A stretch of DNA of 64,000 bases from Acutalibacteraceae bacterium. Lineage in GTDB: Bacteria; Bacillota; Clostridia; Oscillospirales; Acutalibacteraceae. Shown here piece by piece: positions 1 to 64,000 of this stretch. Each line of letters begins with the position of its first letter. Within the stretch, counting starts at the first letter, position 1. The stretch is taken from contig JAZUJJ010000105.1 of assembly GCA_045642725.1 (NCBI GenBank), positions 5,584-69,583 of the forward strand, written 5' to 3'. The translations under genes and the position numbers were made by a program. The notes beneath the pieces are model-generated. The model saw nothing but the letters and a program-made list of their open reading frames with translations, was not told where the DNA came from and ran no database searches.

Positions 1-2
1 CG

Positions 3-389
3 GGCTTCAGGGTTGAGGGAAAAGATATAAAAACCGTAACCTATTCAGCCGGAAGAGGAAGCTTTTCATACTATTCGGTAAAAGGAAACGATTTCGGAGA
101 TGTTACCACCGAATTCACAAGCGGCAGTGATGAATCGTCTGAGCGTAAACCCTATGCAACAAAAACAACAATAAGCGATATAGGTGAAAATGAAATCATT
201 GAACTGAATTATAACCCGGAGGAGGCCATTGATACAATTCTTAAAGCACAATCAGCAGACTTTGATTTTTCATCCCTGCCGACAGACATCATTACCATCT
301 CCGTTGAATTCACAAACGGTGAAAAAGGCGAAAAATCCATACAGATTTCATTCAGCGAAGACGGATATATGCTGATGAAAAACAAATAA
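3..389 (+). CDS. Partial hypothetical protein (3' end only; runs in from before the window)
   Basis: Frame open from position 3 to TAA 387-389 (GFRVEGKDIKTVTYSAGRG...DGYMLMKNK*), followed by a hairpin; absent from the ORF track because its start is outside the window. Confidence 0.7.
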   Translation, partial: GFRVEGKDIKTVTYSAGRGSFSYYSVKGNDFGDVTTEFTSGSDESSERKPYATKTTISDIGENEIIELNYNPEEAIDTILKAQSADFDFSSLPTDIITISVEFTNGEKGEKSIQISFSEDGYMLMKNK

Positions 390-441
390 AAAAATCGCCC
401 CATTACAGTACAGAACATAAAGAAGACAAAAAGATATAAAT

Positions 442-482
442 AATTCCGGGATTTCAGAAATAACTTCTGCTGTCCCGGAATT
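442..482. terminator. Bidirectional hairpin terminator between convergent genes
   Basis: AATTCCGGGA..CAGAA-loop-TTCTG..TCCCGGAATT with A/T tracts on both sides. Confidence 0.7.
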
Positions 483-491
483 TTATGTTGC

Positions 492-1148
492 TTATCCGAT
501 TTTTTTGAGTATAGCGGGGAATTCCTTTATGCTGTCAATTATATAATCCGGGTCGGCTTTTTCTTTCAGCTCTTCACGGCTGAATGATGTGGTTACGCCG
601 ACACTGATGCACCCCGCTGCCTTTGCGGCTTTTATTCCGTTGACGGAATCTTCAATAACAACACATTTTTGAGGGTCAACGCCGCAGAGCTCGGCACCCT
701 TCAGAAAAATATCGGGGTCCGGTTTCTGCTTTGAAACATCACTGCCCGTTACAAGAGCAGTGAAAAAATCGGGTTTCACACCGATGGCATTGAGGTTGTG
801 ACAGACTTTTATATAGTCGGCGGCAGAGCAGACGGCAGCTTTATATTTTGATTTGACATAGTTTACCGTGTCAAGTACACCGTCATAAACCGCATCGGGA
901 TGGCGGGAGAGGATTTCCGCATAAATATCATAAACGACGGGCTTCATTTCCGGGTCATAGGGTACACCGTTTTTTTCGGCAGGCCCTCCGAGATAGCGGG
1001 TTTCGCCGCCGCCGATATAGGGAATAAAATCCTCGGGAACGGCATTTACCCCGAATTGCTTAAGCCCTTTTATCGCCGCTTCACAGATAAGTGCCTCCGT
1101 GTCAACAAGAACACCGTCCATATCAAATAATACCGCTTCAATGTTCAT
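492..1148 (-). CDS. HAD-superfamily phosphatase (beta-phosphoglucomutase/CbbY-like)
   Basis: Motif I FDMDGVLVD, KPDPDIF, IEDSVNGI. Confidence 0.9.
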   Translation of the reverse strand: MNIEAVLFDMDGVLVDTEALICEAAIKGLKQFGVNAVPEDFIPYIGGGETRYLGGPAEKNGVPYDPEMKPVVYDIYAEILSRHPDAVYDGVLDTVNYVKSKYKAAVCSAADYIKVCHNLNAIGVKPDFFTALVTGSDVSKQKPDPDIFLKGAELCGVDPQKCVVIEDSVNGIKAAKAAGCISVGVTTSFSREELKEKADPDYIIDSIKEFPAILKKIG

Positions 1149-1152
1149 GAAA

Positions 1153-2727
1153 TCAGCCTTTCTTTTTTCTGGAAATTAGAATTGCCGTTACAGCCGCAGT
1201 GGCAGCGAGAATTGCCGCACCGATAAGACAGGCAATAATTATTTTTTTCGGCTCTGTCGGGGCTTTAATATTTTCAGCGGTTGTTTTTTCGGTAACGCTT
1301 TCTTCGGAGACTGGAGCACCGACGGCTCCGGTTTCTTCTTTCTCTTCTTCTTCTTCTTCTGCTTTATTTTCCTTATCCGGATTTATAAAGGCATCAAAAG
1401 AACGGAAAAGGGGACTGGCGTCAAGATAATCCTCATCCATTTTTTCATAATCCATTTGAATCCAGCCGGCGGTATCGCCGTCAATGATGTAATAGAACGA
1501 TTCATCATAGAAGAGACTGCAATATGACTGCACTTTCTTTCCAGCTTCGAGAGTTCCGATTTGCTCTGAGGCTTTGTCCGGCAGAGTGTATATCGGCAGG
1601 GTGCCGTTGCGGAGTGTGATTTTCGGATATGAGGATGTACGGGAAACAGAGCGCATTCTGCTTGCGGTCCAGCACTGCTCACCTTCGTAATCAACAAGAC
1701 TCCAGGCGTAGCAGTTTTCCATATCCGAGTCATCATCTGTATATAAAACATAATAATCCGCATAGCTTCTGAGAAATGTATAAGCGGGAATTACCTTGTC
1801 GGTTTTGCTTTCAATATCACCGCGTTCCGTGTAAACATAGGCATCATCACTTGATATCATATATGAGTCACGGTAAGTGATGACCCAGCTTGTGTAGGCG
1901 CCGGGATATTGGCCGTCAAATGTAACCCAGCCTTTTATTCCGTTATATTCGGTGTAAGCTTCAGCATCTTTGGGGTTCTCAAGAAATTCCGTAAATGTAA
2001 GCTCGGTTCCGATTGGAATGGACTCACTCAGTTCCTGTTCGTCATAGCTGTCGCCTTCCGCGTAGACGTTTTTAAGATGAACATTGTTTGTGTTAACTAT
2101 TATTTTACCTGTGTAATCACTTGTGGAAACAAGGCTTGAAAGAGTATAATTTCCGTCAAAGGGGTAGTAGTATATCCAGCCTTCTTTGCCGTTGCCTTTT
2201 GCATAAAAATAGCAGTTTGTTTCATTCTCGATATGAGTTATCGTAATGATTTCATCCTTTTCAAATCTGCCCGTTACGTCAAACAGCTTTGACGGACCCG
2301 AAAGAATGTCAATGCCCTCATCGGGAACAACTCTTTTCTTTTGCGGTATGGAATATTTGGTTATGTCGGTTTTATAGTTTTGATTATTGAGTACGGCAAT
2401 ATCCGCCATACTGACATATCCATTTTTCTTACCGAGGCTCACATAGCCGACGCCTTTTTCACCTTCCGGAATAACGATTTCCTGTAAGAAATAACCGGTA
2501 TATTCACCGGTGAGAGTCAGTTTTGTACCGTAAGAAAGATGTTCCTTGTCCGTATCATAATTATGAGTGCTTTCATTATAGTGTTCGCAATACAAATCGG
2601 TACCGTCGGGGTTTGAAACCATACATTCATATTCGCGGAAAACGGGGCCGCCGACATCCGCAAAAGCCGGTATGCAGAGTGCGGAGATCATGAGAACGGA
2701 AAAAAGCAAAGCAAGAAGTTTTTTCAT
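1153..2727 (-). CDS. Exported protein with about 5 SH3b-like repeats, acidic linker and C-terminal TM anchor
   Basis: Signal peptide MKKLLALLFSVLMISALCIPAFA; repeats ending KNGYV, KEGWI, IKGWV, EQCWT, TAGWI; poly-E linker; hydrophobic tail plus RKKKG. Confidence 0.65.
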   Translation of the reverse strand: MKKLLALLFSVLMISALCIPAFADVGGPVFREYECMVSNPDGTDLYCEHYNESTHNYDTDKEHLSYGTKLTLTGEYTGYFLQEIVIPEGEKGVGYVSLGKKNGYVSMADIAVLNNQNYKTDITKYSIPQKKRVVPDEGIDILSGPSKLFDVTGRFEKDEIITITHIENETNCYFYAKGNGKEGWIYYYPFDGNYTLSSLVSTSDYTGKIIVNTNNVHLKNVYAEGDSYDEQELSESIPIGTELTFTEFLENPKDAEAYTEYNGIKGWVTFDGQYPGAYTSWVITYRDSYMISSDDAYVYTERGDIESKTDKVIPAYTFLRSYADYYVLYTDDDSDMENCYAWSLVDYEGEQCWTASRMRSVSRTSSYPKITLRNGTLPIYTLPDKASEQIGTLEAGKKVQSYCSLFYDESFYYIIDGDTAGWIQMDYEKMDEDYLDASPLFRSFDAFINPDKENKAEEEEEEKEETGAVGAPVSEESVTEKTTAENIKAPTEPKKIIIACLIGAAILAATAAVTAILISRKKKG

Positions 2728-2738
2728 GGTTATCCTCC

Positions 2739-3092
2739 TCAGATAAATTTATTTATGATAAGCCCGAGCAAATAGGAAATACCGTTGAGAATAAGTGAAA
2801 GGGGGAGAGCGGATATCTTCTTATAAGTCAGGCATTTCTTATATATCAATGCTTCGGCGGCAACGGCAAGAATTTCAAGCACGGCCAGAGAAATATGGCG
2901 CATTTCAATGCCGTAAAATATGTTGACCGCCGAGGAAACGGAAACGACGATGGGATTTGTGACAATCTGTGCAAGTATTACGGTTATGACATCCTCTTTT
3001 TTTCTCACGCCGAGAATCAGTGCAGCTGCGGTTTCGATAAGGATTGTCAGCAGCAGAGCACGGAGCATATACAAAGGAAGCAGATTTATCAT
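2739..3092 (-). CDS. Small multi-pass membrane protein (117 aa)
   Basis: Hydrophobic segments with embedded Glu (TILIE, TNP, LEILAVAAEALIY); ATGA overlap with the upstream sORF. Confidence 0.75.
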   Translation of the reverse strand: MINLLPLYMLRALLLTILIETAAALILGVRKKEDVITVILAQIVTNPIVVSVSSAVNIFYGIEMRHISLAVLEILAVAAEALIYKKCLTYKKISALPLSLILNGISYLLGLIINKFI

Positions 3093-3235
3093 TTTTTGCC
3101 CCTCTTTTTAAGCTCACGGGCAACCATTATTGCCGTGATAACGATAATTACGGCACATATTGCGGCAAGAATTAAAGGCGCACTCCCCGCATTTCTGAAA
3201 AACACTCTGTCAGTGAGAATTTCAATATCATTCAA
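3089..3235 (-). CDS. Unannotated 48-aa single-TM protein
   Basis: TTG start, (M)NDIEILTDRVFFRNAGSAPLILAAICAVIIVITAIMVARELKKRGKK*; start overlaps the upstream stop and stop overlaps the downstream ATG. Confidence 0.65.
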   Translation of the reverse strand: MNDIEILTDRVFFRNAGSAPLILAAICAVIIVITAIMVARELKKRGKK

Positions 3236-4301
3236 CGCTTTTTTCATCCTTTCTCAATGTGATTGCAAAGGCGGCGGCGCAGAGCAGTGTCAATACGGTG
3301 ATGACAATGCAGTTTGACCGCAGGGAGGAAAGACGGAAGAAAAAAATGGGAGCAGAGCCGAGAAAAAGGCCTATGGTGGTAAGACCGAAAGCAAGCCCGG
3401 GAGCATTATTCAGCACACTTACAAGCAGGGCAAGCGTTATTGACATAGTCATACTGAAAAGGAAAACTCCGAAAAGGGAAATAATCATATGCTCATTGCC
3501 GCACAGCAGAAAAGGAAGGGCGGCAAGAGAGCTTATGAGAGCGGTTTTCTTAACTCCGAAAAGGTCTGCACATACTCCGCCGAGGGCTTTACCGAAGCCC
3601 ATGGAGAAATACAGCAGAACTGTCTGAAAAACGGTTTTGTTCCAGGAAGTAGGTATTCCGTAGCCCATATAGCCTCTGACCGCAACGATCGTGACGGCAA
3701 GGATGATAATAATGGCAGGTGAAAGCTTTTCGGAATGATAAGCAAAGCCGGAGCAAGGAGCTATGCTTTTTTCATCAGCTTCTTTGCGGGAGTATTCCGC
3801 AAGCAGAACAAAGGGTATCGCGGTCAGGGCAAGAACGGCAAGCACCCACTGAGGCAAAAAAGAATTTGCCAGTAATTTGCCGCTGATAACTCCGAAGGAA
3901 CCGCCGGCAACAAAAATTGCACTGTGGGACAACTTGCCTTCCGATGAACGCAGAGTTACCTCGGCTCCGTTTATGTGGGTGCAGACATTTCCGAGGCACA
4001 TCATGACAAGGGGCAGATATTTTCCGCCGACTCCGAAACTGAACATGAGCGTGGAAACCGAAAGAAGAAATATTCCCGGTAAGCCTGCCGGAATTTTCGG
4101 AAATCTGTCGCTGAATCTGCCGATTAAGGATTGCGGCATAAAAGCAAGAGCATCGTAAAGCAGGGGAGTAAACCAGATTACGATGCTGTCACCGCTGACC
4201 CTTGAAAGCTGATAAAAGCAAAGCACCTCGGTGACAAAATGAACATAAAAATACAAAAATGCACAGCCGATATTTTTTGTTATGGCTGTTTTTTTATTCA
4301 T
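3228..4301 (-). CDS. MFS-like multi-pass membrane protein
   Basis: About 11-12 hydrophobic segments; GRFSDRF and GGVCADLFG resemble the MFS loop motif in each half. Confidence 0.65.
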   Translation of the reverse strand: MNKKTAITKNIGCAFLYFYVHFVTEVLCFYQLSRVSGDSIVIWFTPLLYDALAFMPQSLIGRFSDRFPKIPAGLPGIFLLSVSTLMFSFGVGGKYLPLVMMCLGNVCTHINGAEVTLRSSEGKLSHSAIFVAGGSFGVISGKLLANSFLPQWVLAVLALTAIPFVLLAEYSRKEADEKSIAPCSGFAYHSEKLSPAIIIILAVTIVAVRGYMGYGIPTSWNKTVFQTVLLYFSMGFGKALGGVCADLFGVKKTALISSLAALPFLLCGNEHMIISLFGVFLFSMTMSITLALLVSVLNNAPGLAFGLTTIGLFLGSAPIFFFRLSSLRSNCIVITVLTLLCAAAFAITLRKDEKSVE

Positions 4302-4354
4302 GTAATCACCGACCTTTACTATCAGTGTCTCAGAGTACGGTTTTTGTTGCCTTT

Positions 4355-5167
4355 TTATTTTATAATTTCTCTTATTTCGAGCGTTTTTTTAACCACGGCG
4401 GAGAAGGCTTCGGGGGTCAGGGCCTGCTCCGGGTCACTTACGGAGCTGCCGGGGTTTGTGTGGACCTCAAGCATGATTCCGTCTGCTCCTGCCGCGGCGG
4501 CGGCAAAGGTCAGCGACGGAACTGCACAGGCTATGCCCGCCGCATGGCTCGGGTCGGCAATAACGGGCAGATGGGTTTTACTTTTAAGCAGTGATATTGC
4601 GCCTACATCGAGGGTGTTTCTCAGATCATCGCCGAAGGTGCGTATGCCCCTTTCGCAGAGTATGACTTTTTCGTTTCCGCCTGCAAGTATATATTCGGCC
4701 GAGAGCAGGAATTCTTCAAGAGTTGCGCCCATACCCCTTTTGAGCAATACGGGCTTGTCAATTCCGCCGAGCTCCTTGAGAAGCTCGTAATTCTGCATAT
4801 TTCTTGTTCCCACCTGAAGCATATCAATGCTTTCAAACAGCGGGAGCTGACGGGGGTCTGTGATTTCGGAAACTGTGGGCAGACCCGCTTCTTTTCCTGC
4901 GGCGGCAAGAATATCAAGCCCTTCCCTGCCCATTCCCTGGAAGGTGTACGGGGATGTACGTGGCTTAAAGGCACCTGCTCTGAGCATCCCTGCGCCTGCT
5001 TCTTTAACTTTTTTGGCTATTTCAACAGCTGTTTCGTATGATTCAACGGCACAGGGACCGGCGATAAACGAAAAGTTTCCGCCGCCTGCGGAGAAACTGC
5101 CGACGCTGATGACCGTATCTTCTTTTTTGTATTCACGGGAAACCCTGAAAATATCCGTGTTGTTCAT
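4355..5167 (-). CDS. aroF: 3-deoxy-7-phosphoheptulonate (DAHP) synthase, type I-beta, core barrel only
   Basis: IAGPCAVE, AFKPRTSPYTFQG, LLKRG, ILCERGIRT, ADPSH motifs. Confidence 0.92.
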   Translation of the reverse strand: MNNTDIFRVSREYKKEDTVISVGSFSAGGGNFSFIAGPCAVESYETAVEIAKKVKEAGAGMLRAGAFKPRTSPYTFQGMGREGLDILAAAGKEAGLPTVSEITDPRQLPLFESIDMLQVGTRNMQNYELLKELGGIDKPVLLKRGMGATLEEFLLSAEYILAGGNEKVILCERGIRTFGDDLRNTLDVGAISLLKSKTHLPVIADPSHAAGIACAVPSLTFAAAAAGADGIMLEVHTNPGSSVSDPEQALTPEAFSAVVKKTLEIREIIK

Positions 5168-5179
5168 GAAATTCTCCTT

Positions 5180-5464
5180 TTATGCCTCAAAAGCTTTCAG
5201 TTCGGTTGACACAAGATAATCATCCTTAAGTCCTCTCAGAAGCTTCATGTGCTCCTGACCGACATGAGTTTCCTGGTCAGCTTTTGTTTCCCATATTTCA
5301 ACGAGAAGCAATTCGTTTTTGTCGGCATCGGAAAAATAATAATCATACATGATGCAGCCTTTTTCGGCTCTTACCTTTTCGTCAATGCCGAGCTCTTTTA
5401 TTTTTTCAAGGAAAGCTTCACGCTTTCCCTCCTTTGTGTGATAAAAAACATTTAAGTACAGCAT
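5180..5464 (-). CDS. ABM-family (antibiotic biosynthesis monooxygenase/putative quinol monooxygenase) protein
   Basis: 94 aa, RAEKGCIMYDYY, LLVEIWE..DQETH pattern. Confidence 0.8.
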   Translation of the reverse strand: MLYLNVFYHTKEGKREAFLEKIKELGIDEKVRAEKGCIMYDYYFSDADKNELLLVEIWETKADQETHVGQEHMKLLRGLKDDYLVSTELKAFEA

Positions 5465-5533
5465 AAAATAATCCTCCCGTTACGGTGTTTTATCATATTT
5501 GTCAATCGTATTTCCGCTGTGAAATTATTTGTG

Positions 5534-5562
5534 TTGAAAAATTAAAAATTATGTGGTAAAAT
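5534..5562 (+). promoter_or_regulatory. Sigma-A promoter for yfbR
   Basis: TTGAAA-17 bp-TAAAAT. Confidence 0.55.
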
Positions 5563-5587
5563 AAATTTTCAACAGAGAGGTGATAGC

Positions 5588-6169
5588 TTGGAAAACGGAT
5601 TTTTCGCCATGATTTCGAGAATGAAATATATAAACCGTTGGGCTCTTATGAGAAACGAGCACAGCGAAAATCTTGCGGAGCATTCCTTTGAGGTGGCTGT
5701 CATCGCTCATGCTCTGACCGTTATCGGAAACAGGCGTTTCGGAAAAAAGCTTGACAGTGAAAGAGCCGCATTGCTGGGGCTTTATCACGACGCTCCCGAA
5801 ACTTTGACCGGTGATATGCCCACGCCTGTCAAATATTACAGTGATGAGGTCAGAAATGCTTATAAAACGGTGGAAAATGTGGCCTGCGAGAGCCTTGTTT
5901 CCATGCTTCCCGATGACATAAAGGATGCCTATGACGGGCTTTTTTATCCGAAGCCCGGGGATGAGGAGCTTTTGCCCTACATCAAGGCCGCCGATAAAAT
6001 AAGTGCCCTTATAAAATGTATGGAAGAAAAAAAGGCGGGCAACAGCGAATTTGTTTTTGCCGGTGAAAGCACAGCCAAAGCAATAGAGAAGCTCGGCTTG
6101 CCGGAGGCTGATGTTTTCGTAAAGGAATTTCTTCCGCCCTACGGCCTTACTCTTGACGAGCTTAAATAA
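5588..6169 (+). CDS. yfbR: HD-domain 5'-deoxynucleotidase
   Basis: RMKYINRWALMRN, ENLAEHS, YHDAPETLTGDMPTPVKY, AADKISAL; TTG start with GAGG RBS. Confidence 0.9.
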   Translation: MENGFFAMISRMKYINRWALMRNEHSENLAEHSFEVAVIAHALTVIGNRRFGKKLDSERAALLGLYHDAPETLTGDMPTPVKYYSDEVRNAYKTVENVACESLVSMLPDDIKDAYDGLFYPKPGDEELLPYIKAADKISALIKCMEEKKAGNSEFVFAGESTAKAIEKLGLPEADVFVKEFLPPYGLTLDELK

Positions 6170-6244
6170 CCGCTCTATATTATATAGCTTTTTTACAAGA
6201 CATTCAATATAAAATTCAATGAACTATGAAAAGGAGAAGAAAAA

Positions 6245-7990
6245 ATGAAAAAATCCCGCTTCACGGTATTTGTTGCCCTGCTTCTTGCTCTTGTGACCTT
6301 CACTCTGAGCGTTTCGGGCGCAAATAACCAGACCTTTGCTTACACCCTTACCGGCACAGGTGCCGGCGGCGTTGATGATGCAATCAAAATCAGCGATGCC
6401 ACTGCAAGATGGGCAGGCATTACAAATTCTTATCTTTTCAAGAACGGCACAGGTTATACCGCCGTTGATAAGAATGCCAATGACATTATTGTTACGGAGT
6501 ATGATGCCAATTTCAATCAGCTCTCAGCCAAAAAGGTTGCAATGGAGCTTCCGATTTTCGGTGCTTTCTATGCGGCAAGCGATTATAACTACATCCTTTT
6601 CGGTCAGAAAAACACTGCCGAAAGCAAGGATACCGAGGTTCTGAAGCTTGTCAAGTATTCCAAGAGCTTTGAAAAGGTCAAGGAAGGCACCGTAAAGGAT
6701 TGCTATACCGTTGAGCCCTTCCAGGCAGGTACCGCTTCCATAGGCGAAAGCAACGGCAAAATCATCGTTCACACCTCAAGAAAGAGATACACAACCGACG
6801 ACGGTAAAAATCATCAGTCACAGCTCACCGTTATTTTTGACAAGGAAACACTTGCAGTTGAAAATAATGTGGGTGAAAATCAGGATAACCATGTAAGCCA
6901 TTCCTTCAATCAGATCGTAAAGGCCGACGGCAAGAATCTTATCCTTATTGACCACGGTGATGCTTATCCCCGTTCAATTCTTCTTTCCGAATATTCAACG
7001 GAAACAAAGAAATTCAACAAGATCACCATGAAAGAAATTCCCGGCACAGTCGGCGCAAACTGCACCGGTATTGTTGTGGGCGGTCTTGAAGCAAGCAGCA
7101 GCTCCTACATTGTTGCCGCAAACAGCGTTGACCATTCAAAGGTTACATCATATACCTCAACAAAGCTTGAAGGCCTCAGCCTTGACGAAAGAAACGCAGT
7201 TCTTTATGTTAAGGCAAAGAACACCAAGGATGCCGCAAAGCAGATTACCCTTACCGATTATGTCGGCAAGAAGCTGACCGCAAGCAGACCTTATATCGCA
7301 AAGGTCGATACCGATAAATATGTTGTTTGCTGGCAGGAATTCCAGTACGGTGACAATAATACCTACACTAACAACGGTATGAAATTTGTTATCGTTGACG
7401 GCACGGGCACAAAGATCACCGCCATACTTTCCTCAAAGGGCGTTCTTTCAAACGATTGCCAGCCCATTATTGACGGCGATTACCTTATCTGGTATGTTAA
7501 CACGAATGCAACCGAGAGAAAGTTCTATAAGGTTTCACTTACCAAGGAATCCTCAACCCTTGCTTCCACCTCAACAGACCCCACGAGCTCAACCAACCCC
7601 ACAAATCCGACAAATCCCACCAATCCCACTTCTTCAACAGAGTCAACCTCTTCCGTTGCTCCCTCTGTTATTTTCACTCAGCATATTCTGTCGGTCAACA
7701 TCGGTAAAACGGTTGCTCCCGCATACACCTGCAAGGGCGGTAAGGCAGTTTTCAAATCATCAAACGAAAAGATTGCCACTGTTGATTCCAACGGCGTTAT
7801 TACCGGTAAAGCCGAAGGTACGGTTACAATTACCGTTACGGTTGACGGCACAAAGGTTTCCGATACCTGCTTTGTTACGGTAAACGGAAGCGATGACTGG
7901 ATCAAGACCGTCGGCAAGCTCGTTCAGCTTTTCTTTGACCTGCTCAAGCGTCTGTGGGCATTCTACACCGAGGTTTATCTTGCAGACTGA
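6245..7990 (+). CDS. Exported protein: unknown N-terminal beta-rich domain, Ser/Thr/Pro linker, Big_2 Ig-like domain, amphipathic C-terminal tail
   Basis: Signal peptide; STNPTNPTNPTNPTSS repeat; FKSSNEKIATVDSNGVITGKAEGTVTITVT (Big_2). Confidence 0.75.
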   Translation: MKKSRFTVFVALLLALVTFTLSVSGANNQTFAYTLTGTGAGGVDDAIKISDATARWAGITNSYLFKNGTGYTAVDKNANDIIVTEYDANFNQLSAKKVAMELPIFGAFYAASDYNYILFGQKNTAESKDTEVLKLVKYSKSFEKVKEGTVKDCYTVEPFQAGTASIGESNGKIIVHTSRKRYTTDDGKNHQSQLTVIFDKETLAVENNVGENQDNHVSHSFNQIVKADGKNLILIDHGDAYPRSILLSEYSTETKKFNKITMKEIPGTVGANCTGIVVGGLEASSSSYIVAANSVDHSKVTSYTSTKLEGLSLDERNAVLYVKAKNTKDAAKQITLTDYVGKKLTASRPYIAKVDTDKYVVCWQEFQYGDNNTYTNNGMKFVIVDGTGTKITAILSSKGVLSNDCQPIIDGDYLIWYVNTNATERKFYKVSLTKESSTLASTSTDPTSSTNPTNPTNPTNPTSSTESTSSVAPSVIFTQHILSVNIGKTVAPAYTCKGGKAVFKSSNEKIATVDSNGVITGKAEGTVTITVTVDGTKVSDTCFVTVNGSDDWIKTVGKLVQLFFDLLKRLWAFYTEVYLAD

Positions 7991-8030
7991 TTAGCGGCAG
8001 CTGCCCGAAAAGTAAAATAAGATATTTTAA

Positions 8031-8073
8031 GGAGAGACGGTTTCCGGAATTATTCCGCAAAAATCGCCTCTCC
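8031..8073. repeat. REP-like hairpin/terminator, family copy 1
   Basis: GGAGAGACGGTTT-CCGGAATTATTCCG-CAAAAATCGCCTCTCC; homologous to 12234-12272 and 15792-15835. Confidence 0.65.
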
Positions 8074-8312
8074 GTGTTGTTTTTCAATGCTTACGGGCAT
8101 TTTTCCGGATTTTTTGCATACTGTTTTTTTGATAAAATCCCTCAAATTTTAGTGTTAAAAAAGAAATAATGGACTAAAAATCAGAAAAATCGCCTTTTTG
8201 ACTAAAAAATCATCAATTTTGGTTTCATAATTCGTAATTAAGCTAAAAAATATATTGACAAAAGAAAAAAATTGATATAATATAATCAAGAATAGGTGAA
8301 AAGGAGACAGCA

Positions 8313-8885
8313 ATGTCAAAGGAACAAATGACCGATTCACAGATAGTTTCCCTTGTCGAAAAGGCATCCGCAGGTGATGACGGTGCCATGGCACAGCTCA
8401 TTGCCGTAATAATGCCTTTTGCAAAGGCAAAGGCCGTAAGACATAAGACCGACTCCTCAAGAATACCCGAAGAGGATCTTATTCAGGAGGGTATGATAGG
8501 CTTTCTGAGCGCGGTCAAAAGCTTTGACAGTTCAAAGGGAGTTCCTTTTGTGGCTTTTGCAAATCTCTGCATAGAGCGCAGGATTCTTTCCGTGCTTCGC
8601 AGCTATTCAAGCGACGGAAACCGTTTGCTGACCAATGCCGTTTCCATTGACGAAAATGACGGCACCGGCGGTGACCCGATAAAAAATGTTGACTCCGCCA
8701 TTGAGGTCGAGCGCATTATTTCCGTTGCAAACAGCAGCTTTTCAAAGCTTGAAAAGGATGTTTTCACCTGCCGTCTGACGGGCCTTGACCGTGCGGAAAT
8801 CGCCGCAAAGCTCGGCTGCAGCGAAAGAGCGGTTGACAATGCCCTTCAGAGAGTTAAGCGAAAGCTGAGACCTAAAATCAAGTAA
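8313..8885 (+). CDS. sigH: SigH-family RNA polymerase sigma factor (divergent)
   Basis: EDLIQEGMIG, FANLCIERRI, VDNALQRVKRKL match SigH regions 2 and 4; AGGAG RBS. Confidence 0.7.
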   Translation: MSKEQMTDSQIVSLVEKASAGDDGAMAQLIAVIMPFAKAKAVRHKTDSSRIPEEDLIQEGMIGFLSAVKSFDSSKGVPFVAFANLCIERRILSVLRSYSSDGNRLLTNAVSIDENDGTGGDPIKNVDSAIEVERIISVANSSFSKLEKDVFTCRLTGLDRAEIAAKLGCSERAVDNALQRVKRKLRPKIK

Positions 8886-8888
8886 ATG

Positions 8889-8904
8889 AAGCACTGCGGT
8901 GCTT
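8889..8904 (+). terminator. Short hairpin after sigH
   Basis: AAGCAC-TGCG-GTGCTT followed by TATATA. Confidence 0.4.
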
Positions 8905-8911
8905 TATATAT

Positions 8912-8977
8912 GCCCCCGTAGCTTAAAGCAGAGCGTTGTACATAACAAAGGTGACGGTGCGATTCCGTCCAAGGGCA
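8912..8977 (+). ncRNA. tRNA-like cloverleaf (minimised or pseudo-tRNA, central CAT)
   Basis: GCCCCCG-TA-GCTT/GAGC D-arm, TTGT-ACATA-ACAA short anticodon arm, GACGG-TGCGATT-CCGTC T-arm, CAAGGGCA; 66 nt, no encoded CCA. Confidence 0.6.
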
Positions 8978-9004
8978 AAAATTTATTCATGCGAGGTTAT
9001 AAAC

Positions 9005-9286
9005 ATGTACGAAGACAAGACTCTCATCTGCAAGGAATGCGGAAATGAATTCGTTTTCACCGCCGGTGAACAGGAATTCTATGCTGAAAAAGGCTTTGTA
9101 AATGAGCCTCAGCGTTGCAAGGCTTGCCGTGATGCACGCAAGAACGCAACCCGTGGCGAGCGTGAATGGTTTGAGGCAACTTGTGATTCCTGCGGTGGAG
9201 TTGCAAAAGTTCCCTTTAAGCCGCGTGAGGACAGACCTGTTTATTGCAGCGAATGCTTTGCAAAGAAACAGCAGGAAGAAGCATAA
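9005..9286 (+). CDS. Zinc-ribbon plus CxxC-x17-CxxC domain protein (93 aa)
   Basis: MYEDKTLICKECGNEFVFTAGEQEFYAEKGF...CKAC...CDSCG..17..CSEC; GAGG RBS supports ATG 9005 rather than 8936. Confidence 0.85.
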   Translation: MYEDKTLICKECGNEFVFTAGEQEFYAEKGFVNEPQRCKACRDARKNATRGEREWFEATCDSCGGVAKVPFKPREDRPVYCSECFAKKQQEEA

Positions 9287-9305
9287 TTCCGTCCGAACAA
9301 AAGTG

Positions 9306-9335
9306 ACCGACCCGTTTCCGGGTCGGTTTTTCTTT
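9306..9335 (+). terminator. Rho-independent terminator
   Basis: ACCGACCCG-TTTC-CGGGTCGGT then TTTTCTTT. Confidence 0.85.
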
Positions 9336-9438
9336 GGGCTGCCTCTTCATGCAAACCGGAAATATGTAAATAACATATAAATCAATCCGGAGCGGCAGAG
9401 GTTGTCTGCTATAAAATGATAAAAAATAAAAAAAAGTC

Positions 9439-9467
9439 TTTACAAAGAGAAATCTTTGTGCTATAAT
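9439..9467 (+). promoter_or_regulatory. Strong sigma-A promoter of rpsO
   Basis: TTTACA-17-TATAAT, extended TG, upstream A-tract. Confidence 0.85.
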
Positions 9468-9473
9468 CCCGTT

Positions 9474-9572
9474 TGCATGTGCCCGGTACACGGTTGACGG
9501 AGTAAGCCTCACTGAGGAAATCACCTGCCGCTTACTGAGTCCGAGGCAAATATTTTAATGAGGTGAAAGATT
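9474..9572 (+). promoter_or_regulatory. Structured rpsO leader (probable S15 autoregulatory RNA)
   Basis: Nested helices TGCCCGG/CCGAGGCA, GAC/GTC, AGTAAGC/GCTTACT between promoter and RBS; S15 leaders are established in Firmicutes. Confidence 0.55.
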
Positions 9573-9836
9573 ATGACACAGGCAGAAAAACAGGCAATCA
9601 TGAAAGAATATGCAACTCACGAGGGCGACACAGGTTCACCCGAAGTACAGATTGCTGTTCTTACCAAGAGAATCAACGACCTTAACGCTCATCTTACCGT
9701 ACACAAGAAGGATCACCACAGCCGCAGAGGCCTTCTTATGATGGTCGGTCACAGAAGAAACCTCCTTGCTTACCTTCAGAAGGTTGACATCGAGCGTTAC
9801 CGTTCAATCGTTGCAAGACTTGGTCTGCGTAAATAA
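9573..9836 (+). CDS. rpsO: 30S ribosomal protein S15
   Basis: [25 protein letters not shown]. Confidence 0.98.
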
Positions 9837-9847
9837 TTGCAAACAGA

Positions 9848-9877
9848 AAGCAGGCAGGAGGTCTCTTGCCTGCTTTT
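9848..9877 (+). terminator. Hairpin between rpsO and pnp
   Basis: AAGCAGGCAGGAG/CTCTTGCCTGCTT followed by TT. Confidence 0.75.
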
Positions 9878-10018
9878 CAAACTTTTTATTATCAACAATC
9901 CGACAGGCGAATATCGGTATTTTTAGCGGTAAATCGGGAGCAAATGAACCATTTACTTCGGATTTATTGCTAAAAGCCGTTCAGACCTGCGGAAATAAAT
10001 AAAAGAAGAGGTAAAAGT

Positions 10019-12199
10019 ATGTTTTTTGAAGCTTTCAAAAAGTATGAAACCGAAATCGCAGGCAGACCTTTTGTCGTAGAAGTCGGCAAAATGGCTCAGC
10101 TCGCAGGCGGCTCCTGCCTTGTTCGTTACGGTGAAACCAACGTTCTCTGTACCGCAACAATGGCTCCCAAGCCCCGTGAAGGCGTGGATTTCTTCCCCCT
10201 TTCCGTTGACTATGAGGAAAAGCTCTATTCAGTAGGCAGAATTCCCGGCTCATTCCAGCGCCGTGAAGGCAAGGCAAGCGAAAAGGCCACCCTTGCTTCC
10301 AGAGTTATCGACAGACCCATCCGTCCTCTTTTCCCCAAGGATATGAGAAACGATGTCGGCGTTGTAGCCACCGTTATGTCAGTTGACCCTGACTGCGAGC
10401 CCGGTATCACCGCAATGCTCGGTGTTTCCATTGCAATTTCAATTTCCGAAATTCCCTGGGACGGCCCCGTTTCCGGTGTTGTTGTAGGCCTTGTTGACGG
10501 TCAGTATGTCATCAACCCCACTCTCGAGCAGAGAGCAAAGAGCGAAATGTATGTTACCGTTGCTTCCACAAGTGACCTTGTTGCCATGATCGAAGCAGGC
10601 GCAAACGAGATTTCCAACGACGATATGTACGACGGAATCATGTTCGCTCACAAAGAAAATCAGAGAATAGTTGAGTTCATCAACAAGATTAAAGAGGAAT
10701 GCGGCAAAGAAAAGGTCGATTTCCCCTCCAACGATCCCGACCCCGAAATGTATGAGGCTATCAAGGACTTCGCCATTGAGGATATCCGTGCCGCTCTTGA
10801 CACAGATGACAAGAGAATCCGTGACGACAGACTTAAGCCTGTTTATGATAAGGTTCACGAGAAGTTCGACGAGATTTACCCCGAAATGGAAGTAAAAATC
10901 GAAGAATGTCTTTACAAGGTTCAGAAGTATGTTGTCCGCCGCTGGCTTCTTGATGACGGCAAGCGTGTTGACGGCAGAGGAATCAACGAAATCCGTCCTC
11001 TTAATGCCGAAGTTGACCTTCTTGACAGAGTTCACGGCTCAGGTATGTTCACAAGAGGTCAGACCCAGGTTCTTTCCGTAACCACACTCGGCCCCATGAG
11101 CGATGCACAGCTTCTTGACGGCCTTGATGAAGAAGAATCCAAGAGATATATCCATCATTATAATTTCCCCTCATACTCCGTTGGTGAAACAAAGCCCAGC
11201 AGAGGCCCCGGCAGAAGAGAAATCGGCCACGGCGCACTTGCAGAGCGTTCACTTGTTCCCGTTCTTCCTTCAGTTGAAGAGTTCCCCTATACCATCAGAG
11301 TAGTTTCCGAGGTTCTTTCCTCCAACGGTTCCACCTCTCAGGGCTCAGTCTGCGGCTCAACCCTTTCACTTATGGCTGCCGGCGTTCCCATCAAGGCTCC
11401 CGTTGCAGGTATTTCCTGCGGACTTATCACCGAGGGCGACCGCTTCATGACCATGGTTGACATTCAGGGTCTTGAAGACTTCTTCGGCGATATGGACTTT
11501 AAGGTTGCAGGTACAAAGAAGGGTATCACCTCCATTCAGATGGACCTTAAGGTACACGGCCTTACCCCCGCTATCATCAGAGAAGCTCTTGAAAAGACAT
11601 ATAAAGCACGCTGCTACATCATTGATGAAATCATGACTCCCGTTATTGCCGAGCCTCGCAAGGAGCTTTCAAAGTGGGCTCCCAAGATGCTTACCACCAA
11701 GATTGACCCCGAAAAGATCGGTGATGTTATCGGCAAGCAGGGCAAGGTCATTCAGAAGATATGTGCCGAGTGCGACTGCAAGATCGATGTTCAGGAAGAC
11801 GGTAATGTATTCATTTCCTCTACTGATATTGAAAATGCAAAGAGAGCAATCTTTATTGTTGAAACCATTGCCAACGGTCCCGAAGTCGGTTCAATTTACA
11901 ACGGTGTTGTTACCCGTCTTATGAGCTTCGGTGCTTTCGTTGAGATAGCTCCCGGTGTTGAAGGTATGGTTCACATCAGCCAGCTTGATGTCAAGAGAAC
12001 CGAAAAGGTTGAGGATGTTGTTGCCGTCGGTGACAGCGTAATGGTTAAGGTTCTTCCCAAGGATGACCAGGGCAGACTTAATTTCTCACGCCGCGAAGCT
12101 CTTATTGAAGTAAAGGGTCTTGTTCCCGAAAATACTGTTTCCGATGCACCCCGCAAGGAATTCAGAGGCAACAGAAGAGCTCCCAAGCATAATGACTGA
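10019..12199 (+). CDS. pnp: Polyribonucleotide nucleotidyltransferase (PNPase)
   Basis: DFFPLSVDYEE, RREIGHGALAER, DMDFKVAGT, KH and S1 domains. Confidence 0.98.
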   Translation: MFFEAFKKYETEIAGRPFVVEVGKMAQLAGGSCLVRYGETNVLCTATMAPKPREGVDFFPLSVDYEEKLYSVGRIPGSFQRREGKASEKATLASRVIDRPIRPLFPKDMRNDVGVVATVMSVDPDCEPGITAMLGVSIAISISEIPWDGPVSGVVVGLVDGQYVINPTLEQRAKSEMYVTVASTSDLVAMIEAGANEISNDDMYDGIMFAHKENQRIVEFINKIKEECGKEKVDFPSNDPDPEMYEAIKDFAIEDIRAALDTDDKRIRDDRLKPVYDKVHEKFDEIYPEMEVKIEECLYKVQKYVVRRWLLDDGKRVDGRGINEIRPLNAEVDLLDRVHGSGMFTRGQTQVLSVTTLGPMSDAQLLDGLDEEESKRYIHHYNFPSYSVGETKPSRGPGRREIGHGALAERSLVPVLPSVEEFPYTIRVVSEVLSSNGSTSQGSVCGSTLSLMAAGVPIKAPVAGISCGLITEGDRFMTMVDIQGLEDFFGDMDFKVAGTKKGITSIQMDLKVHGLTPAIIREALEKTYKARCYIIDEIMTPVIAEPRKELSKWAPKMLTTKIDPEKIGDVIGKQGKVIQKICAECDCKIDVQEDGNVFISSTDIENAKRAIFIVETIANGPEVGSIYNGVVTRLMSFGAFVEIAPGVEGMVHISQLDVKRTEKVEDVVAVGDSVMVKVLPKDDQGRLNFSRREALIEVKGLVPENTVSDAPRKEFRGNRRAPKHND

Positions 12200-12233
12200 T
12201 CCGGCTGCCGAAAGCAACTGAAATAAAACGAAT

Positions 12234-12280
12234 GAGAGATGATTTACGGAAATTCCGTTAAAATCATCTCTCTGTTTTTT
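12234..12280. repeat. REP-like hairpin/terminator, family copy 2
   Basis: GAGAGATGATTT-ACGGAAATTCCGT-TA-AAATCATCTCTC then TGTTTTTTT. Confidence 0.75.
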
Positions 12281-12347
12281 ATGTAATATTATTGACGAAA
12301 ACCGATTTTCATATATAATAAAGGTATCAAAATACCGGGAGGCAATT

Positions 12348-13202
12348 ATGGAAAAGATTACTTCTTTCTTTACGACTCTGACCCTGATTTTCTCTTATAT
12401 TTTCGGCTTTTCGTCACCCACGGTGACGGGCCCTGTCAGAATAACCGCAAAGGATTCCCTTGTGGGCTTTGCCGCTCTTTATGCGGGGCAGGGGATTGCC
12501 GCCGACGAGGAGCATTACTACACCTCGGGTTCGGTTTTTAATCAGAAAAGCGGTATCGGTCTGCAGTTCCTTGCCAAATGGACTGCCGACGGCTTCAAAA
12601 GAGAAAAAATAAATCTTTCTCCCATACCGAAAGAATATAAAAAGAATTACGGCAGCGGTCACATCGGCGGCATAAGCTGCTGTGACGGAGTGATTTATGC
12701 TCCGGTCGAAGGTACGGATTACAGCATCAATTTCATTTTCCTTTATGATGCGGATGACCTTTCGCTGATAAAGGCTTATGATGTGAGCTGTGAGGAGTTG
12801 ACCGACGGTATTCCCTGGGTGGCGGTTGACAGAGAAAACGGTTTTGTTTACACCTCAAAATGGGGAGAAACGGACTGCCTGCTCCGCTTCAATCTTGATG
12901 ATATGACCCCGGCGGGCAAGGTTGAGCTTTCCGAGCCGATTTCCCGCATTCAGGGCGGAGACTTTTATAACGGAATTCTCTATCTTTCACGGGATAACAG
13001 CGATTCAACAGAAGAAAAAATTCTTGCCGTCAATACGGAAAACGGTGAAATTTCAACGGCATTTGTGCCTCAGATGACGGGTTATGACAACGAATCCGAG
13101 GATATGACGGTTTTCCCGAGAGCCGACGGAAGCCTTTTTCATGTGCTTAATTATGACAAGCTTATCGGCCTTAATATAATGCACTATGCTGAAGAAAACT
13201 GA
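12348..13202 (+). CDS. Hypothetical, probable beta-propeller surface protein
   Basis: Repeated blade-like motifs (GQGIAAD, HIGGIS, IPWVAVD, IQGGDF, ESEDMTV); Phe-rich N-terminus. Confidence 0.55.
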   Translation: MEKITSFFTTLTLIFSYIFGFSSPTVTGPVRITAKDSLVGFAALYAGQGIAADEEHYYTSGSVFNQKSGIGLQFLAKWTADGFKREKINLSPIPKEYKKNYGSGHIGGISCCDGVIYAPVEGTDYSINFIFLYDADDLSLIKAYDVSCEELTDGIPWVAVDRENGFVYTSKWGETDCLLRFNLDDMTPAGKVELSEPISRIQGGDFYNGILYLSRDNSDSTEEKILAVNTENGEISTAFVPQMTGYDNESEDMTVFPRADGSLFHVLNYDKLIGLNIMHYAEEN

Positions 13203-13210
13203 TAATACGG

Positions 13211-13239
13211 TTGAAAATAACGGCGTTTGGTGCTACAAT
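13211..13239 (+). promoter_or_regulatory. Sigma-A promoter
   Basis: TTGAAA-17-TACAAT with extended TG. Confidence 0.6.
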
Positions 13240-13268
13240 ATCAGCATATTTTTTTCGGAGGAGATACC

Positions 13269-14603
13269 ATGTTTTCATTCACTAATTTTTTTGCACAGTT
13301 CATGAGTAAATTCCTTACGGGATTCTTTACCCTTGAATTCAGTATTTTTTCACTTTTCGGCGGTGTAGGCCGTGAGCTTCCCAAAACCCCGTCCGATTTC
13401 ACCCCCGTGCTTCGCTTTGCCGTTTGCAGTGATGTTCACCTCAGAGGCGAAACCGAATCCGAAGGCGGAAAGAAAACCGCAGAGCATTTTGAAAAAATGC
13501 TTAAGGGCGTTAATGCTTATGCAGAGGAATGCAGCTATGACAAGCTTGACGCACTTATGGTTGTGGGCGATATGACAAGCGGCGGCGCTCCCGAGGAGTA
13601 TGAGCAGTTCAACGCAATTCTTGACGAAAATCTTAAGGATGAAACCCAGAGATTGATTATTCTCGGCAATCACGAATTTATTGATTACCGTGATTATGAC
13701 CCGACTATCGGTTATGATATGTTCAAAAAGTATATCAGAGAAGATGTTGATGATCACCGCGTTATCAACGGTTATCACTTCATCGGCGTTTCTTATTCCG
13801 ATGATGCTAAGACCTTTAACGGCAAGACAGCATGGCTTAAGAGCGAGATTAAAAAGGCCGTTGCCGATACCGGCGACAAGCCCGTTTTCGTTTATCAGCA
13901 TCCGCAGCCCTTCAATACTGTTTACGGCAGTGTTAACTGGGGTTCATTTGAAATGAAGACCGCTCTTGTGGGCTTCCCTCAGGTTGTTGATTTTTCGGGC
14001 CATTCCCATTACGCCAACACTGACCCCCGCTCAATCTGGCAGGGCGCATTTACCGCAATCGGCACGGGCTCAACGGCGGCACTTATGGGTAATCTCAATT
14101 ACATCAGCGGCGATGAAGATGCTCCCGGTGAATCCGGTGCCTGCTGGATTGTTGAGGTTGATGCAGACGGCAATATCCGCCTTCAGGTTTATGATGTTGT
14201 CAACGATAAATTCTTTGAAAATAACGAATACTATCTTTCCGATGTTGCAAAGCAGAGTGCTCACAGATACACATGGGGCAATCTGAAATCCCATGACACG
14301 GCTCCCGTTTTCCCCGAAAATGCTCAGATCGGTGCGGTCAGAAACGAAAACGGCAATGTCAGCCTTACCTTCCCCGATGCTCAGTGCTTCTGGGGTGCCG
14401 AAAACTATAAGATAGTTGTCAAAAACGGCGGCAGTGAGGTCTATGCCGGAACGGTAATCTCAAACTATGTCCGCACGGTTTCCGACGGAATGAGCGCCGA
14501 TATCGGCAACATTCCCGCAGGCGAATATAAAGTCAGTATCACTCCTTACAGCCCCTACGCCAAAGGCGGAAAAGCAATCAGCGGAACGATTACGGTGGAA
14601 TAA
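13269..14603 (+). CDS. Calcineurin-like metallophosphoesterase with C-terminal Fn3-like domain
   Basis: SDVH, VGDMT, GNHE, FSGHSH; GGAGG RBS supports ATG 13269. Confidence 0.85.
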   Translation: MFSFTNFFAQFMSKFLTGFFTLEFSIFSLFGGVGRELPKTPSDFTPVLRFAVCSDVHLRGETESEGGKKTAEHFEKMLKGVNAYAEECSYDKLDALMVVGDMTSGGAPEEYEQFNAILDENLKDETQRLIILGNHEFIDYRDYDPTIGYDMFKKYIREDVDDHRVINGYHFIGVSYSDDAKTFNGKTAWLKSEIKKAVADTGDKPVFVYQHPQPFNTVYGSVNWGSFEMKTALVGFPQVVDFSGHSHYANTDPRSIWQGAFTAIGTGSTAALMGNLNYISGDEDAPGESGACWIVEVDADGNIRLQVYDVVNDKFFENNEYYLSDVAKQSAHRYTWGNLKSHDTAPVFPENAQIGAVRNENGNVSLTFPDAQCFWGAENYKIVVKNGGSEVYAGTVISNYVRTVSDGMSADIGNIPAGEYKVSITPYSPYAKGGKAISGTITVE

Positions 14604-14655
14604 GCTCCGTGCTGCAAATGCGGAAGTCCGAATAAATCAACAGGAGTAAAAAGAT

Positions 14656-15777
14656 ATGAAAAAATCATTAAAACTTCTCTCTGTATTTCTTTGCTTTGTG
14701 CTTGTTCTGTGTTCATTTTCCGTTGCGGCAAATGCCGATTCAAAGCCTAAAGATAACCTGAAAGTAACTGTTACAACAAACAAAGAAAGCTACGGCCTGT
14801 TTGAAAAACCTGTCATCACGTTGACGGTTGAAAACAAGGGCAATGTTGCCGTTTCCGGTGTCAGAGCAGGTATTTCCGGCGGCAACTATCTTCCCCTTAA
14901 AGGCAGCAGAATAAATTGCAGTGCGGCTGTGCTTATGCCGGGTCAGACCTGCAGCGTTTCATTTACCGCCGTTCTTTCACCCGAAACAAAAGGTCTGAGC
15001 TTTATCGGATCGATTCTTCTCAAATTCAGAAATCTGTTTGTAAAAACCGATATTATTCCGCTGACGGGTATAAGCCCCGAATACGCCGTATATACAAATA
15101 CAAAAACAACTCACGGAAAAGTAAATGCAAGTATATCCGCTTATGCTGTCTGCGGTGATGCATTGACCGTTGCCGAGGGTGAAGATGCTGCAGAGCTTCT
15201 TTCTCTCTATAACAGCGCCGTAATCAATACCAACGAAAACGGCGATGTAACCGGAACTCAGAGATTGGCGGTCAATGATATAAAGGCCGGCGGAAGTATG
15301 GGAAAAATTATCGAAACCGCCCTTCCCGTCATAGAAAGCACATTGAAAAATACGCAGGGGGAACAAAGCGGGGTTCCCGGTAAAGGTCTGCTGACAACGG
15401 ATGATATTGAAGCTATTGCAAGTGTAAAAGATGAAGAAAGCACAAAAATCATCATTAAAGTCAAGGACCAGCTTGACGGCTTTAATGCAGATGGTGAAAA
15501 CGGCGGCCCCGTTTCAAGAGCTATCGAAACATTAGGCTCCATTTCTGCCGCATTTGAGGCTCTCGGTGCAGAGGTGAAATCCGGTGCGGAAACCCTCAGC
15601 CTCAATTATAATGATGCTTACATAATCTGCGAAATCGATAATGACGGATTTATTACAGGCGGTACATGGCACTATAATGTTGATATGTCCATAGGTAATA
15701 TGACCGCCGATATGCAGGGAATAAATTTAAGCTTCAAAGATTTGTCGGCAAATATGGACTGGTTTGTTGAAATATAA
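14656..15777 (+). CDS. Exported hypothetical protein with CARDB/Ig-like N-terminal domain
   Basis: Signal peptide; VITLTVENKGNVAVSGV..LMPGQTCSVSF pattern. Confidence 0.6.
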   Translation: MKKSLKLLSVFLCFVLVLCSFSVAANADSKPKDNLKVTVTTNKESYGLFEKPVITLTVENKGNVAVSGVRAGISGGNYLPLKGSRINCSAAVLMPGQTCSVSFTAVLSPETKGLSFIGSILLKFRNLFVKTDIIPLTGISPEYAVYTNTKTTHGKVNASISAYAVCGDALTVAEGEDAAELLSLYNSAVINTNENGDVTGTQRLAVNDIKAGGSMGKIIETALPVIESTLKNTQGEQSGVPGKGLLTTDDIEAIASVKDEESTKIIIKVKDQLDGFNADGENGGPVSRAIETLGSISAAFEALGAEVKSGAETLSLNYNDAYIICEIDNDGFITGGTWHYNVDMSIGNMTADMQGINLSFKDLSANMDWFVEI

Positions 15778-15791
15778 AACGAAAAAAAAAC

Positions 15792-15840
15792 ACAGAGAGA
15801 AGATTTCAGGGTCAAATTCCGAATCATCTCTCTGTTTATT
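15792..15840. repeat. REP-like hairpin/bidirectional terminator, family copy 3
   Basis: ACAGAGAGA..AATTCCG-AATCATCTCTCTGTTT; the 16-mer AATCATCTCTCTGTTT is identical to 12262-12277. Confidence 0.7.
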
Positions 15841-15868
15841 TTTATTATTTTTTGCCGTAATCCGGCAC

Positions 15869-16534
15869 TTAAAGCTTTTCTTCCTCCAGCCCGTTTACCT
15901 TCGGCAGATTCCAGCGAAAAACGGTAGCGAGGATTCTGATGATGAGAATGAGCAGAGCGGAGATAATAAATGCCGTTGTTTCGCTGACAGCGGAATATTC
16001 CGTCATAAGCTGATAGACAAGGCAGCCGACAAGGGCGGCAAGTGCATAAATTCTCTTTTTGAGTATCATGGGTATTTTGCCCGCCATAATGTCTCTCATA
16101 ACTCCTCCGCCGACAGCCGTAAGCAAACCGACAAAAACGGAAAGATAGGCGTTTTCGCCGAAGCCGCAGGCGTGGGCACGGTTTACACCGTCAATGGCGA
16201 AAATTGCAAGTCCCATTGAGTCAATTATGTTTATTATTCTTGAATAAGAGTCAAAATGCGGCTGAATTTCCTTTCCGCGGAAATAAGCAACGGTGAATAC
16301 CGCCGTTGAAACGAGAAGCGCCGTAAAGGAAAAAACGGGCTCTCTGAAGGCAACGGGCGGAGTGTCGCCGAGAATCAGGTCACGGATTATTCCGCCGCCT
16401 ACGGAGGTGACAAGGCCGAGAACAAGGGCACCGAAAATGTCAAGCTTCCGGGTGAGTGCGGTAATGACGCCGCTGACGGCAAAGGCTGCCGTTCCGATGA
16501 CTTCAAGTATAAAAATGAGGTTATCAATTATCAT
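15869..16534 (-). CDS. TRIC cation-channel family (UPF0126) membrane protein
   Basis: Duplicated GGGIIRD / GGGVMRD motifs; likely start 16534. Confidence 0.88.
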   Translation of the reverse strand: MIIDNLIFILEVIGTAAFAVSGVITALTRKLDIFGALVLGLVTSVGGGIIRDLILGDTPPVAFREPVFSFTALLVSTAVFTVAYFRGKEIQPHFDSYSRIINIIDSMGLAIFAIDGVNRAHACGFGENAYLSVFVGLLTAVGGGVMRDIMAGKIPMILKKRIYALAALVGCLVYQLMTEYSAVSETTAFIISALLILIIRILATVFRWNLPKVNGLEEEKL

Positions 16535-17009
16535 TGTTTTCCACACTTTTCTTTGTGTTCTTTGATTTGCGCAGATCAATGAAAAACTCACTGAGCAGGG
16601 CAGAGCATTCCTCCTGCATAAATCCGCTCACGACCTCGGGCTTATGATTGTAGGGCAAATCAAAAAGATTTATTACCGAGCCGCAGGAGCCTGCTTTTGT
16701 GTCGGCTGCGCCGTAAACCAGGCGGCGTATGCGTGAGTTTATAATGGCCCCCGTGCACATGGGGCACGGCTCAAGGGTGACAAACATTTCGCACTCCCAG
16801 AGCCGCCATCCGCCGAGCTTTTTGCAGGCAAGGTCAATGGCTTCAAGCTCCGCATGAGCGAGAGCGTTTTTACCGTTTTCACGCCTGTTTCTGCCAACTG
16901 AAACAATTTCTCCGTGCTTTGTTATTACGGCTCCCACGGGCACTTCAAGCTCCGCAGCGGAGAGCTTTGCCTGTTCAAGGGCAAGCATCATAAAATCATT
17001 ATCTGTCAT
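16524..17009 (-). CDS. tadA: tRNA-specific adenosine deaminase
   Basis: EVPVGAV, HAE, TLEPCPMCTGA. Confidence 0.92.
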   Translation of the reverse strand: MTDNDFMMLALEQAKLSAAELEVPVGAVITKHGEIVSVGRNRRENGKNALAHAELEAIDLACKKLGGWRLWECEMFVTLEPCPMCTGAIINSRIRRLVYGAADTKAGSCGSVINLFDLPYNHKPEVVSGFMQEECSALLSEFFIDLRKSKNTKKSVENNDN

Positions 17010-19405
17010 TATTTAAGTCCCCAGATGTCAGAGGCGTATTCGTCAATGGAGCGGTCTGCGCTGAAAATTCCGGCTCCCGCCGTGTTCATCAGCGACATTC
17101 TGTTCCAGCGTTCTCTGTCGGTCCACGCCTTTTCAATATTGCGCTGAGCCTGTCTGTAATCGGCAAAGTCCGCAAGAACCATATAGGGGTCGTGGTTGAT
17201 TATTGAGCCGCCGATTTCGCCGAAATGCTTTCCGCAGATTCCCTTGTTGATAAATTCGATAACCTCGCGGATTTCGAGGTTGTTGTTATAATAATTGACG
17301 GGGTTGTAGCCGACCTTTTTAAGCTCGTTGACCTCAGGGGTCGTAAGACCGAAAATGAAAATATTATCGTCGCCCACAGCATCGTGGATTTCAATATTTG
17401 CGCCGTCCATGGTGCCGAGGGTGATTGCACCGTTTATCATAAGCTTCATGTTTCCCGTGCCGCTGGCTTCCGTTCCGGCAAGGGAAATCTGCTCGCTGAT
17501 TTCGGCGGCGGGCATGAGCATTTCCGCCTTTGTGACGCAGTAATCCTCAATGAAAAGCACGCGGAGTTTATCGTTAACCTGAGGGTCATTGTTGATAAGC
17601 TTTCCGAGATAGCAGATGAACTCCATTATTTTCTTTGCCATAAAGTAGCCGGAGGCCGCTTTTGCACCGAAAATGTAGGTGTGAGGAACATAGTCGCCGT
17701 TGGGGTTATTTTTAATCTCAATGTATTTTGCAAGAATCTGAAGAGCGTTGAGCTCCTGCCTTTTATACTCGTGAAGTCGTTTTACCTGAACATCAAAGAT
17801 TGAGGCGGGGTCAATGACTTCTCCGGTTCTCTTTTTGATGAGATTTGCAAATTCGGCTTTGTTTGCCGATTTGATTTCACCGATTTTTTCGAGAACGGAA
17901 ATATCATCCGCAAATTCTCTGAGCTTTGAAAGCTGAGAAGCATCATGAATGAAGCCGTTGCCGATGAGTTTGCCGATATAAGAGGTAAGGCGGGGGTTTG
18001 CCTGGCAGAGCCATCTGCGGTAGGCGATGCCGTTTGTAACATTGGTGAATTTGTCGGGCTCAAGGGTGTAAAAATCATTAAAGGTGGAGTCCTTGAGTAT
18101 CTGGCTGTGAAGGGCGGAAACTCCGTTTACCTTGTGGCAGACGGCAACGCAGAGGTTTGCCATTCTGACAACACCGTTTGAGATGATTGCCATTCTTTCA
18201 ACTCTGCCTGCGTCATAGGTGAGATCCCATATTTTCTTTCTGAAACGATTGTCGATTTCCTTGACTATCTGATAAATACGGGGCAGAAGACGGCTGAAAA
18301 GCTCCTCGCTCCAGCATTCAAGAGCCTCGGCCATAACCGTGTGATTGGTGTAAGCACAAACCTTTTCAACAATGGCAAAGGCATCATCCCAGCCGTAGCC
18401 GCACTCGTCAAGCAGCACTCTCATAAGCTCGGGTATTGCCATGGTGGGGTGAGTGTCGTTGATGTGAATGGCATTCTTTTCGGCAAAGTTGTCAAGTGAG
18501 CCGTAAACACGAAGATGCCAGGAAACTATATCCTGAACGGAGGCGGAAACAAGAAAATACTGCTGACGCAGACGAAGGCTCTTGCCCTCCTGATGATTGT
18601 CGGCAGGGTAGAGCACCTTGCTGATAACCTCCGCCATGGCTTTTTCCTCCATGGCTCTGATATAATTGCCTTCGTTGAAGGATGTCATATCTATTTCATC
18701 GGCCTTTGCGCTCCACAGACGCAGAACGGCAACGCCTTTTCCGTCTTTTGAGGGCACCATCATATCATAGGGAATGGCCTTTACGGTTTTGCATTCCCTT
18801 TGATTTACATAGTGATAATCCTCGTGCCAGCCTTCTTCAACATAGCCTTCAAATTTAACGGTAACGGTTTTTTCTTCACGGGGAACAAGCCATACATCAC
18901 CGCCGGGAAGCCAGAAATCGGGCATTTCCGTCTGCCAGCCGTCAACGATTTTTTGCTTGAATATACCGTATTCATAGAGAATTGAATAGCCTATGCCGTG
19001 ATAGCCTTCGTTTGCAATGGCGTCAAGATAGCAGGCGGCAAGGCGGCCGAGACCGCCGTTTCCCAGACCAGCATCCGGCTCAAGCTCATAAAGCTTATCA
19101 AGTGAGATGCCGAAGCTCTTGAGAGCCTTGCGTGCAACTTCGGTTATGCTGAGATTATAGAGCGTGTTTTTGAGACTTCTTCCCATAAGGAATTCCATGC
19201 TCATATAGTAAATTCTTTTTTCACCGTTTTCCTTGCCCTCGGTGTCAAACTGTCTGCGCTTTTCTCTTGCAAGGTCACGGGCTATGCCCGATATGACCTC
19301 ATAAAACTGCTCGTCTGTCGCTTCTTTCGGTGTGATACCGTAAAGATGCGAAAAACGGGTTATCATCATTTCTTCAAGCTTTTCGGATGTTATGCTTTTG
19401 CTCAT
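17009..19405 (-). CDS. glgP: Glycogen/starch phosphorylase
   Basis: GLGNGGLGRLAAC, INDTHP, QVKRLHEYKRQ, EASGTGNMK; AGGAG RBS supports start 19405. Confidence 0.97.
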   Translation of the reverse strand: MSKSITSEKLEEMMITRFSHLYGITPKEATDEQFYEVISGIARDLAREKRRQFDTEGKENGEKRIYYMSMEFLMGRSLKNTLYNLSITEVARKALKSFGISLDKLYELEPDAGLGNGGLGRLAACYLDAIANEGYHGIGYSILYEYGIFKQKIVDGWQTEMPDFWLPGGDVWLVPREEKTVTVKFEGYVEEGWHEDYHYVNQRECKTVKAIPYDMMVPSKDGKGVAVLRLWSAKADEIDMTSFNEGNYIRAMEEKAMAEVISKVLYPADNHQEGKSLRLRQQYFLVSASVQDIVSWHLRVYGSLDNFAEKNAIHINDTHPTMAIPELMRVLLDECGYGWDDAFAIVEKVCAYTNHTVMAEALECWSEELFSRLLPRIYQIVKEIDNRFRKKIWDLTYDAGRVERMAIISNGVVRMANLCVAVCHKVNGVSALHSQILKDSTFNDFYTLEPDKFTNVTNGIAYRRWLCQANPRLTSYIGKLIGNGFIHDASQLSKLREFADDISVLEKIGEIKSANKAEFANLIKKRTGEVIDPASIFDVQVKRLHEYKRQELNALQILAKYIEIKNNPNGDYVPHTYIFGAKAASGYFMAKKIMEFICYLGKLINNDPQVNDKLRVLFIEDYCVTKAEMLMPAAEISEQISLAGTEASGTGNMKLMINGAITLGTMDGANIEIHDAVGDDNIFIFGLTTPEVNELKKVGYNPVNYYNNNLEIREVIEFINKGICGKHFGEIGGSIINHDPYMVLADFADYRQAQRNIEKAWTDRERWNRMSLMNTAGAGIFSADRSIDEYASDIWGLK

Positions 19406-19460
19406 GGTATTCTCCTTATACAGCCGGATTTTCCGACATTTCATATAAATTATCATATTA

Positions 19461-19489
19461 ATTATATGACAAGTTGCACAATAATACAA
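19461..19489 (-). promoter_or_regulatory. Sigma-A promoter of glgP-tadA-TRIC
   Basis: Minus strand TTGTAT-17-TATAAT. Confidence 0.55.
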
Positions 19490-19530
19490 TAAAATATCTC
19501 AAATCAAAATAAAATTGTAGGGTTATATAC

Positions 19531-19559
19531 TTGTAACGGTCTTTATTTTAATCTATAAT
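19531..19559 (+). promoter_or_regulatory. Sigma-A promoter of CPBP-rlmD
   Basis: TTGTAA-17-TATAAT. Confidence 0.6.
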
Positions 19560-19600
19560 GTTAAAAATGACTAAGAAATATTGATACGGAGCAGAATATA

Positions 19601-20596
19601 ATGAATAATTCCATTTATACGATGGGTATGGACCCAGCCGAAATATATATGCAAGGTCAGGCACAGCGCAAGGGTATAGCCTCAGTCGGCATTGTGTCGG
19701 GAATCTGCGCCATTGCTTATACCGTGCTTCAGATTGTCATTCCCTGGCCGATAACGCACATTCGTTTTCTTTACAGAATATATTTCAGCAACGGAAATTT
19801 TGAAAACATCCTGCTGATTTTTCTTTCGGTTTTTTCTCTGCTTATGCCTTTTGCAATCGGCGGATTATGGCTGAAAAAGAAAAACGGCAAAGACCCGTTT
19901 ATATTTGAAAAGCCAAAGGACCCGTATATCTCCGTGCTTGCGGTGGCTTTCGGTGTTTTTGTCTGCCTTGCGGGCAACTGGATTGCTTCAATGATAACCC
20001 TGCTTTCGGAAAGTGCGGGCTTTGAGCTTACAGCCCCCGAATATTCGGTGCCCTCGGGTGTTCCGGGCAGAATACTTTACACGGTTGCCATTGCGGTCGT
20101 GCCTGCACTTGCGGAGGAAACCGCTTTTCGCGGGGTGGTTTTACAGCACCTTCGCCCCTACGGTGACAGCTTTGCCATTGTCATGTCATCTGCGGTTTTT
20201 GCCATACTTCACGGTAATCTTATTCAGGCGCCCTTTGCGATGATAGTCGGTCTTTCACTCGGCTATATCTGCTGCCTTACAAACAGCTTGTGGCCCTCGA
20301 TTGCCGTTCACTGCATCAACAATCTTTATTCCGTTGCAACTGAATTCATGCTTGAGGATGTTCAGAGTGAGGAACAGCTGAATAAAATATACTACGGAAC
20401 CTTTTTCTTCCTGCTCATTATTTCTGTAATCGGTTCGGTTATTTTCTTTATATGTAAGGGAAATCTGAAAATCCGAAAGAGATTTTCTTACCTTACGACG
20501 GGGCAGAAGCTGGCGGCTTTTTTCCTCAATGTGCCAATGATAATCGCCATACTCATTATGCTTAAAATTACATCTGAATTTGTGACAAGGGTTTGA
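19601..20596 (+). CDS. CPBP (CAAX protease/Abi) intramembrane glutamic endopeptidase
   Basis: PALAEETAFRG, FAILH, AVHCINN. Confidence 0.9.
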   Translation: MNNSIYTMGMDPAEIYMQGQAQRKGIASVGIVSGICAIAYTVLQIVIPWPITHIRFLYRIYFSNGNFENILLIFLSVFSLLMPFAIGGLWLKKKNGKDPFIFEKPKDPYISVLAVAFGVFVCLAGNWIASMITLLSESAGFELTAPEYSVPSGVPGRILYTVAIAVVPALAEETAFRGVVLQHLRPYGDSFAIVMSSAVFAILHGNLIQAPFAMIVGLSLGYICCLTNSLWPSIAVHCINNLYSVATEFMLEDVQSEEQLNKIYYGTFFFLLIISVIGSVIFFICKGNLKIRKRFSYLTTGQKLAAFFLNVPMIIAILIMLKITSEFVTRV

Positions 20597-20600
20597 TATA

Positions 20601-22229
20601 ATGCTAAAAAAGAATGACATCATTCCGCTTAAAATCGAAAACTGCGGCCTTGACGGCAGCGGAATCGGCCGCCACGAGGGCATGGCGATTTTTGTGCCCT
20701 GCGCGGCAAAGGGTGACGAAATAAACGCCCGTATTCTTAAGGTCAAAAAGACTTACGCCTATGCAAAAATCGAAGAAATAACAAAGCCTTCCGCTCAAAG
20801 AACGCAGGCGCTTTGTCCCGTTTTTCTTAAATGCGGAGGCTGTTCCTTCGGCCATATAAAATACGAAGCCGAAACAAAAATCAAAGAGGACCATGTTAAG
20901 GAGTGCTTTCGCCGTATCGGCGGCCTTGAGCCGCAATTTGAGAGCATAACCGTTGCCGAAAAGATTTACGGTTACAGAAACAAGGCTCAGTTTCCCGTTG
21001 AAATCAATGGCGATGAAATAAAAATCGGTTTTTATTCAAGCCATACCCACAGGGTCGTTCATTGCCCTGACTGCGCCTTGCAGCCGCCTGAATTTTCCGT
21101 TATTTTAAGAGCATTTGAACAATATATAAGAGAAAATAAAATAACCTCTTACGATGAAACCACCGGAAAAGGCCTGCTCAGACATATTTATATCCGCAAG
21201 GGTACAAAAAGCGGAGAAATAATGGTTTGCCCTGTCATAAACGCAGACAGACTTCCCGATGAAAAAGGGCTTGTTTCCCGGCTTCTCGCCGCCTGTGATA
21301 AAATCACCGATATTGAGGTTAACATCAATAAGGAAAACACCAATGTGATTATGGGCAAAAAGTGCCGCACCCTTTACGGTAAAGGCTATATTGAGGATAT
21401 TCTCTGCGGCCTGCGTTTCCGCCTGTCACCGCTTTCGTTTTATCAGGTGAACAGAGATCAGGCCGAAAAGCTTTATTCAAAAGCCGCCGAATATGCCGGA
21501 CTTACGGGCACGGAAAATGTGCTTGATCTTTACTGCGGCACGGGAACCATCGGGCTTTCCATGGCAAGAAATGCGGGAACGGTAACAGGCGTTGAAATTA
21601 TACCCGCAGCTATTGAAGACGCGAAAATAAACGCAGAAGCAAACGGAATAAAGAATGCAAGGTTTATCTGCGGCGATGCCGCAGATGCGGCCTCGGAGCT
21701 TGAAAAGGACGGCATTGCACCCGATGTGATTATTCTTGACCCGCCGCGTAAGGGCTGCGCAAAGGAATTGCTTGAAACCGCAGTCCGCATGAGCCCGGAA
21801 AGAATAGTTTACGTTTCCTGCGACCCCGCAACCCTCGCAAGGGACTGCGCCATTCTCACACAGCTCGGCTATACCGTAAAAAAAGTTGCCCCGACGGAAA
21901 TGTTTCCGCGCACAGGGCATGTTGAGAGTGTTGTTCTTTTAGTCAAACTTCCGCCGGATGATGTAGTCAACATAGAGCTTGATCTGACAAAGCTGCCGGT
22001 GTCAATCCACGACGGTGATGCAACATATGATGAAATCAAGAAATATGTTCTTTCTCACCACGGCCTGAAAGTATCATCTCTTTATATCTCACAGATTAAA
22101 CGTAAATATGGATTAAAAGTAACAGAAGCATATAACAAACCCAAATCCGAAAACTCCCGCCAACCCCAATGCCCGCCGGAGAAAGAGAAGGCGATTACAG
22201 AGGCGTTGAAATATTTTAAGATGATATAG
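20601..22229 (+). CDS. rlmD: 23S rRNA (uracil-1939-C5)-methyltransferase with about 95-aa foreign C-terminal extension
   Basis: TRAM domain, CPVFLKCGGC Fe-S motif, LDPPRKG, YVSCDPATLARD, MFPRTGHVE; extension ATYDEIKKY..SSLYISQIKRKYG..QCPPEKEKAI. Confidence 0.95.
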   Translation: MLKKNDIIPLKIENCGLDGSGIGRHEGMAIFVPCAAKGDEINARILKVKKTYAYAKIEEITKPSAQRTQALCPVFLKCGGCSFGHIKYEAETKIKEDHVKECFRRIGGLEPQFESITVAEKIYGYRNKAQFPVEINGDEIKIGFYSSHTHRVVHCPDCALQPPEFSVILRAFEQYIRENKITSYDETTGKGLLRHIYIRKGTKSGEIMVCPVINADRLPDEKGLVSRLLAACDKITDIEVNINKENTNVIMGKKCRTLYGKGYIEDILCGLRFRLSPLSFYQVNRDQAEKLYSKAAEYAGLTGTENVLDLYCGTGTIGLSMARNAGTVTGVEIIPAAIEDAKINAEANGIKNARFICGDAADAASELEKDGIAPDVIILDPPRKGCAKELLETAVRMSPERIVYVSCDPATLARDCAILTQLGYTVKKVAPTEMFPRTGHVESVVLLVKLPPDDVVNIELDLTKLPVSIHDGDATYDEIKKYVLSHHGLKVSSLYISQIKRKYGLKVTEAYNKPKSENSRQPQCPPEKEKAITEALKYFKMI

Positions 22230-22275
22230 GTAGAAGATGTACTAAATAATAACAGGAAATATGGAGAGGTAAATT

Positions 22276-24066
22276 ATGGAGCAAATATTTAGTAATACTA
22301 CGCTGACCGTAAATCAGCTGATTGAAAAAATAGATACAGGAGAACTTGGCCTCCCAGAATTGCAGCGCCCTTTCATTTGGAAAGACTCAAAGGTGCGTGA
22401 TCTGTTCGATTCCATGATGCGTGGTTATCCGATTGGATATCTGATGCTGTGGGAGTGCCCGGAGCTGGAAAAGAAAAAGACCATAGGCGTTGATCCGCAT
22501 AGTTACAGTGCACCGAAGGAAGTTATTATTGACGGACAACAGAGACTTACCTCACTGTATGCCGTTATGAAAGGTAAGAAAGTCATAAATTCAAACTACT
22601 CTGAGCGGAACATCGTTATTTCCTACAACCCGCTTCAGAACAAATTTGAAGTTGGCTATCAGGCTACTAAGAAAGATCCGGAGTGGATTTATAACATCAG
22701 CGACCTTTTCACAACCACAAGCTCGCGTAAGTTTATCAATGCCTTTATTGACAACTTGGCAGAATCTCGCAAAGCTAAAGGAGAAGAACTGACTGACGAG
22801 GAAGAAGATACTATCTCCAATAACATCGACGAGGTGGCAAATCTCAGCAAACACATTCTGCCGGTATTTGAGATAAAAGCAAATGCCGAGGAAGAAGATG
22901 TGTCCGAAATCTTTGTGCGCGTCAATTCTGGTGGTGTATCACTGAAACAGAACGACTTTATTCTGACATTGCTTTCTCTGTATTGGGATGAAGGGCGTAA
23001 GCAAATTGAACAATTCAGCATGGAATCGACCTACCCGGCCAAGGACAAGGTTACTTCCTACAATCAGATCACCGAGGTATCCGCGCAAGATATTATCCGC
23101 GTTGTTATGGCATATGCCTTTGACAGAGCGCGTCTGAAATATGGATATAAGCTCTTACGCGGTGCCGATTTTGATAAGAAAGGTGTTATTGACCTTGAGT
23201 TGCGAGACCAGCGTTTTGATGAGCTCAAAGAAAAGTTGCCGGATGTTATCAATGTTCATAACTGGCATGAATTCCTGAAAGCTATTCTGAATGCGGGGTA
23301 CTTATCCGGAGATATGATTTTGTCTGGAAACGCGATTTACTACACCTATGCTTTCTATCTGATTGCAAAATATCGTTTTAACGCTTCCTACAATGACAAT
23401 ATGCATCTCACATCACTGTGGTTTTTCTATGCGTCGCTGGTTTCTTTATATACCGGGTCGTTTGAATCGACAGTAGAAAACCACCTCAATTCCATCAAGG
23501 AACTGAAAACGCTGGATGAGTATAAAAGCTTTATTTTATCCAGAGTGGATGAGCGCTTGACCAACGACTACTTCGACATTACCTTGCTCGGTTCTGAGGG
23601 CTTAGCCGTCTCCGGACGAGGCAACAATGCATGGAATGCTTATGTTGCATCCTTGAACATTCTTGATGCAAAAATACTGTTCTCAAAGAGCAATCTGTTG
23701 GTCGCAAAACTGTTTGAACCCGGAACAGACGGAAAACGCAAGTCGCTGGAGAAACATCACTTATTCCCGAAGGCTTATCTAAAGACGCTTGGCTATAATG
23801 ATTCAAAAATCAACCAGATGGCAAACTACGCTTACATCGATTGGAAGGATAATATGGAAATCCTTGATGAAGCTCCGTCTATTTATTACCCGGTCGTTTG
23901 CGCAGGAAAGACCGAGGAGCAGATTCTTACTATGGAAAAAGAAAACGCTCTACCGCACGGCTGGGAGAAAATGACTTACGAAGACTTCCTCGTTGAGCGG
24001 CGTAAGTTGATGGCGGCAAAAATTAAAGCGGCCTTTGAGATTCTCAAGAAGAACGTGACAGGGTGA
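22276..24066 (+). CDS. GmrSD-like DUF262 + DUF1524 nuclease (putative type IV modification-dependent restriction)
   Basis: LPELQRPFIW, IIDGQQRLTSL, IFVRVNSGG (DUF262); EKHHLFP..INQMANY (DUF1524/HNH-like). Confidence 0.85.
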   Translation: MEQIFSNTTLTVNQLIEKIDTGELGLPELQRPFIWKDSKVRDLFDSMMRGYPIGYLMLWECPELEKKKTIGVDPHSYSAPKEVIIDGQQRLTSLYAVMKGKKVINSNYSERNIVISYNPLQNKFEVGYQATKKDPEWIYNISDLFTTTSSRKFINAFIDNLAESRKAKGEELTDEEEDTISNNIDEVANLSKHILPVFEIKANAEEEDVSEIFVRVNSGGVSLKQNDFILTLLSLYWDEGRKQIEQFSMESTYPAKDKVTSYNQITEVSAQDIIRVVMAYAFDRARLKYGYKLLRGADFDKKGVIDLELRDQRFDELKEKLPDVINVHNWHEFLKAILNAGYLSGDMILSGNAIYYTYAFYLIAKYRFNASYNDNMHLTSLWFFYASLVSLYTGSFESTVENHLNSIKELKTLDEYKSFILSRVDERLTNDYFDITLLGSEGLAVSGRGNNAWNAYVASLNILDAKILFSKSNLLVAKLFEPGTDGKRKSLEKHHLFPKAYLKTLGYNDSKINQMANYAYIDWKDNMEILDEAPSIYYPVVCAGKTEEQILTMEKENALPHGWEKMTYEDFLVERRKLMAAKIKAAFEILKKNVTG

Positions 24067-24109
24067 AAAGCGATATTACAACTATGACGCTAAAACCAGA
24101 GGTAATTAA

Positions 24110-25144
24110 ATGAAGAATTTGTTTATCGATACAAATGTATGGCTATCGCTATATCATTTTACAAACGATGATCTTGCACAGTTTAGTAAACTCAAAGACC
24201 TCATAGGCTCTGAAATTCGGCTCTTTGTGCCTCAACAAGTCAGCGATGAAATTAGCAGAAATCGTGAGGCGAAATTGAAAGATGCTTTTAAAATGTTTGA
24301 ATTGAAAAGCATTCAATTCCCGGCATTCTGCAAAGCTTATGAGGAATACGAGTCTTTTAGTAAAGATTACGTGAGCATTTTATCAAGATATAAACAGTGG
24401 AAAAAGAAAATAGACGCAGATATTCTAAGCGAATCTTTACCTGCCGATATCATCATTACTGATTTTCTGGAACTTACAGAAACGATTTCTACAGAAGAAT
24501 ATGTAGATGCTGCCTATATGCGGTATCGAATAGGTAATCCTCCGGGAAAAGGTAACAAGTATGGTGACGCTGTTAATTGGGAGTGTCTTCTTCATGTTGT
24601 CCCGGATGGAGAAGATCTATACATAATTAGCACGGATAAAGATTATCGTTCCGAACTCTCAGATAATGAATTTAATCCGTTTTTGAAAAAAGAATGGGAA
24701 CAGAAAAAAGGGTCCAAAATTGTTTTTTATAGAAACCTTGTACCGTTTCTAAATGAACATATTAAAGATGTTCAGCTAAAAACGGAGCAAGAAAAGCAGG
24801 AACTTATCAAAAAACTATCTGATAGCTGTAACTTTGAAACTACCCATGGCCTTATTACAATGCTTGGAAAACATACGGGCTGGACAGAATCACAGATTGA
24901 AGAAATGTGTTCCATTGCTGAAGAAAATACGCAAGTTGCATGGATTCTTGGGGACCCAGATGTGCAATCATTTTACAGTAGATTATTATCAAAGATAAAT
25001 TACGAGGAGTTACCGGATTGTGCAACAAAACGCACGATGGAAAAACTCTTTGGTGATGCAATTGCAGCAGAAGCAGAAGCTAATGCAAGATCAGATTTTG
25101 AAGCTGACAGAGACGAAGCTTACGAAGAATACTATAAGCACTAA
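24110..25144 (+). CDS. PIN-like domain protein (DUF4935/PIN_8 type)
   Basis: LFIDTNVWL, GDAVNWECLL, ISTDKDY acidic PIN motifs. Confidence 0.8.
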   Translation: MKNLFIDTNVWLSLYHFTNDDLAQFSKLKDLIGSEIRLFVPQQVSDEISRNREAKLKDAFKMFELKSIQFPAFCKAYEEYESFSKDYVSILSRYKQWKKKIDADILSESLPADIIITDFLELTETISTEEYVDAAYMRYRIGNPPGKGNKYGDAVNWECLLHVVPDGEDLYIISTDKDYRSELSDNEFNPFLKKEWEQKKGSKIVFYRNLVPFLNEHIKDVQLKTEQEKQELIKKLSDSCNFETTHGLITMLGKHTGWTESQIEEMCSIAEENTQVAWILGDPDVQSFYSRLLSKINYEELPDCATKRTMEKLFGDAIAAEAEANARSDFEADRDEAYEEYYKH

Positions 25145-25164
25145 TTAAAAAAAGGGTCGGGTGC

Positions 25165-25555
25165 ATGGCACCGTTCACGGGAACATGTCACCGTGGACTT
25201 GTTACCTGAATGTACGGGCAGGGTTGAGACGATGGCGATCTTGACACATTTTCGCTGCGGGTATTATATAGTAGCGCGAGGTGTTGGTAGACCTGTTCCC
25301 GCGAACACACAAGGTTTAGGCGCCGAAATAGATGTCGCCTGATTTGGCAGTTGATATGTTTCCGCGTACACGGCAAAAATCTGACATCAATCTCGGCCTG
25401 TCGAGCCATGTAGAAACTGTGGCGTTGATGTTGAGAACAAAAGCCGGTGGATATTGACCAATACGACATTGGCAGAAATAAAGGCCACCTATGACAAAAT
25501 CAAAACCTTTGTTTGGAAATATGAGGAAGTGTAGGTGCTGTCATTGGATATTAAA
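25165..25555 (+). pseudogene. Cluster of decayed rlmD 3'-end fragments (att-like scars) plus decayed C-terminal extension
   Basis: Translates as VDLLPECTGRVETMAIL (25193), VDLFPRT (25287), VDMFPRT (25350), HVETVALM (25407), KATYDKIKTFV (25481), *VLSLDI (25532). Confidence 0.8.
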
Positions 25556-25627
25556 CATCAGTTACCATATTTCTTTAACAAAGATGTTTAATAAGAGTTG
25601 AGTGGGAATAATACAGTAATATTTTGA

Positions 25628-25660
25628 TTCCTTGTCGGATTGTTCCGACAAGGAATTTTT
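25628..25660 (+). terminator. Rho-independent terminator
   Basis: TTCCTTGTCGGA-TTGT-TCCGACAAGGAA then TTTTT. Confidence 0.85.
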
Positions 25661-25742
25661 CTCCTTTGCAAAGCATAGAAAATTTTTACCAGACCATTCT
25701 GATGTGACGGTTACGGAAAAGTTGATTGAATAACTCAACAAC

Positions 25743-25771
25743 TTGACATAAATTACTCAATATGATATAGT
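25743..25771 (+). promoter_or_regulatory. Sigma-A promoter of the radical SAM operon
   Basis: TTGACA-17-TATAGT with extended TG. Confidence 0.85.
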
Positions 25772-25830
25772 ATATTGAATAATTGGGATAGAATGTATAT
25801 TTTTAATAAAAAAGAAAAGATGATTAATAG

Positions 25831-26226
25831 ATGAGGTTCTATTTTGGACTTTGGTGCATTTCAATATTGGCGGTTTTTTCGTCAGTTGTATATTTTACAA
25901 TTTCGTTGCTTAACGGAAATATGCCGAGTGGAAATGTTTGTTATATATTTTTGGCTCAGGTAATTCTATTTTCGGCTTCATGTTATAAAATGAGATTTGC
26001 CGAGGGATATACATTATTTCATTGTGTAATTTTTGTGTTTATTTGTAAATCAAAAGGACTTAAGGTTGATAACTGCCCCAAAAAATATATTCTTGAAACC
26101 GTAATGCCTGAAATAAAAATTTTAGCTTCAAAGTTCTATTTTTCTAAAGATCTGACCGAACTGCAATTATATTCGATGATTAAACGAGGTAACTCATTTA
26201 TCAGAGGAAAAAAGGCAGAGAAATAA
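25831..26226 (+). CDS. Hypothetical membrane protein (131 aa)
   Basis: First ORF after the promoter; hydrophobic N-terminal half. Confidence 0.6.
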   Translation: MRFYFGLWCISILAVFSSVVYFTISLLNGNMPSGNVCYIFLAQVILFSASCYKMRFAEGYTLFHCVIFVFICKSKGLKVDNCPKKYILETVMPEIKILASKFYFSKDLTELQLYSMIKRGNSFIRGKKAEK

Positions 26227-26235
26227 GGTGTTCAG

Positions 26236-27027
26236 TTGATGATATATGAAGTGAAAATACTTATCTCGTTTTTGATTTGTATATTGTTTTTTTCGCTTTA
26301 CGGTAGGAAGTTCGGCTTACCGTTAATACAATCTGCCGTTATTTCTTCTTTGGCCTGTGAAGTTTTGACTGTTGTCGGAGAGGTGTTCTATAATTTCAAT
26401 ATACATGATGAGTATTTATACCGTTTCAATAAATATACTTTGGCAATGATAATTTCAGGCTTACTTGTTGCTGTAACTCAGACATGTATATTAAAATTCA
26501 ATTTATTGCATTCTTTTGATTTCTTTGCACCGCTTCCGCTGTTGATTTATTCAATAGGACATACCGGATGTTATTTCGAGGGATGTTGCCACAGTTTCAA
26601 ATTCAGTGATAATTCGATAATAAATAAACTATTTCCTTTTTTTATAAAAGACGGAATCTTTTTTCAACAACTTCTGGAATGCATTTTTACTTTTATTTTG
26701 TTCTTGATAATAGTTTTACTTACCAGGAAAAAGAAGTATGATTTTGGTGGAAAAATGTTTCCTGTAATGATGATGTTATTCGGATTACATCTTTTTTTGT
26801 GGAACATAATCAGAGATGATGAAAAAATTATTAAAATATGTAAAATTGCCAATGCACAAAGTTCTGAATTCGGAGGGCCCGCTTATTTGGGAATTTCCGA
26901 TACGTCAATAAAGGCAATATTATTCATTATTTTAGGTGTTGTTTTATACATTACGATATTTATATATAATAGCAGCAGAGCCAAGCGGCAAAGAAATGGT
27001 TCCCATGAACAGGAGGGAAAAATTTGA
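26236..27027 (+). CDS. Lgt (prolipoprotein diacylglyceryl transferase)-like membrane protein with degenerate catalytic residues
   Basis: IGHTGCYFEGCC ~ GRxGCFxxGCC; FQQLLE ~ HPTQLYE; FGLHLFLWNIIRDD ~ YGxxRFxxEFFR. Confidence 0.7.
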   Translation: MMIYEVKILISFLICILFFSLYGRKFGLPLIQSAVISSLACEVLTVVGEVFYNFNIHDEYLYRFNKYTLAMIISGLLVAVTQTCILKFNLLHSFDFFAPLPLLIYSIGHTGCYFEGCCHSFKFSDNSIINKLFPFFIKDGIFFQQLLECIFTFILFLIIVLLTRKKKYDFGGKMFPVMMMLFGLHLFLWNIIRDDEKIIKICKIANAQSSEFGGPAYLGISDTSIKAILFIILGVVLYITIFIYNSSRAKRQRNGSHEQEGKI

Positions 27028-28940
27028 AAAATATATATTTTGTACAGGCAAATGTTTTATACGGCAATACTATTTATTTGCCGTATGCTGCAGGAGCAAT
27101 TGCATCTTATGCTTTTCAAAATGAAACGATAAAGGCAGAATATTCACTGAAAAGAATTATTTACTATCGTGAAAATGTTGATGAAGCTTTAGAATCTTTT
27201 GAAGAACCGTTTTTGATTGCATTTTCATGTTACATATGGAATTATGAATATAACAAAGCTCTTGCAAAAAAAGTGAAAGAGAAATGGCCTCACTGTAAAA
27301 TAGTTTTCGGAGGGCATAATGTTTCATCAAATTCACCGGAACTTTTAAATGAGCTTTCTTATGTTGATTTCCTTCTTCATGAAGAAGGAGAGGTGCCTTT
27401 TGAAAGATTACTTCTTACATTGATTGGAAAATACTCTTTTTCTGATGTTCCGAATTTATCATACAGAGATGAATCGGGTTCAATTAAAAAGAATGAGAAC
27501 CAAATATTTGATGTTGCAGATTTTCCGTCACCTTATCAGACAGGTATATTTGATGAAATAATAAACAGTACAGATTTGGTTTTGAACGGTATGTTTGAAA
27601 CAAACAGAGGCTGTCCGTTTGGCTGTGCATTTTGTGATTGGGGTATATATAAATCAAAAGTAAGACAGTTTCCTGAGGAACGAATAAAAAAAGATATAGA
27701 GTGGTTTGTTAAACATAAGATTGAATTTTGTACCTGTGCTGATGCAAATTTTGGTATTCTTGAAAGAGATAAAAAAATTGCCGATTGGATAATTGAGTCA
27801 AAAAAGAAATATGGTTACCCTTCAAAAATACAATTTTGCTATACCAAAGGCAGAAATGATGTGGTTTTTGACCTCAATAAAAGAATGAATGAAGTCGGGC
27901 TCAGTAAAGGAGCAACACTTTCTTTACAGACTTTTTCAAATACTGCATTAAAAAATATAGGCAGAAGTAATCTTTCTTATGAGCAGTTTTGTTCAGAAGT
28001 AAAAAGATATAACGAATCAGATATTCCCACATATACGGAAATAATTCTCGGCATGCCCGGTGAAACCTATGAAAGCTACTGTGAGGGACACAATAAGCTG
28101 TTAAAAGCCGGTCAGCACAATTCAGTTATTGTTTTTAATTGTGAGTTGTTGATGAATTCACGAATGGGTCAACCGGAAACAATAGAGGCATTTAAAATAA
28201 AGAGCTCAAAAACACCGTATAAACAGCATCATTGTGTTCCGCTTAATGATGATGTATGTGAATATTCTCATATTGTAACTTCAACATACAGCATGTCAAC
28301 TGAGGATTGGATTAAATCATGTTTATTTACGGTTTGTGTCGGATGCTTCCATAATCTCGGTTTGCTTCAGTGCTTTGCAATATATATGTATCAGGAACGC
28401 GGAATGGAATATTCTGATTTTTATAAATCACTTTTGTCATGGATATTTTCTGATCCGGATACATTGTGCGGAACGATATTTACAGATATACAGCATAGAT
28501 TGAAGCTTATAAGTGAAGAAAAGGGAGATTGGAAATATGTTAATCCCGTTTTCGGTGAAATAACATGGCCTTATGAAGAAGGCGCTTTCCTGAATATCAT
28601 TTTGGAAAAAGAAAGATTCTATAATGAAATAGTTTCATTTTTGGATTCTCTGAATATTCCCGATAAAATATATGCTGACTTAATTCAGTTTCAAAAGTTT
28701 ACTGTTAAGCATCCAATGCAAAAGAACATAAGATTTGAAACAAATTATAATTTAGCAGATTATTTTGTCAGTGCTTTAAACGGAGAAAAGATCGAATTAA
28801 CAGAAAAGCCAACCGTTTTGACGATGGAGGATAATAATATACCCGAGAAATGGGAAGATTATGCAAGAGAAATGGTTTGGTATGGTAAACGCGGCAGTAA
28901 AATAATAAATATCCGCTCGTTTAATATTTCTTATAAATAA
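27024..28940 (+). CDS. B12-binding radical SAM enzyme, paralogue 1
   Basis: N-terminal B12-binding domain (FSCYIWN, VFGGHN, EEGE) and ETNRGCPFGCAFCDWG; TTG start overlapping the previous stop. Confidence 0.92.
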   Translation: MKNIYFVQANVLYGNTIYLPYAAGAIASYAFQNETIKAEYSLKRIIYYRENVDEALESFEEPFLIAFSCYIWNYEYNKALAKKVKEKWPHCKIVFGGHNVSSNSPELLNELSYVDFLLHEEGEVPFERLLLTLIGKYSFSDVPNLSYRDESGSIKKNENQIFDVADFPSPYQTGIFDEIINSTDLVLNGMFETNRGCPFGCAFCDWGIYKSKVRQFPEERIKKDIEWFVKHKIEFCTCADANFGILERDKKIADWIIESKKKYGYPSKIQFCYTKGRNDVVFDLNKRMNEVGLSKGATLSLQTFSNTALKNIGRSNLSYEQFCSEVKRYNESDIPTYTEIILGMPGETYESYCEGHNKLLKAGQHNSVIVFNCELLMNSRMGQPETIEAFKIKSSKTPYKQHHCVPLNDDVCEYSHIVTSTYSMSTEDWIKSCLFTVCVGCFHNLGLLQCFAIYMYQERGMEYSDFYKSLLSWIFSDPDTLCGTIFTDIQHRLKLISEEKGDWKYVNPVFGEITWPYEEGAFLNIILEKERFYNEIVSFLDSLNIPDKIYADLIQFQKFTVKHPMQKNIRFETNYNLADYFVSALNGEKIELTEKPTVLTMEDNNIPEKWEDYAREMVWYGKRGSKIINIRSFNISYK

Positions 28941-28954
28941 AGATGGTGTGAAAT

Positions 28955-30871
28955 ATGTCCTGTGAAAAAAAGAAAGTATATCTTGTTCAGGTATCTGCTG
29001 CTTTCGGTGGAACAAGCTTTATCCCTTATACGGTAGGGTGCATTGCAGCCTATGCATGGTCAAAGGAAAATATAAAGCAGGATTATTTTCTTCCTGAATT
29101 TATTTATAAAAGAGATGATCTTGAAGAAGTTGTTAATTCTATTTCAGATCCTTTTATTGTGGGATTTTCGACTTATGTTTGGAATTTTGAATACAACTTA
29201 AAGCTTGCCGAAAGAATTAAAAGTGAGTATAAGAATTGTTATATTGTTTTTGGCGGCCATGATATTCCTCTTGACGGTTCAATGCTTAATGAATATCGGT
29301 TTATTGATTTCCTTATGCATGACGAAGGCGAAATTGCATTTGCTGAGCTTTTAACGACTTTAAGTCAGGGCGGAAAAATTGAAAATGTCAGAAACATTTC
29401 ATTCAGGAATTCTGATGGCGTAGTAACCAATCCTATTATCAGTTCAGAAACAATAGATTTTCCTTCTCCTTATTCAAGCGGAATGTTTGACAATCTTGTT
29501 GGGGAAAACGGAAAAGATTTTGTTGCAACATTTGAAACAAATCGCGGATGTCCTTTTAAGTGTGCTTACTGTGATTGGGATACAATAAAGGATGGATTAC
29601 GCCAATTCCCAATGGAAAAAATAAAATCTGAAATTGATTGGATAGCTGAGCATAAAATAGAGTTTACATGGTTGATCGATGGTAATTTCGGAATTCTGCC
29701 AAGAGACGAGGAAATCATTGATTATTTGATAAAGGTAAAAAGTGAAACGGGCTATCCCAAAAGAACGAATCTTTTCTTTACCAAGAATGATCCGGAGCTT
29801 GTTTTCAGACTTAATAATAAGCTTGATAAGGCCGGCTTGAGCAAAGGCGCATGTATTTCTTTTCAGAGTATGTCACCTTCAGTTCTTAAAAACATTGGGC
29901 GTCAGAATATTTCCAATGAAAAGTTCCGTGAGCTTATGACGATGTATAATAAGAATAATATTCCGACTTTTTCTGAAATAATCGTTGGGCTGCCGGGAGA
30001 AACCTATGAGAGCTTTTGCGATGGTATAGGTCAGCTTCTTGAAGCCGGGCAGCATTATTCGTTTTATGTTTATCCATGTGAATTACTGAAAAATTCAATT
30101 ATGGCTCAGCCGGAATACCTTAATCAGTTCGGTATAAAATATGTTATAACTGCTCTGAACCAACATCACCGTGAAGTGCCTAAGGATGGTATAGAAGAGT
30201 ATTCACGGATTGTTGTCGGAACAAATTCAATGACACCGAATATGTGGGTCAAATCGTGCTTGTTCGGAATCTGCGTAAGAACTTTTCATAGTCTTGGATT
30301 ACTTCAATATTTTGCTTTGTATCTTCGCCATGAAAAAGATATTGCTTATGTAAGCTTTTATAATGATCTTCTTGAATGGATGCTGAATAACAGAGAAAGT
30401 GTTTGCGGTAAAGTTTTTAATGATTTGAAAGACAGGTACGAGAAAATTATCAGTGGTTCAGGTTCTTTTTTATATGCGTTTCCGAAATACGGTGATGTGG
30501 TTTGGCCATTTGAAGAAGGAGCTTTTCTGGAAATAATTTCTGATTTCGATTTGTTTTTTGATGAAATAAAAAGCTTTTTATCAAAATATGATATTGATGA
30601 CGGCATCAGGTGTGAATTACTTGAATATCAGAAAAGTATGATAAAAATTCCGGCCAAGAAATCTTTTTCACTTAAATTGAATTATGATTTTCCGACATTT
30701 GTCAGAAAGATTCTGACAAATGAAGCTGATTCATTGCAGCAAAAAAATACAGTTGTTTCTTTTACCGGTTCCGACATACCGAAAGATTGGGAGACTTTTG
30801 CAAGAGAAGTTGTATGGTATGGACGAAAGGGCGGAAAAACTTTACTTGAAACCGAGGTAAGCATTTCTTGA
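28955..30871 (+). CDS. B12-binding radical SAM enzyme, paralogue 2
   Basis: FSTYVWN, VFGGHD, DEGE; ETNRGCPFKCAYCDWD. Confidence 0.92.
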   Translation: MSCEKKKVYLVQVSAAFGGTSFIPYTVGCIAAYAWSKENIKQDYFLPEFIYKRDDLEEVVNSISDPFIVGFSTYVWNFEYNLKLAERIKSEYKNCYIVFGGHDIPLDGSMLNEYRFIDFLMHDEGEIAFAELLTTLSQGGKIENVRNISFRNSDGVVTNPIISSETIDFPSPYSSGMFDNLVGENGKDFVATFETNRGCPFKCAYCDWDTIKDGLRQFPMEKIKSEIDWIAEHKIEFTWLIDGNFGILPRDEEIIDYLIKVKSETGYPKRTNLFFTKNDPELVFRLNNKLDKAGLSKGACISFQSMSPSVLKNIGRQNISNEKFRELMTMYNKNNIPTFSEIIVGLPGETYESFCDGIGQLLEAGQHYSFYVYPCELLKNSIMAQPEYLNQFGIKYVITALNQHHREVPKDGIEEYSRIVVGTNSMTPNMWVKSCLFGICVRTFHSLGLLQYFALYLRHEKDIAYVSFYNDLLEWMLNNRESVCGKVFNDLKDRYEKIISGSGSFLYAFPKYGDVVWPFEEGAFLEIISDFDLFFDEIKSFLSKYDIDDGIRCELLEYQKSMIKIPAKKSFSLKLNYDFPTFVRKILTNEADSLQQKNTVVSFTGSDIPKDWETFAREVVWYGRKGGKTLLETEVSIS

Positions 30872-31632
30872 AAAAGTCATTTTATGACATCAGTAATTTG
30901 TATTCAGAATTCAAATCAGTATCTGTTGTTATTTGCATTACTGATGAAACCGATAGCTTAAGAACAAATCTTGATAAACTTATTTTGTCATGTAATGCGG
31001 AGGATTTGGTTCAGATTTTACTTTGTACTCATGAAAGGACTGCTGTTCAGACAATAAAAATTGCAGAGGAATACAAGCAGAGATATCCTTTTGTTGAAAT
31101 ATATTCACAGCAAATCAAATCATCAGGTTATATTTTACTTAAAGAGACATTGCCTCTTGTTAAAGGAACTCATGTAATATATGCTGCGGCAGATAATGCT
31201 ACAGATTTATCTGTGGTTGGTGAGTTTGTTTCAAAGCAAAAAGAAAATTCAAATTGTGTTCCCTGCGTTTCGAGATGGATAAACGGAGGAAAATTAGTTG
31301 GATACGGGTTCATTCGCAAATTACTGAGCCATCTTTTTCAGCGTTTTATCTCTGTGCTGTATAACAATAAGTACACAGAATTTTCTTTTCCTTATCAGAT
31401 TGCTTCGGTCAGATTATATGACGCTTTGATTTTAAATGAAAACGGTGTGTTTTCATTTTTTGAAGCCAAAATGAAAATGCTGAAACTGAATGTTGCCTTT
31501 TCAGAACTGCCAATGACATGGCGTGACAGAACAGACGGAAGAAAACATTTCAGACCATTGAGGGTCTTGGCTTATTTCAGAATTGCTTTTAAAGTTCGGT
31601 TTATGAAAATGAAAGAGTGTATTAATATTTAA
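30868..31632 (+). CDS. GT2 glycosyltransferase, polyprenol-phosphate (DPM-synthase-like) type
   Basis: GTHVIYAAADNATD, SRWINGG, ELPMTWRDRTDG; the DxD motif is degenerate. Confidence 0.75.
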   Translation: MKKSFYDISNLYSEFKSVSVVICITDETDSLRTNLDKLILSCNAEDLVQILLCTHERTAVQTIKIAEEYKQRYPFVEIYSQQIKSSGYILLKETLPLVKGTHVIYAAADNATDLSVVGEFVSKQKENSNCVPCVSRWINGGKLVGYGFIRKLLSHLFQRFISVLYNNKYTEFSFPYQIASVRLYDALILNENGVFSFFEAKMKMLKLNVAFSELPMTWRDRTDGRKHFRPLRVLAYFRIAFKVRFMKMKECINI

Positions 31633-31649
31633 CAAAGAAGGGAATTGAA

Positions 31650-33569
31650 ATGAAAAAGGTTTATTTTGTTCAACCGGGCAATTGCATCGGGAATAATGTG
31701 TATTTACCATATTCTGTTGGTTCAATAGCTGCGTATGCTTGGAGTAACGAGTCAATAAAAGAAACTTATGAACTGGCTGATTTGCTTTTTCTTTTTGAAG
31801 ATATCGACAAGCAGATTCAGTCAATGGATTCTCCTTTTCTGGTCGGCTTTTCCTGCTATATCTGGAATTATGAATATATTTTAAGGTTTGCAGAAAAATT
31901 AAAGAAAGCATATCCGGAATGTTATATTCTTTTTGGCGGACACAATGTTAATTCTTATAATGCAAAACAGTTAGAAGAATTTCCGTTTGTTGATTTTTTA
32001 ATTCATGATGAAGGTGAAATACCGTTCCGCGATTTGCTTCTTGCATTAAAAAACGGTACTGATTTTTCAAAAATAACTAATTTTTCATACAGAGATCAAA
32101 ACGGAAACATATGCAAAAACGAATCCGTAATATATGATGTCGATGATCTTCCTTCCCCTTACAGTATGGGGATCTTTGATAAAATAATGAAAAATTATGA
32201 TTATAATTTTTCTGTTATACTTGAAACTAACAGAGGCTGTCCTTATGGCTGCTCATACTGTGACTGGGGAATATACAAGTCAAAGATCCGCTGCTTCCCG
32301 TTGGAAAGGGTGTATTCCGATCTTCAATGGTTTTCCGATAACAAGATAGACTATTGCCTGTGCTCCGATGCGAATTTCGGTATCATAAAAAGAGATATGG
32401 AAATCGCAGAAAAGCTTATTGAAATCAGGAACAAATCGGGATTTCCCAATAAAGTTAATTTCTGCACTGCCAAGAGCGGAGAAAACTTCGTGTATGAAAT
32501 CAGCAAAAAGCTTAATGATGCAGGTGTTTTGAAAAGCGCTTCTTTATCAATACAGACACTTAATCCTGATGCATTAAAAAATATCGGACGCACAAATTTC
32601 ACAAAAGAGAAATTTCAGGAAATGGATCAGATGTACAGGAAAGTCGGAGTTTCAACTCTTGCAGAGCTTATACTCGGACTGCCCGGCGAAACGTTGAAAA
32701 GCTTTTGCGAAAATATCTGTTTGTTTTTTGAGGTTGGACATCATATACCCATCAGCGTATATAATTGCCAGCTTTTGATGAATTCAAAAATGTCTCAACC
32801 CGATTATATAAAACGGCACGGAATCAAATCGGTAAAAATGCCGCTCTCATTTCATACCAACAAAGAGGAACAGGACAAATATCCGGAATACATTGATATT
32901 GTTATTGAAACAAATACGCTTAGTAAAGAGGATTGGGTTTCGGCAAATTTGTTTTATTTTCTCACCTATGCTTTTCACGGAATGGGATTGATGCAATTTT
33001 TTGCCCAATATATACATTATGAGCTTAATGTATCATACTATGATTTTTATTCAAAGCTGTATGAATATGTTTTTGAAAATAAGAATACGGTTGCCTTTTC
33101 AGTCTTTAATAAAATACGAAATATTCATTTAGAACTGCTTCAGGGAAAAGGATCATATGGATGCGAATTGGATTGGGCCGGCGATGTAATATGGCCGTTT
33201 ACGGAATTTGCATATTTAAGTATTGCTCATGATAAAGATTTGTTTTACGAGGAAATGAAACCGTTTTTAAAACAATTCAACATTAAAGATGATATATTTG
33301 AGGAACTGTTTCTTTATCAGAAGAGTATGGTTAAATATCCGGGCCTGAAGGGATTTGAAATAAATCTGAAAAAAGATTGGCATACATATTTTTGCCACAT
33401 TTTTGATAATGTTTATATTCCTTTACCGGAATTGGAAAATGTTTTGACTGTTTCGTGTCCTAATACTCCTGATGATTGGAAAACATTTTCAAGAGATATG
33501 GTTTGGTATGGCAGACGCGAAAGAAGAATGCTTTGTGTAAATCAAGCAGTTGTTAAATATATTTATTAA
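31650..33569 (+). CDS. B12-binding radical SAM enzyme, paralogue 3
   Basis: FSCYIWN, LFGGHN, DEGE; ETNRGCPYGCSYCDWG. Confidence 0.92.
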   Translation: MKKVYFVQPGNCIGNNVYLPYSVGSIAAYAWSNESIKETYELADLLFLFEDIDKQIQSMDSPFLVGFSCYIWNYEYILRFAEKLKKAYPECYILFGGHNVNSYNAKQLEEFPFVDFLIHDEGEIPFRDLLLALKNGTDFSKITNFSYRDQNGNICKNESVIYDVDDLPSPYSMGIFDKIMKNYDYNFSVILETNRGCPYGCSYCDWGIYKSKIRCFPLERVYSDLQWFSDNKIDYCLCSDANFGIIKRDMEIAEKLIEIRNKSGFPNKVNFCTAKSGENFVYEISKKLNDAGVLKSASLSIQTLNPDALKNIGRTNFTKEKFQEMDQMYRKVGVSTLAELILGLPGETLKSFCENICLFFEVGHHIPISVYNCQLLMNSKMSQPDYIKRHGIKSVKMPLSFHTNKEEQDKYPEYIDIVIETNTLSKEDWVSANLFYFLTYAFHGMGLMQFFAQYIHYELNVSYYDFYSKLYEYVFENKNTVAFSVFNKIRNIHLELLQGKGSYGCELDWAGDVIWPFTEFAYLSIAHDKDLFYEEMKPFLKQFNIKDDIFEELFLYQKSMVKYPGLKGFEINLKKDWHTYFCHIFDNVYIPLPELENVLTVSCPNTPDDWKTFSRDMVWYGRRERRMLCVNQAVVKYIY

Positions 33570-33585
33570 GCTATAAGGAGATGAG

Positions 33586-36069
33586 ATGCGCTTGAAGTTT
33601 TGGGATTATATTATACTTACCGCTGCAAATAATAACCAAGCTGAAGCTTTCAGGCAGCATCTTATTTCTAAACAGAGAGATGGTCAGATAGACGATGCAA
33701 CATGTTGCATCGTCATTTCTGATGGTGACAGAAGTATTGGTTCGGGATGCGCTTTCCTTAAGGCTTTAGAAGAAATATATTGCATTGAAGGCACTCATGT
33801 ATTCCCAAAGGATAAAAAAATACTTTTAATAAATTCGGGGGGGGAAAGCAGAAGAATACCTCAGTATTCTGTTTGCGGTAAGGCCTTCGCTCCGTGGCCA
33901 TTTGATAATTGTGATTTTTTTGATAAAATTTTAGAATCATTCAATCATTTGACATCTTTTTTTGATGGTGGAATGATTATATCCACAAGCGATATCCTTT
34001 TGGATACAAATATTGATTTCCATTTTTTGTATAATAACACGGCTTTTGCTGTTAAAACCGTTGCTGAAAATGGTGTTAACCACGGAGTGTTTAAATGTGA
34101 AGGCTCAAAGGTGATTGATTTTTTACATAAAAAGCCGATAGATGTTCTGAAAAATCAAGGTGCTGTTAATTCGGCGGGAGAAGTATTATTAGATACAGGA
34201 GCTGTTTATTTTACACCGACTTGTTTGGAACGAATATACAACACATTATGCTGCCATAAAAAAATAAATACGGAATTTGCAGATGTTAAATTAAATTTTT
34301 ACAGTGATTTTTTGTATCCGTTGGCAACTAAAGGAAATTTGAATGATTATTTAAGTCAGTCCGGGGAGACAGAAGTAAATGATCGCTTGATTCAAGCAAG
34401 GGGAAAAATATACGATTGTCTCTTTAATCAGGAAGAATTGTTCGTTAACATCTTGCCTGATCAGAGATTTATTCATATCGGAACTACAAAAGAAGTACTT
34501 GAATTGTTCACAGATTTGAATGGTTATAAATCCTATAACAGCATTATCGATTCTAAAGCTGAAATAGGTAAAGGAACATACATTGAAAATTGTATTATAA
34601 GGAACGGCTGTTCAATCGGTAACAACTGTTTTATTTCCTCCGCAGAACTTGCTGATGTCAATATTCCCGATAATACCGTTGTCCATTGCATCAGATTGAA
34701 CAACCGGAAATATACGGCAAGAGTTTTTTCTGTTGACGGATTTGATAAAACTCGTGATTTTTGGAGTAAAAAGCAGTACGGGGTTTACGATTCACGTTTG
34801 GAGGCTGTCAAGGCATCTTTGAAAGGAATAAATGGTTGTGTCAGTTTAGAATCAGGCTTTTCGGATGCGGATTTTACAGAACCGTTTGAATGGAAAAGTT
34901 GGATTGCATTTTTATCCGATTTTAATTCATATGAAAAAATCAGTAATCAGATAGTAAAAAATACTATAAAAAAAATAGATTATTCAGAGCGTGTTGCCCT
35001 GAATAAAAGCACTTCAGTATGCAGATTACCGGTCAGAATAAATTTTGGAGGAACTTGGTCGGATGCAGCTCCTTATTGTATTGATTTTGGAGGAGCTGTT
35101 TTGAATGCGACTGTGTCTATTGATGGTAATCTGCCTATAAGCGCAGCAGTAAAAAGAATAAATAAAGATCGTATTATTTTACGCTGCGAAGATATGAATT
35201 CAGAGCATTCGTTTTTTGATGTTCAAAGCTTGACGGATTTTAGTAATGTGAATGATGTTTTTGCTTTGCATAAGGCAGCTTTGGTTGTAAGTGGTATAAT
35301 TCCTTTATCAGCAAAATGCAACATGAATGAGATACTGAAAAAACTCGGAGGAGGATTTGTGCTGTCAACTTGTGCTGAAAATCTTCCAAAGGGATCTGGA
35401 TTGGGAACGAGCAGTCTTTTATTAAGTGCCGCTATAAAAGCATTGTATGATATTACCGGAAGGGAGTTAAGCGAAAAAGCACTCTTTGAAAAAGTTTTTT
35501 GTGCTGAGCAATTAATGAAAACCGGTGGCGGTTGGCAAGACCAGGTTGGTGGCTTTATTAATGGATTTAAATTGATTACCACAGATAAAGGAATAGATCA
35601 AAATATAAAATACGAATTATTTAAACCCAGCGAACAGATCCTGAATTTATTAAAGCATAAAGCGGTTTTAATTTACACCGGAGAACGTTTTTATGGCAGA
35701 TTTATTCTCAGCGATATTATGAAAAGATGTTCTTACGGTGATGGAGAAACTTTAGAAACAATATGTGAATTAAAAAAGCTTGCATTATTTGAAAGGGAAG
35801 TATTTGAAAACGGTAATGCTGAAATGTTTATCAACTGTATAAACAGGCATTCGGAATTATTGAAAAAGCTTTCCGGCAAAATTGAAAATGAATCGTATCA
35901 AAAAATTACAAACAAATTTTCCGAATTGATTGAATGTTGTTGCATTTGCGGTGCCGGAGGAGGAGGATTTGCATTTTCAATATTAAAAAAAGATGTTGAA
36001 CGTGAATGGTTTATTGAAATGGCCCATAAAAATAATATTAAGATATACAAACCGGAATTTATTCTGTAA
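33586..36069 (+). CDS. fkp: Bifunctional L-fucokinase / fucose-1-phosphate guanylyltransferase-like protein
   Basis: LLINSGGESRRIPQYSVCGKAF, NHGVF, LDTG, FIHIGTT (pyrophosphorylase); LPVRINFGGTWSD, PKGSGLGTSS, TGGGWQDQ, CGAGGGGF (GHMP kinase). Confidence 0.85.
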   Translation: MRLKFWDYIILTAANNNQAEAFRQHLISKQRDGQIDDATCCIVISDGDRSIGSGCAFLKALEEIYCIEGTHVFPKDKKILLINSGGESRRIPQYSVCGKAFAPWPFDNCDFFDKILESFNHLTSFFDGGMIISTSDILLDTNIDFHFLYNNTAFAVKTVAENGVNHGVFKCEGSKVIDFLHKKPIDVLKNQGAVNSAGEVLLDTGAVYFTPTCLERIYNTLCCHKKINTEFADVKLNFYSDFLYPLATKGNLNDYLSQSGETEVNDRLIQARGKIYDCLFNQEELFVNILPDQRFIHIGTTKEVLELFTDLNGYKSYNSIIDSKAEIGKGTYIENCIIRNGCSIGNNCFISSAELADVNIPDNTVVHCIRLNNRKYTARVFSVDGFDKTRDFWSKKQYGVYDSRLEAVKASLKGINGCVSLESGFSDADFTEPFEWKSWIAFLSDFNSYEKISNQIVKNTIKKIDYSERVALNKSTSVCRLPVRINFGGTWSDAAPYCIDFGGAVLNATVSIDGNLPISAAVKRINKDRIILRCEDMNSEHSFFDVQSLTDFSNVNDVFALHKAALVVSGIIPLSAKCNMNEILKKLGGGFVLSTCAENLPKGSGLGTSSLLLSAAIKALYDITGRELSEKALFEKVFCAEQLMKTGGGWQDQVGGFINGFKLITTDKGIDQNIKYELFKPSEQILNLLKHKAVLIYTGERFYGRFILSDIMKRCSYGDGETLETICELKKLALFEREVFENGNAEMFINCINRHSELLKKLSGKIENESYQKITNKFSELIECCCICGAGGGGFAFSILKKDVEREWFIEMAHKNNIKIYKPEFIL

Positions 36070-36095
36070 CAAGTCTTAATTATAAGCTGTGAGGC

Positions 36096-37019
36096 GTGAA
36101 AATGAAAGCAAAGAAAATAGCAAAAAGAGTGGTACTTACTCTTGTTTCTCTTATTCTTGCGGGGGTAGTCATTATGACGGGCATTATGTTTTTCCACTAT
36201 CCGCATTACAGAAAAAATAAAAGGCAGCTTGAGCTTAAAGGCCCTGATACCGCAGGTGAAATAAGAGTTATGAGCTGTAATGTACGCTGTATCAATCCTC
36301 TTGATACCGGGAAAAAGAGCTGGTTTTACAGAGCTGATTTACTGCTTAAGGGCATAGAAAATGAATGCCCCGGTGTAATCGGTTTTCAGGAAGTGACAAA
36401 ATGGCAGTACAATTATCTGACCGCAGCACTGCCTCAGTTTGATTCGGTGATAACCTACCGTGATAAGATGATCAATTCTGAGGGCTGTCCCGTTTTTTAC
36501 AGAACCGATATGTATAAGCTCATTGATAAGGGCTCCTTCTGGCTTTCGGAAACCCCCGAAAAAATGAGTAAGGATTGGGGAGCAGCCTGCTACAGAATTT
36601 GCAGCTATGTTATTCTTGAAGAGCTCGGTACGGCAAAACAATTCGTGGTGTTTAATGTTCACCTTGACCATATCAGCGACGAAGCGAGAATAAACGGAAT
36701 AAATGTTGTTCTTGATAAAATCAAAGCTTTCGGTTCGCTGCCGTCGGTAATAATGGGAGATTTCAATGCGGAAGAGGATTCGGAAACCTATGCGGCGGTA
36801 ACCGAAAACTTCCTTGATGCAAAATATCAGACCGAAAACACCATGACAAGCTGTACCTATCAGAATTGGGGCGCCGGACTTGACAATAACTGTATTGATT
36901 ATTTCATGATTTCCAAGGACGGCTTTGATGTAAAGGAATACAAGGTGCTTACGGATACCTATGACGGAGTCTATGCCAGTGACCACTTCCAGCTGCTCAC
37001 CGTTCTTAATCTGAAGTAA
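36096..37019 (+). CDS. Endonuclease/exonuclease/phosphatase (EEP) family protein with N-terminal membrane anchor
   Basis: MSCNVR, GFQEV, NVHLD, MGDFN, IDYF, SDH. Confidence 0.9.
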   Translation: MKMKAKKIAKRVVLTLVSLILAGVVIMTGIMFFHYPHYRKNKRQLELKGPDTAGEIRVMSCNVRCINPLDTGKKSWFYRADLLLKGIENECPGVIGFQEVTKWQYNYLTAALPQFDSVITYRDKMINSEGCPVFYRTDMYKLIDKGSFWLSETPEKMSKDWGAACYRICSYVILEELGTAKQFVVFNVHLDHISDEARINGINVVLDKIKAFGSLPSVIMGDFNAEEDSETYAAVTENFLDAKYQTENTMTSCTYQNWGAGLDNNCIDYFMISKDGFDVKEYKVLTDTYDGVYASDHFQLLTVLNLK

Positions 37020-37051
37020 CTTCTGAAGCAACTCTATAATTGAATAAAATC

Positions 37052-37086
37052 AAGAGGTGACTTCCCGTTCGGAAGTCACCTCTTTT
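37052..37086. terminator. Bidirectional terminator
   Basis: AAGAGGTGACTTCC-CGTTC-GGAAGTCACCTCTT-TT. Confidence 0.88.
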
Positions 37087-37116
37087 ATGCTGTTTGTAAT
37101 TATTTATTTAACCTTA

Positions 37117-38487
37117 TCAGTCGTAATCTCTTATCCATTTGAAGATTGTGCCGATCGAGGTTGAGAAAAGATTAACGATGGTGTAAATCAAATCAATGTT
37201 GCCGATAAGCTCTTTGAACTGAGCGATAAGATTCTTGAATCCGTCAGAGGAGAAGAGAGCCTTGATCTGCTCAATGGTTGAAAGCTTGAGCTCGTTCTTT
37301 TCGGTGGAAATTGTAAGCTTGTAATCGTCGCTTCTGTAGTTTGAGCCGGCGGAAATCTTGATGTAATATGTGCCCGGTTCAAAAGCGTTGAAGTTGATGG
37401 TTGCAGCTTGAGTTGCGGATACATTGCCTTCAAAAACATTTACAACGCCGTCGGCAGAGGGCTTGAATACTTCAACCTTCCATACGGCATCGGTGGTGGA
37501 AAGTGCGGCGTTGATAACTACCTTGTAGGTGTTGCTGAAGGTCTTTGTGTTTTCGGTGGTTCTGTTTTCTGCATGAACGATTTTGAACATATCAACATCG
37601 TCTTTTGCGGTGATAGCGCCGAAGAGTAAGCCGTCTGCCTTGATTTCGTTGGCATAAGCAACAACGTCGTTATATTCGGCTTCGGTAGAAGAATCGGCCT
37701 TTGCAAAAATTCTGAGGCAATAGCTGCCGCAGCTGCCGTCAACGCCGCTTACCTTTACATAATATGTGCCGGCATTGGAACCGATTTCGGAGCCGTAAAC
37801 AAGGTCCTTGGATGATTCGGTGTAATCAAAGGAAGCAAATATTTTTTCTTCTTTGCCGACAAGCTGAATGACCTCAAATCTGAAATTGCCTCTTTTGCCA
37901 TCGGTCTTTTTGCAGTCAATGCTGAAAAGGCCCTGCTTTGCGGTAAATGAATAATAGTCTACATCGCCTTTGCCGACAGCGCCGTAATACCATGTGTCAA
38001 GAGAGGCAGCGGTGGCGGTTGATGTGGTGTTGTTGCTTTCGATTTCTGTTTTTGCATCGGCAACGGGAGCAACAGCAATAAGGGTTACGCTGTATTTGTC
38101 TTCAACGAAAGCGGAACCGGCGGCAACCTTTACATAATAGGTACCGATACCGACATAAAAATCGGGAGAAACCGCTTCAACATCGTTACCGTCAACGTTG
38201 AAAGAAAGAACATCCTTTTTGTCGGGGCCGGAAACGGTTACGGTGTAATAGGGGATTTCCGAGCCTGTGCCGGGGGTGGTGAACTTAACCTTTGCGAAGC
38301 CTGCTGCCGTGAAAGCGAAGGAATAGCAGTCAACCTCATCAAGAGCGGAAAGGTTGCCTTCGGATGCAGTGCCGACTGTTCCGGCAACAGCGGAATCCTC
38401 GGGGTCAGCCGCATAAGCGACAGTGAGTGCACCAAATGCCATCAGAACTGCGAGTAGAACTGAAAGAGTGCGCTTGAAAGTTTTCAT
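37117..38487 (-). CDS. Exported protein with three PPC-like beta-sandwich repeats and amphipathic C-terminal tail
   Basis: Signal peptide; repeats DEVDCYSF, EIESNNT..GDVDYYSF, EAEYND..DDVDMFKI; GGAGG RBS supports start 38487. Confidence 0.7.
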   Translation of the reverse strand: MKTFKRTLSVLLAVLMAFGALTVAYAADPEDSAVAGTVGTASEGNLSALDEVDCYSFAFTAAGFAKVKFTTPGTGSEIPYYTVTVSGPDKKDVLSFNVDGNDVEAVSPDFYVGIGTYYVKVAAGSAFVEDKYSVTLIAVAPVADAKTEIESNNTTSTATAASLDTWYYGAVGKGDVDYYSFTAKQGLFSIDCKKTDGKRGNFRFEVIQLVGKEEKIFASFDYTESSKDLVYGSEIGSNAGTYYVKVSGVDGSCGSYCLRIFAKADSSTEAEYNDVVAYANEIKADGLLFGAITAKDDVDMFKIVHAENRTTENTKTFSNTYKVVINAALSTTDAVWKVEVFKPSADGVVNVFEGNVSATQAATINFNAFEPGTYYIKISAGSNYRSDDYKLTISTEKNELKLSTIEQIKALFSSDGFKNLIAQFKELIGNIDLIYTIVNLFSTSIGTIFKWIRDYD

Positions 38488-38703
38488 TTTTTGTCCTCCA
38501 ATCATAGTTTTTGAGATTAGACTTTTGTATTATAACATACTTTTTTTTATTTTTCAAATTATTTATTCAATAATTTATGAAAAATTCGTAAATTGTCTTT
38601 TCGATATATTTGTGTTTCCTATTGATTTTTTTGCTTTCTTTATGTATTATGTATTTATATTCATACATTGTGCATACAAAGAAATTCGGAAGGAGAATAT
38701 ATT

Positions 38704-39588
38704 ATGGCAAATTGCCCAAAATGCGGTCATAAGCTTTCCGTGTTCAATATCAGCCAATATTGCCCGAAATGCGGTGTAAACATAATGTTTGCCGATTTTG
38801 AGCCGAGGTTTGAGAAAGACAGACGGGTTGCCGAAATGTCGCTGGCATCTTTCCGCATAAATGTGGAAAAATTCAAAAGTGCTTTTGTTTCCGGATTGCC
38901 TCAGAAATTAAAAATAGCGGCGGCGTTCCTGCCTGCTCTGGCGGTCGTTATTCCTTTCGGAAGCTTTGCCGTCAACACTCCGGTTTATTCGCATTCCCTG
39001 AGCTTTAATGCCATTGATATGGTGTATTCCGCTTTTTTCGGCAGTGACCTGTTTGCAAAGGTTTTAGCCCTTGCGGGAACCGAGCCTTTCGGTGTGGTCG
39101 CAGATGCGGTAACAAGGCTGATGCTCTGCCTGCTTGCGGCGACTGTGTTTGCCGTTTTAATTCTTTTGACAGAGCTTCTTTGTTTTATCGGTAATAAAAA
39201 AACGGGTATTTCCATGGCCATATTCGGCTTCGGAGGTGCCGCTTCTGTTGCCGCTGCGGCAATTTCGGCTTTTTCGCTGAAAAAGGTGAGCGGTAATTTT
39301 GCCGATGCTTTTCAATGCAGCGTAAATCCTCTGTTTATTGCCGGAATAATTCTTTTCGCTGCTGCCGCCGGCGCGGCACTTTGGAATCTTAAAGTGCCTC
39401 CCGTGAGAAATTATCAGCCGGAGGATATAATCCGCGAGGAATACCGCAAAAAATATAAATCCGGTAAGATAGCTCTTATGGATATTCCCGCACCTATTGC
39501 GGAAACGGAAAGCGAACGCGCCGAAAGAGAAAAGCTTGTCAGAGAAGCTTACCGTATTGAGGAAGAGGAGGCAACGGACAATGAATGA
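38704..39588 (+). CDS. Membrane protein with N-terminal double-CxxC zinc ribbon
   Basis: CPKCG..CPKCG then about 4 TM helices and a charged tail; GGAG RBS supports ATG 38704. Confidence 0.7.
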   Translation: MANCPKCGHKLSVFNISQYCPKCGVNIMFADFEPRFEKDRRVAEMSLASFRINVEKFKSAFVSGLPQKLKIAAAFLPALAVVIPFGSFAVNTPVYSHSLSFNAIDMVYSAFFGSDLFAKVLALAGTEPFGVVADAVTRLMLCLLAATVFAVLILLTELLCFIGNKKTGISMAIFGFGGAASVAAAAISAFSLKKVSGNFADAFQCSVNPLFIAGIILFAAAAGAALWNLKVPPVRNYQPEDIIREEYRKKYKSGKIALMDIPAPIAETESERAEREKLVREAYRIEEEEATDNE

Positions 39589-40978
39589 AAAAGATATCCG
39601 CGCATCCCTTACCGATGAAGAACGGCTTCGACTTGAAAAAATAGATAAGCTTGACTCGAATCAGAATCGGAAAAAAGTTATTTTAGCCTGCGTTACCGTT
39701 GCTCTCATTGCCATTTTTGCTCTCGGTACGGTTTTCGGAGCAAGGTACATTCTCAGCTATGAGGGCACGGCACCGATGCCGGATGATAATAAATCGGAAA
39801 TAATACTGCCGACGGACAAGGCGGAAATTCTCTCGCTTGTTTCCGGAATGGAAGCGACCGTGAAAAATGAAACGGGAATCAAGCTTAACAGAAATTCCGA
39901 TGTTTCTCTTGATTCCGACTCCGTTACCGTTGAGGGCGGCAGTAAGGATTTACCGGGCTATTTTGATTTTATTAAATCTTCTCTTACGGATATTATCAGG
40001 GACAGAAAAAATGAAAAAGCATTTTCCGGCTCTTTCGGTGAGGATATTTCCTCTCATGTTCCCTCCGTGAGCTTTGAGCAGACGGATGTATCAAAAGCCG
40101 AATGCAGGATAAATGAAGAAAATGAAAGTGAAACGGAATACGAAATAGTCTTCAATGATTTTTCTTCCGATGAAATTCCTTCACTTTCCTTTACCGGAAG
40201 CTTCGGCCTTGATGACAGCAGTGCCGTTCTTGACTATCTCAAAGAAAAATTTGCTCCGGCTGCGGATATTACGGAAGTAACACTTGATTATACCGAGCCT
40301 GTTTTTACGGCAAAGGCAAAATCGGAAAACGCTGCACCCGTTTCGTTCACAGCCGAATGTAAATGTAAGGTTTCCGCCTTGCTCACCTTTAAGGGAATCT
40401 ACGAAAAATTAGGCAGCGCACGCATCGGGTTTATCCTCAATCAGAAAGAAAGCTATGATTTCACTTATGCCGGGCTCAGCTTTAATTCCGATGTTTTCTA
40501 TATTTCCAAAGGTGATTCGGATGAGCTTAAATATTCCGTTACTTCCGATCTTTCTCCTGCGGAAATTCAGATAAAGTGGCTGTCCTCAGACCCGTCGGTT
40601 CTTTCGATTGACGGCAATTTCTATAAAGCTCACAAGGTCAGTAATGAGCCCGTAACGGTTACGGGAGAATTCAGCTACTGCGGCGAAACCTATAAGGCAG
40701 AGTGCCTTTACTGGGTCAGAAAAGAGCTTGAGGATATTAAACTTTCCTCAAAGGAAATCACCGTTTCGGTGGGCTCGTGCGAAACTATTACCCCCGAATT
40801 CAAGCCCGCAGATGCCACCGTTAAAAATGTCAGATGGTTTACGGAAAATGAAAAAACGGCTTCGGTCGATGAAAACGGAAGGGTTACGGGAATTGCTCCC
40901 GGCAAAACGGTTGTTTATCTTATTTCCGAGGACGGAAATTTCAAACGCGCCTGCACCGTGACAGTAAAGGAGGGATAA
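39581..40978 (+). CDS. Membrane-anchored protein with C-terminal Big_2 Ig-like domains
   Basis: Single TM (VILACVTVALIAIFALGTV), then WLSSDPSVL and WFTENEKTASVDENGRVTGIAPG. Confidence 0.7.
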   Translation: MNEKDIRASLTDEERLRLEKIDKLDSNQNRKKVILACVTVALIAIFALGTVFGARYILSYEGTAPMPDDNKSEIILPTDKAEILSLVSGMEATVKNETGIKLNRNSDVSLDSDSVTVEGGSKDLPGYFDFIKSSLTDIIRDRKNEKAFSGSFGEDISSHVPSVSFEQTDVSKAECRINEENESETEYEIVFNDFSSDEIPSLSFTGSFGLDDSSAVLDYLKEKFAPAADITEVTLDYTEPVFTAKAKSENAAPVSFTAECKCKVSALLTFKGIYEKLGSARIGFILNQKESYDFTYAGLSFNSDVFYISKGDSDELKYSVTSDLSPAEIQIKWLSSDPSVLSIDGNFYKAHKVSNEPVTVTGEFSYCGETYKAECLYWVRKELEDIKLSSKEITVSVGSCETITPEFKPADATVKNVRWFTENEKTASVDENGRVTGIAPGKTVVYLISEDGNFKRACTVTVKEG

Positions 40979-40981
40979 TCT

Positions 40982-42592
40982 GTGGCAGAGTCTTCAACAA
41001 AAGAAAAACTCGTTAACCGGTTTCTGAAAGCGGATGATTATTCAGCCGCCGCCATGGATGATAAGATTCTTCGCAAATATGAAGATCTTGCCGTGGATGT
41101 TTACAGCACAAGACAGGTTTCGATTTCCGAAACGGCGTGGATGATGGTTCAGCATTTCTCACGCTCTCTTAAATCCGGTCTTGACCTTTACGCAAATATG
41201 TATTACACAAAGGTGCTGAAAATCGACCTTATCTATGTTACGGTCATCAAGGCACTTATCAGCGTTTATGACACTCTGAATGACCCGCTTATGGGTATTA
41301 TTTATGATAAAACGAGAACCCGCTGGGGTAAGGCAAGACCTTATATTCTTTTTACTCCGCTGCCTTATTTCCTGTCAACGGCGATTCTGTATTGCGGGGC
41401 GCTGTTTATGGGTGATACCGGTCTGAATGACCCGAAAAAGATAATTTTCGTGTTTATAACCTTGTTTGCTCAGGAAACATTTTCAACCATATTCAACATA
41501 CCCGCGGATAACTATCCGACCTTGCAATCGCCGTGCCCGACGGACAGAATAAATGTTGCTCTCGCCAAGAGCTACGCGGGCGAATACGGCAGTGATTTGA
41601 TTGCGGCAATTTATGTTCCCATAATGACACTTAACAATTTCGGTGCCATAACCGTTTCTCAGCCCATGCTTTTTGCTGTTATCGGAATTATCACAAGCGT
41701 ACTCGGTGCCGTCGGCACAATGGGTGTTGCGGTGAAATGTCCCGAAAGAGTTATTCTGCAGCCGAAGCCCGCTCCCATAACCAAGACAATGTTCTATGTT
41801 CTCAAAAACAAATATGCATTGAGAAAAGTCGGTGCGGAATTCCTCGTAAGCTGGTGGAGCAACGGCGGATATTCATGGGATGTAATTACTCAGCTTGAAA
41901 TTTTCGGCGGAGCCCTTCACATGGCCCCCATGTATGCCTTCTACCATATCTGCAATCTTATTTCGATTAAATTCATAAAGCCCTGGAAAGAACGTTTCAA
42001 GAGCTACCGCAACCTTGTTATCACGCTCAGAGCGTGGGACTTTTCTCTCAGTGTTCTCTGGGTCATCTTCGACTGGATAGTTATGCCCAAGAAAAAATGG
42101 TGGCTTGCCGGGCTTGTTTTCACCTTCTGCTACGGCCTCAACGGTCTTAATAACGCCCCCGCAAAGGCTTATGAAGGCGAAATCAACAGAGAAATCAACG
42201 ATTATACAGAGTATCTTACCGGCGAACGCCCTGACGGAACAATGTATCTGATTGTCAACTATATTAAAAAGCTGACTCAGCCGCTCAACACTCTTATGGC
42301 CATTGCGGTCATAAAATGGACGGGATATGACACAACTCTCGAATCCACATACTGGGCACAGGATTCCGTTAATGTTTACCGTAAGGTGTTTGCTCTCTAT
42401 GCGGCGGGAAGCTTCCTGCCCGATATCATAAATACGGTTCCTCTGTTCTTTTATGACCTTGACGGGCAGAAGAAAATAGATATGTACAAGGCTCTCAATG
42501 AGCGCCGCGCCATGCTTGCAAAGGAAAACCAGGGCAGGCTTTCCGAGGATATGTCGGAGCTTGTTGAAATGCTCAGTGAAGATAAGGGATAA
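40982..42592 (+). CDS. GPH-family (MelB-like) MFS sugar transporter
   Basis: YDTLNDPLMGIIYDKTRTRWGKARPY, GERPDG. Confidence 0.88.
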   Translation: MAESSTKEKLVNRFLKADDYSAAAMDDKILRKYEDLAVDVYSTRQVSISETAWMMVQHFSRSLKSGLDLYANMYYTKVLKIDLIYVTVIKALISVYDTLNDPLMGIIYDKTRTRWGKARPYILFTPLPYFLSTAILYCGALFMGDTGLNDPKKIIFVFITLFAQETFSTIFNIPADNYPTLQSPCPTDRINVALAKSYAGEYGSDLIAAIYVPIMTLNNFGAITVSQPMLFAVIGIITSVLGAVGTMGVAVKCPERVILQPKPAPITKTMFYVLKNKYALRKVGAEFLVSWWSNGGYSWDVITQLEIFGGALHMAPMYAFYHICNLISIKFIKPWKERFKSYRNLVITLRAWDFSLSVLWVIFDWIVMPKKKWWLAGLVFTFCYGLNGLNNAPAKAYEGEINREINDYTEYLTGERPDGTMYLIVNYIKKLTQPLNTLMAIAVIKWTGYDTTLESTYWAQDSVNVYRKVFALYAAGSFLPDIINTVPLFFYDLDGQKKIDMYKALNERRAMLAKENQGRLSEDMSELVEMLSEDKG

Positions 42593-42596
42593 ATAA

Positions 42597-43385
42597 ATGA
42601 AGCTTTGTTTTTCAACTCTCGGCTGTACCGAAAAAAATCTTGATGAAATACTTGTGCTTTGCCGTAAATATGACATTCCGTTTCTCGAAATAAGAGGTAT
42701 TGACGGCGAGCTTGACAACCGGATGATAACTGATTTTTCGGAAGAAAATATGGAAAACACCCGTGAAAAGCTGAAAAAAGCCTGCGTTAAGCCTTTGATT
42801 CTCGGCACATCCTGCTCTTTTCATGATGAAGATAATTTTGAAAAAGCCGTTGCCGAAGGAAAAGCGGCGGTACTTACCGCAGAAAAACTCGGTGCAAAGG
42901 GCATAAGAGTTTTCGGCAACAATCTCGGAAGCGACCCGTCGGAAAGCACATGCAGGGTCATAAGCGGTATAAAAACGCTTTGTGATTTTGCTTTCGGAAA
43001 GGGTGTTGACATTCTTCTTGAGGTTCACGGGGATTTCAATACCGCAGAGGCTCTTTCACCCGTTGCCGTGGCGCTGAAAAACGAAAAAAACTTCGGTCTT
43101 ATATGGGATATTTGCCACACGCAGGCTCCGTACGGCGAAAACTGGCTCGAATTTTATGAGAAAATGCGCCCGTTTATACGCCATGTGCATATTAAGGATT
43201 TGAAAAACGGGGTGCTTCTGCTTCCCGGTGATGGCGAAATACCGATAAAACCCATTGTATCGAAAATGCTTTCTGACGGATATGAAGGGGCATTTTCCCT
43301 TGAATGGGAAAAGAAATGGCACCCGGAGCTGCCGGAGTTTGAAGAAGCAATGCAAAAATTTCTTAAGGTTATGATTCTTGAATGA
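42597..43385 (+). CDS. Sugar-phosphate isomerase/epimerase (xylose-isomerase-like TIM barrel)
   Basis: LLEVHG, IWDICH, HVHIKD, SLEWE. Confidence 0.85.
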   Translation: MKLCFSTLGCTEKNLDEILVLCRKYDIPFLEIRGIDGELDNRMITDFSEENMENTREKLKKACVKPLILGTSCSFHDEDNFEKAVAEGKAAVLTAEKLGAKGIRVFGNNLGSDPSESTCRVISGIKTLCDFAFGKGVDILLEVHGDFNTAEALSPVAVALKNEKNFGLIWDICHTQAPYGENWLEFYEKMRPFIRHVHIKDLKNGVLLLPGDGEIPIKPIVSKMLSDGYEGAFSLEWEKKWHPELPEFEEAMQKFLKVMILE

Positions 43386-44383
43386 AAACATTTATTGCAA
43401 TAGAAAATGATGAAACAAGGGCGAGCTTTCTGACAGACGAAAATATGGATTTTCTCGGCAAATGCGGAGAGGTTAAGGAAATAAGCGGTGAACTGACAAA
43501 GGAAAACATTGCCGCTCAGATAAGTGACGCACAGGTATATATGACCTGTTGGGGCTCACCGAGGCTTGACAAAACGATACTTGACGCCGCTCCGTGCCTT
43601 AAACTGCTTGTGCATCTCTGCGGCACTCCGGCGCCCTTTGTTTCGGAAGAAATGTTCAAAAGAGGAATTAAAGTCATATCGGGAAATGCGTTTTTTGCCG
43701 AATCAACGGCAGAGGGCGCACTTTCCTGCATCCTTGCGGCACAAAGAAATATTCCGTTTTACAGCACGGAGCTTAAAAATAACCGCAAATGGAAAGAGGA
43801 CAATGCACGCAATAAAGGTCTTATCGGAAAAACCGTCGGTATAGTCAGCTTCGGGGCTGTGGCAAAAAATCTTGTGAGAATGCTGGCACCTTTCCGTGTA
43901 AAGCTTCTTGTTTATGATATTGTACCCGTGCCCGATGAATACAAAGAAAAATACGGCATAACTCAGGTGAGCCTTGAAGAGCTTTTTTCGTGTTCGGATA
44001 TAATCAGTGTGCATACGCCTCTTAACACGGAAACCCACGGCCTTATCGGTAAATCCCTTTTTGAGCTGATTAAGCCGGATGCTCTTTTCGTGAACACATC
44101 AAGAGGAGAAATAATCGACCAGCAGGCCCTCACCGATTTTCTTATGCAGGGCAGATTCAGAGCGGTACTTGATGTTTATGAAAAAGAACCCCCCGAAAAG
44201 GATTGCGGACTTTATGATGCTCCCGGCCTTATTATGATGCCCCATATGGGCGGGCCGACCTTTGACCTGAGAAGTGAAATCGCAAAAGCCCTCATTGAAG
44301 AGAGCCGCAGATATATTGATGAAGGTCTGCCGCCGGAAAACGAAATTCCGGCAGAGGTCTGCAAAAAAATGTCCGAGTATTGA
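43382..44383 (+). CDS. D-2-hydroxyacid dehydrogenase (NAD-binding)
   Basis: VGIVSFGAVA, FVNTSRG, LDVYEKEP, MPHMGG. Confidence 0.9.
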   Translation: MKTFIAIENDETRASFLTDENMDFLGKCGEVKEISGELTKENIAAQISDAQVYMTCWGSPRLDKTILDAAPCLKLLVHLCGTPAPFVSEEMFKRGIKVISGNAFFAESTAEGALSCILAAQRNIPFYSTELKNNRKWKEDNARNKGLIGKTVGIVSFGAVAKNLVRMLAPFRVKLLVYDIVPVPDEYKEKYGITQVSLEELFSCSDIISVHTPLNTETHGLIGKSLFELIKPDALFVNTSRGEIIDQQALTDFLMQGRFRAVLDVYEKEPPEKDCGLYDAPGLIMMPHMGGPTFDLRSEIAKALIEESRRYIDEGLPPENEIPAEVCKKMSEY

Positions 44384-44396
44384 GAAAGGCAGAATC

Positions 44397-46283
44397 ATGC
44401 TTGAATCACCGTATAAAAAGCCGTTTGTTATTCCGCCGCATGAGCATCCGAGACTTATGCTCAGAAGGGCGGATATTCCGAAAATAAAAGAAAGCCTCGA
44501 AAATCCGGAATTTTCCGAGGCAAAGGATGTTTTTGAAGAGCTTTGTTTACGCCCGGTTACGGGCAGGGGAGCAACGCCGGAATACGGCAGCTATGACCTT
44601 GCCGAGGTGCTGACGGCGGAGGCTCTTGCTTTTCGTGCTCTTCTTTCGTCTGAAAAAGCCGATGCCGAAAAAGCCGTCGGTACGCTGATGTTTCTTCTTG
44701 ACTCGTTTGTTATTACAGGCGGAAATATGGGCGCAAGGTGGGGCGGACATCTGATTTTTACCGCCTCACAGGTTTATGACTGGTGTTATTCTTTTTTGTC
44801 GGAAGAGCAAAAAGATTATATAATTTCAAAGTGTGAGTCAATAGCCGCCGCTTATTTTGAAATGGGTTATCCTCCCGTAAAGCAGTCACCCGTTTCGGGT
44901 CACGGTACGGAGGCACAGCTTCTTCGTGACCTGCTTGCTTTTTCGGTTGCGGTTTATGATGAAAGACCCGATATATACGATTTCTGCGCCGGAAGAATTT
45001 GCGGCGAATATATTGAACCCGTGCGCCGCCTGCTTGACGGCGGAGCTCACAATCAGGGTCCGACTTACGGAAGCTACCGTTGGCTGAGCCTTGCCTGGGC
45101 AGAGTTGATTTTTACCGCCATGAGCGGTAAGGGCGTTTTTCTGCGCCTTGAAAAGACTGCCGATTGGTTTATGTATATGACCAGACCAGACGGTCAGACG
45201 GTACGCCTCGGTGACGATTTCAATGAAAACAAGAGCGATTATAACAGACTTGCGCCTTTTACGGTGCCCTTCTTTTTCGCTTATGCTCTTACAGGCAGAA
45301 GGGATTTTTATTCTGCTTTCCGCAGGGGCTTCTGCCGTGAATTTCTGCTTCCGCTTCATCACGGTATGGACTATTATACGGAAGGTTCCTGGGGTGAAGG
45401 ACTTTTTTCTGCCGTCAGTATGCTGATTTTCGGCAGCAAAATAAAAATGAAAGACAGTGTACCTCTGCCGGAATGCAGATATTTCGGCTCTCCCGTAGGT
45501 GAAACCGTATTCAAAAGCGGCGACACTCACATACTTTTCAAGGGAGGAGAATACTGGGGGGCAAATCACGACCATCTTGACACGGGATGCTTTCAGATTT
45601 TTTGCGGGGCTCCGCTTCTTACGGACTCGGGAATTTATGACAGCTATCACAGCCCTCACAGAAGACAGTATCTTACAAAAACCTCTGCTCACAACTGCCT
45701 TACGGTCGAAATGCCAGGTAAGCCTCTTTTCGGTGAATGGGATGAAGATATAAAATATGACGGAGGCACAAGGCGGCCTGCCGACGGAGATGAAGCGGAC
45801 AGCGTTGAAGAGCTCCTTTCCGAAAAATATCTTATGGCTCATATTCTCGGCCACAGCGAAAGCGAAAACGGGTGCGAGCTGAGTGTTGATATGTCTCCGG
45901 CTTACATCCATTCCTGCAAAAGCGTTGTCAGAAAAATGAAATATGACCATATAAACCGTGTTGTTACGGTCAGAGATGAAGTAACCGCACTGAATGCGCA
46001 GAGCAGAAAAACCTTTCATCTGCATTGTCAGAAGGAGCCCGAAATACACGGAAACACCGTGATTTTTGAAAACGGCGGTCATAAGGCTGTCTGCCGGGTG
46101 CTTTTGCCGGAAAATGCGGTTATTACGAAAACCGGAGGGGAAGGACATCAGTTCATATCAGACGGCAAGAATTTCCCGCCAAAGCCGCCTTACAACGGAG
46201 AAGAGGGCTGGGGCGAGGTTAAAATATCACCGTGTGTTCAATCGGTTACGGATGTATTTCTTGTGGAGATAAAAATCATATAA
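44397..46283 (+). CDS. Heparinase II/III-domain oligosaccharide lyase-like protein, no signal peptide
   Basis: NHDHLDTGCFQI, LLTDSGIY, TSAHNCLTV; alpha-helical N-terminal half; start 44397 after GAAAGG. Confidence 0.8.
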   Translation: MLESPYKKPFVIPPHEHPRLMLRRADIPKIKESLENPEFSEAKDVFEELCLRPVTGRGATPEYGSYDLAEVLTAEALAFRALLSSEKADAEKAVGTLMFLLDSFVITGGNMGARWGGHLIFTASQVYDWCYSFLSEEQKDYIISKCESIAAAYFEMGYPPVKQSPVSGHGTEAQLLRDLLAFSVAVYDERPDIYDFCAGRICGEYIEPVRRLLDGGAHNQGPTYGSYRWLSLAWAELIFTAMSGKGVFLRLEKTADWFMYMTRPDGQTVRLGDDFNENKSDYNRLAPFTVPFFFAYALTGRRDFYSAFRRGFCREFLLPLHHGMDYYTEGSWGEGLFSAVSMLIFGSKIKMKDSVPLPECRYFGSPVGETVFKSGDTHILFKGGEYWGANHDHLDTGCFQIFCGAPLLTDSGIYDSYHSPHRRQYLTKTSAHNCLTVEMPGKPLFGEWDEDIKYDGGTRRPADGDEADSVEELLSEKYLMAHILGHSESENGCELSVDMSPAYIHSCKSVVRKMKYDHINRVVTVRDEVTALNAQSRKTFHLHCQKEPEIHGNTVIFENGGHKAVCRVLLPENAVITKTGGEGHQFISDGKNFPPKPPYNGEEGWGEVKISPCVQSVTDVFLVEIKII

Positions 46284-46295
46284 CGGTAAAAATAA

Positions 46296-46329
46296 TTCCG
46301 GCATGGTTCAGAACCGAACCGTGCCGGAA
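46296..46329. terminator. Bidirectional hairpin between convergent genes
   Basis: TTCCGGCATGGTTC/GAACCGTGCCGGAA; shares TAATTCCGG..TTCAGAA..CCGGAA with the 442-482 hairpin. Confidence 0.8.
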
Positions 46330-46333
46330 AAAT

Positions 46334-48205
46334 TTATTTTGACTTGATATTCATAATGAAATTATAAATCACATAGAAAATATGAGCAAAGAACGCTTTG
46401 AAATTCAGCCTGCCGCTTTTTACGGCGGGAATATCGGGAATTGTCGTGCTTTCCGTGCTTACTCCGTCGTAAAGAATACCGTCAAGGTTTTCATTGTCAA
46501 CAAAACGGAAGCTCTGAATTCTGTCTTTACCTATTGTAACACTTTCTTTTTCGTCGGTAAATTCAATTTTTACCTTGAATGTGCTCATGTTTCCGGGGAG
46601 CTTGCCGACCACATCTGCCGCAAAGCTTTCGCCGGGGGCAAGCTTTGTGCAGACCTTGTAGCTGAAATCAATATCCGCACCGATACAGGAAATCGAATTG
46701 ATATAAACCGTGTCTTTTCTGGAAACATTGGTAATGTTGAGTTTTGAGGAATAGGGGGTCAAATAGCCCTCGGCACAGTTGTCAAAGGAGCAGTATAAAC
46801 CGCGGCATCTGTTTTGCGAAGCAATGAACTGAGGATATTCGGCAGAAGAATGAACATCTTTTATTTCTTCGCTTGTGAGCAGAGTCATCATCAGCTCATT
46901 TACTTTTGTTTCATTTACGCCGAGACCGTGGTACATATTTTCGATATACCATGTGTTTTCGGGCAGATAACCGACAGAGGCATCAACCGTATTTGCGGGA
47001 GAAATATGGCAGTGCTCAGTGCAGGCCTGCTGCTTGTAATCCTTTGAAAGTGCCTTACCAGGGGCGGCACAGAAGGCTCCGGCGGCAGAGGCAAGGTCAA
47101 TAACGCCGTCTGAATTTGTGCCGCAGGAAACAACGGGCTCACAGCCGTAACCGGCAATTATGGAAATATCAACGCCCTCGCTCTTAAGCTTTTCAAAGGT
47201 TTCTTTTCTTTTTGCGGCTATTTCAAAATGATAAATATCGCTCTTTCTGATTATTTCACCGTGAGTTCCATCGGTGAGCAGCTTGTCACGCAGGGCGGCA
47301 TATTCGCTGACGGGTACAAGGTCCCAAACGCTTCCGAAATTAAGGAAGAAGTCAAGAAGCTCATAGTTAATGAAATCCATAAGGAATTCATCAAGGAAAG
47401 AAATGCTGATAAGGTCGGTGATTACGGAATATTCCTGCTCAACCTTGTCGTATGAACAGTAAAGGTCAAGGGCGTCGGACCAGGCAACGGTAACATCGCC
47501 TTTAAGAAGCTCGGAAGCAATGGTGCTGCCGTCAAGGGCGGGGCAGTGCAGAACAACATTGTTGACTTTTTCGCCGCCGTAAAGGGAAAGATAGCTCGCA
47601 ACGACCTGACCGCCGAAGCTGACACCCATCAGACTGACTTTTTCTTTGCCCGTTGCTTCAAGCAGCTCGTTGATATAATCGTTGAGCACGGCGGCATTGT
47701 CAACCTGACCGAGACGCCAGTCAAGCGTACAGCAGTAAACATTTTCGTCTCCCGCTTTTTCACCGAGATTCATAAGAGAATCGTGGTCGGGATAATATTT
47801 TATTTCTTTAAGTCTGTCAAGGCGCGTGTCCTCAACACTGTGGGGATAAAGCTCAACATCATATTTTGATGTTCCGTCATCGTTGAGCTGCATATATTCG
47901 ATAAGGTCGTTCACATAGGGCTGAAGTGTTTTGAAAAGAGGCTTGTTTATGCCTGCAATTGCAAGACCTGCCCCGGCAACAACTCCGGGAATTTCGGCTT
48001 TTACGGCGTCAAGCACCTTTTCCGCCACATCCTGCTTCCAGACCTTTACTTCGTTTTCCGTGCCTCTGTTTACAAACATCTGTGAGCTTGTGTAGCCTGC
48101 CACGAAAACTACCGGGAAGTTTTCCTCGGCACTTGCCGACGGTATTATTACCGCAGTAAGTACCAGGCAGAGCAGCACACAGAGAAGCTTTTTGCAAATT
48201 TTCAT
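46334..48205 (-). CDS. Exported alpha/beta hydrolase (LCAT/lipase-like) with C-terminal Ig-like domain
   Basis: Signal peptide; VFVAGYT, LDWRLG, GVSFGG nucleophile elbow. Confidence 0.8.
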   Translation of the reverse strand: MKICKKLLCVLLCLVLTAVIIPSASAEENFPVVFVAGYTSSQMFVNRGTENEVKVWKQDVAEKVLDAVKAEIPGVVAGAGLAIAGINKPLFKTLQPYVNDLIEYMQLNDDGTSKYDVELYPHSVEDTRLDRLKEIKYYPDHDSLMNLGEKAGDENVYCCTLDWRLGQVDNAAVLNDYINELLEATGKEKVSLMGVSFGGQVVASYLSLYGGEKVNNVVLHCPALDGSTIASELLKGDVTVAWSDALDLYCSYDKVEQEYSVITDLISISFLDEFLMDFINYELLDFFLNFGSVWDLVPVSEYAALRDKLLTDGTHGEIIRKSDIYHFEIAAKRKETFEKLKSEGVDISIIAGYGCEPVVSCGTNSDGVIDLASAAGAFCAAPGKALSKDYKQQACTEHCHISPANTVDASVGYLPENTWYIENMYHGLGVNETKVNELMMTLLTSEEIKDVHSSAEYPQFIASQNRCRGLYCSFDNCAEGYLTPYSSKLNITNVSRKDTVYINSISCIGADIDFSYKVCTKLAPGESFAADVVGKLPGNMSTFKVKIEFTDEKESVTIGKDRIQSFRFVDNENLDGILYDGVSTESTTIPDIPAVKSGRLNFKAFFAHIFYVIYNFIMNIKSK

Positions 48206-48206
48206 T

Positions 48207-49088
48207 TTATTCACCTTTTTTATCAAGCAGTTCGGTGTACTGATAAATCTTTACATAGTCAACCATGAATTCGGCGGGCAGCGTGGGGCTGTCTTTGGTC
48301 ACTTTGCCGGACCAGCCGTAAAAAGCCTTACCGTTCACGCCGTCGATTTCCGTTGACAGAATGACATATTCGGGCACCTCGGAAACGCCTCCGAAACGGC
48401 TTCTTCCGGTTTCAATCCCGTTGATATAGAAAATATAACCGTCTTTGTTCCATTCAACGCCGTAGGTGTTGAATTCGGTGTACGGATTATCCGGGGCCTG
48501 TACGGCAACATTTTTATATCTGTGACCGAGAGCATAGCCGCCGTAATGAATATTGGAAGTGACAAGCCCGTTGTCTTTACCGTTTTTGACACGGTAATAA
48601 AGCGGAGATTCAAAAACATCGATTTCCGTGCCCTGTTTTCCGGGAACAAAATCCTTGATGTTTCTTGTGAAAAGCCAGAATGCCGACCAAAGACCCGTGG
48701 AGGCCGGCAGCTTACAGCGGCACTCAAAATATCCGTAACGCTGTTCGAATTTCTTCATGGTGTCAATACGGTCGGTGTAAAAGCCTTCACCGTATTTTCC
48801 GTCGGCCTTGTATTCACTTCTGATTACGACACAGCTGTCACGCACGCTTGTCTGTTCGCAGTCCCAGTAGCCGCCCTTGCGCAATCCCTGACCGAAATGA
48901 CCCCATTTATTTTCATCAAGGGTATCTCCGTCAAAATCATCCTCAAAGGTGAGTGTGAATTTTGAAAGGTCGAGCTTCCTGCCTGATTTCGGCTTCCAGG
49001 GACGGCGGTAAACGGTAATGCCTCTGTGAATGACATCTATGAGAACATTTATGAATTTATCAAAAGCAATGTTTGCCTTGCCTGCCAT
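48207..49088 (-). CDS. Glycoside hydrolase family 16
   Basis: FEDDFDG, GLWSAFW, EIDVFE catalytic motif, VDYVKIYQ. Confidence 0.9.
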   Translation of the reverse strand: MAGKANIAFDKFINVLIDVIHRGITVYRRPWKPKSGRKLDLSKFTLTFEDDFDGDTLDENKWGHFGQGLRKGGYWDCEQTSVRDSCVVIRSEYKADGKYGEGFYTDRIDTMKKFEQRYGYFECRCKLPASTGLWSAFWLFTRNIKDFVPGKQGTEIDVFESPLYYRVKNGKDNGLVTSNIHYGGYALGHRYKNVAVQAPDNPYTEFNTYGVEWNKDGYIFYINGIETGRSRFGGVSEVPEYVILSTEIDGVNGKAFYGWSGKVTKDSPTLPAEFMVDYVKIYQYTELLDKKGE

Positions 49089-49120
49089 AAATTAACCTCC
49101 GGAAATTTGATGAGAAGGAA

Positions 49121-50146
49121 TTATTCTGCTTCGGATGTGTTAAGAATATCAAATATTCTTTCCGGGTGATCCGACATAAGAACATCGGCACCGTTATAGA
49201 TGAGTGTTTCGGCATCCTCCGGCTTGTCAACTGTCCAGTACTGAACGGAAATGCCGTATTTGTGAGCATAGTCTATGAGCTTGGTTTTACCGAGATTTGA
49301 AACCAGGAGAAGGCCGTTATCCCAGTAATAGGGCATCTGGAGTGACATATATTTGATGTTTTGCTTTGAAAGGTCATCGTTTCTCATGGCACAGCCGAAG
49401 AAATCAACGATTTCAAAGGGATTTGCGGAGCGCATGAGCCTGCCTGCATAGTGATTGTCAATGTAGTGACCCACATCGTTCCAGAAGCTGCCGATGATAA
49501 CGCGGTCTGTCAGCTTGCGTTCATCAAGAATTTTGAAGAGCTTGTCAACCATTTTCGGTGCCCAGGGGTGAGGATATTTAATTTCAACTATGTATCTGAA
49601 CTGACCGGGTGCGGCGGCCTCAATGGTATCAAAAACATCGGAGACCTTTGCAATTCTCAGGTCATCGGGGATTTCGTCACCGCGCAGACCCTTATACGGA
49701 TAGGAGTCACCCTGCTTGAAGGTTTCACCGAAATTAAGCTCACGGAGCTGAGCATAGGTCTTTGAAAAAACAGGTGTGTTCTTTCTGCCGAAATGCTCGG
49801 CGGCATCACTCTTTTCGTCAACAAAAAGGCTGTGATAGAGAACGAGCTCTCCGTCTTTTGTTATCTGAATATCCATTTCAAAGATGTCGGGCTGCTCGTC
49901 ACTTGTGAGGCAGTTTTTAATTGCCATCATTGTGTTTTCGGGTGCGCTTCCTTTTCCCGAACGGTGAGCGGCAACAAGAGTTTCGCCGTAATCGGGAAGA
50001 AAGTATTTGCCCGTGTCGCTGTTTTTGACTGTGGGCTCCGCTTTCTCAACCGCCGTAAAGGATGAAAGGCACATTATGCCTGCCACAAAGAATAAAACGG
50101 TTTTTCTGAGTATCATGTGAATGATGTTATAGAATACGGATAACAT
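49121..50146 (-). CDS. Glycerophosphodiester phosphodiesterase
   Basis: AAHRSG..APENT, EMDIQITKDG, WTVD, MSDHP. Confidence 0.9.
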   Translation of the reverse strand: MLSVFYNIIHMILRKTVLFFVAGIMCLSSFTAVEKAEPTVKNSDTGKYFLPDYGETLVAAHRSGKGSAPENTMMAIKNCLTSDEQPDIFEMDIQITKDGELVLYHSLFVDEKSDAAEHFGRKNTPVFSKTYAQLRELNFGETFKQGDSYPYKGLRGDEIPDDLRIAKVSDVFDTIEAAAPGQFRYIVEIKYPHPWAPKMVDKLFKILDERKLTDRVIIGSFWNDVGHYIDNHYAGRLMRSANPFEIVDFFGCAMRNDDLSKQNIKYMSLQMPYYWDNGLLLVSNLGKTKLIDYAHKYGISVQYWTVDKPEDAETLIYNGADVLMSDHPERIFDILNTSEAE

Positions 50147-50180
50147 ACAGACGCCTCTTTCCTTTTATTATGTTAAAATC

Positions 50181-50209
50181 ATAATATCATACACTTTTTT
50201 TACAGTCAA
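50181..50209 (-). promoter_or_regulatory. Sigma-A promoter of GDPD-GH16-lipase
   Basis: Minus strand TTGACT-17-TATTAT with extended TG. Confidence 0.6.
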
Positions 50210-50216
50210 CAGACAA

Positions 50217-51071
50217 TTAATCCAAGTGGTTGCTTAATACACCAAGCTTTTCACTGAATTTCTCATAAAAAGCCATGCCGAGAAGAGTGCAGGAAAATGA
50301 AATGATTGCGCCCATTGTAACATCACTGAGATAGTGGGCACCCATCACAAGACGGGTAACGGCAACAACGGCGGTAAAAGCAAAGGCAATAAAGAAAAGA
50401 GCAGTCTTGTGCTTTCTGCATTTTTCGCTTGCGTAGGGGAGGAGCATGAGCTGATAACTGACCGCGGCTCCTGCGGTGTGACCGCTGGGGAATGAGTGTG
50501 AGCCGTTAAAGCCGTTGATTACATACCAGGGGGTAAATTCGGCGTAAGGTGCCTCCATGCTTCTGAAACGCACGCGGCCCCAAAGACCCTTCATTGCGGA
50601 AACGAGCAGGGTGCCGAGACCTCCGGCAAAAAGACCCACAAAGGCAATTACAAGCAAAGGCTTTCTCATTTTTTCCGGTATGGTAATGAAGTGCATTACG
50701 AAAATAACGGTAAGGCCGAAGCCGACGCCGAAAATTATGCCGTAGGCATCCTGAAATTCATTTTCCGCAAAAAGTCTGTCGCCGAACCAGTGGCCGAAAT
50801 ATCCGCCTGCGCCGACACATCCGATTGCTGCAACGACTTTCATCCATTTCGGGTTTGCGGTTTTGAGAATGAAACCCATGGCAACGGTGATGAGCAGGCT
50901 TGACGGCATTTCTCCCGTCTGTTCAAACCAGCTTGCGATAAGATTTGAGGAATTGTTGAGGAAAATGTCGATTTTAAGGTCGGCAAAGGAAGCGGCAATG
51001 AGCGAAACAGCCGCAAGCGCATAAAAGAAAATTATTTCTTTACGGTAGCTTTTCAGAAGTGAATTTTTCAT
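50217..51071 (-). CDS. PAP2-family membrane phosphatase
   Basis: KGLWGRVRF, SFPSGH, TRLVMGAHYLSDV. Confidence 0.9.
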   Translation of the reverse strand: MKNSLLKSYRKEIIFFYALAAVSLIAASFADLKIDIFLNNSSNLIASWFEQTGEMPSSLLITVAMGFILKTANPKWMKVVAAIGCVGAGGYFGHWFGDRLFAENEFQDAYGIIFGVGFGLTVIFVMHFITIPEKMRKPLLVIAFVGLFAGGLGTLLVSAMKGLWGRVRFRSMEAPYAEFTPWYVINGFNGSHSFPSGHTAGAAVSYQLMLLPYASEKCRKHKTALFFIAFAFTAVVAVTRLVMGAHYLSDVTMGAIISFSCTLLGMAFYEKFSEKLGVLSNHLD

Positions 51072-51109
51072 TTTCTCACCTTTTCGTTTGTGAATGTTAT
51101 AAAATTAAA

Positions 51110-51180
51110 AGACGGCCTTAAAGAAAGGTGAATGCCCGTAATCCGGTTATGAGTACTCACCTGATAAAGACCGCCCGAAA
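51110..51180 (-). terminator. Long irregular hairpin after the ior/paa operon
   Basis: GACGGCCTT..AGGTGA/TCACCT..AAGACCGCC with a T-run on the minus strand. Confidence 0.45.
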
Positions 51181-51183
51181 AAA

Positions 51184-51573
51184 TTATTTGCCGATTATTT
51201 TTTCTATATCCTCATCGGTGCCTATACGGAAAACCATCTGAGCATTTCCGTTTACCTCACCGAAGATGGAATACATATATTCAATGCCGATGCCTGCCGC
51301 AGAGAGCTTTTTGAGAACCCCGTCAAGGCCTCCGACTTCGTTGGGAACATCTACCACCTGAACAGGAGTAACAGTAACGATAAAGCCCTCTTCGCTGAGC
51401 ACTCCGGCGGCTTTTCTCTCATCGTCAACAATGAGACGCAGAACACCGTAGTCCATGGTTTCGGCGATATTCAGCGCAATAAGGTTTATGCCGTTCTGAG
51501 CAAGAATGCCCGTGATTTCGCAGAGCATACCATTGCGGTTTTCAAGAAAAACGGATAACTGATTCTTTGTCAT
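51184..51573 (-). CDS. Tandem ACT-domain protein (PaaK-associated type)
   Basis: QLSVFLENRNG..INLIALNIAET..GVLRLIV; GGAGG RBS supports start 51573. Confidence 0.88.
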   Translation of the reverse strand: MTKNQLSVFLENRNGMLCEITGILAQNGINLIALNIAETMDYGVLRLIVDDERKAAGVLSEEGFIVTVTPVQVVDVPNEVGGLDGVLKKLSAAGIGIEYMYSIFGEVNGNAQMVFRIGTDEDIEKIIGK

Positions 51574-51586
51574 AATAACGGCCTCC

Positions 51587-52885
51587 TCAGATTTTTCTCT
51601 TGTCAATTACTCTTACGGATTTGCCTTCGCTTCTTTCGATGGTGCGCGGAGCCACGATACGGACCTTGGCGTGAATGCCGAGCATGGCTTTGAGTGCCAC
51701 AACAAGGGATTTTTCCATTTCCGTAATCTTACCGAGGTTATCGGAGAAGTTGCTCTCGGACATTTCAACCATGACTTCAATAGTATCGGAGTTGTTGACT
51801 CTGTCAACAACTATCTGATAGTTGGCGGGGTAACCCTGCTCAATGAGTACGGTTTCAATCTGTGACGGGAAGACATTGACACCCTTGACAATAAGCATAT
51901 CGTCACTGCGTCCTCTGGGCTTGCACATTTTGATGAATGTACGCCCGCAGGAGCATTTTTCTTCACTGAGCTCACATATATCCCTTGTTCTGTATCGGAG
52001 CAGAGGGAAAGCTTCCTTGTCAATGCAGGTGAAAACAAGCTCGCCTTCACTGCCTGCGGGAAGCACCTCTTCGGTTTCGGGGTCAATGATTTCGGCTATG
52101 AAATGGTCTTCGTTAATGTGCATTCCGTTCTGCTCACTGCATTCGAAAGCAACACCGGGGCCGCTGATTTCCGTAAGACCGTATATATCATAGGCCTTTA
52201 TGCCGAGCTTATCTTCAATGCTGTGACGCATTTCTTCGCTCCATGCCTCTGCACCGAAAATACCCGCTTTAAGCTTGATCTGGTCAAGCAGACCTCTTTC
52301 CTCAATGCTTTCCGCAAGGTATGCGGCATAGGAGGGGGTGCAGCAGAGAATTGTGGAATTGAGATCGGTCATGAACTGAAGCTGACGGTCGGTATTGCCG
52401 GAGGACATGGGCAGGGTAAGACAGCCTGCCTTATGGCTTCCGCCGTGGAAGCCCGCTCCGCCCGTGAAAAGGCCGTAGCCGTAGCACACCTGACAGACAT
52501 CATCCTTTGTGCCGCCTACGGCAACAATGGCTCTGGCACAGCAATCCTCCCAGAGGTCAACGTCATTCTGAGTGTAAAATGCAACAACTCTTTTTCCCGT
52601 TGTGCCGGATGTGGAATGGATTCTTACGCAGTTTTTGAGGTCTGTTCCGAGCAGGCCGTAAGGATAGGCATCTCTCAGGTCTGCTTTTGAAATGAACGGA
52701 AGCTTGTTAAGGTCATCAAGACTTTTGATGTCGTCGGGGGTGATGCCCTTTTCTTCCATTTTTTTACGGTAATAGGGAACATTATCCCAAACGTGCTTTA
52801 CCTGTTTGAGAAAGCGTTCGTTCTGAAGCTTTTTAATATCTTCACGGGAGGCGCACTCTATATCTTTCTGATAATAGTTTTCCAT
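51587..52885 (-). CDS. paaK: Phenylacetate-CoA ligase family
   Basis: IHSTSGTTGK, YDIYGLTE, LLRYRTRD, GRSDDMLIVKGVNVFPSQIE. Confidence 0.92.
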   Translation of the reverse strand: MENYYQKDIECASREDIKKLQNERFLKQVKHVWDNVPYYRKKMEEKGITPDDIKSLDDLNKLPFISKADLRDAYPYGLLGTDLKNCVRIHSTSGTTGKRVVAFYTQNDVDLWEDCCARAIVAVGGTKDDVCQVCYGYGLFTGGAGFHGGSHKAGCLTLPMSSGNTDRQLQFMTDLNSTILCCTPSYAAYLAESIEERGLLDQIKLKAGIFGAEAWSEEMRHSIEDKLGIKAYDIYGLTEISGPGVAFECSEQNGMHINEDHFIAEIIDPETEEVLPAGSEGELVFTCIDKEAFPLLRYRTRDICELSEEKCSCGRTFIKMCKPRGRSDDMLIVKGVNVFPSQIETVLIEQGYPANYQIVVDRVNNSDTIEVMVEMSESNFSDNLGKITEMEKSLVVALKAMLGIHAKVRIVAPRTIERSEGKSVRVIDKRKI

Positions 52886-52899
52886 AAAAATTACCTTCG

Positions 52900-53475
52900 T
52901 CAATCGGAATTTTTGCCGAGTGCAAATGCTTTTTTGTTGATTTCAAGGAATTTGGGAGGAACTGATTCTTCAATCGCCTTGAGCCAGTCCTCCTCGGTGA
53001 AATCAAAATATGCGGAAAGTCTGCCGAGCAGAACAAGGTTTACTGCTTTGGCTGAGCCTGCCTCAACGGCAAGTGAAAGAGCGTCAAGGCAATCTGCTTT
53101 TGCTCCGGCTTCGGCAATCTTTTTGTCAAGATTTTCGGGGTAAACGGCTGCACCCGTAATTACGGGCATGGGATTTGTTTGCTGTGTATTGGTGATTATA
53201 ATGCCGTCGGGGGCAAGGAATTCCATCCATCTGGCGGCTTCAAGGAGCTCAAAGGAGAGAATGATGTCTGCTTCGCCCTTGTCGATAATGGGTGAATAGA
53301 CCTTGTCGCCGTAGCGGACATAGGTAACAACGCTGCCGCCGCGCTGGCTCATACCGTGAACCTCGCTGACCTTTACATCATAACCTTTTGAAAGGAGAAT
53401 ACGGCCGAGAAGCTTACTTGCAAGGAGGGTGCCCTGACCGCCTACACCGACTATCATTATGTTTTTTGTTTTCAT
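52900..53475 (-). CDS. iorB: Indolepyruvate:ferredoxin oxidoreductase beta subunit
   Basis: GVGGQG, SEVHGMSQRGGSV. Confidence 0.93.
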   Translation of the reverse strand: MKTKNIMIVGVGGQGTLLASKLLGRILLSKGYDVKVSEVHGMSQRGGSVVTYVRYGDKVYSPIIDKGEADIILSFELLEAARWMEFLAPDGIIITNTQQTNPMPVITGAAVYPENLDKKIAEAGAKADCLDALSLAVEAGSAKAVNLVLLGRLSAYFDFTEEDWLKAIEESVPPKFLEINKKAFALGKNSD

Positions 53476-53487
53476 ATCGGTTCCTCC

Positions 53488-55218
53488 TTACTTACCAAGT
53501 GCATCTTTGGGGCAAAGCTGTGCGCAGACACCGCAGCCCGTACAGAGTGTTGAATCTATAACGGCTTTTCCGTCAACAATGCTGATGGCGGGGCAGCCGA
53601 TTCTCATGCAGGACTTACAGCCGATACATTTGTCGGCCTTTGCGGTGATGGGGCCGGGATGCTTGACATATTTAAGCAGAGCACAGGGCCTGCGGGAGAT
53701 TATGACAGAGGGCTCCTCTGCCGCAAGCTCTTCCTTGAGAGCCTTGTCGCATTCATCAAGATTGTACGGGTCAACAACTCTGACTCTTCTTATACCGACG
53801 GCATGGCAGAGTGCCTCAAGGTCAATCTTTGTGCAGGGGTCGCCCTTAAGATTGAAGCCTGTTGTGGGGTTCTGCTGATGACCCGTCATACCGGTAATGG
53901 AATTGTCAAGAATGATTACGGTGGAGTTTGATTCATTATATGCAATGTTTACAAGTCCGGTAATGCCCGAGTGCATAAAGGTGGAGTCACCGATAACGGC
54001 AACGCTCTTGCCTTCGTGCTCCTTGCCGGAGAGCTTGTTGAAGCCGTGAAGACCCGAAACGGAAGCACCCATGCAGATAACGCTGTCAACGGCGTTAAGG
54101 GGAGCGACCGCACCGAGGGTGTAACAGCCGATGTCACCGATAACATTGACTTTATTCTTTTTGAGAATATAGTACAGACCTCTGTGAGGACAGCCTGCGC
54201 ACATAACGGGAGGACGGTTGGGGATGATTTCCTCTGTTTTTACTCCGCATTTTGTTTCAATGCCGAGCTTTTCCGCAATGAGATTCTGGCTGAATTCACC
54301 GATACAGCCGAAGAGCTCTTTTCCGGTAACCTCAACGCCTATCTTTTTGCAGTGGGTTTCAATAACATCGTCAAGCTCTTCAACAACGATTACTTTGCCG
54401 ACTTTTCCGGCAAAGTCTTTGATTTTCTTAACCGGCAGGGGATTTATCATGCCGAGCTTAAGAACGGGATACTTATCACCGCAGACCTCTTTTACATACT
54501 GATATGAGGTGGATGAGGTGATGATGCCGAGAGAGCTGTCGCTTCCCTCTTCAACCCTGTTTATCTCTGCGGTTTCCGCATATTCGGTGAGGGCTTTTGT
54601 TCTCTCTTCAACAATGGGATGCCTTGCCTTGGCAAAGCCCGGCATCATAATGTATTTCGGGCCGTTCTTTTCATATTTCTTTATATCGGCTTCGATTCTG
54701 TTGGTGGTATCAACGATGCTCTGTGAATGAGCAACTCTCGTACACATTTTCATTATGACGGGAGCGTCGAATTTTTCGGAAAGCTCATAGGCAAGCTTTG
54801 CAAAAGCCTTTGCTTCGGCGGAATCGGAGGGCTCAAGCATAGGAAGCTTTGCGGCTATGGCATAGTGGCGGGAATCCTGCTCATTCTGTGAGGAATGCAT
54901 ACCGGGGTCGTCGGCAACGGCAATTATCATGCCTGCATTTACTCCGGTGTATGAGATTGTGAAAAGAGGGTCGGCGGCAACATTGAGGCCGACATGCTTC
55001 ATTCCGCAAAAGCTTCTGTGACCTGCAAGGGAGGCACCGAAAGCGGATTCCATGGCAACCTTTTCATTCGGTGCCCATTCGGCATAGATTTCGGGATATT
55101 TTGCCGCACACTCGGTTATTTCGGTACTGGGTGTTCCGGGATAGGATGAAACGAAAGCACAGCCGGCCTCAAAAAGACCTCTTGCAAAGGCTTCGTTTCC
55201 CAGCATAAGAGTTTTCAT
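53488..55218 (-). CDS. iorA: Indolepyruvate:ferredoxin oxidoreductase alpha subunit
   Basis: YPGTPSTE, MKHVGLNVAAD, CAGCPHR, GDIGCY, GDSTF, two C-terminal 4Fe-4S motifs. Confidence 0.95.
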   Translation of the reverse strand: MKTLMLGNEAFARGLFEAGCAFVSSYPGTPSTEITECAAKYPEIYAEWAPNEKVAMESAFGASLAGHRSFCGMKHVGLNVAADPLFTISYTGVNAGMIIAVADDPGMHSSQNEQDSRHYAIAAKLPMLEPSDSAEAKAFAKLAYELSEKFDAPVIMKMCTRVAHSQSIVDTTNRIEADIKKYEKNGPKYIMMPGFAKARHPIVEERTKALTEYAETAEINRVEEGSDSSLGIITSSTSYQYVKEVCGDKYPVLKLGMINPLPVKKIKDFAGKVGKVIVVEELDDVIETHCKKIGVEVTGKELFGCIGEFSQNLIAEKLGIETKCGVKTEEIIPNRPPVMCAGCPHRGLYYILKKNKVNVIGDIGCYTLGAVAPLNAVDSVICMGASVSGLHGFNKLSGKEHEGKSVAVIGDSTFMHSGITGLVNIAYNESNSTVIILDNSITGMTGHQQNPTTGFNLKGDPCTKIDLEALCHAVGIRRVRVVDPYNLDECDKALKEELAAEEPSVIISRRPCALLKYVKHPGPITAKADKCIGCKSCMRIGCPAISIVDGKAVIDSTLCTGCGVCAQLCPKDALGK

Positions 55219-55259
55219 TTGACAACACTTCTTCCTTTAGACATATCGGGTTCCGATTA

Positions 55260-56897
55260 TCAGCTCTTTATCTGTGCTTCAACAAGTCTGCCGTGGCAGT
55301 ATCTCTGACGAAGCACGGGGTTTTCGATTTTGCCGGTGGGATTTCTGGGAACATCGGCAAAAATAATCTTTCTTGGTCTCTTGTATCTGGGCAGCTCGGT
55401 GCAGAATTCATTGATTTCTTCTTCCGTGCACTCCATGCCTTCTTTGATTTCGATAATTGCGGTGGCAATTTCACCCAGACGCGGGTCGGGCATGCCGATA
55501 ACGGCAACATCCTTTATCTTGTCATTCTTGCGAAGGAAGGCTTCTATCTGAACGGGGTAAAGATTTTCGCCGCCGGAAATGATAACATCTTTCTTTCTGT
55601 CAACAAGTGTGATAAAGCCGTCCTCGTCGATTTCGGCCATATCTCCGGTAAAGAGCCAGCCGTCCTTGAGAATTTCTGCGGTGGCATCGGGATTCTTATA
55701 GTAACATTTCATTACGCCGGGGCCCTTGACTGCAAGCTCACCGACCTCGCCGACGGCAACTTCATCGCCCTCGTCGTTGATGACTTTGGTTTCCCAAAGG
55801 TAGCCAGCTTTGCCGATGGCACCGACCTTATGAACATTCTCAACACCGAGATGAACGCAGCCCGGCCCGAGAGATTCGCTGAGGCCGTAGTTTGTGTCAT
55901 ACTGATGGTTGGGGAAGTATTTGAGCCAGCGGTGAATGAGTGAGGGGGGAACGGGCTGAGCACCGATGTGAAGAAGTCTCCACTGCTCAAGCAGATAATG
56001 GTCCATATTTATTTTGCCCGATTCAATGGCGTCGAGCATATCCTGAGCCCAGGGAACGAGAAGCCAGACTATTGTGCATTTTTCTTCGGTTACGGCGCGG
56101 AGTATCCATTCGGGCTTGACACCTCTGAGCAGAACGGCCTTGCTGCCTGAGAAAAGTGAACCGAACCAGTGCATTTTTGCACCTGTATGGTAAAGGGGAG
56201 GAATGCAGAGGAAAACATCGTCACGGGTCTGACCGTGGTGAGCCTGCTCGGTTACGCAGGAGCAGTAAAGACCCTTGTGGTCATGAAGAATGGCCTTGGG
56301 GAAGCCTGTTGTGCCGGATGAAAAATAAATGGCCGCATAGTCATCCTCTCTGATGTCAACGGGAGGACAGAGTGAGGAGCAGAATCTCATGAGAGACCAG
56401 CAGTCCTCGGTGTATTCGGGGCCGTTTTTGCCGACGAAGAACATGGTTTTGATTTTCGGAACATCGTTGTGAATGGCATCCATTCTTGTGACGAATTCGG
56501 GCCCGAAAAGAAGAATTTCAATATCGGCAAGATCAACGCAGTATTGAATTTCATCTGCGGAATATCTGAAATTGAGAGGCACGGCAATACAGCCGGATTT
56601 GAGAATACCGAAATAGAGCGGAAGCCACTCAATGCAGTTCATAAGGAGTATGCCGACTTTTGTTCCCTTTTTGACACCTCTGCTCAGAAGCAGATTTGCA
56701 AAGCGGTTTGCTTTTCTGTCAAAGCTTGACCAGGAAAGGTCTCTGCGGTAGGGAGCGTCGGGATTTGTGATTCCGATAAGGCTTGCTTCACGCCAGGTCG
56801 TGGCCTTATCTCTTTCGTCTGAGGGATTTATCTCAACCAGTGCGATGTCATCCCTGTAAAGGCGTGCGTTTCTTTCGAGCAGTTCTGTAATTAACAT
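55260..56897 (-). CDS. Acyl/aryl-CoA ligase (AMP-binding, class I adenylating enzyme)
   Basis: YFSSGTTGFPK, YGLSE, FTGD, DRKKDVIISGGEN, PTGK. Confidence 0.9.
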   Translation of the reverse strand: MLITELLERNARLYRDDIALVEINPSDERDKATTWREASLIGITNPDAPYRRDLSWSSFDRKANRFANLLLSRGVKKGTKVGILLMNCIEWLPLYFGILKSGCIAVPLNFRYSADEIQYCVDLADIEILLFGPEFVTRMDAIHNDVPKIKTMFFVGKNGPEYTEDCWSLMRFCSSLCPPVDIREDDYAAIYFSSGTTGFPKAILHDHKGLYCSCVTEQAHHGQTRDDVFLCIPPLYHTGAKMHWFGSLFSGSKAVLLRGVKPEWILRAVTEEKCTIVWLLVPWAQDMLDAIESGKINMDHYLLEQWRLLHIGAQPVPPSLIHRWLKYFPNHQYDTNYGLSESLGPGCVHLGVENVHKVGAIGKAGYLWETKVINDEGDEVAVGEVGELAVKGPGVMKCYYKNPDATAEILKDGWLFTGDMAEIDEDGFITLVDRKKDVIISGGENLYPVQIEAFLRKNDKIKDVAVIGMPDPRLGEIATAIIEIKEGMECTEEEINEFCTELPRYKRPRKIIFADVPRNPTGKIENPVLRQRYCHGRLVEAQIKS

Positions 56898-56920
56898 GAT
56901 TTCCTCCTTGCTTCCGGGAA

Positions 56921-57200
56921 ATAAAAAAGCCCCCGGAGCTTTGATAATAGCTCTGAGGACGAGTCAAGCCCGTGGTACCACCTCAATTTACCGCTGAAAA
57001 CGGCCTCGATGAGCAACTGACATTGCTCTCACGCTGTAACGGGCGCCCCCGTCACCGCCTACTTTTCGTCAGATTTTTCAATCTCCGTGTTCGGGGTGCG
57101 GCTCGGAAAGGTATTCGGTTATCCTGCTTCTGCCTGCTCGCACCGGCCGCCGGCTCTCTGAAGAAGCAAATGATGACTTACTGTTTTTCGTCAAAGCCTT
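56921..57200 (-). promoter_or_regulatory. T-box riboswitch, Tyr (UAC) specifier
   Basis: Minus strand: AGTA, AGAGA, GGTG boxes; GAA-TAC (57116-57111); AATTGAGGTGGTACCACG antiterminator; overlapping terminator followed by TTTTTT. Confidence 0.9.
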
Positions 57201-57212
57201 TTTATTAGTGGT

Positions 57213-57241
57213 ATTCTATCACCGTAAAATCCGTTTGTCAA
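57213..57241 (-). promoter_or_regulatory. Sigma-A promoter upstream of the T-box
   Basis: TTGACA-17-TAGAAT with extended TG. Confidence 0.85.
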
Positions 57242-57290
57242 TGTTTTTCTGTGCTGTTGCCGCAGAAAAAGCCGAAATATCCGAAAATCC

Positions 57291-57319
57291 TTGATTTATC
57301 TTTTATATAATGTTATACT
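57291..57319 (+). promoter_or_regulatory. Sigma-A promoter of the recJ operon
   Basis: TTGATT-17-TATACT with extended TG. Confidence 0.7.
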
Positions 57320-57345
57320 AATCAAATATTGAAAGGAATGATACA

Positions 57346-59385
57346 GTGAAACGAAAGAAGTGGATCGTCTCGAAGGGCAACAAGGAGCTGGCTTCTCTTG
57401 CTTCTCAGGAGCTCGGTATAGACCCCCTTGCGGCTTTGCTCGTTACCTCGCGTGGGTTTGAAGACACAGAGTCGCTGGCAGAGTTTTTTGATACCGATGC
57501 ACCTTTGTCTCTTGACCCGTTTTCAATAAAAGATATGGATGCTGCCGCCGCGCGTATAAACGCCGCTGTTGACGGCTTTGAAATGATATGCGTTTTCGGT
57601 GATTATGACTGTGACGGTGTAACGGCAACGGCTCTTACCTACGCTTATCTCGAAAGCCGCGGTGCCAATGTCATAAGATATATTCCCGACAGAATTTCAG
57701 AGGGCTACGGTCTCAACAAAAATGCCGTTAAAGAGCTTCACGATATGGGCGTTAAGCTCATTGTTACCGTTGATAACGGAGTTTCCGCCATTGAAGAGGT
57801 TGAGTATGCCTATTCTCTCGGTATGCAGGTCGTTGTTACCGACCACCATAAGGCGGGCGATGTGCTTCCTGTCTGCGAAGCTGTTGTTGACCCTCACAGA
57901 AGTGACTGCCCCAGCCCGTTCAAGGAGCTTGCGGGTGTCGGCGTTGCCTTCAAGCTTGTCTGTGCTCTTGAAGGCTGTGATGAAGATGAGCTTCTGGAGG
58001 AATACGGTGAATTTGTTGCTCTGGGTACCATCGGTGATGTGGTTTCTCTTACCGGGGAAAACAGAGTGCTTGTCAGCAGGGGAATAAGATATATAAACGA
58101 GCATCCCGGTATAGGCGTTGCCGCCCTCATAGAAGCATCGGGGCTTAAAGATAAAACCTTTACATCTTCAAGTGCCGCCTATTCACTTTGCCCGAGGATA
58201 AATGCCGCCGGCAGAATGGGCAGTGCCGACAAGGCTCTTGAACTTCTTCTCTGTGATGACCCGGATGAAGCCGGATATATCGCTTCGGAAATCAGCTCAA
58301 TGAATTCCGAGCGTCAGGGCACGGAAAATGAAATATACAAAAAAGCACTTGCAATCATACAGGATAACCCGGAAATCGGAAACGGAAAAATCATCGTTGT
58401 TGACGGTGAAGACTGGCATCAGGGCGTTGTGGGCATAGTTGCCGCAAAGCTTACGGAGCATTTCGGAAGACCTTCCGTCGTTATTTCCCGTTCCGGTGAT
58501 GATGCCAAGGGTTCCTGCCGCAGTATAGAAGGCTTCTCGATTTTCGATGCCATTGAAGCGGTTTCCGATTGCCTGACTCATTACGGCGGCCACACCCTGG
58601 CCGCAGGTGTGGGTATGAAGCCGGAGATGATACCGGAATTCAGAAGAAGAATAAACGAATATGCCGCCGATAAAGAGGTTCCCTTTGCGGTGCAGAGAGT
58701 TGACTGCAGAATACAGCCCTCATCCGTCAGCCTCAGCCTTCTGCCGGGCGTGTCGGTTCTCGAGCCCTACGGCGCGGGTAATCCTCAGCCCTGCTTCGGG
58801 CTTTTCGGGGTGACGATAGAAGATATTTCCGGTCTTTCCGAAGGAAAGCATACAAGAATTCTTGTTTCAAAGAACGGAGTCAAGACAAGCACCGTGTTTT
58901 TCGGTATGCCCGACAAGCGTTTTCCCTTTGAAAAAGGTGATGTTGTTGACCTTGCCGTAAACCTTGAAAAGAATGTTTACAACGGTGACGAAAGAGTTTC
59001 GGCGGTGGTCAGAGGTGTAAGACCTTCAGTTACAGACGAAGAAAAGGTTCTTTCCGCCATTTCTCTTTACGATAAATTCACAAGAAACGAAAAGCTTACT
59101 CAGAGTCAGGCCGCTGCACTTACACCGGACAGAAGCACTCAGGTGGATGTATTCAGAGCCATTAAAGCAAAGCCTCTGAAGGACGGTTACTGTGAGCAGC
59201 TTTGCGTAAGACTGGGTGATGACGGCACAAAGCTTGCCGCATATATGGTTACGGTAAACATGATGACGGAAATGGGCGTGCTTGCCGTTGATGAGGATAA
59301 CAGAATATATGCTCCGGAAAGTCAGGGTAAGGTCAACCTTGAGGATTCCTCCGCAATGAAAAAATTACGCTGTTTGCAGGTGTGA
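57346..59385 (+). CDS. recJ: ssDNA exonuclease RecJ
   Basis: FGDYDCDG, TVDNG, TDHH, GTIGD, PRINAAGR, GGHTLAAG. Confidence 0.96.
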   Translation: MKRKKWIVSKGNKELASLASQELGIDPLAALLVTSRGFEDTESLAEFFDTDAPLSLDPFSIKDMDAAAARINAAVDGFEMICVFGDYDCDGVTATALTYAYLESRGANVIRYIPDRISEGYGLNKNAVKELHDMGVKLIVTVDNGVSAIEEVEYAYSLGMQVVVTDHHKAGDVLPVCEAVVDPHRSDCPSPFKELAGVGVAFKLVCALEGCDEDELLEEYGEFVALGTIGDVVSLTGENRVLVSRGIRYINEHPGIGVAALIEASGLKDKTFTSSSAAYSLCPRINAAGRMGSADKALELLLCDDPDEAGYIASEISSMNSERQGTENEIYKKALAIIQDNPEIGNGKIIVVDGEDWHQGVVGIVAAKLTEHFGRPSVVISRSGDDAKGSCRSIEGFSIFDAIEAVSDCLTHYGGHTLAAGVGMKPEMIPEFRRRINEYAADKEVPFAVQRVDCRIQPSSVSLSLLPGVSVLEPYGAGNPQPCFGLFGVTIEDISGLSEGKHTRILVSKNGVKTSTVFFGMPDKRFPFEKGDVVDLAVNLEKNVYNGDERVSAVVRGVRPSVTDEEKVLSAISLYDKFTRNEKLTQSQAAALTPDRSTQVDVFRAIKAKPLKDGYCEQLCVRLGDDGTKLAAYMVTVNMMTEMGVLAVDEDNRIYAPESQGKVNLEDSSAMKKLRCLQV

Positions 59386-61649
59386 AAATGAATAAATTCA
59401 GCGAAACGGATACCGAAAGCTTTTCAACCCCCGAAGAAGGAATTGAAAAACTGCTTGCCATGGCGGCGGAAACCTTTTCCGCCGAAGAGCTTGAAAAAAT
59501 AAAAAAGGCTTATGATGTTGCTTCTGCAGCCCACGGAAATCAGCTCAGACTTTCCGGAGAGCCTTATATAATTCATCCGCTGAATGTTGCGATGATAACC
59601 GCAAGGCTGGGTATGGACCCGGCCTCGGTCGTTGCGGCTCTTCTTCACGATACCGTGGAGGATACGGGCATGACCGTGGAGGAAATAAAAGAAGGCTTCG
59701 GCGAAACGGTTGCGGAGCTTGTGGACGGCTTGACGAAAATCCGTCAGGTTCCCACCAAAACCGAGGAAAGAAAAGACGACAGTATTTTTATTGACCCCAC
59801 AAGCACAAAGCAGCAGCAACAGGCGGAAACCATCCGCAAAATGCTGCTTGCAATGTCGAAGGATATAAGAGTTATCATTGTCAAGCTTGCGGACAGGCTT
59901 CACAATATGAGAACTCTTGAATTCAAGCGTGAACAGCGCAGACGCGAAATTGCTCTTGAAACCATTGAAATTTATGCCCCCATAGCTCACCGTCTCGGTA
60001 TCAGACCCATAAAAGAGGAGCTGGAGGACCTTTCGATAAGCTATCTTGACCCCGTTGCTTATCAGGATATTGCCGATTCCCTCGAAAAGCAGGGAAAGGC
60101 AAGGCAAGAATTTCTTGATAATATCAAAGAGCGTATTTCCGAAAGAGCCAAAGAAATGGTTCCCGATGCGCAGGTCAGCGCAAGAATAAAATCAGTTCAC
60201 GGCATATACAGAAAGATGTATATGCAGAATAAGAATTTTGATGAAATTTACGATATTTACGCCGTAAGAATAATTGTTGACACGGTTATTGACTGCTACA
60301 ACTGTCTTGGTATAATCCACGATATGTTCAAGCCCATTCCGGGCAGATTCAAGGATTATATTTCAAACCCCAAGGCCAATATGTATCAGTCACTTCACAC
60401 CACCGTTCTCGGCAAAGAGGGTATTCCCTTTGAAGTTCAGATACGAACCTGGGATATGCACCGCACCGCCGAATACGGTGTTGCCGCTCACTGGAAATAC
60501 AAGCTGGGTATGGGCAGCAAGTCCGACCCCGGTGACCAGCATCTTGCCTGGGTGCGCCAGCTTCTTGAAACCCAGAAGGAAAACGAAGGCGTTGAGGACA
60601 TAGTCACCACCATAAAGAGTGACCTTGTGCCCGAGGAGGTTTTTGTTTTCACTCCGAGAGGCGATGTATTCAATCTTCCCAGCGGTTCTACGGTCATTGA
60701 CTTTGCTTACGCCATTCATTCAGCCGTCGGCAATAAGATGATAGGCGCAAAGGTTGACGGGCGAATCGTTCCCATAGACTATGTTGTAAAAACGGGCGAA
60801 ATCATAGAAATACTCATTTCCTCTCAGCAGGGCAAGGGTCCGAGCCGTGACTGGCTGAAGATAGTCAAGACAAGTCAGGCAAGAAGCAAAATCAGACAGT
60901 GGTACAAGAAAGAGCGCAGAGAGGAAAACATTGCCGAGGGCAAGGGCGAGCTTGAAAGAGAATTCAAGAGAAACTTCATCCGCCTTACGGATGAAGAGTA
61001 CGAGCCCTTCGTTATGAAAATGGCTGAGCGTCAGCATTGCAAAAATATTGAGGAATTTTATGCGGCCATCGGTTACGGCGGAATTTCTCTGTCGAAGCTC
61101 ATGCCGAGGGCCAAGGATGATTATCTTAAGCTCACGAAGCTCAATGAACCTGCTCCCGTAAAAACCGTTCCCGTCAAGAAAAAGACAAAATCCAACGACG
61201 GTGTTATCGTTGAAGGTATCGACAACTGCCTTATCAAGTTTTCACGATGCTGCAATCCTCTGCCGGGTGATGAAATCATCGGATTTATCACAAGAGGTCA
61301 CGGCGTTTCGGTTCACACGAAAAAATGTCCGAATGTGCCTGATGATATTTCATCCTGCGACGAGCCTGAAAGATGGGTCGCCGCTTACTGGGACACAAAT
61401 ATCCGTGAGGAATTCAAATGTACACTTCAGCTGTACTGTCTTAACCGCATAGGACTGCTTGCCGATGTTTCGGGCCTTCTTGCAAACCTTCACATAAATA
61501 TTACCGAGATAAATTCAAGAAGCATGAAGGACGGCAGAACTACGATTTTTGTTACCGTTTGTGTAAACGGTGTTGAGCATCTCAACGGGCTTACCGCAAG
61601 ACTTGAAAAGATTGACGGCGTTCTCAGCATAGAACGCTCCGGAATATAA
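59382..61649 (+). CDS. relA: Bifunctional (p)ppGpp synthetase/hydrolase (RelA/SpoT family)
   Basis: GEPYIIHP, LLHDTVED, KLADRLHNMRTL, YQSLHT, EVQIRT, TGS and ACT domains. Confidence 0.97.
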   Translation: MKMNKFSETDTESFSTPEEGIEKLLAMAAETFSAEELEKIKKAYDVASAAHGNQLRLSGEPYIIHPLNVAMITARLGMDPASVVAALLHDTVEDTGMTVEEIKEGFGETVAELVDGLTKIRQVPTKTEERKDDSIFIDPTSTKQQQQAETIRKMLLAMSKDIRVIIVKLADRLHNMRTLEFKREQRRREIALETIEIYAPIAHRLGIRPIKEELEDLSISYLDPVAYQDIADSLEKQGKARQEFLDNIKERISERAKEMVPDAQVSARIKSVHGIYRKMYMQNKNFDEIYDIYAVRIIVDTVIDCYNCLGIIHDMFKPIPGRFKDYISNPKANMYQSLHTTVLGKEGIPFEVQIRTWDMHRTAEYGVAAHWKYKLGMGSKSDPGDQHLAWVRQLLETQKENEGVEDIVTTIKSDLVPEEVFVFTPRGDVFNLPSGSTVIDFAYAIHSAVGNKMIGAKVDGRIVPIDYVVKTGEIIEILISSQQGKGPSRDWLKIVKTSQARSKIRQWYKKERREENIAEGKGELEREFKRNFIRLTDEEYEPFVMKMAERQHCKNIEEFYAAIGYGGISLSKLMPRAKDDYLKLTKLNEPAPVKTVPVKKKTKSNDGVIVEGIDNCLIKFSRCCNPLPGDEIIGFITRGHGVSVHTKKCPNVPDDISSCDEPERWVAAYWDTNIREEFKCTLQLYCLNRIGLLADVSGLLANLHINITEINSRSMKDGRTTIFVTVCVNGVEHLNGLTARLEKIDGVLSIERSGI

Positions 61650-61660
61650 GGTGATAATGA

Positions 61661-62119
61661 ATGAAAGCTGTTGTTCAGCGTGTTTCCGCTTCAAAGGTTA
61701 CGGTTGACGGGGAGCTTAAGGGCAAAATCGGCCGCGGCTTCAATGTGCTTGTCTGCGTAATGAACGGTGACGAAAAAAGCGATGCGGAGATACTTGCCGC
61801 AAAAATTTCAAAGCTCAGGGTTTTTGAGGACCCCGACGGCAAAATGAATCTTGATATCCACGATGTTGACGGTGAGGTGCTGGCAATCTCCCAGTTTACT
61901 CTTGCCGCCGACCTGAAAAAAGGAAACAGACCGTCTTTCTTTTCCTCCGCTCCGCCGGAGTTTGCCGAGAATATGTATGAGTATTTCTGCTCGCAGCTTC
62001 TTGCAAACGGAGTCAAAAAAGTGGAAAAAGGCGTTTTCGGTGCCGATATGAAGGTGGATATTCACAATGACGGACCCGTAACGATAATTATGGATACCGA
62101 AATCTGGAAAAAGAAGTGA
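61661..62119 (+). CDS. dtd: D-aminoacyl-tRNA deacylase
   Basis: MKAVVQRV, SQFTL, NDGPVT. Confidence 0.96.
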   Translation: MKAVVQRVSASKVTVDGELKGKIGRGFNVLVCVMNGDEKSDAEILAAKISKLRVFEDPDGKMNLDIHDVDGEVLAISQFTLAADLKKGNRPSFFSSAPPEFAENMYEYFCSQLLANGVKKVEKGVFGADMKVDIHNDGPVTIIMDTEIWKKK

Positions 62120-62772
62120 TACAGATGAAAATTACAAAGCTTGAGCTTGAATACGAATCCCTTGCGAACTGTTATCTGCTTACCGATGAGGAAAGCGGGG
62201 AATCGGTTGTGATTGACCCGGGCTGTTATATGGATGTGCTTAAAAATGCCGTCTTTGCCGACGGTATAAAGCTGAAATACATTCTGCTTACCCACGGCCA
62301 TTTTGACCATATTCTCGGAGCCTCTTATCTGAGCGAAGCAAGCGGAGCTCCCATTGCCGTTCACCCGGCTGACGAAGAATGCCTCAGAAGCAGAGAGCTG
62401 AGCCTTATGAACAGATTCAATGTTATGGCAGAGCTTTACCCCGGCAAGGGAGAAATAAGTATTGACGAGGGCAGCGAAATCAAATTCGGAAATACGGTTC
62501 TTAAGGTTATGCACACACCCGGTCATTCCGAGGGCTGTGTATGCTTCATAAATGAAAAAGACAGAGTGATTTTCAGCGGCGATACCCTTTTCCGCGCTAC
62601 CGTCGGCAGAACGGATGCCATAGGCGGCAGTGACGAAAAGCTTGCCGGGTCGGTAAAAAGGCTCATTGACCTTGATGGGGATTATGAGATTTATCCCGGT
62701 CACGGCCCTTCGACCACCCTTGCCAATGAAAGAGTTCGTAATATTTATGTCAGAAGGATGATTAAAAGGTGA
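62116..62772 (+). CDS. Metallo-beta-lactamase-fold hydrolase (glyoxalase II-like)
   Basis: THGHFDHI, HTPGHS, SGDTLF, PGHG. Confidence 0.92.
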   Translation: MIQMKITKLELEYESLANCYLLTDEESGESVVIDPGCYMDVLKNAVFADGIKLKYILLTHGHFDHILGASYLSEASGAPIAVHPADEECLRSRELSLMNRFNVMAELYPGKGEISIDEGSEIKFGNTVLKVMHTPGHSEGCVCFINEKDRVIFSGDTLFRATVGRTDAIGGSDEKLAGSVKRLIDLDGDYEIYPGHGPSTTLANERVRNIYVRRMIKR

Positions 62773-64000
62773 TTCTTCGCATATCGGGTCACGATTTCCA
62801 CTATGAGTGTGAAAATCTGTGCAGAGTTTTCTTCCCCAATGAAAAAATAAATATTGTTTATGACGGCTCCGGAGAAGACCCGGTCACGGTCGTGACGGAA
62901 TATTCCGTAGGCAGAGCCTGCGTTTCGGCAGAGATAAACGGCGAAAAAAAGGCACTTGAGCGGGAATGTGATGACGAAAGTGCAGAGCTTACCGTTGCAA
63001 AGCTCATCTTTTCTGCTCTTTCGGAGCTTACGGGCTATGTTCCCCCCTGGGGCGTGCTTACGGGCGTAAGGCCCTCAAAGCTCATGCTTCGTCTTATTGC
63101 GGATATGGGCGAGGAAGAGGCCGTTAAGTATTTTACCGACGACCTTCTTGTAAGCAGGGCTAAGACCGAGCTTGCCGTGACCGTTGCAAAGGCAGAGCAG
63201 GAAATAGTCGCTTCCTCAAAGCCGGAGTCATTCAGCCTTTATGTTTCAATTCCTTTTTGCCCGTCAAGATGCAGCTATTGCTCATTCGTGAGCCATTCCA
63301 TTGCCAACTCCAACGCCAAAAAGCTTTTCCCCGAGTACATAGAAAAGCTTGCCGAGGAGCTTGAATATACGGGCAGAATAGCAAAGGAAACGGGGCTGCG
63401 CCTTGAAAGCATTTATTTCGGCGGCGGCACTCCCGGTGTGCTGGAGGCTTCGCAGCTTGATATGCTCCAGTGTACCATTGAAAAGAGCTTTGACCTTTCC
63501 AATCTCAGGGAATATACCGTTGAAATGGGCCGGCCGGACACCGTTACACCTGAAAAGCTCCGTGTTCTCAAGCTTCACAATACAGACAGAATAAGCATAA
63601 ATCCCCAGACCTTCAATCAGAAGACTCTTGATGAGGTCGGCAGAAAGCATACGGTTGACCAGGCTATTGAGGCTTACCGCCTTGCAAGGTCATACGGCTT
63701 CAAGTGCATAAATATGGATTTGATAGCGGGCCTGCCGGGAGAGAAATTTGAAGATTTCCGTGACAGCCTTGATACTGCGGTGTCGCTTTCGCCCGAAAAT
63801 ATTACGGTTCATTCCCTCGCTCTTAAGCGTTCATCCACGCTCAGCTATGAGGGAGCGGAGGTTGCCGACGGCAACGAAGCGAAAAAAATGCTGGATTATG
63901 CTCTTGACAAACTCACTTCTTCCGAGTATTCTCCTTATTACATGTACCGCCAGAGCAAATGCGTCGGAAATCTCGAAAATGTGGGCTGGTGCAGAAACGG
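62769..64000 (+). CDS. hemZ: HemZ-type radical SAM protein (partial; runs off the window)
   Basis: GTG 62769; PPWGVLTGVRPSK, LYVSIPFCPSRCSYCSF, YFGGGTP; typical rel-dtd-MBL-hemZ synteny. Confidence 0.88.
   Translation, partial: MILRISGHDFHYECENLCRVFFPNEKINIVYDGSGEDPVTVVTEYSVGRACVSAEINGEKKALERECDDESAELTVAKLIFSALSELTGYVPPWGVLTGVRPSKLMLRLIADMGEEEAVKYFTDDLLVSRAKTELAVTVAKAEQEIVASSKPESFSLYVSIPFCPSRCSYCSFVSHSIANSNAKKLFPEYIEKLAEELEYTGRIAKETGLRLESIYFGGGTPGVLEASQLDMLQCTIEKSFDLSNLREYTVEMGRPDTVTPEKLRVLKLHNTDRISINPQTFNQKTLDEVGRKHTVDQAIEAYRLARSYGFKCINMDLIAGLPGEKFEDFRDSLDTAVSLSPENITVHSLALKRSSTLSYEGAEVADGNEAKKMLDYALDKLTSSEYSPYYMYRQSKCVGNLENVGWCRN

Follow-up and report, generated by a model that had tools for sequence, protein, structure and literature searches.

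Three genes of a low-GC operon in a 64,000-nucleotide stretch of Acutalibacteraceae DNA (the window) are best read as encoding three old, non-interchangeable and catalytically competent class B methyltransferases of the TokK/CysS type (rS1, rS2 and rS3). Their fold, cofactor motifs, subclass, orthology, operon layout and recurring gene partnership were observed here. Together they point to a pathway not described before, in which a cell-surface sugar probably receives several methyl groups on carbon. We lean, by a modest degree, towards serial or regiospecific C-methylation of a sugar that would be linked to GDP or polyprenyl phosphate and destined for the envelope.

Operon layout and the three reading frames

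The features of the region, in order along the + strand, were as follows.

25626-25657, + strand: intrinsic-terminator-like hairpin (14-bp stem and T run), ending the upstream rlmD-associated defence cassette
25743-25771, + strand: promoter-like site (TTGACA-17-TATAGT with TG, 11/12; consensus match only)
25831-26226, + strand: 131-aa protein, first operon gene, one N-terminal hydrophobic segment (simple hydropathy scan)
26236-27027, + strand: Lgt-like membrane protein, 263 aa, about six transmembrane (TM) segments (Pfam LGT, E 1.4e-8)
27024-28940, + strand: rS1, radical SAM paralogue 1, 638 aa, TTG start, TokK-like and predicted cobalamin-dependent; W72 at nt 27231-27245, CX3CX2C-DWG at nt 27612-27644, WYGKR at nt 28878-28892
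28955-30871, + strand: rS2, radical SAM paralogue 2, 638 aa; CX3CX2C-DWD at nt 29549-29581, WYGRK at nt 30815-30829
30868-31632, + strand: soluble GT2, 254 aa, lacking a TM tail, with a catalytic domain like those of DPMS, ArnC and GtrB (polyprenyl-phosphate sugar synthase type)
31650-33569, + strand: rS3, radical SAM paralogue 3, 639 aa; CX3CX2C-DWG at nt 32238-32270, WYGRR at nt 33504-33518
33586-36069, + strand: Fkp-like bifunctional enzyme, 827 aa, fucose-1-P guanylyltransferase-type N-terminus and GHMP sugar-1-kinase C-terminus

The hairpin forms the left edge of the operon. The promoter-like site, the best in the region and the only one counted in the operon, lies 60 nt 5' of the first gene. 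The stop of the Lgt-like gene overlaps the rS1 start by 4 nt, as the rS2 stop does the GT2 start; other intergenic gaps are 10-17 nt, and the operon has no room for a precursor peptide gene. Co-transcription of rS1-rS3 with the Fkp-like enzyme, the soluble GT2 and the two small membrane proteins is the best reading of this layout. No family match was obtained for the 131-aa protein. Lgt is prolipoprotein diacylglyceryl transferase, in whose fold family the Lgt-like orphan was placed; a word search of 5.8e9 proteins returned no homologue of the orphan, and weak matches were found in 1 of 150 family genomes.

The first-pass annotation had described three intact frames, colinear end to end, with CX3CX2C, ETNRGCP, DxNFGI and PGET in each, and this description held throughout. 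The alignment is shifted by 4 residues at the N-terminus and is otherwise broken only by two gaps of one residue each. The cluster motif reads CPFGCAFC in rS1 (197-204; C197/C201/C204), CPFKCAYC in rS2 (199-206; C199/C203/C206) and CPYGCSYC in rS3 (197-204; C197/C201/C204), its ligating pattern being invariant in 51/51 members of a family of about 640 aa, and DxNFGI reads D(A/G)NFGI. The tail had been given as WYG(K/R)R and is in fact WYG(K/R)(K/R). The lengths had been given correctly, as a trait of the trio; equal length characterises the family as a whole (213 full-length members, median 641 aa, IQR 637-644). CDWD and GGHD, which had been taken to set rS2 apart, were both read in that protein; the former (G207D) is fixed in 4/4 orthologues, but the latter varies (D/N/D/D). 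In the pairwise check the paralogues were 44, 42 and 41% identical, with 147 invariant columns and E values of 1e-176 to 1e-192, a similarity far above chance. Values of pN were 0.22-0.34 against pS of at least 0.74, with synonymous sites saturated.

Enzyme class and fold

All three proteins matched the Radical_SAM domain in Pfam (PF04055, 47-61 bits). The B12-binding domain (PF02310, cut-off 32.1 bits) was matched above cut-off by rS1 (37.5 bits) and rS3 (32.7 bits) and slightly below it by rS2 (28.8 bits), in an alignment colinear with those of the other two. By this domain, the radical SAM core and CX3CX2C, rS1-rS3 classify as class B radical SAM enzymes. TokK was the top PDB match (E 2.5e-86 with a single sequence and 7.7e-147 with the family profile, covering residues 4-582 of 639), and CysS was second among solved structures by sequence (profile E 1.9e-85). 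An AlphaFold (AF2) model of rS1 (pLDDT 92.9) was compared with solved structures using Foldseek. It overlaid TokK 7kdx over its whole length and all three domains (TM 0.91 query-normalised, 0.88 target-normalised, rmsd 3.0 Å, 676 aligned columns); TM was 0.77 for CysS and about 0.5 for OxsB and TsrM, and the cobalamin (Cbl) domain of the model fold-matched those of all four. In an HMM alignment to TokK, W76, which lies under the cobalt, corresponds to family residue W72 (kept in 50/51 members), and the catalytically important W215 to W206 (51/51). From the domain and W72, rS1-rS3 are predicted to bind cobalamin. CobS was not found in the host genome; therefore the corrinoid must be imported.

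The best NCBIfam model for all three was KedN5 (NF033712; 240.7, 210.1 and 248.3 bits for rS1, rS2 and rS3, E 1e-62 to 1e-74), and their top NCBIfam matches were methyltransferase families. Membership of the KedN5 family was rejected, the scores of 210-248 bits standing against a cut-off of 700 bits and model positions about 3-430 of 624 being matched. Orthology with the carbapenem enzymes TokK and ThnK was also rejected: the R280 position (270) is Q, N and N in rS1, rS2 and rS3, and the neighbours are Lgt-like, GT2 and Fkp-like genes. Because R280 is replaced and the KedN5 score lies under its cut-off, the three proteins share the TokK/ThnK/CysS subclass fold and differ in family and substrate from TokK and KedN5. 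The resemblance to TokK/ThnK/KedN5-type methylases proposed in the annotation thus stands for closest matches, fold and both signature tryptophans; it does not extend to KedN5 membership, to R280 or to the context, which is a sugar/polyprenyl-phosphate setting and not a carbapenem or NRPS/PKS cluster.

Gene partners, proposed pathway and alternatives

Using a family profile (A3, window protein as first row), the GT-A catalytic domain of the GT2 was found homologous to those of DPMS (5mlz, E 1.7e-34), ArnC (2.5e-23) and GtrB (1e-18), with D109 invariant. A simple hydropathy scan of its 254 residues found no hydrophobic segment for C-terminal TM/interface helices, and members of its family run to about 250 aa, shorter than ArnC and DPMS (322-374 aa). 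The Fkp-like protein has both domains expected of its type (PF07959, E 2.2e-59, and GHMP_kinases_N in Pfam; B. fragilis FKP 5yys, E 1.2e-46), scoring 294 bits with NCBIfam PRK13412 (cut-off 721 bits). Across 85 loci the recurring partners are GT2 (homologues at 54), GDP-sugar supply genes and polytopic membrane proteins, and minimal two-gene GT2>RS modules occur (L069, L071, L079). Supply in sister cassettes takes three alternative routes: Fkp-like (24 loci); NTP-transferase with GDP-mannose 4,6-dehydratase (E 1e-138), adjoining clade O, the sister of rS1; and GHMP kinase with cupin and NTP-transferase-HAD. One membrane partner, c2_412, has GT-C enzymes that use polyprenyl-phosphate sugars as its best, non-significant, fold matches.

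In the pathway that we infer, from chemistry and sugar substrate to step order and final acceptor, the Fkp-like enzyme would turn a free 6-deoxyhexose-type sugar into its GDP derivative, and the GT2 would load the sugar onto polyprenyl phosphate at the inner membrane face, possibly with the Lgt-like protein as membrane partner. Each radical SAM enzyme would, as in TokK, cleave SAM reductively to a 5'-dA radical, which would take H from the sugar (linked to GDP or polyprenyl phosphate) at an unactivated sp3 carbon; methylcobalamin would give its methyl group to the substrate radical, and a second SAM would re-methylate cob(I)alamin. The three might each methylate a different position, or each perform one round of a stepwise extension of the methyl, ethyl, isopropyl type, and several specialised paralogues may mean one methylation per enzyme rather than iteration. 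The methylated sugar would finally reach an envelope polymer.

Several observations count against sugar methylation. Both solved relatives, TokK and CysS, use pantetheinylated, non-sugar substrates. Of the 43 loci having at least 4 kb on both sides, 19 showed no GT2 inside that distance (10 of the 19 are of the F-D-C/DUF218 type), and the window GT2 reads AAD at its DxD position and by itself has no Pfam match. The c2_412 partner is absent from the window and from its whole genome, and the Lgt-like orphan stands in its place.

An unlikely alternative is that the operon product is a small, diffusible compound (a glycolipid or a glycosylated natural product), with rS1-rS3 acting on a pantetheine- or carrier-tethered aglycone that the sugar genes decorate. 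In TokK and CysS the channel that binds the pantetheinylated substrate is formed by the Cbl and C-terminal domains; the island, low in GC and patchy in distribution, looks like a secondary-metabolite cluster, and AMP-binding, condensation and PP-binding genes lie directly upstream of the orthologous cassette at L004/L008. The window operon, however, holds no carrier protein, adenylation, PKS, NRPS or terpene genes, NRPS-like genes accompany only one of four S-H-T cassettes, and the partners that stay constant over the 85 loci are those of sugar supply, GT2 and membrane proteins.

Orthology bears on how the work is divided. The family is large and unnamed, occurs in Acutalibacteraceae gut and rumen MAGs in arrays of 1-8, and was the subject of no paper found in a literature search, which gave no substrate or product for any member. 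In each of three other species (L008, L009, L023) rS1, rS2 and rS3 have one orthologue apiece (clade support 1.0); the gene order RS-RS-GT2-RS-Fkp recurs at L023, and the three genes are contiguous in the same S-H-T order at L008 and L009. rS1 falls in clade S (61-67% identical to its orthologues), rS2 in clade H, a separate deep superclade, and rS3, the fastest-evolving (49-52%), in clade T, sister of S+O. Each cassette type has a fixed, ordered clade set (S-H-T, B-A-E-M, F-D-C and so on). Eighteen differences are clade-fixed, among them G207D, C238L, C272F and Y337F in the rS2 clade; in CysS and TokK the substrate cavity is built from three radical-SAM strands, to which positions 203, 207, 235, 238 and 272 map, and position 270 (TokK R280, CysS W271) is Q, N or N/C according to clade. 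Because these differences sit on cavity strands, the three jobs are taken to differ, and the earlier suggestion of selection for three distinct jobs gains support from the 1:1:1 orthology, the fixed order and the cavity substitutions.

A single hetero-oligomeric enzyme performing one transformation, with the copies as structural partners, would also suit three co-transcribed genes of equal size whose clades are strictly inherited together in four species. That arrangement is improbable: the cluster motif, both tryptophans and the SAM/Cbl motifs are kept in all three, so that none looks like a degenerate scaffold, arrays range from 1 to 8 with single-copy modules among them, and the fixed differences lie in the substrate cavity, not at an obvious interface.

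The TokK L383 position is Cys in 48/51 family members, which could signal chemistry beyond plain methyl transfer. Cysteine is the H-atom donor in radical SAM sugar and peptide epimerases, and OxsB and BchE are class B enzymes that are not methylases. With OxsB, BchE and AprD4-type precedents further down the match lists, rS1-rS3 might carry out another sugar reaction (epimerisation, dehydration, ring contraction or C-C rearrangement) in which cobalamin or the conserved Cys has a different role. We judge this quite unlikely, since the two iterative methylases are closest by a wide margin (TM 0.91 and 0.77 against about 0.5 for OxsB/TsrM), the TokK/ThnK/CysS-specific Trp pair is kept and the top NCBIfam matches are methyltransferases. 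The copies might also be redundant duplicates that have begun to diversify recently and do not divide the labour, as a copy number of 0 to 8 among congeners (14/24 other species of the genus positive) would suggest. This is very improbable given 41-44% identity with saturated synonymous sites, a triplication older than four species with orthology and order kept, and the deep separation of rS2.

Comparison with known systems

TokK/ThnK (carbapenem C6 alkylation, Streptomyces; 7kdx/7kdy) share with rS1-rS3 three domains (TM 0.89-0.91, rmsd 3.0-3.6 Å, 28-29% identity), the CX3CX2C-DW, ETNRGCP, DANFG and LGLP(G/M)ET blocks and the Trp pair (W76 = W72, W215 = W206); the C-terminal domain described as unique to TokK is also present in the rS1 model. 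In contrast, the TokK carboxylate anchor R280, which holds the carbapenam C3 carboxylate, is replaced in all three, L383 has given way to the near-invariant Cys, and TokK has no sequence counterpart of the WYG tail. TokK is one iterative enzyme in a carbapenem cluster, whereas three to eight paralogues stand together in the 640-aa family, here beside GDP-sugar, GT2 and membrane-protein genes in a Clostridia gut MAG. CysS (cystobactamid alkoxy extension; 9n1b-d), the second-best match (TM 0.75-0.77), likewise has the lower-axial (W75) and active-site (W206) tryptophans, but acts on a pantetheinyl/PCP-bound aminobenzoate in an NRPS pathway. The KedN5 model covers roughly the first 380-440 residues of rS1-rS3 and leaves the C-terminal third unmatched.

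Methylation of sp3 carbons by class B radical SAM C-methylases has precedents in Fom3 (CMP-linked hydroxyethylphosphonate), GenK and GenD1 (sugar), all single copies in antibiotic pathways. None of these was among the matches obtained for rS1-rS3, and the related PhpK-family P-methyltransferase model in NCBIfam matched only at E 1e-14 to 1e-17. In Fom3-type systems a nucleotidylyltransferase provides the handle, as the Fkp-like enzyme would here. In GtrB/CsbB-GT-C and Ppm1/Ppm2 systems a DPMS-type GT2 and one or more polytopic partners bring a lipid-linked monosaccharide to envelope polymers; we know of no polyprenyl-phosphate sugar system of the GtrB/Ppm1 kind with radical SAM methylases, and the putative partner in the window differs from theirs in being an orphan. 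Mycobacteria offer a parallel to the soluble GT2 adjacent to an Lgt-like protein, in that a membrane-protein relative of Lnt, a lipoprotein-processing enzyme, holds their soluble Ppm1.

Operon layout and gene content

The three B12-type radical SAM proteins (rS1, rS2 and rS3) are encoded in a 10.2-kb operon (25831-36069) with 34% GC (GC3 26-33%), against 46% elsewhere in the window. Its seven same-strand genes encode a 131-aa protein, a 263-aa Lgt-like protein, rS1, rS2, a 254-aa GT2, rS3 and an 827-aa Fkp-like protein. Adjacent genes overlap by 4 nt at two junctions (Lgt-like/rS1 and rS2/GT2), and the remaining gaps are 10-17 nt. The principal features were placed as follows.

25626-25657: strong terminator-like hairpin, closing the upstream rlmD-associated defence cassette
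25743-25771: promoter-like site, the best of the region, downstream of the hairpin
First gene of the operon: 131-aa protein with a single N-terminal hydrophobic segment
26236-27027: Lgt-like protein, 263 aa, about six TM segments
27024-28940, + strand: rS1, TTG start, 638 aa
28955-30871, + strand: rS2, 638 aa
31650-33569, + strand: rS3, 639 aa

The low GC content of the operon, together with closest rS1 orthologues in MAGs labelled only at family level, suggests that it was acquired horizontally or is a hypervariable locus for surface glycans. No empty site for the island could be defined, the regions around orthologues of the EEP gene (downstream of the operon) in four congeners sharing no other flanking gene. 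RiPP maturation was rejected, since a precursor peptide would not fit into gaps of this size or overlaps, and peptide-pathway genes were absent.

The Fkp-like protein carries a fucose-pyrophosphorylase domain (E 2.2e-59) and a GHMP kinase domain, and matched B. fragilis FKP (5yys) with E 1.2e-46. Its score against the NCBI equivalog model was under the cut-off. The 254-aa GT2 searched alone gave no Pfam match; a profile of its family matched dolichol-phosphate mannose synthase (DPMS; E 1.7e-34), ArnC and GtrB. These are polyprenyl-phosphate sugar synthases with membrane helices, whereas the 254-aa GT2 is without such helices. For the Lgt-like protein, a search by words through 5.8 billion proteins gave no homologue other than its own fragment, and weak matches were present in 1 of 150 genomes of the bacterial family. 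By these searches it counts as an orphan.

Enzyme class, fold and active site

The first-pass annotation had described rS1-3 as colinear from end to end, and the alignment of the three ORFs confirmed this, with pairwise identities of 44, 42 and 41% and 147 columns identical in all three. All of the listed motifs were found (CX3CX2C followed by DW(G/D), ETNRGCP, D(A/G)NFGI, PGET and a C-terminal WYG[KR][KR]). The proposed common WYG(K/R)R tail holds for its WYG in all three proteins, but rS2 reads WYGRK. Their matching length is likewise real, but characterises the family at large (median 641 aa, IQR 637-644, n=213 full-length members) and not of the trio. In the dN/dS comparison, saturation of the synonymous sites (pS 0.74-0.85) allows one statement only, that pN is well below pS (pN 0.22-0.34, pS at least 0.74). 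A weak tblastn match to the radical SAM core of the family was observed near the right end of the window, at 63258-63770 (25-40% identity, E 7e-6 to 5e-5); the gene there is presumably an unrelated radical SAM enzyme.

Each of rS1, rS2 and rS3 contains a B12-binding domain and a radical SAM core. Their top NCBIfam model was the KedN5 methylcobalamin-dependent C-methyltransferase, with 210-248 bits where the cut-off is 700, and the match is restricted to the first two thirds of the proteins. Among solved structures TokK was the best match, with E 2.5e-86 for the single sequence and 7.7e-147 for a family profile of 51 sequences (residues 4-582 of 639), followed by CysS (E 1.9e-85). An AlphaFold2 model of rS1, made on the same 51-sequence alignment (pLDDT 92.9, pTM 0.92), superposed on TokK over the full length with TM 0.91/0.88, rmsd 3.0 Å and 29% identity. 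The overlay extends to the C-terminal domain, which was described as unique by the TokK authors (bioRxiv 10.1101/2021.07.10.451909). Scores against other structures were lower (CysS TM 0.77; OxsB and TsrM about 0.5).

Two Trp residues are common to TokK, ThnK and CysS and absent from other class B methylases, one lying under the cobalt (TokK W76, CysS W75) and the other beside cobalamin and substrate (TokK W215, CysS W206) (bioRxiv 10.1101/2021.07.10.451909; PMC12667779). In the HMM alignment of the family to TokK, which ends at residue 582/609, the first corresponds to W72 (50 of 51 members) and the second to W206 (51 of 51). On the strength of the structure matches, the model overlay and this Trp pair, rS1-3 are placed, among the class B radical SAM methylases, in the structural subclass of TokK and CysS, and they are very probably TokK-type B12 methylases.

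TokK R280 holds the carbapenam carboxylate, and R280Q leaves the enzyme almost inactive (bioRxiv 10.1101/2021.07.10.451909); CysS W271 is a gate and H-bond residue (PMC12667779). Both align to family position 270, which is Q in rS1 and N in rS2 and rS3. These residues mark rS1-3 as something other than TokK/ThnK orthologues, and on sequence grounds their substrate must differ. The resemblance to TokK/ThnK/KedN5 that had been proposed in the first pass thus holds for the TokK/CysS subclass, by sequence, fold and Trp pair, but rS1-3 fall outside the NCBI KedN5 family and are not TokK/ThnK orthologues. A profile built from the C-terminal 94 residues, which contain the WYG tail, gave no match in TokK, and the HMM alignment ends short of a possible pairing of this tail with TokK Tyr652. 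At the position of TokK L383, a residue of the active-site wall, 48 of 51 family members have a Cys, unlike both TokK and CysS. This Cys may serve as an H-atom donor, in packing or in redox, and is encoded at the following positions.

28140-28142: Cys373 of rS1
30077-30079: Cys375 of rS2
32766-32768: Cys373 of rS3

Family distribution, orthology and recurring partners

Among the matches listed in a word search, more than 3,349 sequence clusters at E <1e-10 were recorded, almost all of 636-645 aa, from Clostridia MAGs and either unnamed or called 'radical SAM protein'. At least 445 loci in species-representative genomes encode the family, nearly all of them in Acutalibacteraceae/Oscillospirales gut and rumen MAGs. 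Within the genus of the window 14 of 24 other species have 3-8 copies, and in the order's other families it was absent (0 of 16 genomes with any copy). The 6.5-kb stretch spanning the three genes had partial matches in gut-metagenome assemblies from five studies, and a search across all run kinds gave no RNA-labelled run among the matches listed. ORFs were called and clustered in 85 fetched loci, yielding 253 family members at 1-8 per locus, and a maximum-likelihood tree was built from 216 full-length members.

In this tree rS1, rS2 and rS3 each have exactly one orthologue in three loci (L008, L009 and L023), every clade with support 1.0. L023 has the gene order of the window (rSAM-rSAM-GT2-rSAM-Fkp; identities 67, 65, 39, 52 and 44%), and L008 and L009 have the three rSAM genes side by side, with the clade order (S-H-T) unchanged. 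rS1 and rS3 are in sister clades (0.994), joined by a clade of single-copy enzymes, and rS2 belongs to a separate deep superclade. Each further cassette type is likewise marked by a clade set of fixed order (B-A-E(-M), F-D-C, I-X-Y-Q-J-J and C-N-K-R-U). The best in-genus identity to rS1 is just 48%, and the 61-67% orthologues are in MAGs labelled only as Acutalibacteraceae or Ruminococcaceae bacterium. In L004 (same contig as L008), and in this species only, NRPS-like AMP-binding, condensation and PP-binding genes (329-3514) immediately precede the S-H-T cassette, which is of relevance because TokK and CysS use pantetheinylated substrates.

The first-pass annotation had inferred three distinct jobs for the paralogues, and the 1:1:1 orthology, the kept gene order, clade-fixed cavity residues and intact cofactor motifs support this. 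Eighteen positions do not vary inside an orthologue group but differ between the three groups. Five of these (203, 207, 235, 238 and 272) map to three radical SAM strands that line the substrate cavity in CysS and TokK (PMC12667779). Position 270 is also clade-specific. The two rS2 differences previously pointed out, CDWD and GGHD, are both present in rS2, but only CDWD (G207D) is fixed among its orthologues. Every cofactor motif is retained in rS1, rS2 and rS3. Orthology, fixed cavity differences and intact motifs argue for three old, non-interchangeable and catalytically live enzymes, and speak against redundant copies or a degenerate scaffold subunit; distinct jobs are considered likely. 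The same evidence fits sequential as well as regiospecific action, and is compatible with a complex.

Partners recurring in the 85 loci were GT2 (54), c2_412, a cluster of polytopic membrane proteins of about 400 aa (36), Fkp-like proteins (24) and a polytopic protein of about 350 aa (at least 13). The most frequent cassette is c2_412, c7_355 (a second membrane-protein cluster), GT2, Fkp and then three to five rSAMs. In the single-copy clade nearest rS1 the order is GT2, NTP-transferase, GDP-mannose 4,6-dehydratase (E 1e-138), rSAM and a 605-aa membrane protein with 11-12 TM segments and DDESxY in its first loop. In another cassette type a GHMP kinase is accompanied by an FdtA-like cupin and a fused NTP-transferase-HAD protein, a set that resembles GDP-heptose synthesis. 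Sugar supply is interchangeable between cassettes, by three routes that each end in GDP-sugars, the donor type of DPMS-like enzymes. Bare two-gene GT2>rSAM modules with opposite-strand flanking genes were found in L069 (GT2 241 aa, rSAM 643 aa), L071 and L079, which suggests that a GT2 and one methylase form the basic functional unit. No GT2 was nearby at ten F-D-C-type loci. Some arrays adjoin sortase and LCP genes.

Sequence searches of c2_412, c7_355 and c22 (a third membrane-protein cluster) against Pfam, NCBIfam and the PDB gave no match. The best fold matches of a c2_412 model (pLDDT 89.6) were DPY19, ALG9, EmbB and AftB, GT-C enzymes acting on polyprenyl-P-sugars, all non-significant (E 0.18-1.5). 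Proteins of c22 (L010 4626-6443; L005 19964-21847) are 605-627 aa long, with 11-12 TM segments and a C-terminal domain that is soluble; the motif DDES(W/F)YL in their first loop is reminiscent of GT-C glycosyltransferases. The Lgt-like protein fills the slot taken by c2_412/c7_355 proteins in sister cassettes. c2_412 is absent from the window and its whole genome, and tblastn of the c2_412 and 343-aa proteins of L023 against the window gave no match. The 131-aa and Lgt-like proteins (131 + 263 = 394 aa) were rejected as a split c2_412 (hhalign probability 0.3%).

Arrays in L005 (304-19814), L015, L016, L018, L034 and L050 have up to seven TokK-like enzymes of about 640 aa and one GT2 each, with two to four extra B12 radical SAM enzymes of about 495 aa in L005, L015, L034 and L050. 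These arrays are among the densest B12-rSAM clusters in the fetched loci. The rSAM arrays of L068 (8716-11354) and L083 also enclose genes for a 507-aa flavoprotein of amine-oxidase-like type and a 365-aa protein with a 2Fe-2S domain, which are possible dedicated electron donors.

Proposed pathway and comparison with known systems

By analogy with the established chemistry of TokK and CysS, each rSAM would cleave SAM at its [4Fe-4S] cluster, and the 5'-dA radical would take H from an unactivated sp3 carbon. The substrate radical would then gain a methyl radical equivalent from methylcobalamin, with cob(I)alamin reloaded by a second SAM. The gene context makes the sugar produced by the Fkp-like protein and handled by GT2 the likeliest substrate, either as GDP-sugar or, more attractively, as polyprenyl-phosphate sugar, whose long tail could fill a channel equivalent to the pantetheine channel of TokK/CysS. 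A nucleotide- or lipid-linked sugar is on balance the favoured substrate. Three methyl groups would be added by rS1-3, at separate carbons or in successive rounds at one carbon. The Lgt-like protein may tether the soluble GT2 and the methylases to the membrane, much as mycobacterial Ppm1 is held by the Lnt-like Ppm2. The whole picture, three distinct TokK-type methylases acting on a nucleotide- or lipid-linked sugar, is favoured by a narrow measure.

CobS (PF02654) had no match in the 97.5%-complete assembly of the window's genome, which encodes five B12-binding-domain proteins, three of them from this operon; the organism and the pathway therefore probably rely on imported corrinoids.

A wider reading, put forward tentatively and rather doubtful, is modular radical C-alkylation of envelope sugars in Acutalibacteraceae and relatives as a combinatorial code. 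A DPMS-like GT2 would put a GDP-derived 6-deoxyhexose or heptose on polyprenyl phosphate; 1-8 TokK-like enzymes, forming an ordered series with individual cavities, would make C-methyl, ethyl or isopropyl branches on the lipid-linked sugar; and a GT-C-like or (here) Lgt-like membrane protein would afterwards export it. If true, this would be an undescribed class of hyper-C-alkylated envelope sugars, its code differing from strain to strain, and the TokK/CysS subclass would gain its first carbohydrate substrate.

A literature search found nothing relevant, either for this family or for B12 rSAMs in a GDP-sugar or polyprenyl setting. Solved structures in the TokK/CysS subclass cover two members only, both from antibiotic pathways and with pantetheinylated substrates. 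The same fold is seen here in a very large unnamed family of gut and rumen Clostridia, with up to 8 copies per locus and links to genes for sugar nucleotides and polyprenyl-phosphate glycosyl transfer. Should the substrate be a sugar, radical C-alkylation of envelope sugars would be new carbohydrate chemistry, and the family would offer biocatalysis a naturally occurring set of B12 methylases that are orthogonal and regiospecific. Gut corrinoid availability would then be tied to bacterial surface structure as well, as the window's genome is probably unable to complete its own cobalamin synthesis. With fixed clade sets such as S-H-T and B-A-E-M, a comparative framework is at hand for assigning positions and steps. 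Compared with TokK and CysS, rS1-3 have the same fold, cofactor motifs and signature Trp pair, but the family differs in its substrate anchor, Cys373, WYG tail, multi-paralogue use and carbohydrate/polyprenyl context.

Follow-up and report, generated by a model that had tools for sequence, protein, structure and literature searches.

The leader of Bacillus subtilis tyrS, which we take to be the founding Tyr T-box (Grundy and Henkin), has the specifier UAC. Synthesis of amino acids from aryl acids is said to be a long-known trait of rumen bacteria, which Allison and co-workers reportedly found in the 1960s, by isotope labelling, to reductively carboxylate phenylacetate and related acids. In Methanococcus maripaludis, a use of aryl acids that depends on indolepyruvate:ferredoxin oxidoreductase (IOR) was reportedly described by Porat and colleagues in 2004. 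We know of no riboswitch (T-box) regulation of this archaeal route, and to our knowledge the Bacteroidota are also without a T-box, unlike the Clostridia locus described here.

IORs are reversible enzymes that take phenyl-, hydroxyphenyl- and indolepyruvate (PMC13285125). According to work cited in that paper, the IOR of Methanobacterium thermoautotrophicum was proposed to run in reverse, and a Bacteroides IOR homologue reportedly converts Phe to phenylacetate in vivo. Reductive carboxylation by rumen bacteria is mentioned in PMC7356843. In Bacteroides, the IOR genes adjoin a gene for an AMP-forming arylacetate-CoA ligase of the PaaK type and an anabolic role was suggested, with the argument that AMP-forming ligases favour thioester synthesis (PMC13285125). 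The oxidative aryl routes described so far depend on Pta/kinase or on ADP-forming ligases. The HpdDEFG-HpdJ-HpdK cluster of Clostridium scatologenes serves oxidative tyrosine fermentation and is induced by growth on tyrosine (PMC13285125). T-box regulons consist of aminoacyl-tRNA synthetase, biosynthesis and uptake genes (PMC2494555; PMC7778990).

The T-box leader RF00230 was the sole Rfam family detected above threshold by cmscan within the window, the whole stretch of 64 kb that was analyzed. The match (56952-57203, minus strand) scored 111.3 bits against a gathering score of 93 (E = 9.5e-24) and spans model positions 1-219 without truncation, which bears out the complete T-box claimed in the earlier note. 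A sigma-70-type promoter, TTGACA-17 nt-TAGAAT with a TG extension and 11/12 consensus matches, lies at 57213-57241 (minus strand). The leader comprises Stem I with K-turn, specifier loop, AGAGA box and distal loop (GGUGCGA), followed by Stem II, Stem IIA/B, Stem III and the antiterminator. The UAC after GAA and the UGGU bulge, both read before from the letters alone, are present at 57113-57111, in the loop GAA-UAC-C, and at 56980-56977, where UGGU would pair with the ACCA-3' end of an A73 tRNA. The leader terminator (56923-56960, minus strand) was recognized by folding and sequence reading as the hairpin GUCCUCAGAGCU / AGCUCCGGGGGC (56960-56929) with a U6 tract. Its 5' strand, CCUC, is also the 3' strand of the antiterminator; the two structures are mutually exclusive and lie 5' of the first gene, which has the ribosome binding site AGGAGG before its ATG at 56897. 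The region 51184-57241 that had been singled out extends exactly from the ACT stop codon to the -35 box. Judged by its sequence, the leader is quite probably a T-box riboswitch of transcriptional class I with specificity for tRNA-Tyr, and it would gate an operon of five genes for the synthesis of Tyr from aryl acids.

The leader has its RNA architecture in common with B. subtilis tyrS and RF00230 (Stem I K-turn, AGAGA, Stem II/IIA-B/III, UGGN and competing terminator), and with tyrS it also shares the UAC specifier and a UGGU that would match A73. It differs in its cargo, two acid-CoA ligases and a 2-oxoacid:ferredoxin oxidoreductase instead of an aminoacyl-tRNA synthetase, a de novo biosynthesis operon or a transporter, and in the C that takes the place of the usual purine 3' of the specifier. 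The same C was found in most relatives and in the alaS leader of the same genome.

The frame of the specifier was analyzed by comparison with the other T-boxes of the genome. All ten share the geometry [NNN][N][4-bp helix][N]GAG, which yields the cognate codons for pheS (UUC), thrS (ACC), alaS (GCC), valS (GUA), cysE (UGC), trpB (UGG) and a leuA-like gene (CUC); here it gives UAC, then C, then the helix UUUC paired to GAAA. It also holds in about 21 relatives, in which the closing helix covaries (GAAA/UUUC, GAAG/CUUC, GGAG/CUCC, GGAA/UUCC and GAAC/GUUC). The same specifier rule is applied by TBDB (PMC7778990). A comparison of the T-boxes with the tRNAs of the genome indicated that UGGA goes with U73 tRNAs (Thr, Cys) and UGGU with A73 or G73 tRNAs. 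The match between UGGN and discriminator was established with the Thr, Cys, Phe, Val, Ala and Leu tRNAs; no tRNA-Tyr gene was found in the metagenome-assembled genome (MAG), and its A73 is assumed here from what is generally known of bacterial tRNA-Tyr. Since UGGN tracks the discriminator, the combination of UGGU and UAC would fit tRNA-Tyr and excludes Thr. A +1 frame would read ACC (Thr) and leave a closing helix of just 3 bp. The thrS T-box of the genome combines ACC-A with UGGA, while this leader has UGGU, and tRNA-Thr(GGU) has U73, so the Thr frame was excluded. The alignment of the specifier had been named beforehand as a refutation test, and the Tyr assignment survives it, with UAC falling on the specifier columns of the model.

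The five genes are all encoded on the minus strand in the order FadD-like ligase-iorA-iorB-PaaK-like ligase-ACT, with gaps of at most 41 nt or overlaps; domain and family matches confirmed the order that had been proposed. The first gene (55260-56897) encodes an AMP-forming acyl/aryl-CoA ligase of 545 aa with AMP-binding and AMP-binding_C domains. Its score of 397.7 bits against NF004837 lies under the subfamily cut-off of 476, which places it at the level of the general AMP-binding superfamily; its nearest structures are FadD13, feruloyl-CoA synthetase and 4CL, and it is a candidate 4-hydroxyphenylacetate-CoA ligase. IorA (53488-55218), the alpha subunit of the indolepyruvate (arylpyruvate):ferredoxin oxidoreductase, has TPP, POR_N and Fer4 domains with 2x[4Fe-4S], and IorB (52900-53475) is the beta subunit. 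Both exceeded their NCBIfam equivalog cut-offs (TIGR03336, 693.8 against 650.9 bits; NF005325, 277.1 against 230 bits). The second AMP-forming ligase (51587-52903, 438 aa), a putative aryl-acetate-CoA ligase by its family, was named PaaK-like and not PaaK, because it scored 502 bits against TIGR02155, under the equivalog cut-off of 646.3, despite its close matches to the solved phenylacetate-CoA ligases PDB 4r1l (4e-124) and 2y27 (2e-119). The last gene (51184-51606) encodes a stand-alone ACT-pair protein of 140 aa (ACT_8, 1.1e-22; PDB 2f06, 2.6e-24), presumed to be a sensor of a small molecule (amino acid). The operon ends in an intrinsic terminator (51100-51176, minus strand), a long hairpin followed by UUUUAAUUUU (-29.9 kcal/mol, z = -3.39), and none of 200 shuffles folded equally well. 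No transporter or aminotransferase gene is part of the operon.

Loci of 80 species were fetched on the basis of iorA, and the order ligase-iorA-iorB-paaK-ACT is kept across this set. The FadD-like ligase gene adjoins iorAB in more than 50 loci, and the ACT gene sits 3' of paaK in most relatives. T-boxes were searched with an nhmmer profile and Rfam, several leaders having escaped a strict regular expression. About 23 of the 80 loci carry a T-box at the operon, 10 of them above the Rfam threshold. The specifier was UAC in 12, the window included, and UUC in 11, with no other codon. The closest relative has GAA-UAC-A in the same register, with the canonical purine after the specifier. In many relatives the T-box has been lost, and only a conserved promoter motif with a short hairpin leader is retained; the truncated T-box of locus L032 goes unrecognized by Rfam. 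No T-box was seen at the operon of the cultured relatives Pseudoflavonifractor capillosus ATCC 29799 and Flavonifractor sp. An100 (loci L028 and L052).

Separate, substrate-specific clades of FadD-like ligases for the Tyr and Phe T-boxes were considered and rejected. Both labels are intermixed on the tree of this ligase, on which UAC and UUC switched at least four times; L019 (Phe) is sister to L020 (Tyr) with 99% support, and a clade of 98% support unites L048 (Phe) with L035 (Tyr). In L022 and L023 there are two units of promoter and T-box, a Tyr unit preceding the FadD-like ligase and a Phe unit preceding iorAB-paaK-ACT. The T-boxes immediately 5' of iorA (L022b, L023b, L070, L077 and L090) are all UUC. 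The interchange of UAC and UUC suggests that the operon serves Phe besides Tyr.

The genome, of a herbivore-gut member of the Clostridia, holds single copies of iorA, iorB and paaK. In an HMM search, neither PDH_N (tyrA) nor PDT (pheA) was detected in it, while 26 of 29 relatives and all 14 controls have the two. The loss of tyrA was also seen by synteny. In the closest relative tyrA follows the gene for EPSP synthase, and an unrelated gene is found in this place here on an unbroken contig. The flanks of pheA in that relative have no syntenic counterpart here, and the absence of pheA is an HMM result only. An intact shikimate cluster and chorismate mutase are retained. Other enzymes of the Phe/Tyr branch, or contigs missing from the bin, could explain the apparent absence of tyrA and pheA. 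Two AMP-forming, putatively aryl-acid-activating ligases, IorAB and aminotransferases (six candidate class I/II genes elsewhere in the genome) are all encoded, and with them the predicted gene set of the reductive carboxylation route. Because tyrA and pheA are undetectable, the ior route may supply most or all of the Tyr that is made from this genome. The relatives that keep tyrA and pheA include most T-box carriers, so that the route is usually supplementary in them and not generally essential. That the specifier marks a lost de novo branch was rejected, since the 26 of 29 genomes with PDH_N and PDT had either specifier or no T-box. Near-identical fragments of paaK and iorA were found as short assembled contigs in one horse-gut metatranscriptome, a weak sign of transcription that speaks for the presence of the RNA and is silent on termination versus read-through.

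These features suggest that genes usually called "catabolic" are turned on by Tyr shortage and would rebuild Tyr, and probably Phe, from aryl-acetic fermentation acids. By its sequence, the unstabilized leader forms the terminator at 56960-56923, and the antiterminator requires pairing of the UGGU bulge with the unoccupied ACCA terminus of a tRNA that has an anticodon complementary to UAC. When Tyr is scarce, uncharged tRNA-Tyr would stabilize the antiterminator and the operon would be transcribed. The PaaK-like and FadD-like ligases would then convert 4-hydroxyphenylacetate and phenylacetate of the gut to their CoA thioesters, IorAB, drawing on reduced ferredoxin and CO2 for the reverse reaction, would turn the aryl-acetyl-CoA into 4-hydroxyphenylpyruvate or phenylpyruvate, and one of the six aminotransferases would yield Tyr (and Phe). 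The ACT protein would probably provide feedback by the end product. The UAC/UUC T-boxes of the relatives, the AMP-forming type of both ligases, the conserved ACT gene and the missing tyrA and pheA all speak for the biosynthetic direction that the earlier note had proposed. From them we infer an anabolic operon, a reading that is well supported, with 4-hydroxyphenylacetate as a candidate substrate and with a predicted fixation of CO2 and flux in that direction.

The archaeal aryl-acid route has IorAB and the chemistry in common with this proposal (aryl-acetyl-CoA, CO2 and reduced ferredoxin to arylpyruvate and amino acid), to which the bacterial (Clostridia) locus adds a tRNA-sensing riboswitch and an operon that also encodes two AMP-forming ligases and an ACT protein. 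With rumen reductive carboxylation it shares the type of habitat and the route from a fermentation acid and CO2 to an amino acid; the work of Allison came without genes or regulation, and the present locus contributes candidate genes together with a logic of control. The Bacteroides system shares the adjacency of ior and paaK and the thermodynamic reasoning, and its PaaK-type ligase (PDB 4r1l) is the one most similar to the PaaK-like ligase. In comparison, the present locus adds the second, FadD-like ligase, the ACT protein and a control that would sense starvation. The Hpd cluster of C. scatologenes likewise connects 4-hydroxyphenylpyruvate and 4-hydroxyphenylacetate via a CoA thioester and an enzyme of the PFOR family. 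However, its oxidoreductase is VOR-like with four subunits and is accompanied by phosphotransacylase and kinase for ATP gain, in contrast to the two-subunit IOR, the ATP-consuming ligases and the predicted induction by tyrosine shortage of the operon described here.

Tyr could also be a sensed proxy for a general aromatic salvage, mainly of Phe (or of all three), with a FadD-like ligase that is not for 4-hydroxyphenylacetate and might use indole-3-acetate, phenylpropionate or another acid. The mixed labels on the ligase tree, the invariable UUC right before iorA, the three arylpyruvates that IORs accept (PMC13285125) and the lack of pheA as well as tyrA in this genome would agree with such a salvage. 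On the other hand, where the operon is split it is the FadD-like ligase that has the Tyr T-box, which fits a Tyr-related substrate, and iorAB-paaK that has the Phe T-box, and no Trp specifier (UGG) occurred among the approximately 23 T-boxes at the locus. We consider this explanation unlikely.

An oxidative operon, leading from arylpyruvate through aryl-acetyl-CoA to aryl acetate, with a T-box that is incidental or serves another purpose, would agree with the catabolic annotation that ior and paaK receive by default and with IOR family enzymes that work oxidatively in Pyrococcus and, as reported, also in Bacteroides thetaiotaomicron (PMC13285125). It is highly improbable in our view, as the breakdown of aromatic keto acids while tRNA-Tyr is uncharged would deepen the shortage and T-box regulons comprise the synthetase, biosynthesis and uptake genes named above (PMC2494555; PMC7778990). 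Moreover, AMP-forming ligases cannot conserve the energy of the thioester, the characterized oxidative aryl routes rely on Pta plus kinase or on ADP-forming ligases, and UAC/UUC T-boxes recur at the operon in about 23 species. The chance is slighter still that the T-box is decayed or mis-read, either not specific for Tyr or no longer switching, with the operon constitutive or controlled at the promoter by a DNA-binding protein. The C after the specifier, the absence of a tRNA-Tyr gene from the MAG and the relatives with lost or truncated T-boxes could be taken in this sense, but the match to the full model lies above threshold with every conserved element present, terminator and antiterminator exclude each other, the discriminator logic is consistent genome-wide and UAC-A stands in the identical register in the closest relative.

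In the literature searched, no paper paired "T-box" with "indolepyruvate", and Vitreschak 2008 or the tables of TBDB/RegPrecise may mention such a link; Wels 2008 has no mention of ior/paaK-type genes under T-boxes. In gut Firmicutes, annotation and modelling routinely treat ior and paaK as genes for the production of phenylacetate, 4-hydroxyphenylacetate and indoleacetate. A T-box activates its genes only when the cognate tRNA is uncharged, and therefore represents a built-in label of physiological direction, which predicts that the genes of the operon consume aryl acetates for amino acids. Genes and control logic would thereby be at hand for the rumen reductive-carboxylation route known from labelling since the 1960s, and metagenomic counts of ior and paaK would need a different interpretation. 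Limitation of Tyr or Phe is predicted to induce the operon, and labelled aryl acetate and CO2 should pass their label to protein. The repeated one-base switch between UAC and UUC is a compact natural case of T-box specificity re-tuned between Tyr and Phe within one shared pathway.

A wider interpretation, which we put forward tentatively and hold to be possible rather than probable, is that this hindgut lineage of Acutalibacteraceae has dropped the terminal aromatic branches and re-assimilates the end products of others under tRNA control, in a genome-wide "fermentation-acid re-assimilation regulon". No enzymes of the tyrA, pheA, trpC or trpE type were detectable in the genome. Aryl acetates and CO2 would give Tyr and Phe via the ior operon with its Tyr T-box, and Trp would come from indole through a stand-alone trpB under a Trp T-box. 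For Val and Ile, the sources would be isobutyrate and 2-methylbutyrate, used by HTH-cupin ligases that have Val and Ile T-boxes. On balance, these bacteria would then consume, and not produce, phenylacetate and 4-hydroxyphenylacetate. The two acids give rise to phenylacetylglutamine and p-cresol, compounds with links to cardiovascular and renal disease.

A T-box leader (RF00230) at 56952-57203 of the minus strand was the only above-threshold match in the Rfam scan of the whole window. The match was complete (model positions 1-219) and scored 111.3 bits (E = 9.5e-24) against a gathering score of 93. A sigma-70-type promoter, TTGACA-17-TAGAAT (57241-57213, minus strand), agreed at 11 of 12 positions. 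Stem I, with its K-turn, AGUA/GAA specifier loop, AGAGA box and GGUGCGA distal loop, could be read from the sequence in the expected order with Stem II, Stem IIA/B (CCGUUA), Stem III and the T-box sequence AAAUUGAGGUGGUACCACG, the bulge of which contains UGGU (56980-56977, minus strand). The 5' strand of the leader terminator hairpin GUCCUCAGAGCU/AGCUCCGGGGGC, followed by U6 (56960-56923, minus strand), is also the 3' strand of the antiterminator, therefore the two structures are mutually exclusive. An AGGAGG ribosome-binding site lies upstream of the ATG at 56897 (minus strand). The leader RNA itself is an ordinary T-box, and both the complete leader and the UGGU bulge described in the earlier note were confirmed.

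Five minus-strand genes follow the leader, overlapping or separated by gaps of at most 41 nt. The first encodes a 545-aa AMP-binding ligase (55260-56897) that scored 397.7 bits with NF004837, under the cut-off of 476; its closest structures were FadD13, feruloyl-CoA synthetase and 4-coumarate ligases. IorA (53488-55218; TIGR03336, 693.8 bits) and IorB (52900-53475; NF005325, 277 bits) exceeded their cut-offs of 650.9 and 230, respectively. The PaaK-like ligase (51587-52903) obtained 502 bits with TIGR02155, under the cut-off of 646, and matched the structures of Bacteroides PaaK (4r1l, 4e-124) and Burkholderia PaaK (2e-119). The last gene (51184-51606) encodes a 140-aa ACT-pair protein (ACT_8, similar to PDB 2f06), and the operon ends with a long hairpin followed by UUUUAAUUUU (51176-51100, minus strand; z = -3.4). 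Domain and family matches agreed with the gene order ligase-iorA-iorB-paaK-ACT proposed before, and the proposed limits, 51184 and 57241, coincide with the ACT stop codon and the -35 box. The plus strand at 57346-61649 encodes recJ (DHH/DHHA1/RecJ_OB) and a full-length (p)ppGpp synthetase-hydrolase of the relA/spoT type, both divergent from the T-box promoter; a stringent-response enzyme adjoining a starvation-sensing operon is probably a coincidence.

The genome containing the window (G000) is a 2.65-Mb MAG of 124 contigs, 97.5% complete, and all of its ten T-boxes were extracted and compared. In every one, a single base separates the specifier from a 4-bp helix, and another single base separates that helix from GAG. 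The codons obtained matched the downstream genes (UUC pheS, ACC thrS, GCC alaS, GUA valS, UGC cysE and UGG trpB), and the T-box ahead of a leuA-like gene gave CUC, as expected. The leader reads GAA-UAC-C-UUUC-C-GAGC in the same register, with UAC at 57113-57111 (minus strand). The Tyr specifier claimed in the earlier note was thus upheld by the shared pattern (10/10) and by cmscan, which placed UAC on the RF00230 specifier columns. TBDB ranks the same specifier position first (PMC7778990). The sole competing frame, ACC (Thr), was ruled out by discriminator logic, as the leader has UGGU while the Thr T-box of the genome has UGGA. The tRNA-Thr(GGU) and tRNA-Cys of the genome carry U73 and their T-boxes read UGGA; A73 is found in the tRNAs for Phe, Val, Ala and Leu, whose T-boxes read UGGU. 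Two points of the Tyr assignment are weaker. A73 is assumed for tRNA-Tyr, as in bacteria generally, since ARAGORN with default settings detected no tRNA-Tyr, tRNA-Ile or tRNA-Asn genes in the MAG, and a relaxed run gave dubious calls only, whose anticodons (Tyr-ATA and Asn-ATT, for example) are odd; tRNA gaps of this kind are typical for bins without rRNA-operon regions. The base 3' of UAC is C and not the usual purine. The alaS leader (G000:C49:61852-62053) also has C after its GCC specifier, so a non-purine is tolerated in this lineage.

Searching GTDB species genomes for IorA yielded 80 loci (L numbers below); most belong to gut MAGs from herbivores, chickens and humans, of the families Acutalibacteraceae, Oscillospiraceae and Lachnospiraceae. 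The order FadD-like ligase, iorA, iorB, paaK, ACT is widely conserved among the loci. The T-box profile, regex and Rfam combined detected a T-box at the operon in about 23 loci, and 10 of the 11 loci submitted were above the Rfam gathering threshold. The specifiers of the operon in the window and relatives were Tyr and Phe codons only: UAC in the window, L011, L012, L020, L022a, L023a, L025, L032, L035, L041, L044 and L063, and UUC in L019, L022b, L023b, L042, L047, L048, L050, L058, L070, L077 and L090 (a and b, first and second T-box of a locus). In L011, the closest relative, the loop is GAA-UAC-A, where the canonical purine follows the codon. Compensatory pairs in the helix directly 3' of the specifier loop (GAAA/UUUC, GAAG/CUUC, GGAG/CUCC, GGAA/UUCC and GAAC/GUUC) fix the specifier frame.

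Tyr and Phe T-boxes were mixed in the tree of the FadD-like ligase, with at least four switches, and L019 (Phe) and L020 (Tyr) were sisters with 99% support. T-box specificity has been repeatedly re-tuned by one A/U change. The loci L022 (3632-5890) and L023 (1930-5916), from Pseudoflavonifractor-like genomes, each contain two separate promoter and T-box units: the FadD-like ligase is preceded by a Tyr T-box, iorAB-paaK-ACT by a Phe T-box. The first T-boxes of both loci were under the Rfam threshold, and the Tyr unit of L023 also includes a membrane-protein-like gene of about 1.8 kb. T-boxes directly ahead of iorA carried UUC in every case.

In L032 (4190-4300) a shortened T-box-like leader, matched by neither Rfam nor nhmmer, still has UAC in its minimal Stem I (GUAGGGUCCGGAUACCCUUUUC), and its GGUGGUACCACG antiterminator and terminator are intact. 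Several T-box-less relatives have a short leader with only a GUCCUCUGC...GCAGAGG hairpin and U-run, which resembles a putative remnant of the T-box terminator. A promoter-spanning motif, TTGACTTTAGCnnTAAAAGTGnTAnAGT, with the near-palindromic core CnCTTTAAAGnG, is kept upstream of the ligase in relatives without a T-box (L013, L014, L015, L018, L026, L028, L054 and L055). Because it also occurs ahead of some T-boxes (L022, L023, L025 and L063), it hints at a possible second, protein-based control layer.

The genome holds one copy each of iorA, iorB and paaK. HMM searches found neither prephenate dehydrogenase (PF02153) nor prephenate dehydratase (PF00800) in it; both families were present in all 14 controls and in 26 of the 29 relatives' genomes. 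The cluster of the closest relative comprises CM-DHQS, chorismate synthase, shikimate dehydrogenase, shikimate kinase, dehydroquinase, EPSP synthase, tyrA and DAHP synthase. The same cluster lies here at C123:12305-7084, and EPSP synthase is followed by an unrelated secreted protein on an unbroken contig, making the tyrA loss visible by synteny; a pheA loss is suggested by the HMM search. DAHP synthase is encoded at 4355-5167 of the window, and six class I/II aminotransferases are candidates for the last step. The shikimate cluster (G000:C123:7084-12305) is intact and a chorismate-mutase domain is present. HMM searches of the genome detected no trpC (IGPS) or chorismate-binding enzyme (TrpE/PabB/MenF) either, which leaves chorismate and prephenate without a recognisable outlet. 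Candidate reasons are contigs missing from the assembly, non-orthologous enzymes or a lifestyle of salvage.

Other T-box units were found in the genome. A Trp (UGG) T-box (G000:C110:7791-9925) precedes a stand-alone trpB (404 aa) and a 182-aa membrane protein, with no further trp genes nearby or detectable in the genome, which suggests indole salvage to Trp. A Val (GUA) T-box (G000:C114:314-2723) and an Ile (AUC) T-box (G000:C69:3-2390) precede paralogous HTH_3-cupin-AMP-binding ligase fusions of about 700 aa. Both contigs end inside an identical C-terminal stretch, indicating that the assembly collapsed there. These units look like a branched-chain counterpart, activating isobutyrate and 2-methylbutyrate for Val and Ile. 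In one Acutalibacteraceae MAG (L024:3378-6000), an Ile (AUC) T-box precedes an HTH-cupin-type ligase directly upstream of iorAB-paaK-ACT.

One horse-gut metatranscriptome contained contig pieces almost identical to parts of paaK (51824-52036) and iorA (54407-54647), weak evidence that the locus is transcribed in vivo; regulation lies outside what such fragments show. No paper in the searchable literature, which did not extend to Vitreschak 2008, combined 'T-box' with 'indolepyruvate', and Wels 2008 does not mention ior, paaK or FadD-like ligase genes. The link of a T-box to these genes is therefore new relative to that literature. An anabolic role for a Bacteroides IOR was suggested in 2026 on thermodynamic grounds only (PMC13285125).

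For the observed riboswitch architecture, Tyr/Phe-restricted specifiers, operon structure and enzyme families, we propose that uncharged tRNA-Tyr would stabilise the antiterminator, the AMP-forming ligases would produce aryl-acetyl-CoA, IorAB would reductively carboxylate it using ferredoxin and CO2, and a transaminase would finish Tyr or Phe. A plausible role of the ACT protein is to sense the end product. Flux in the opposite direction must be weighed, since IOR is reversible and a Bacteroides homologue was reported to form phenylacetate in vivo (PMC13285125). However, T-box regulons consist of supply genes, so that a degradative enzyme switched on while the product of its own substrate is short would be counter-productive. 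Characterised oxidative aryl routes gain ATP via phosphotransacylase and kinase or ADP-forming ligases (PMC13285125), whereas the ligases here are AMP-forming and drive thioester formation; the reverse reaction also has archaeal and rumen precedents. We consider the biosynthetic direction the best reading, and a likely one. The arrangement in L022 and L023 makes 4-hydroxyphenylacetate a plausible specific substrate of the FadD-like ligase. That UAC and UUC interchange, that the second ligase is PaaK-like and that pheA is absent all argue that the operon supplies Phe too. Most T-box-bearing relatives retain tyrA and pheA, therefore the operon would generally be a supplementary route and not a replacement.
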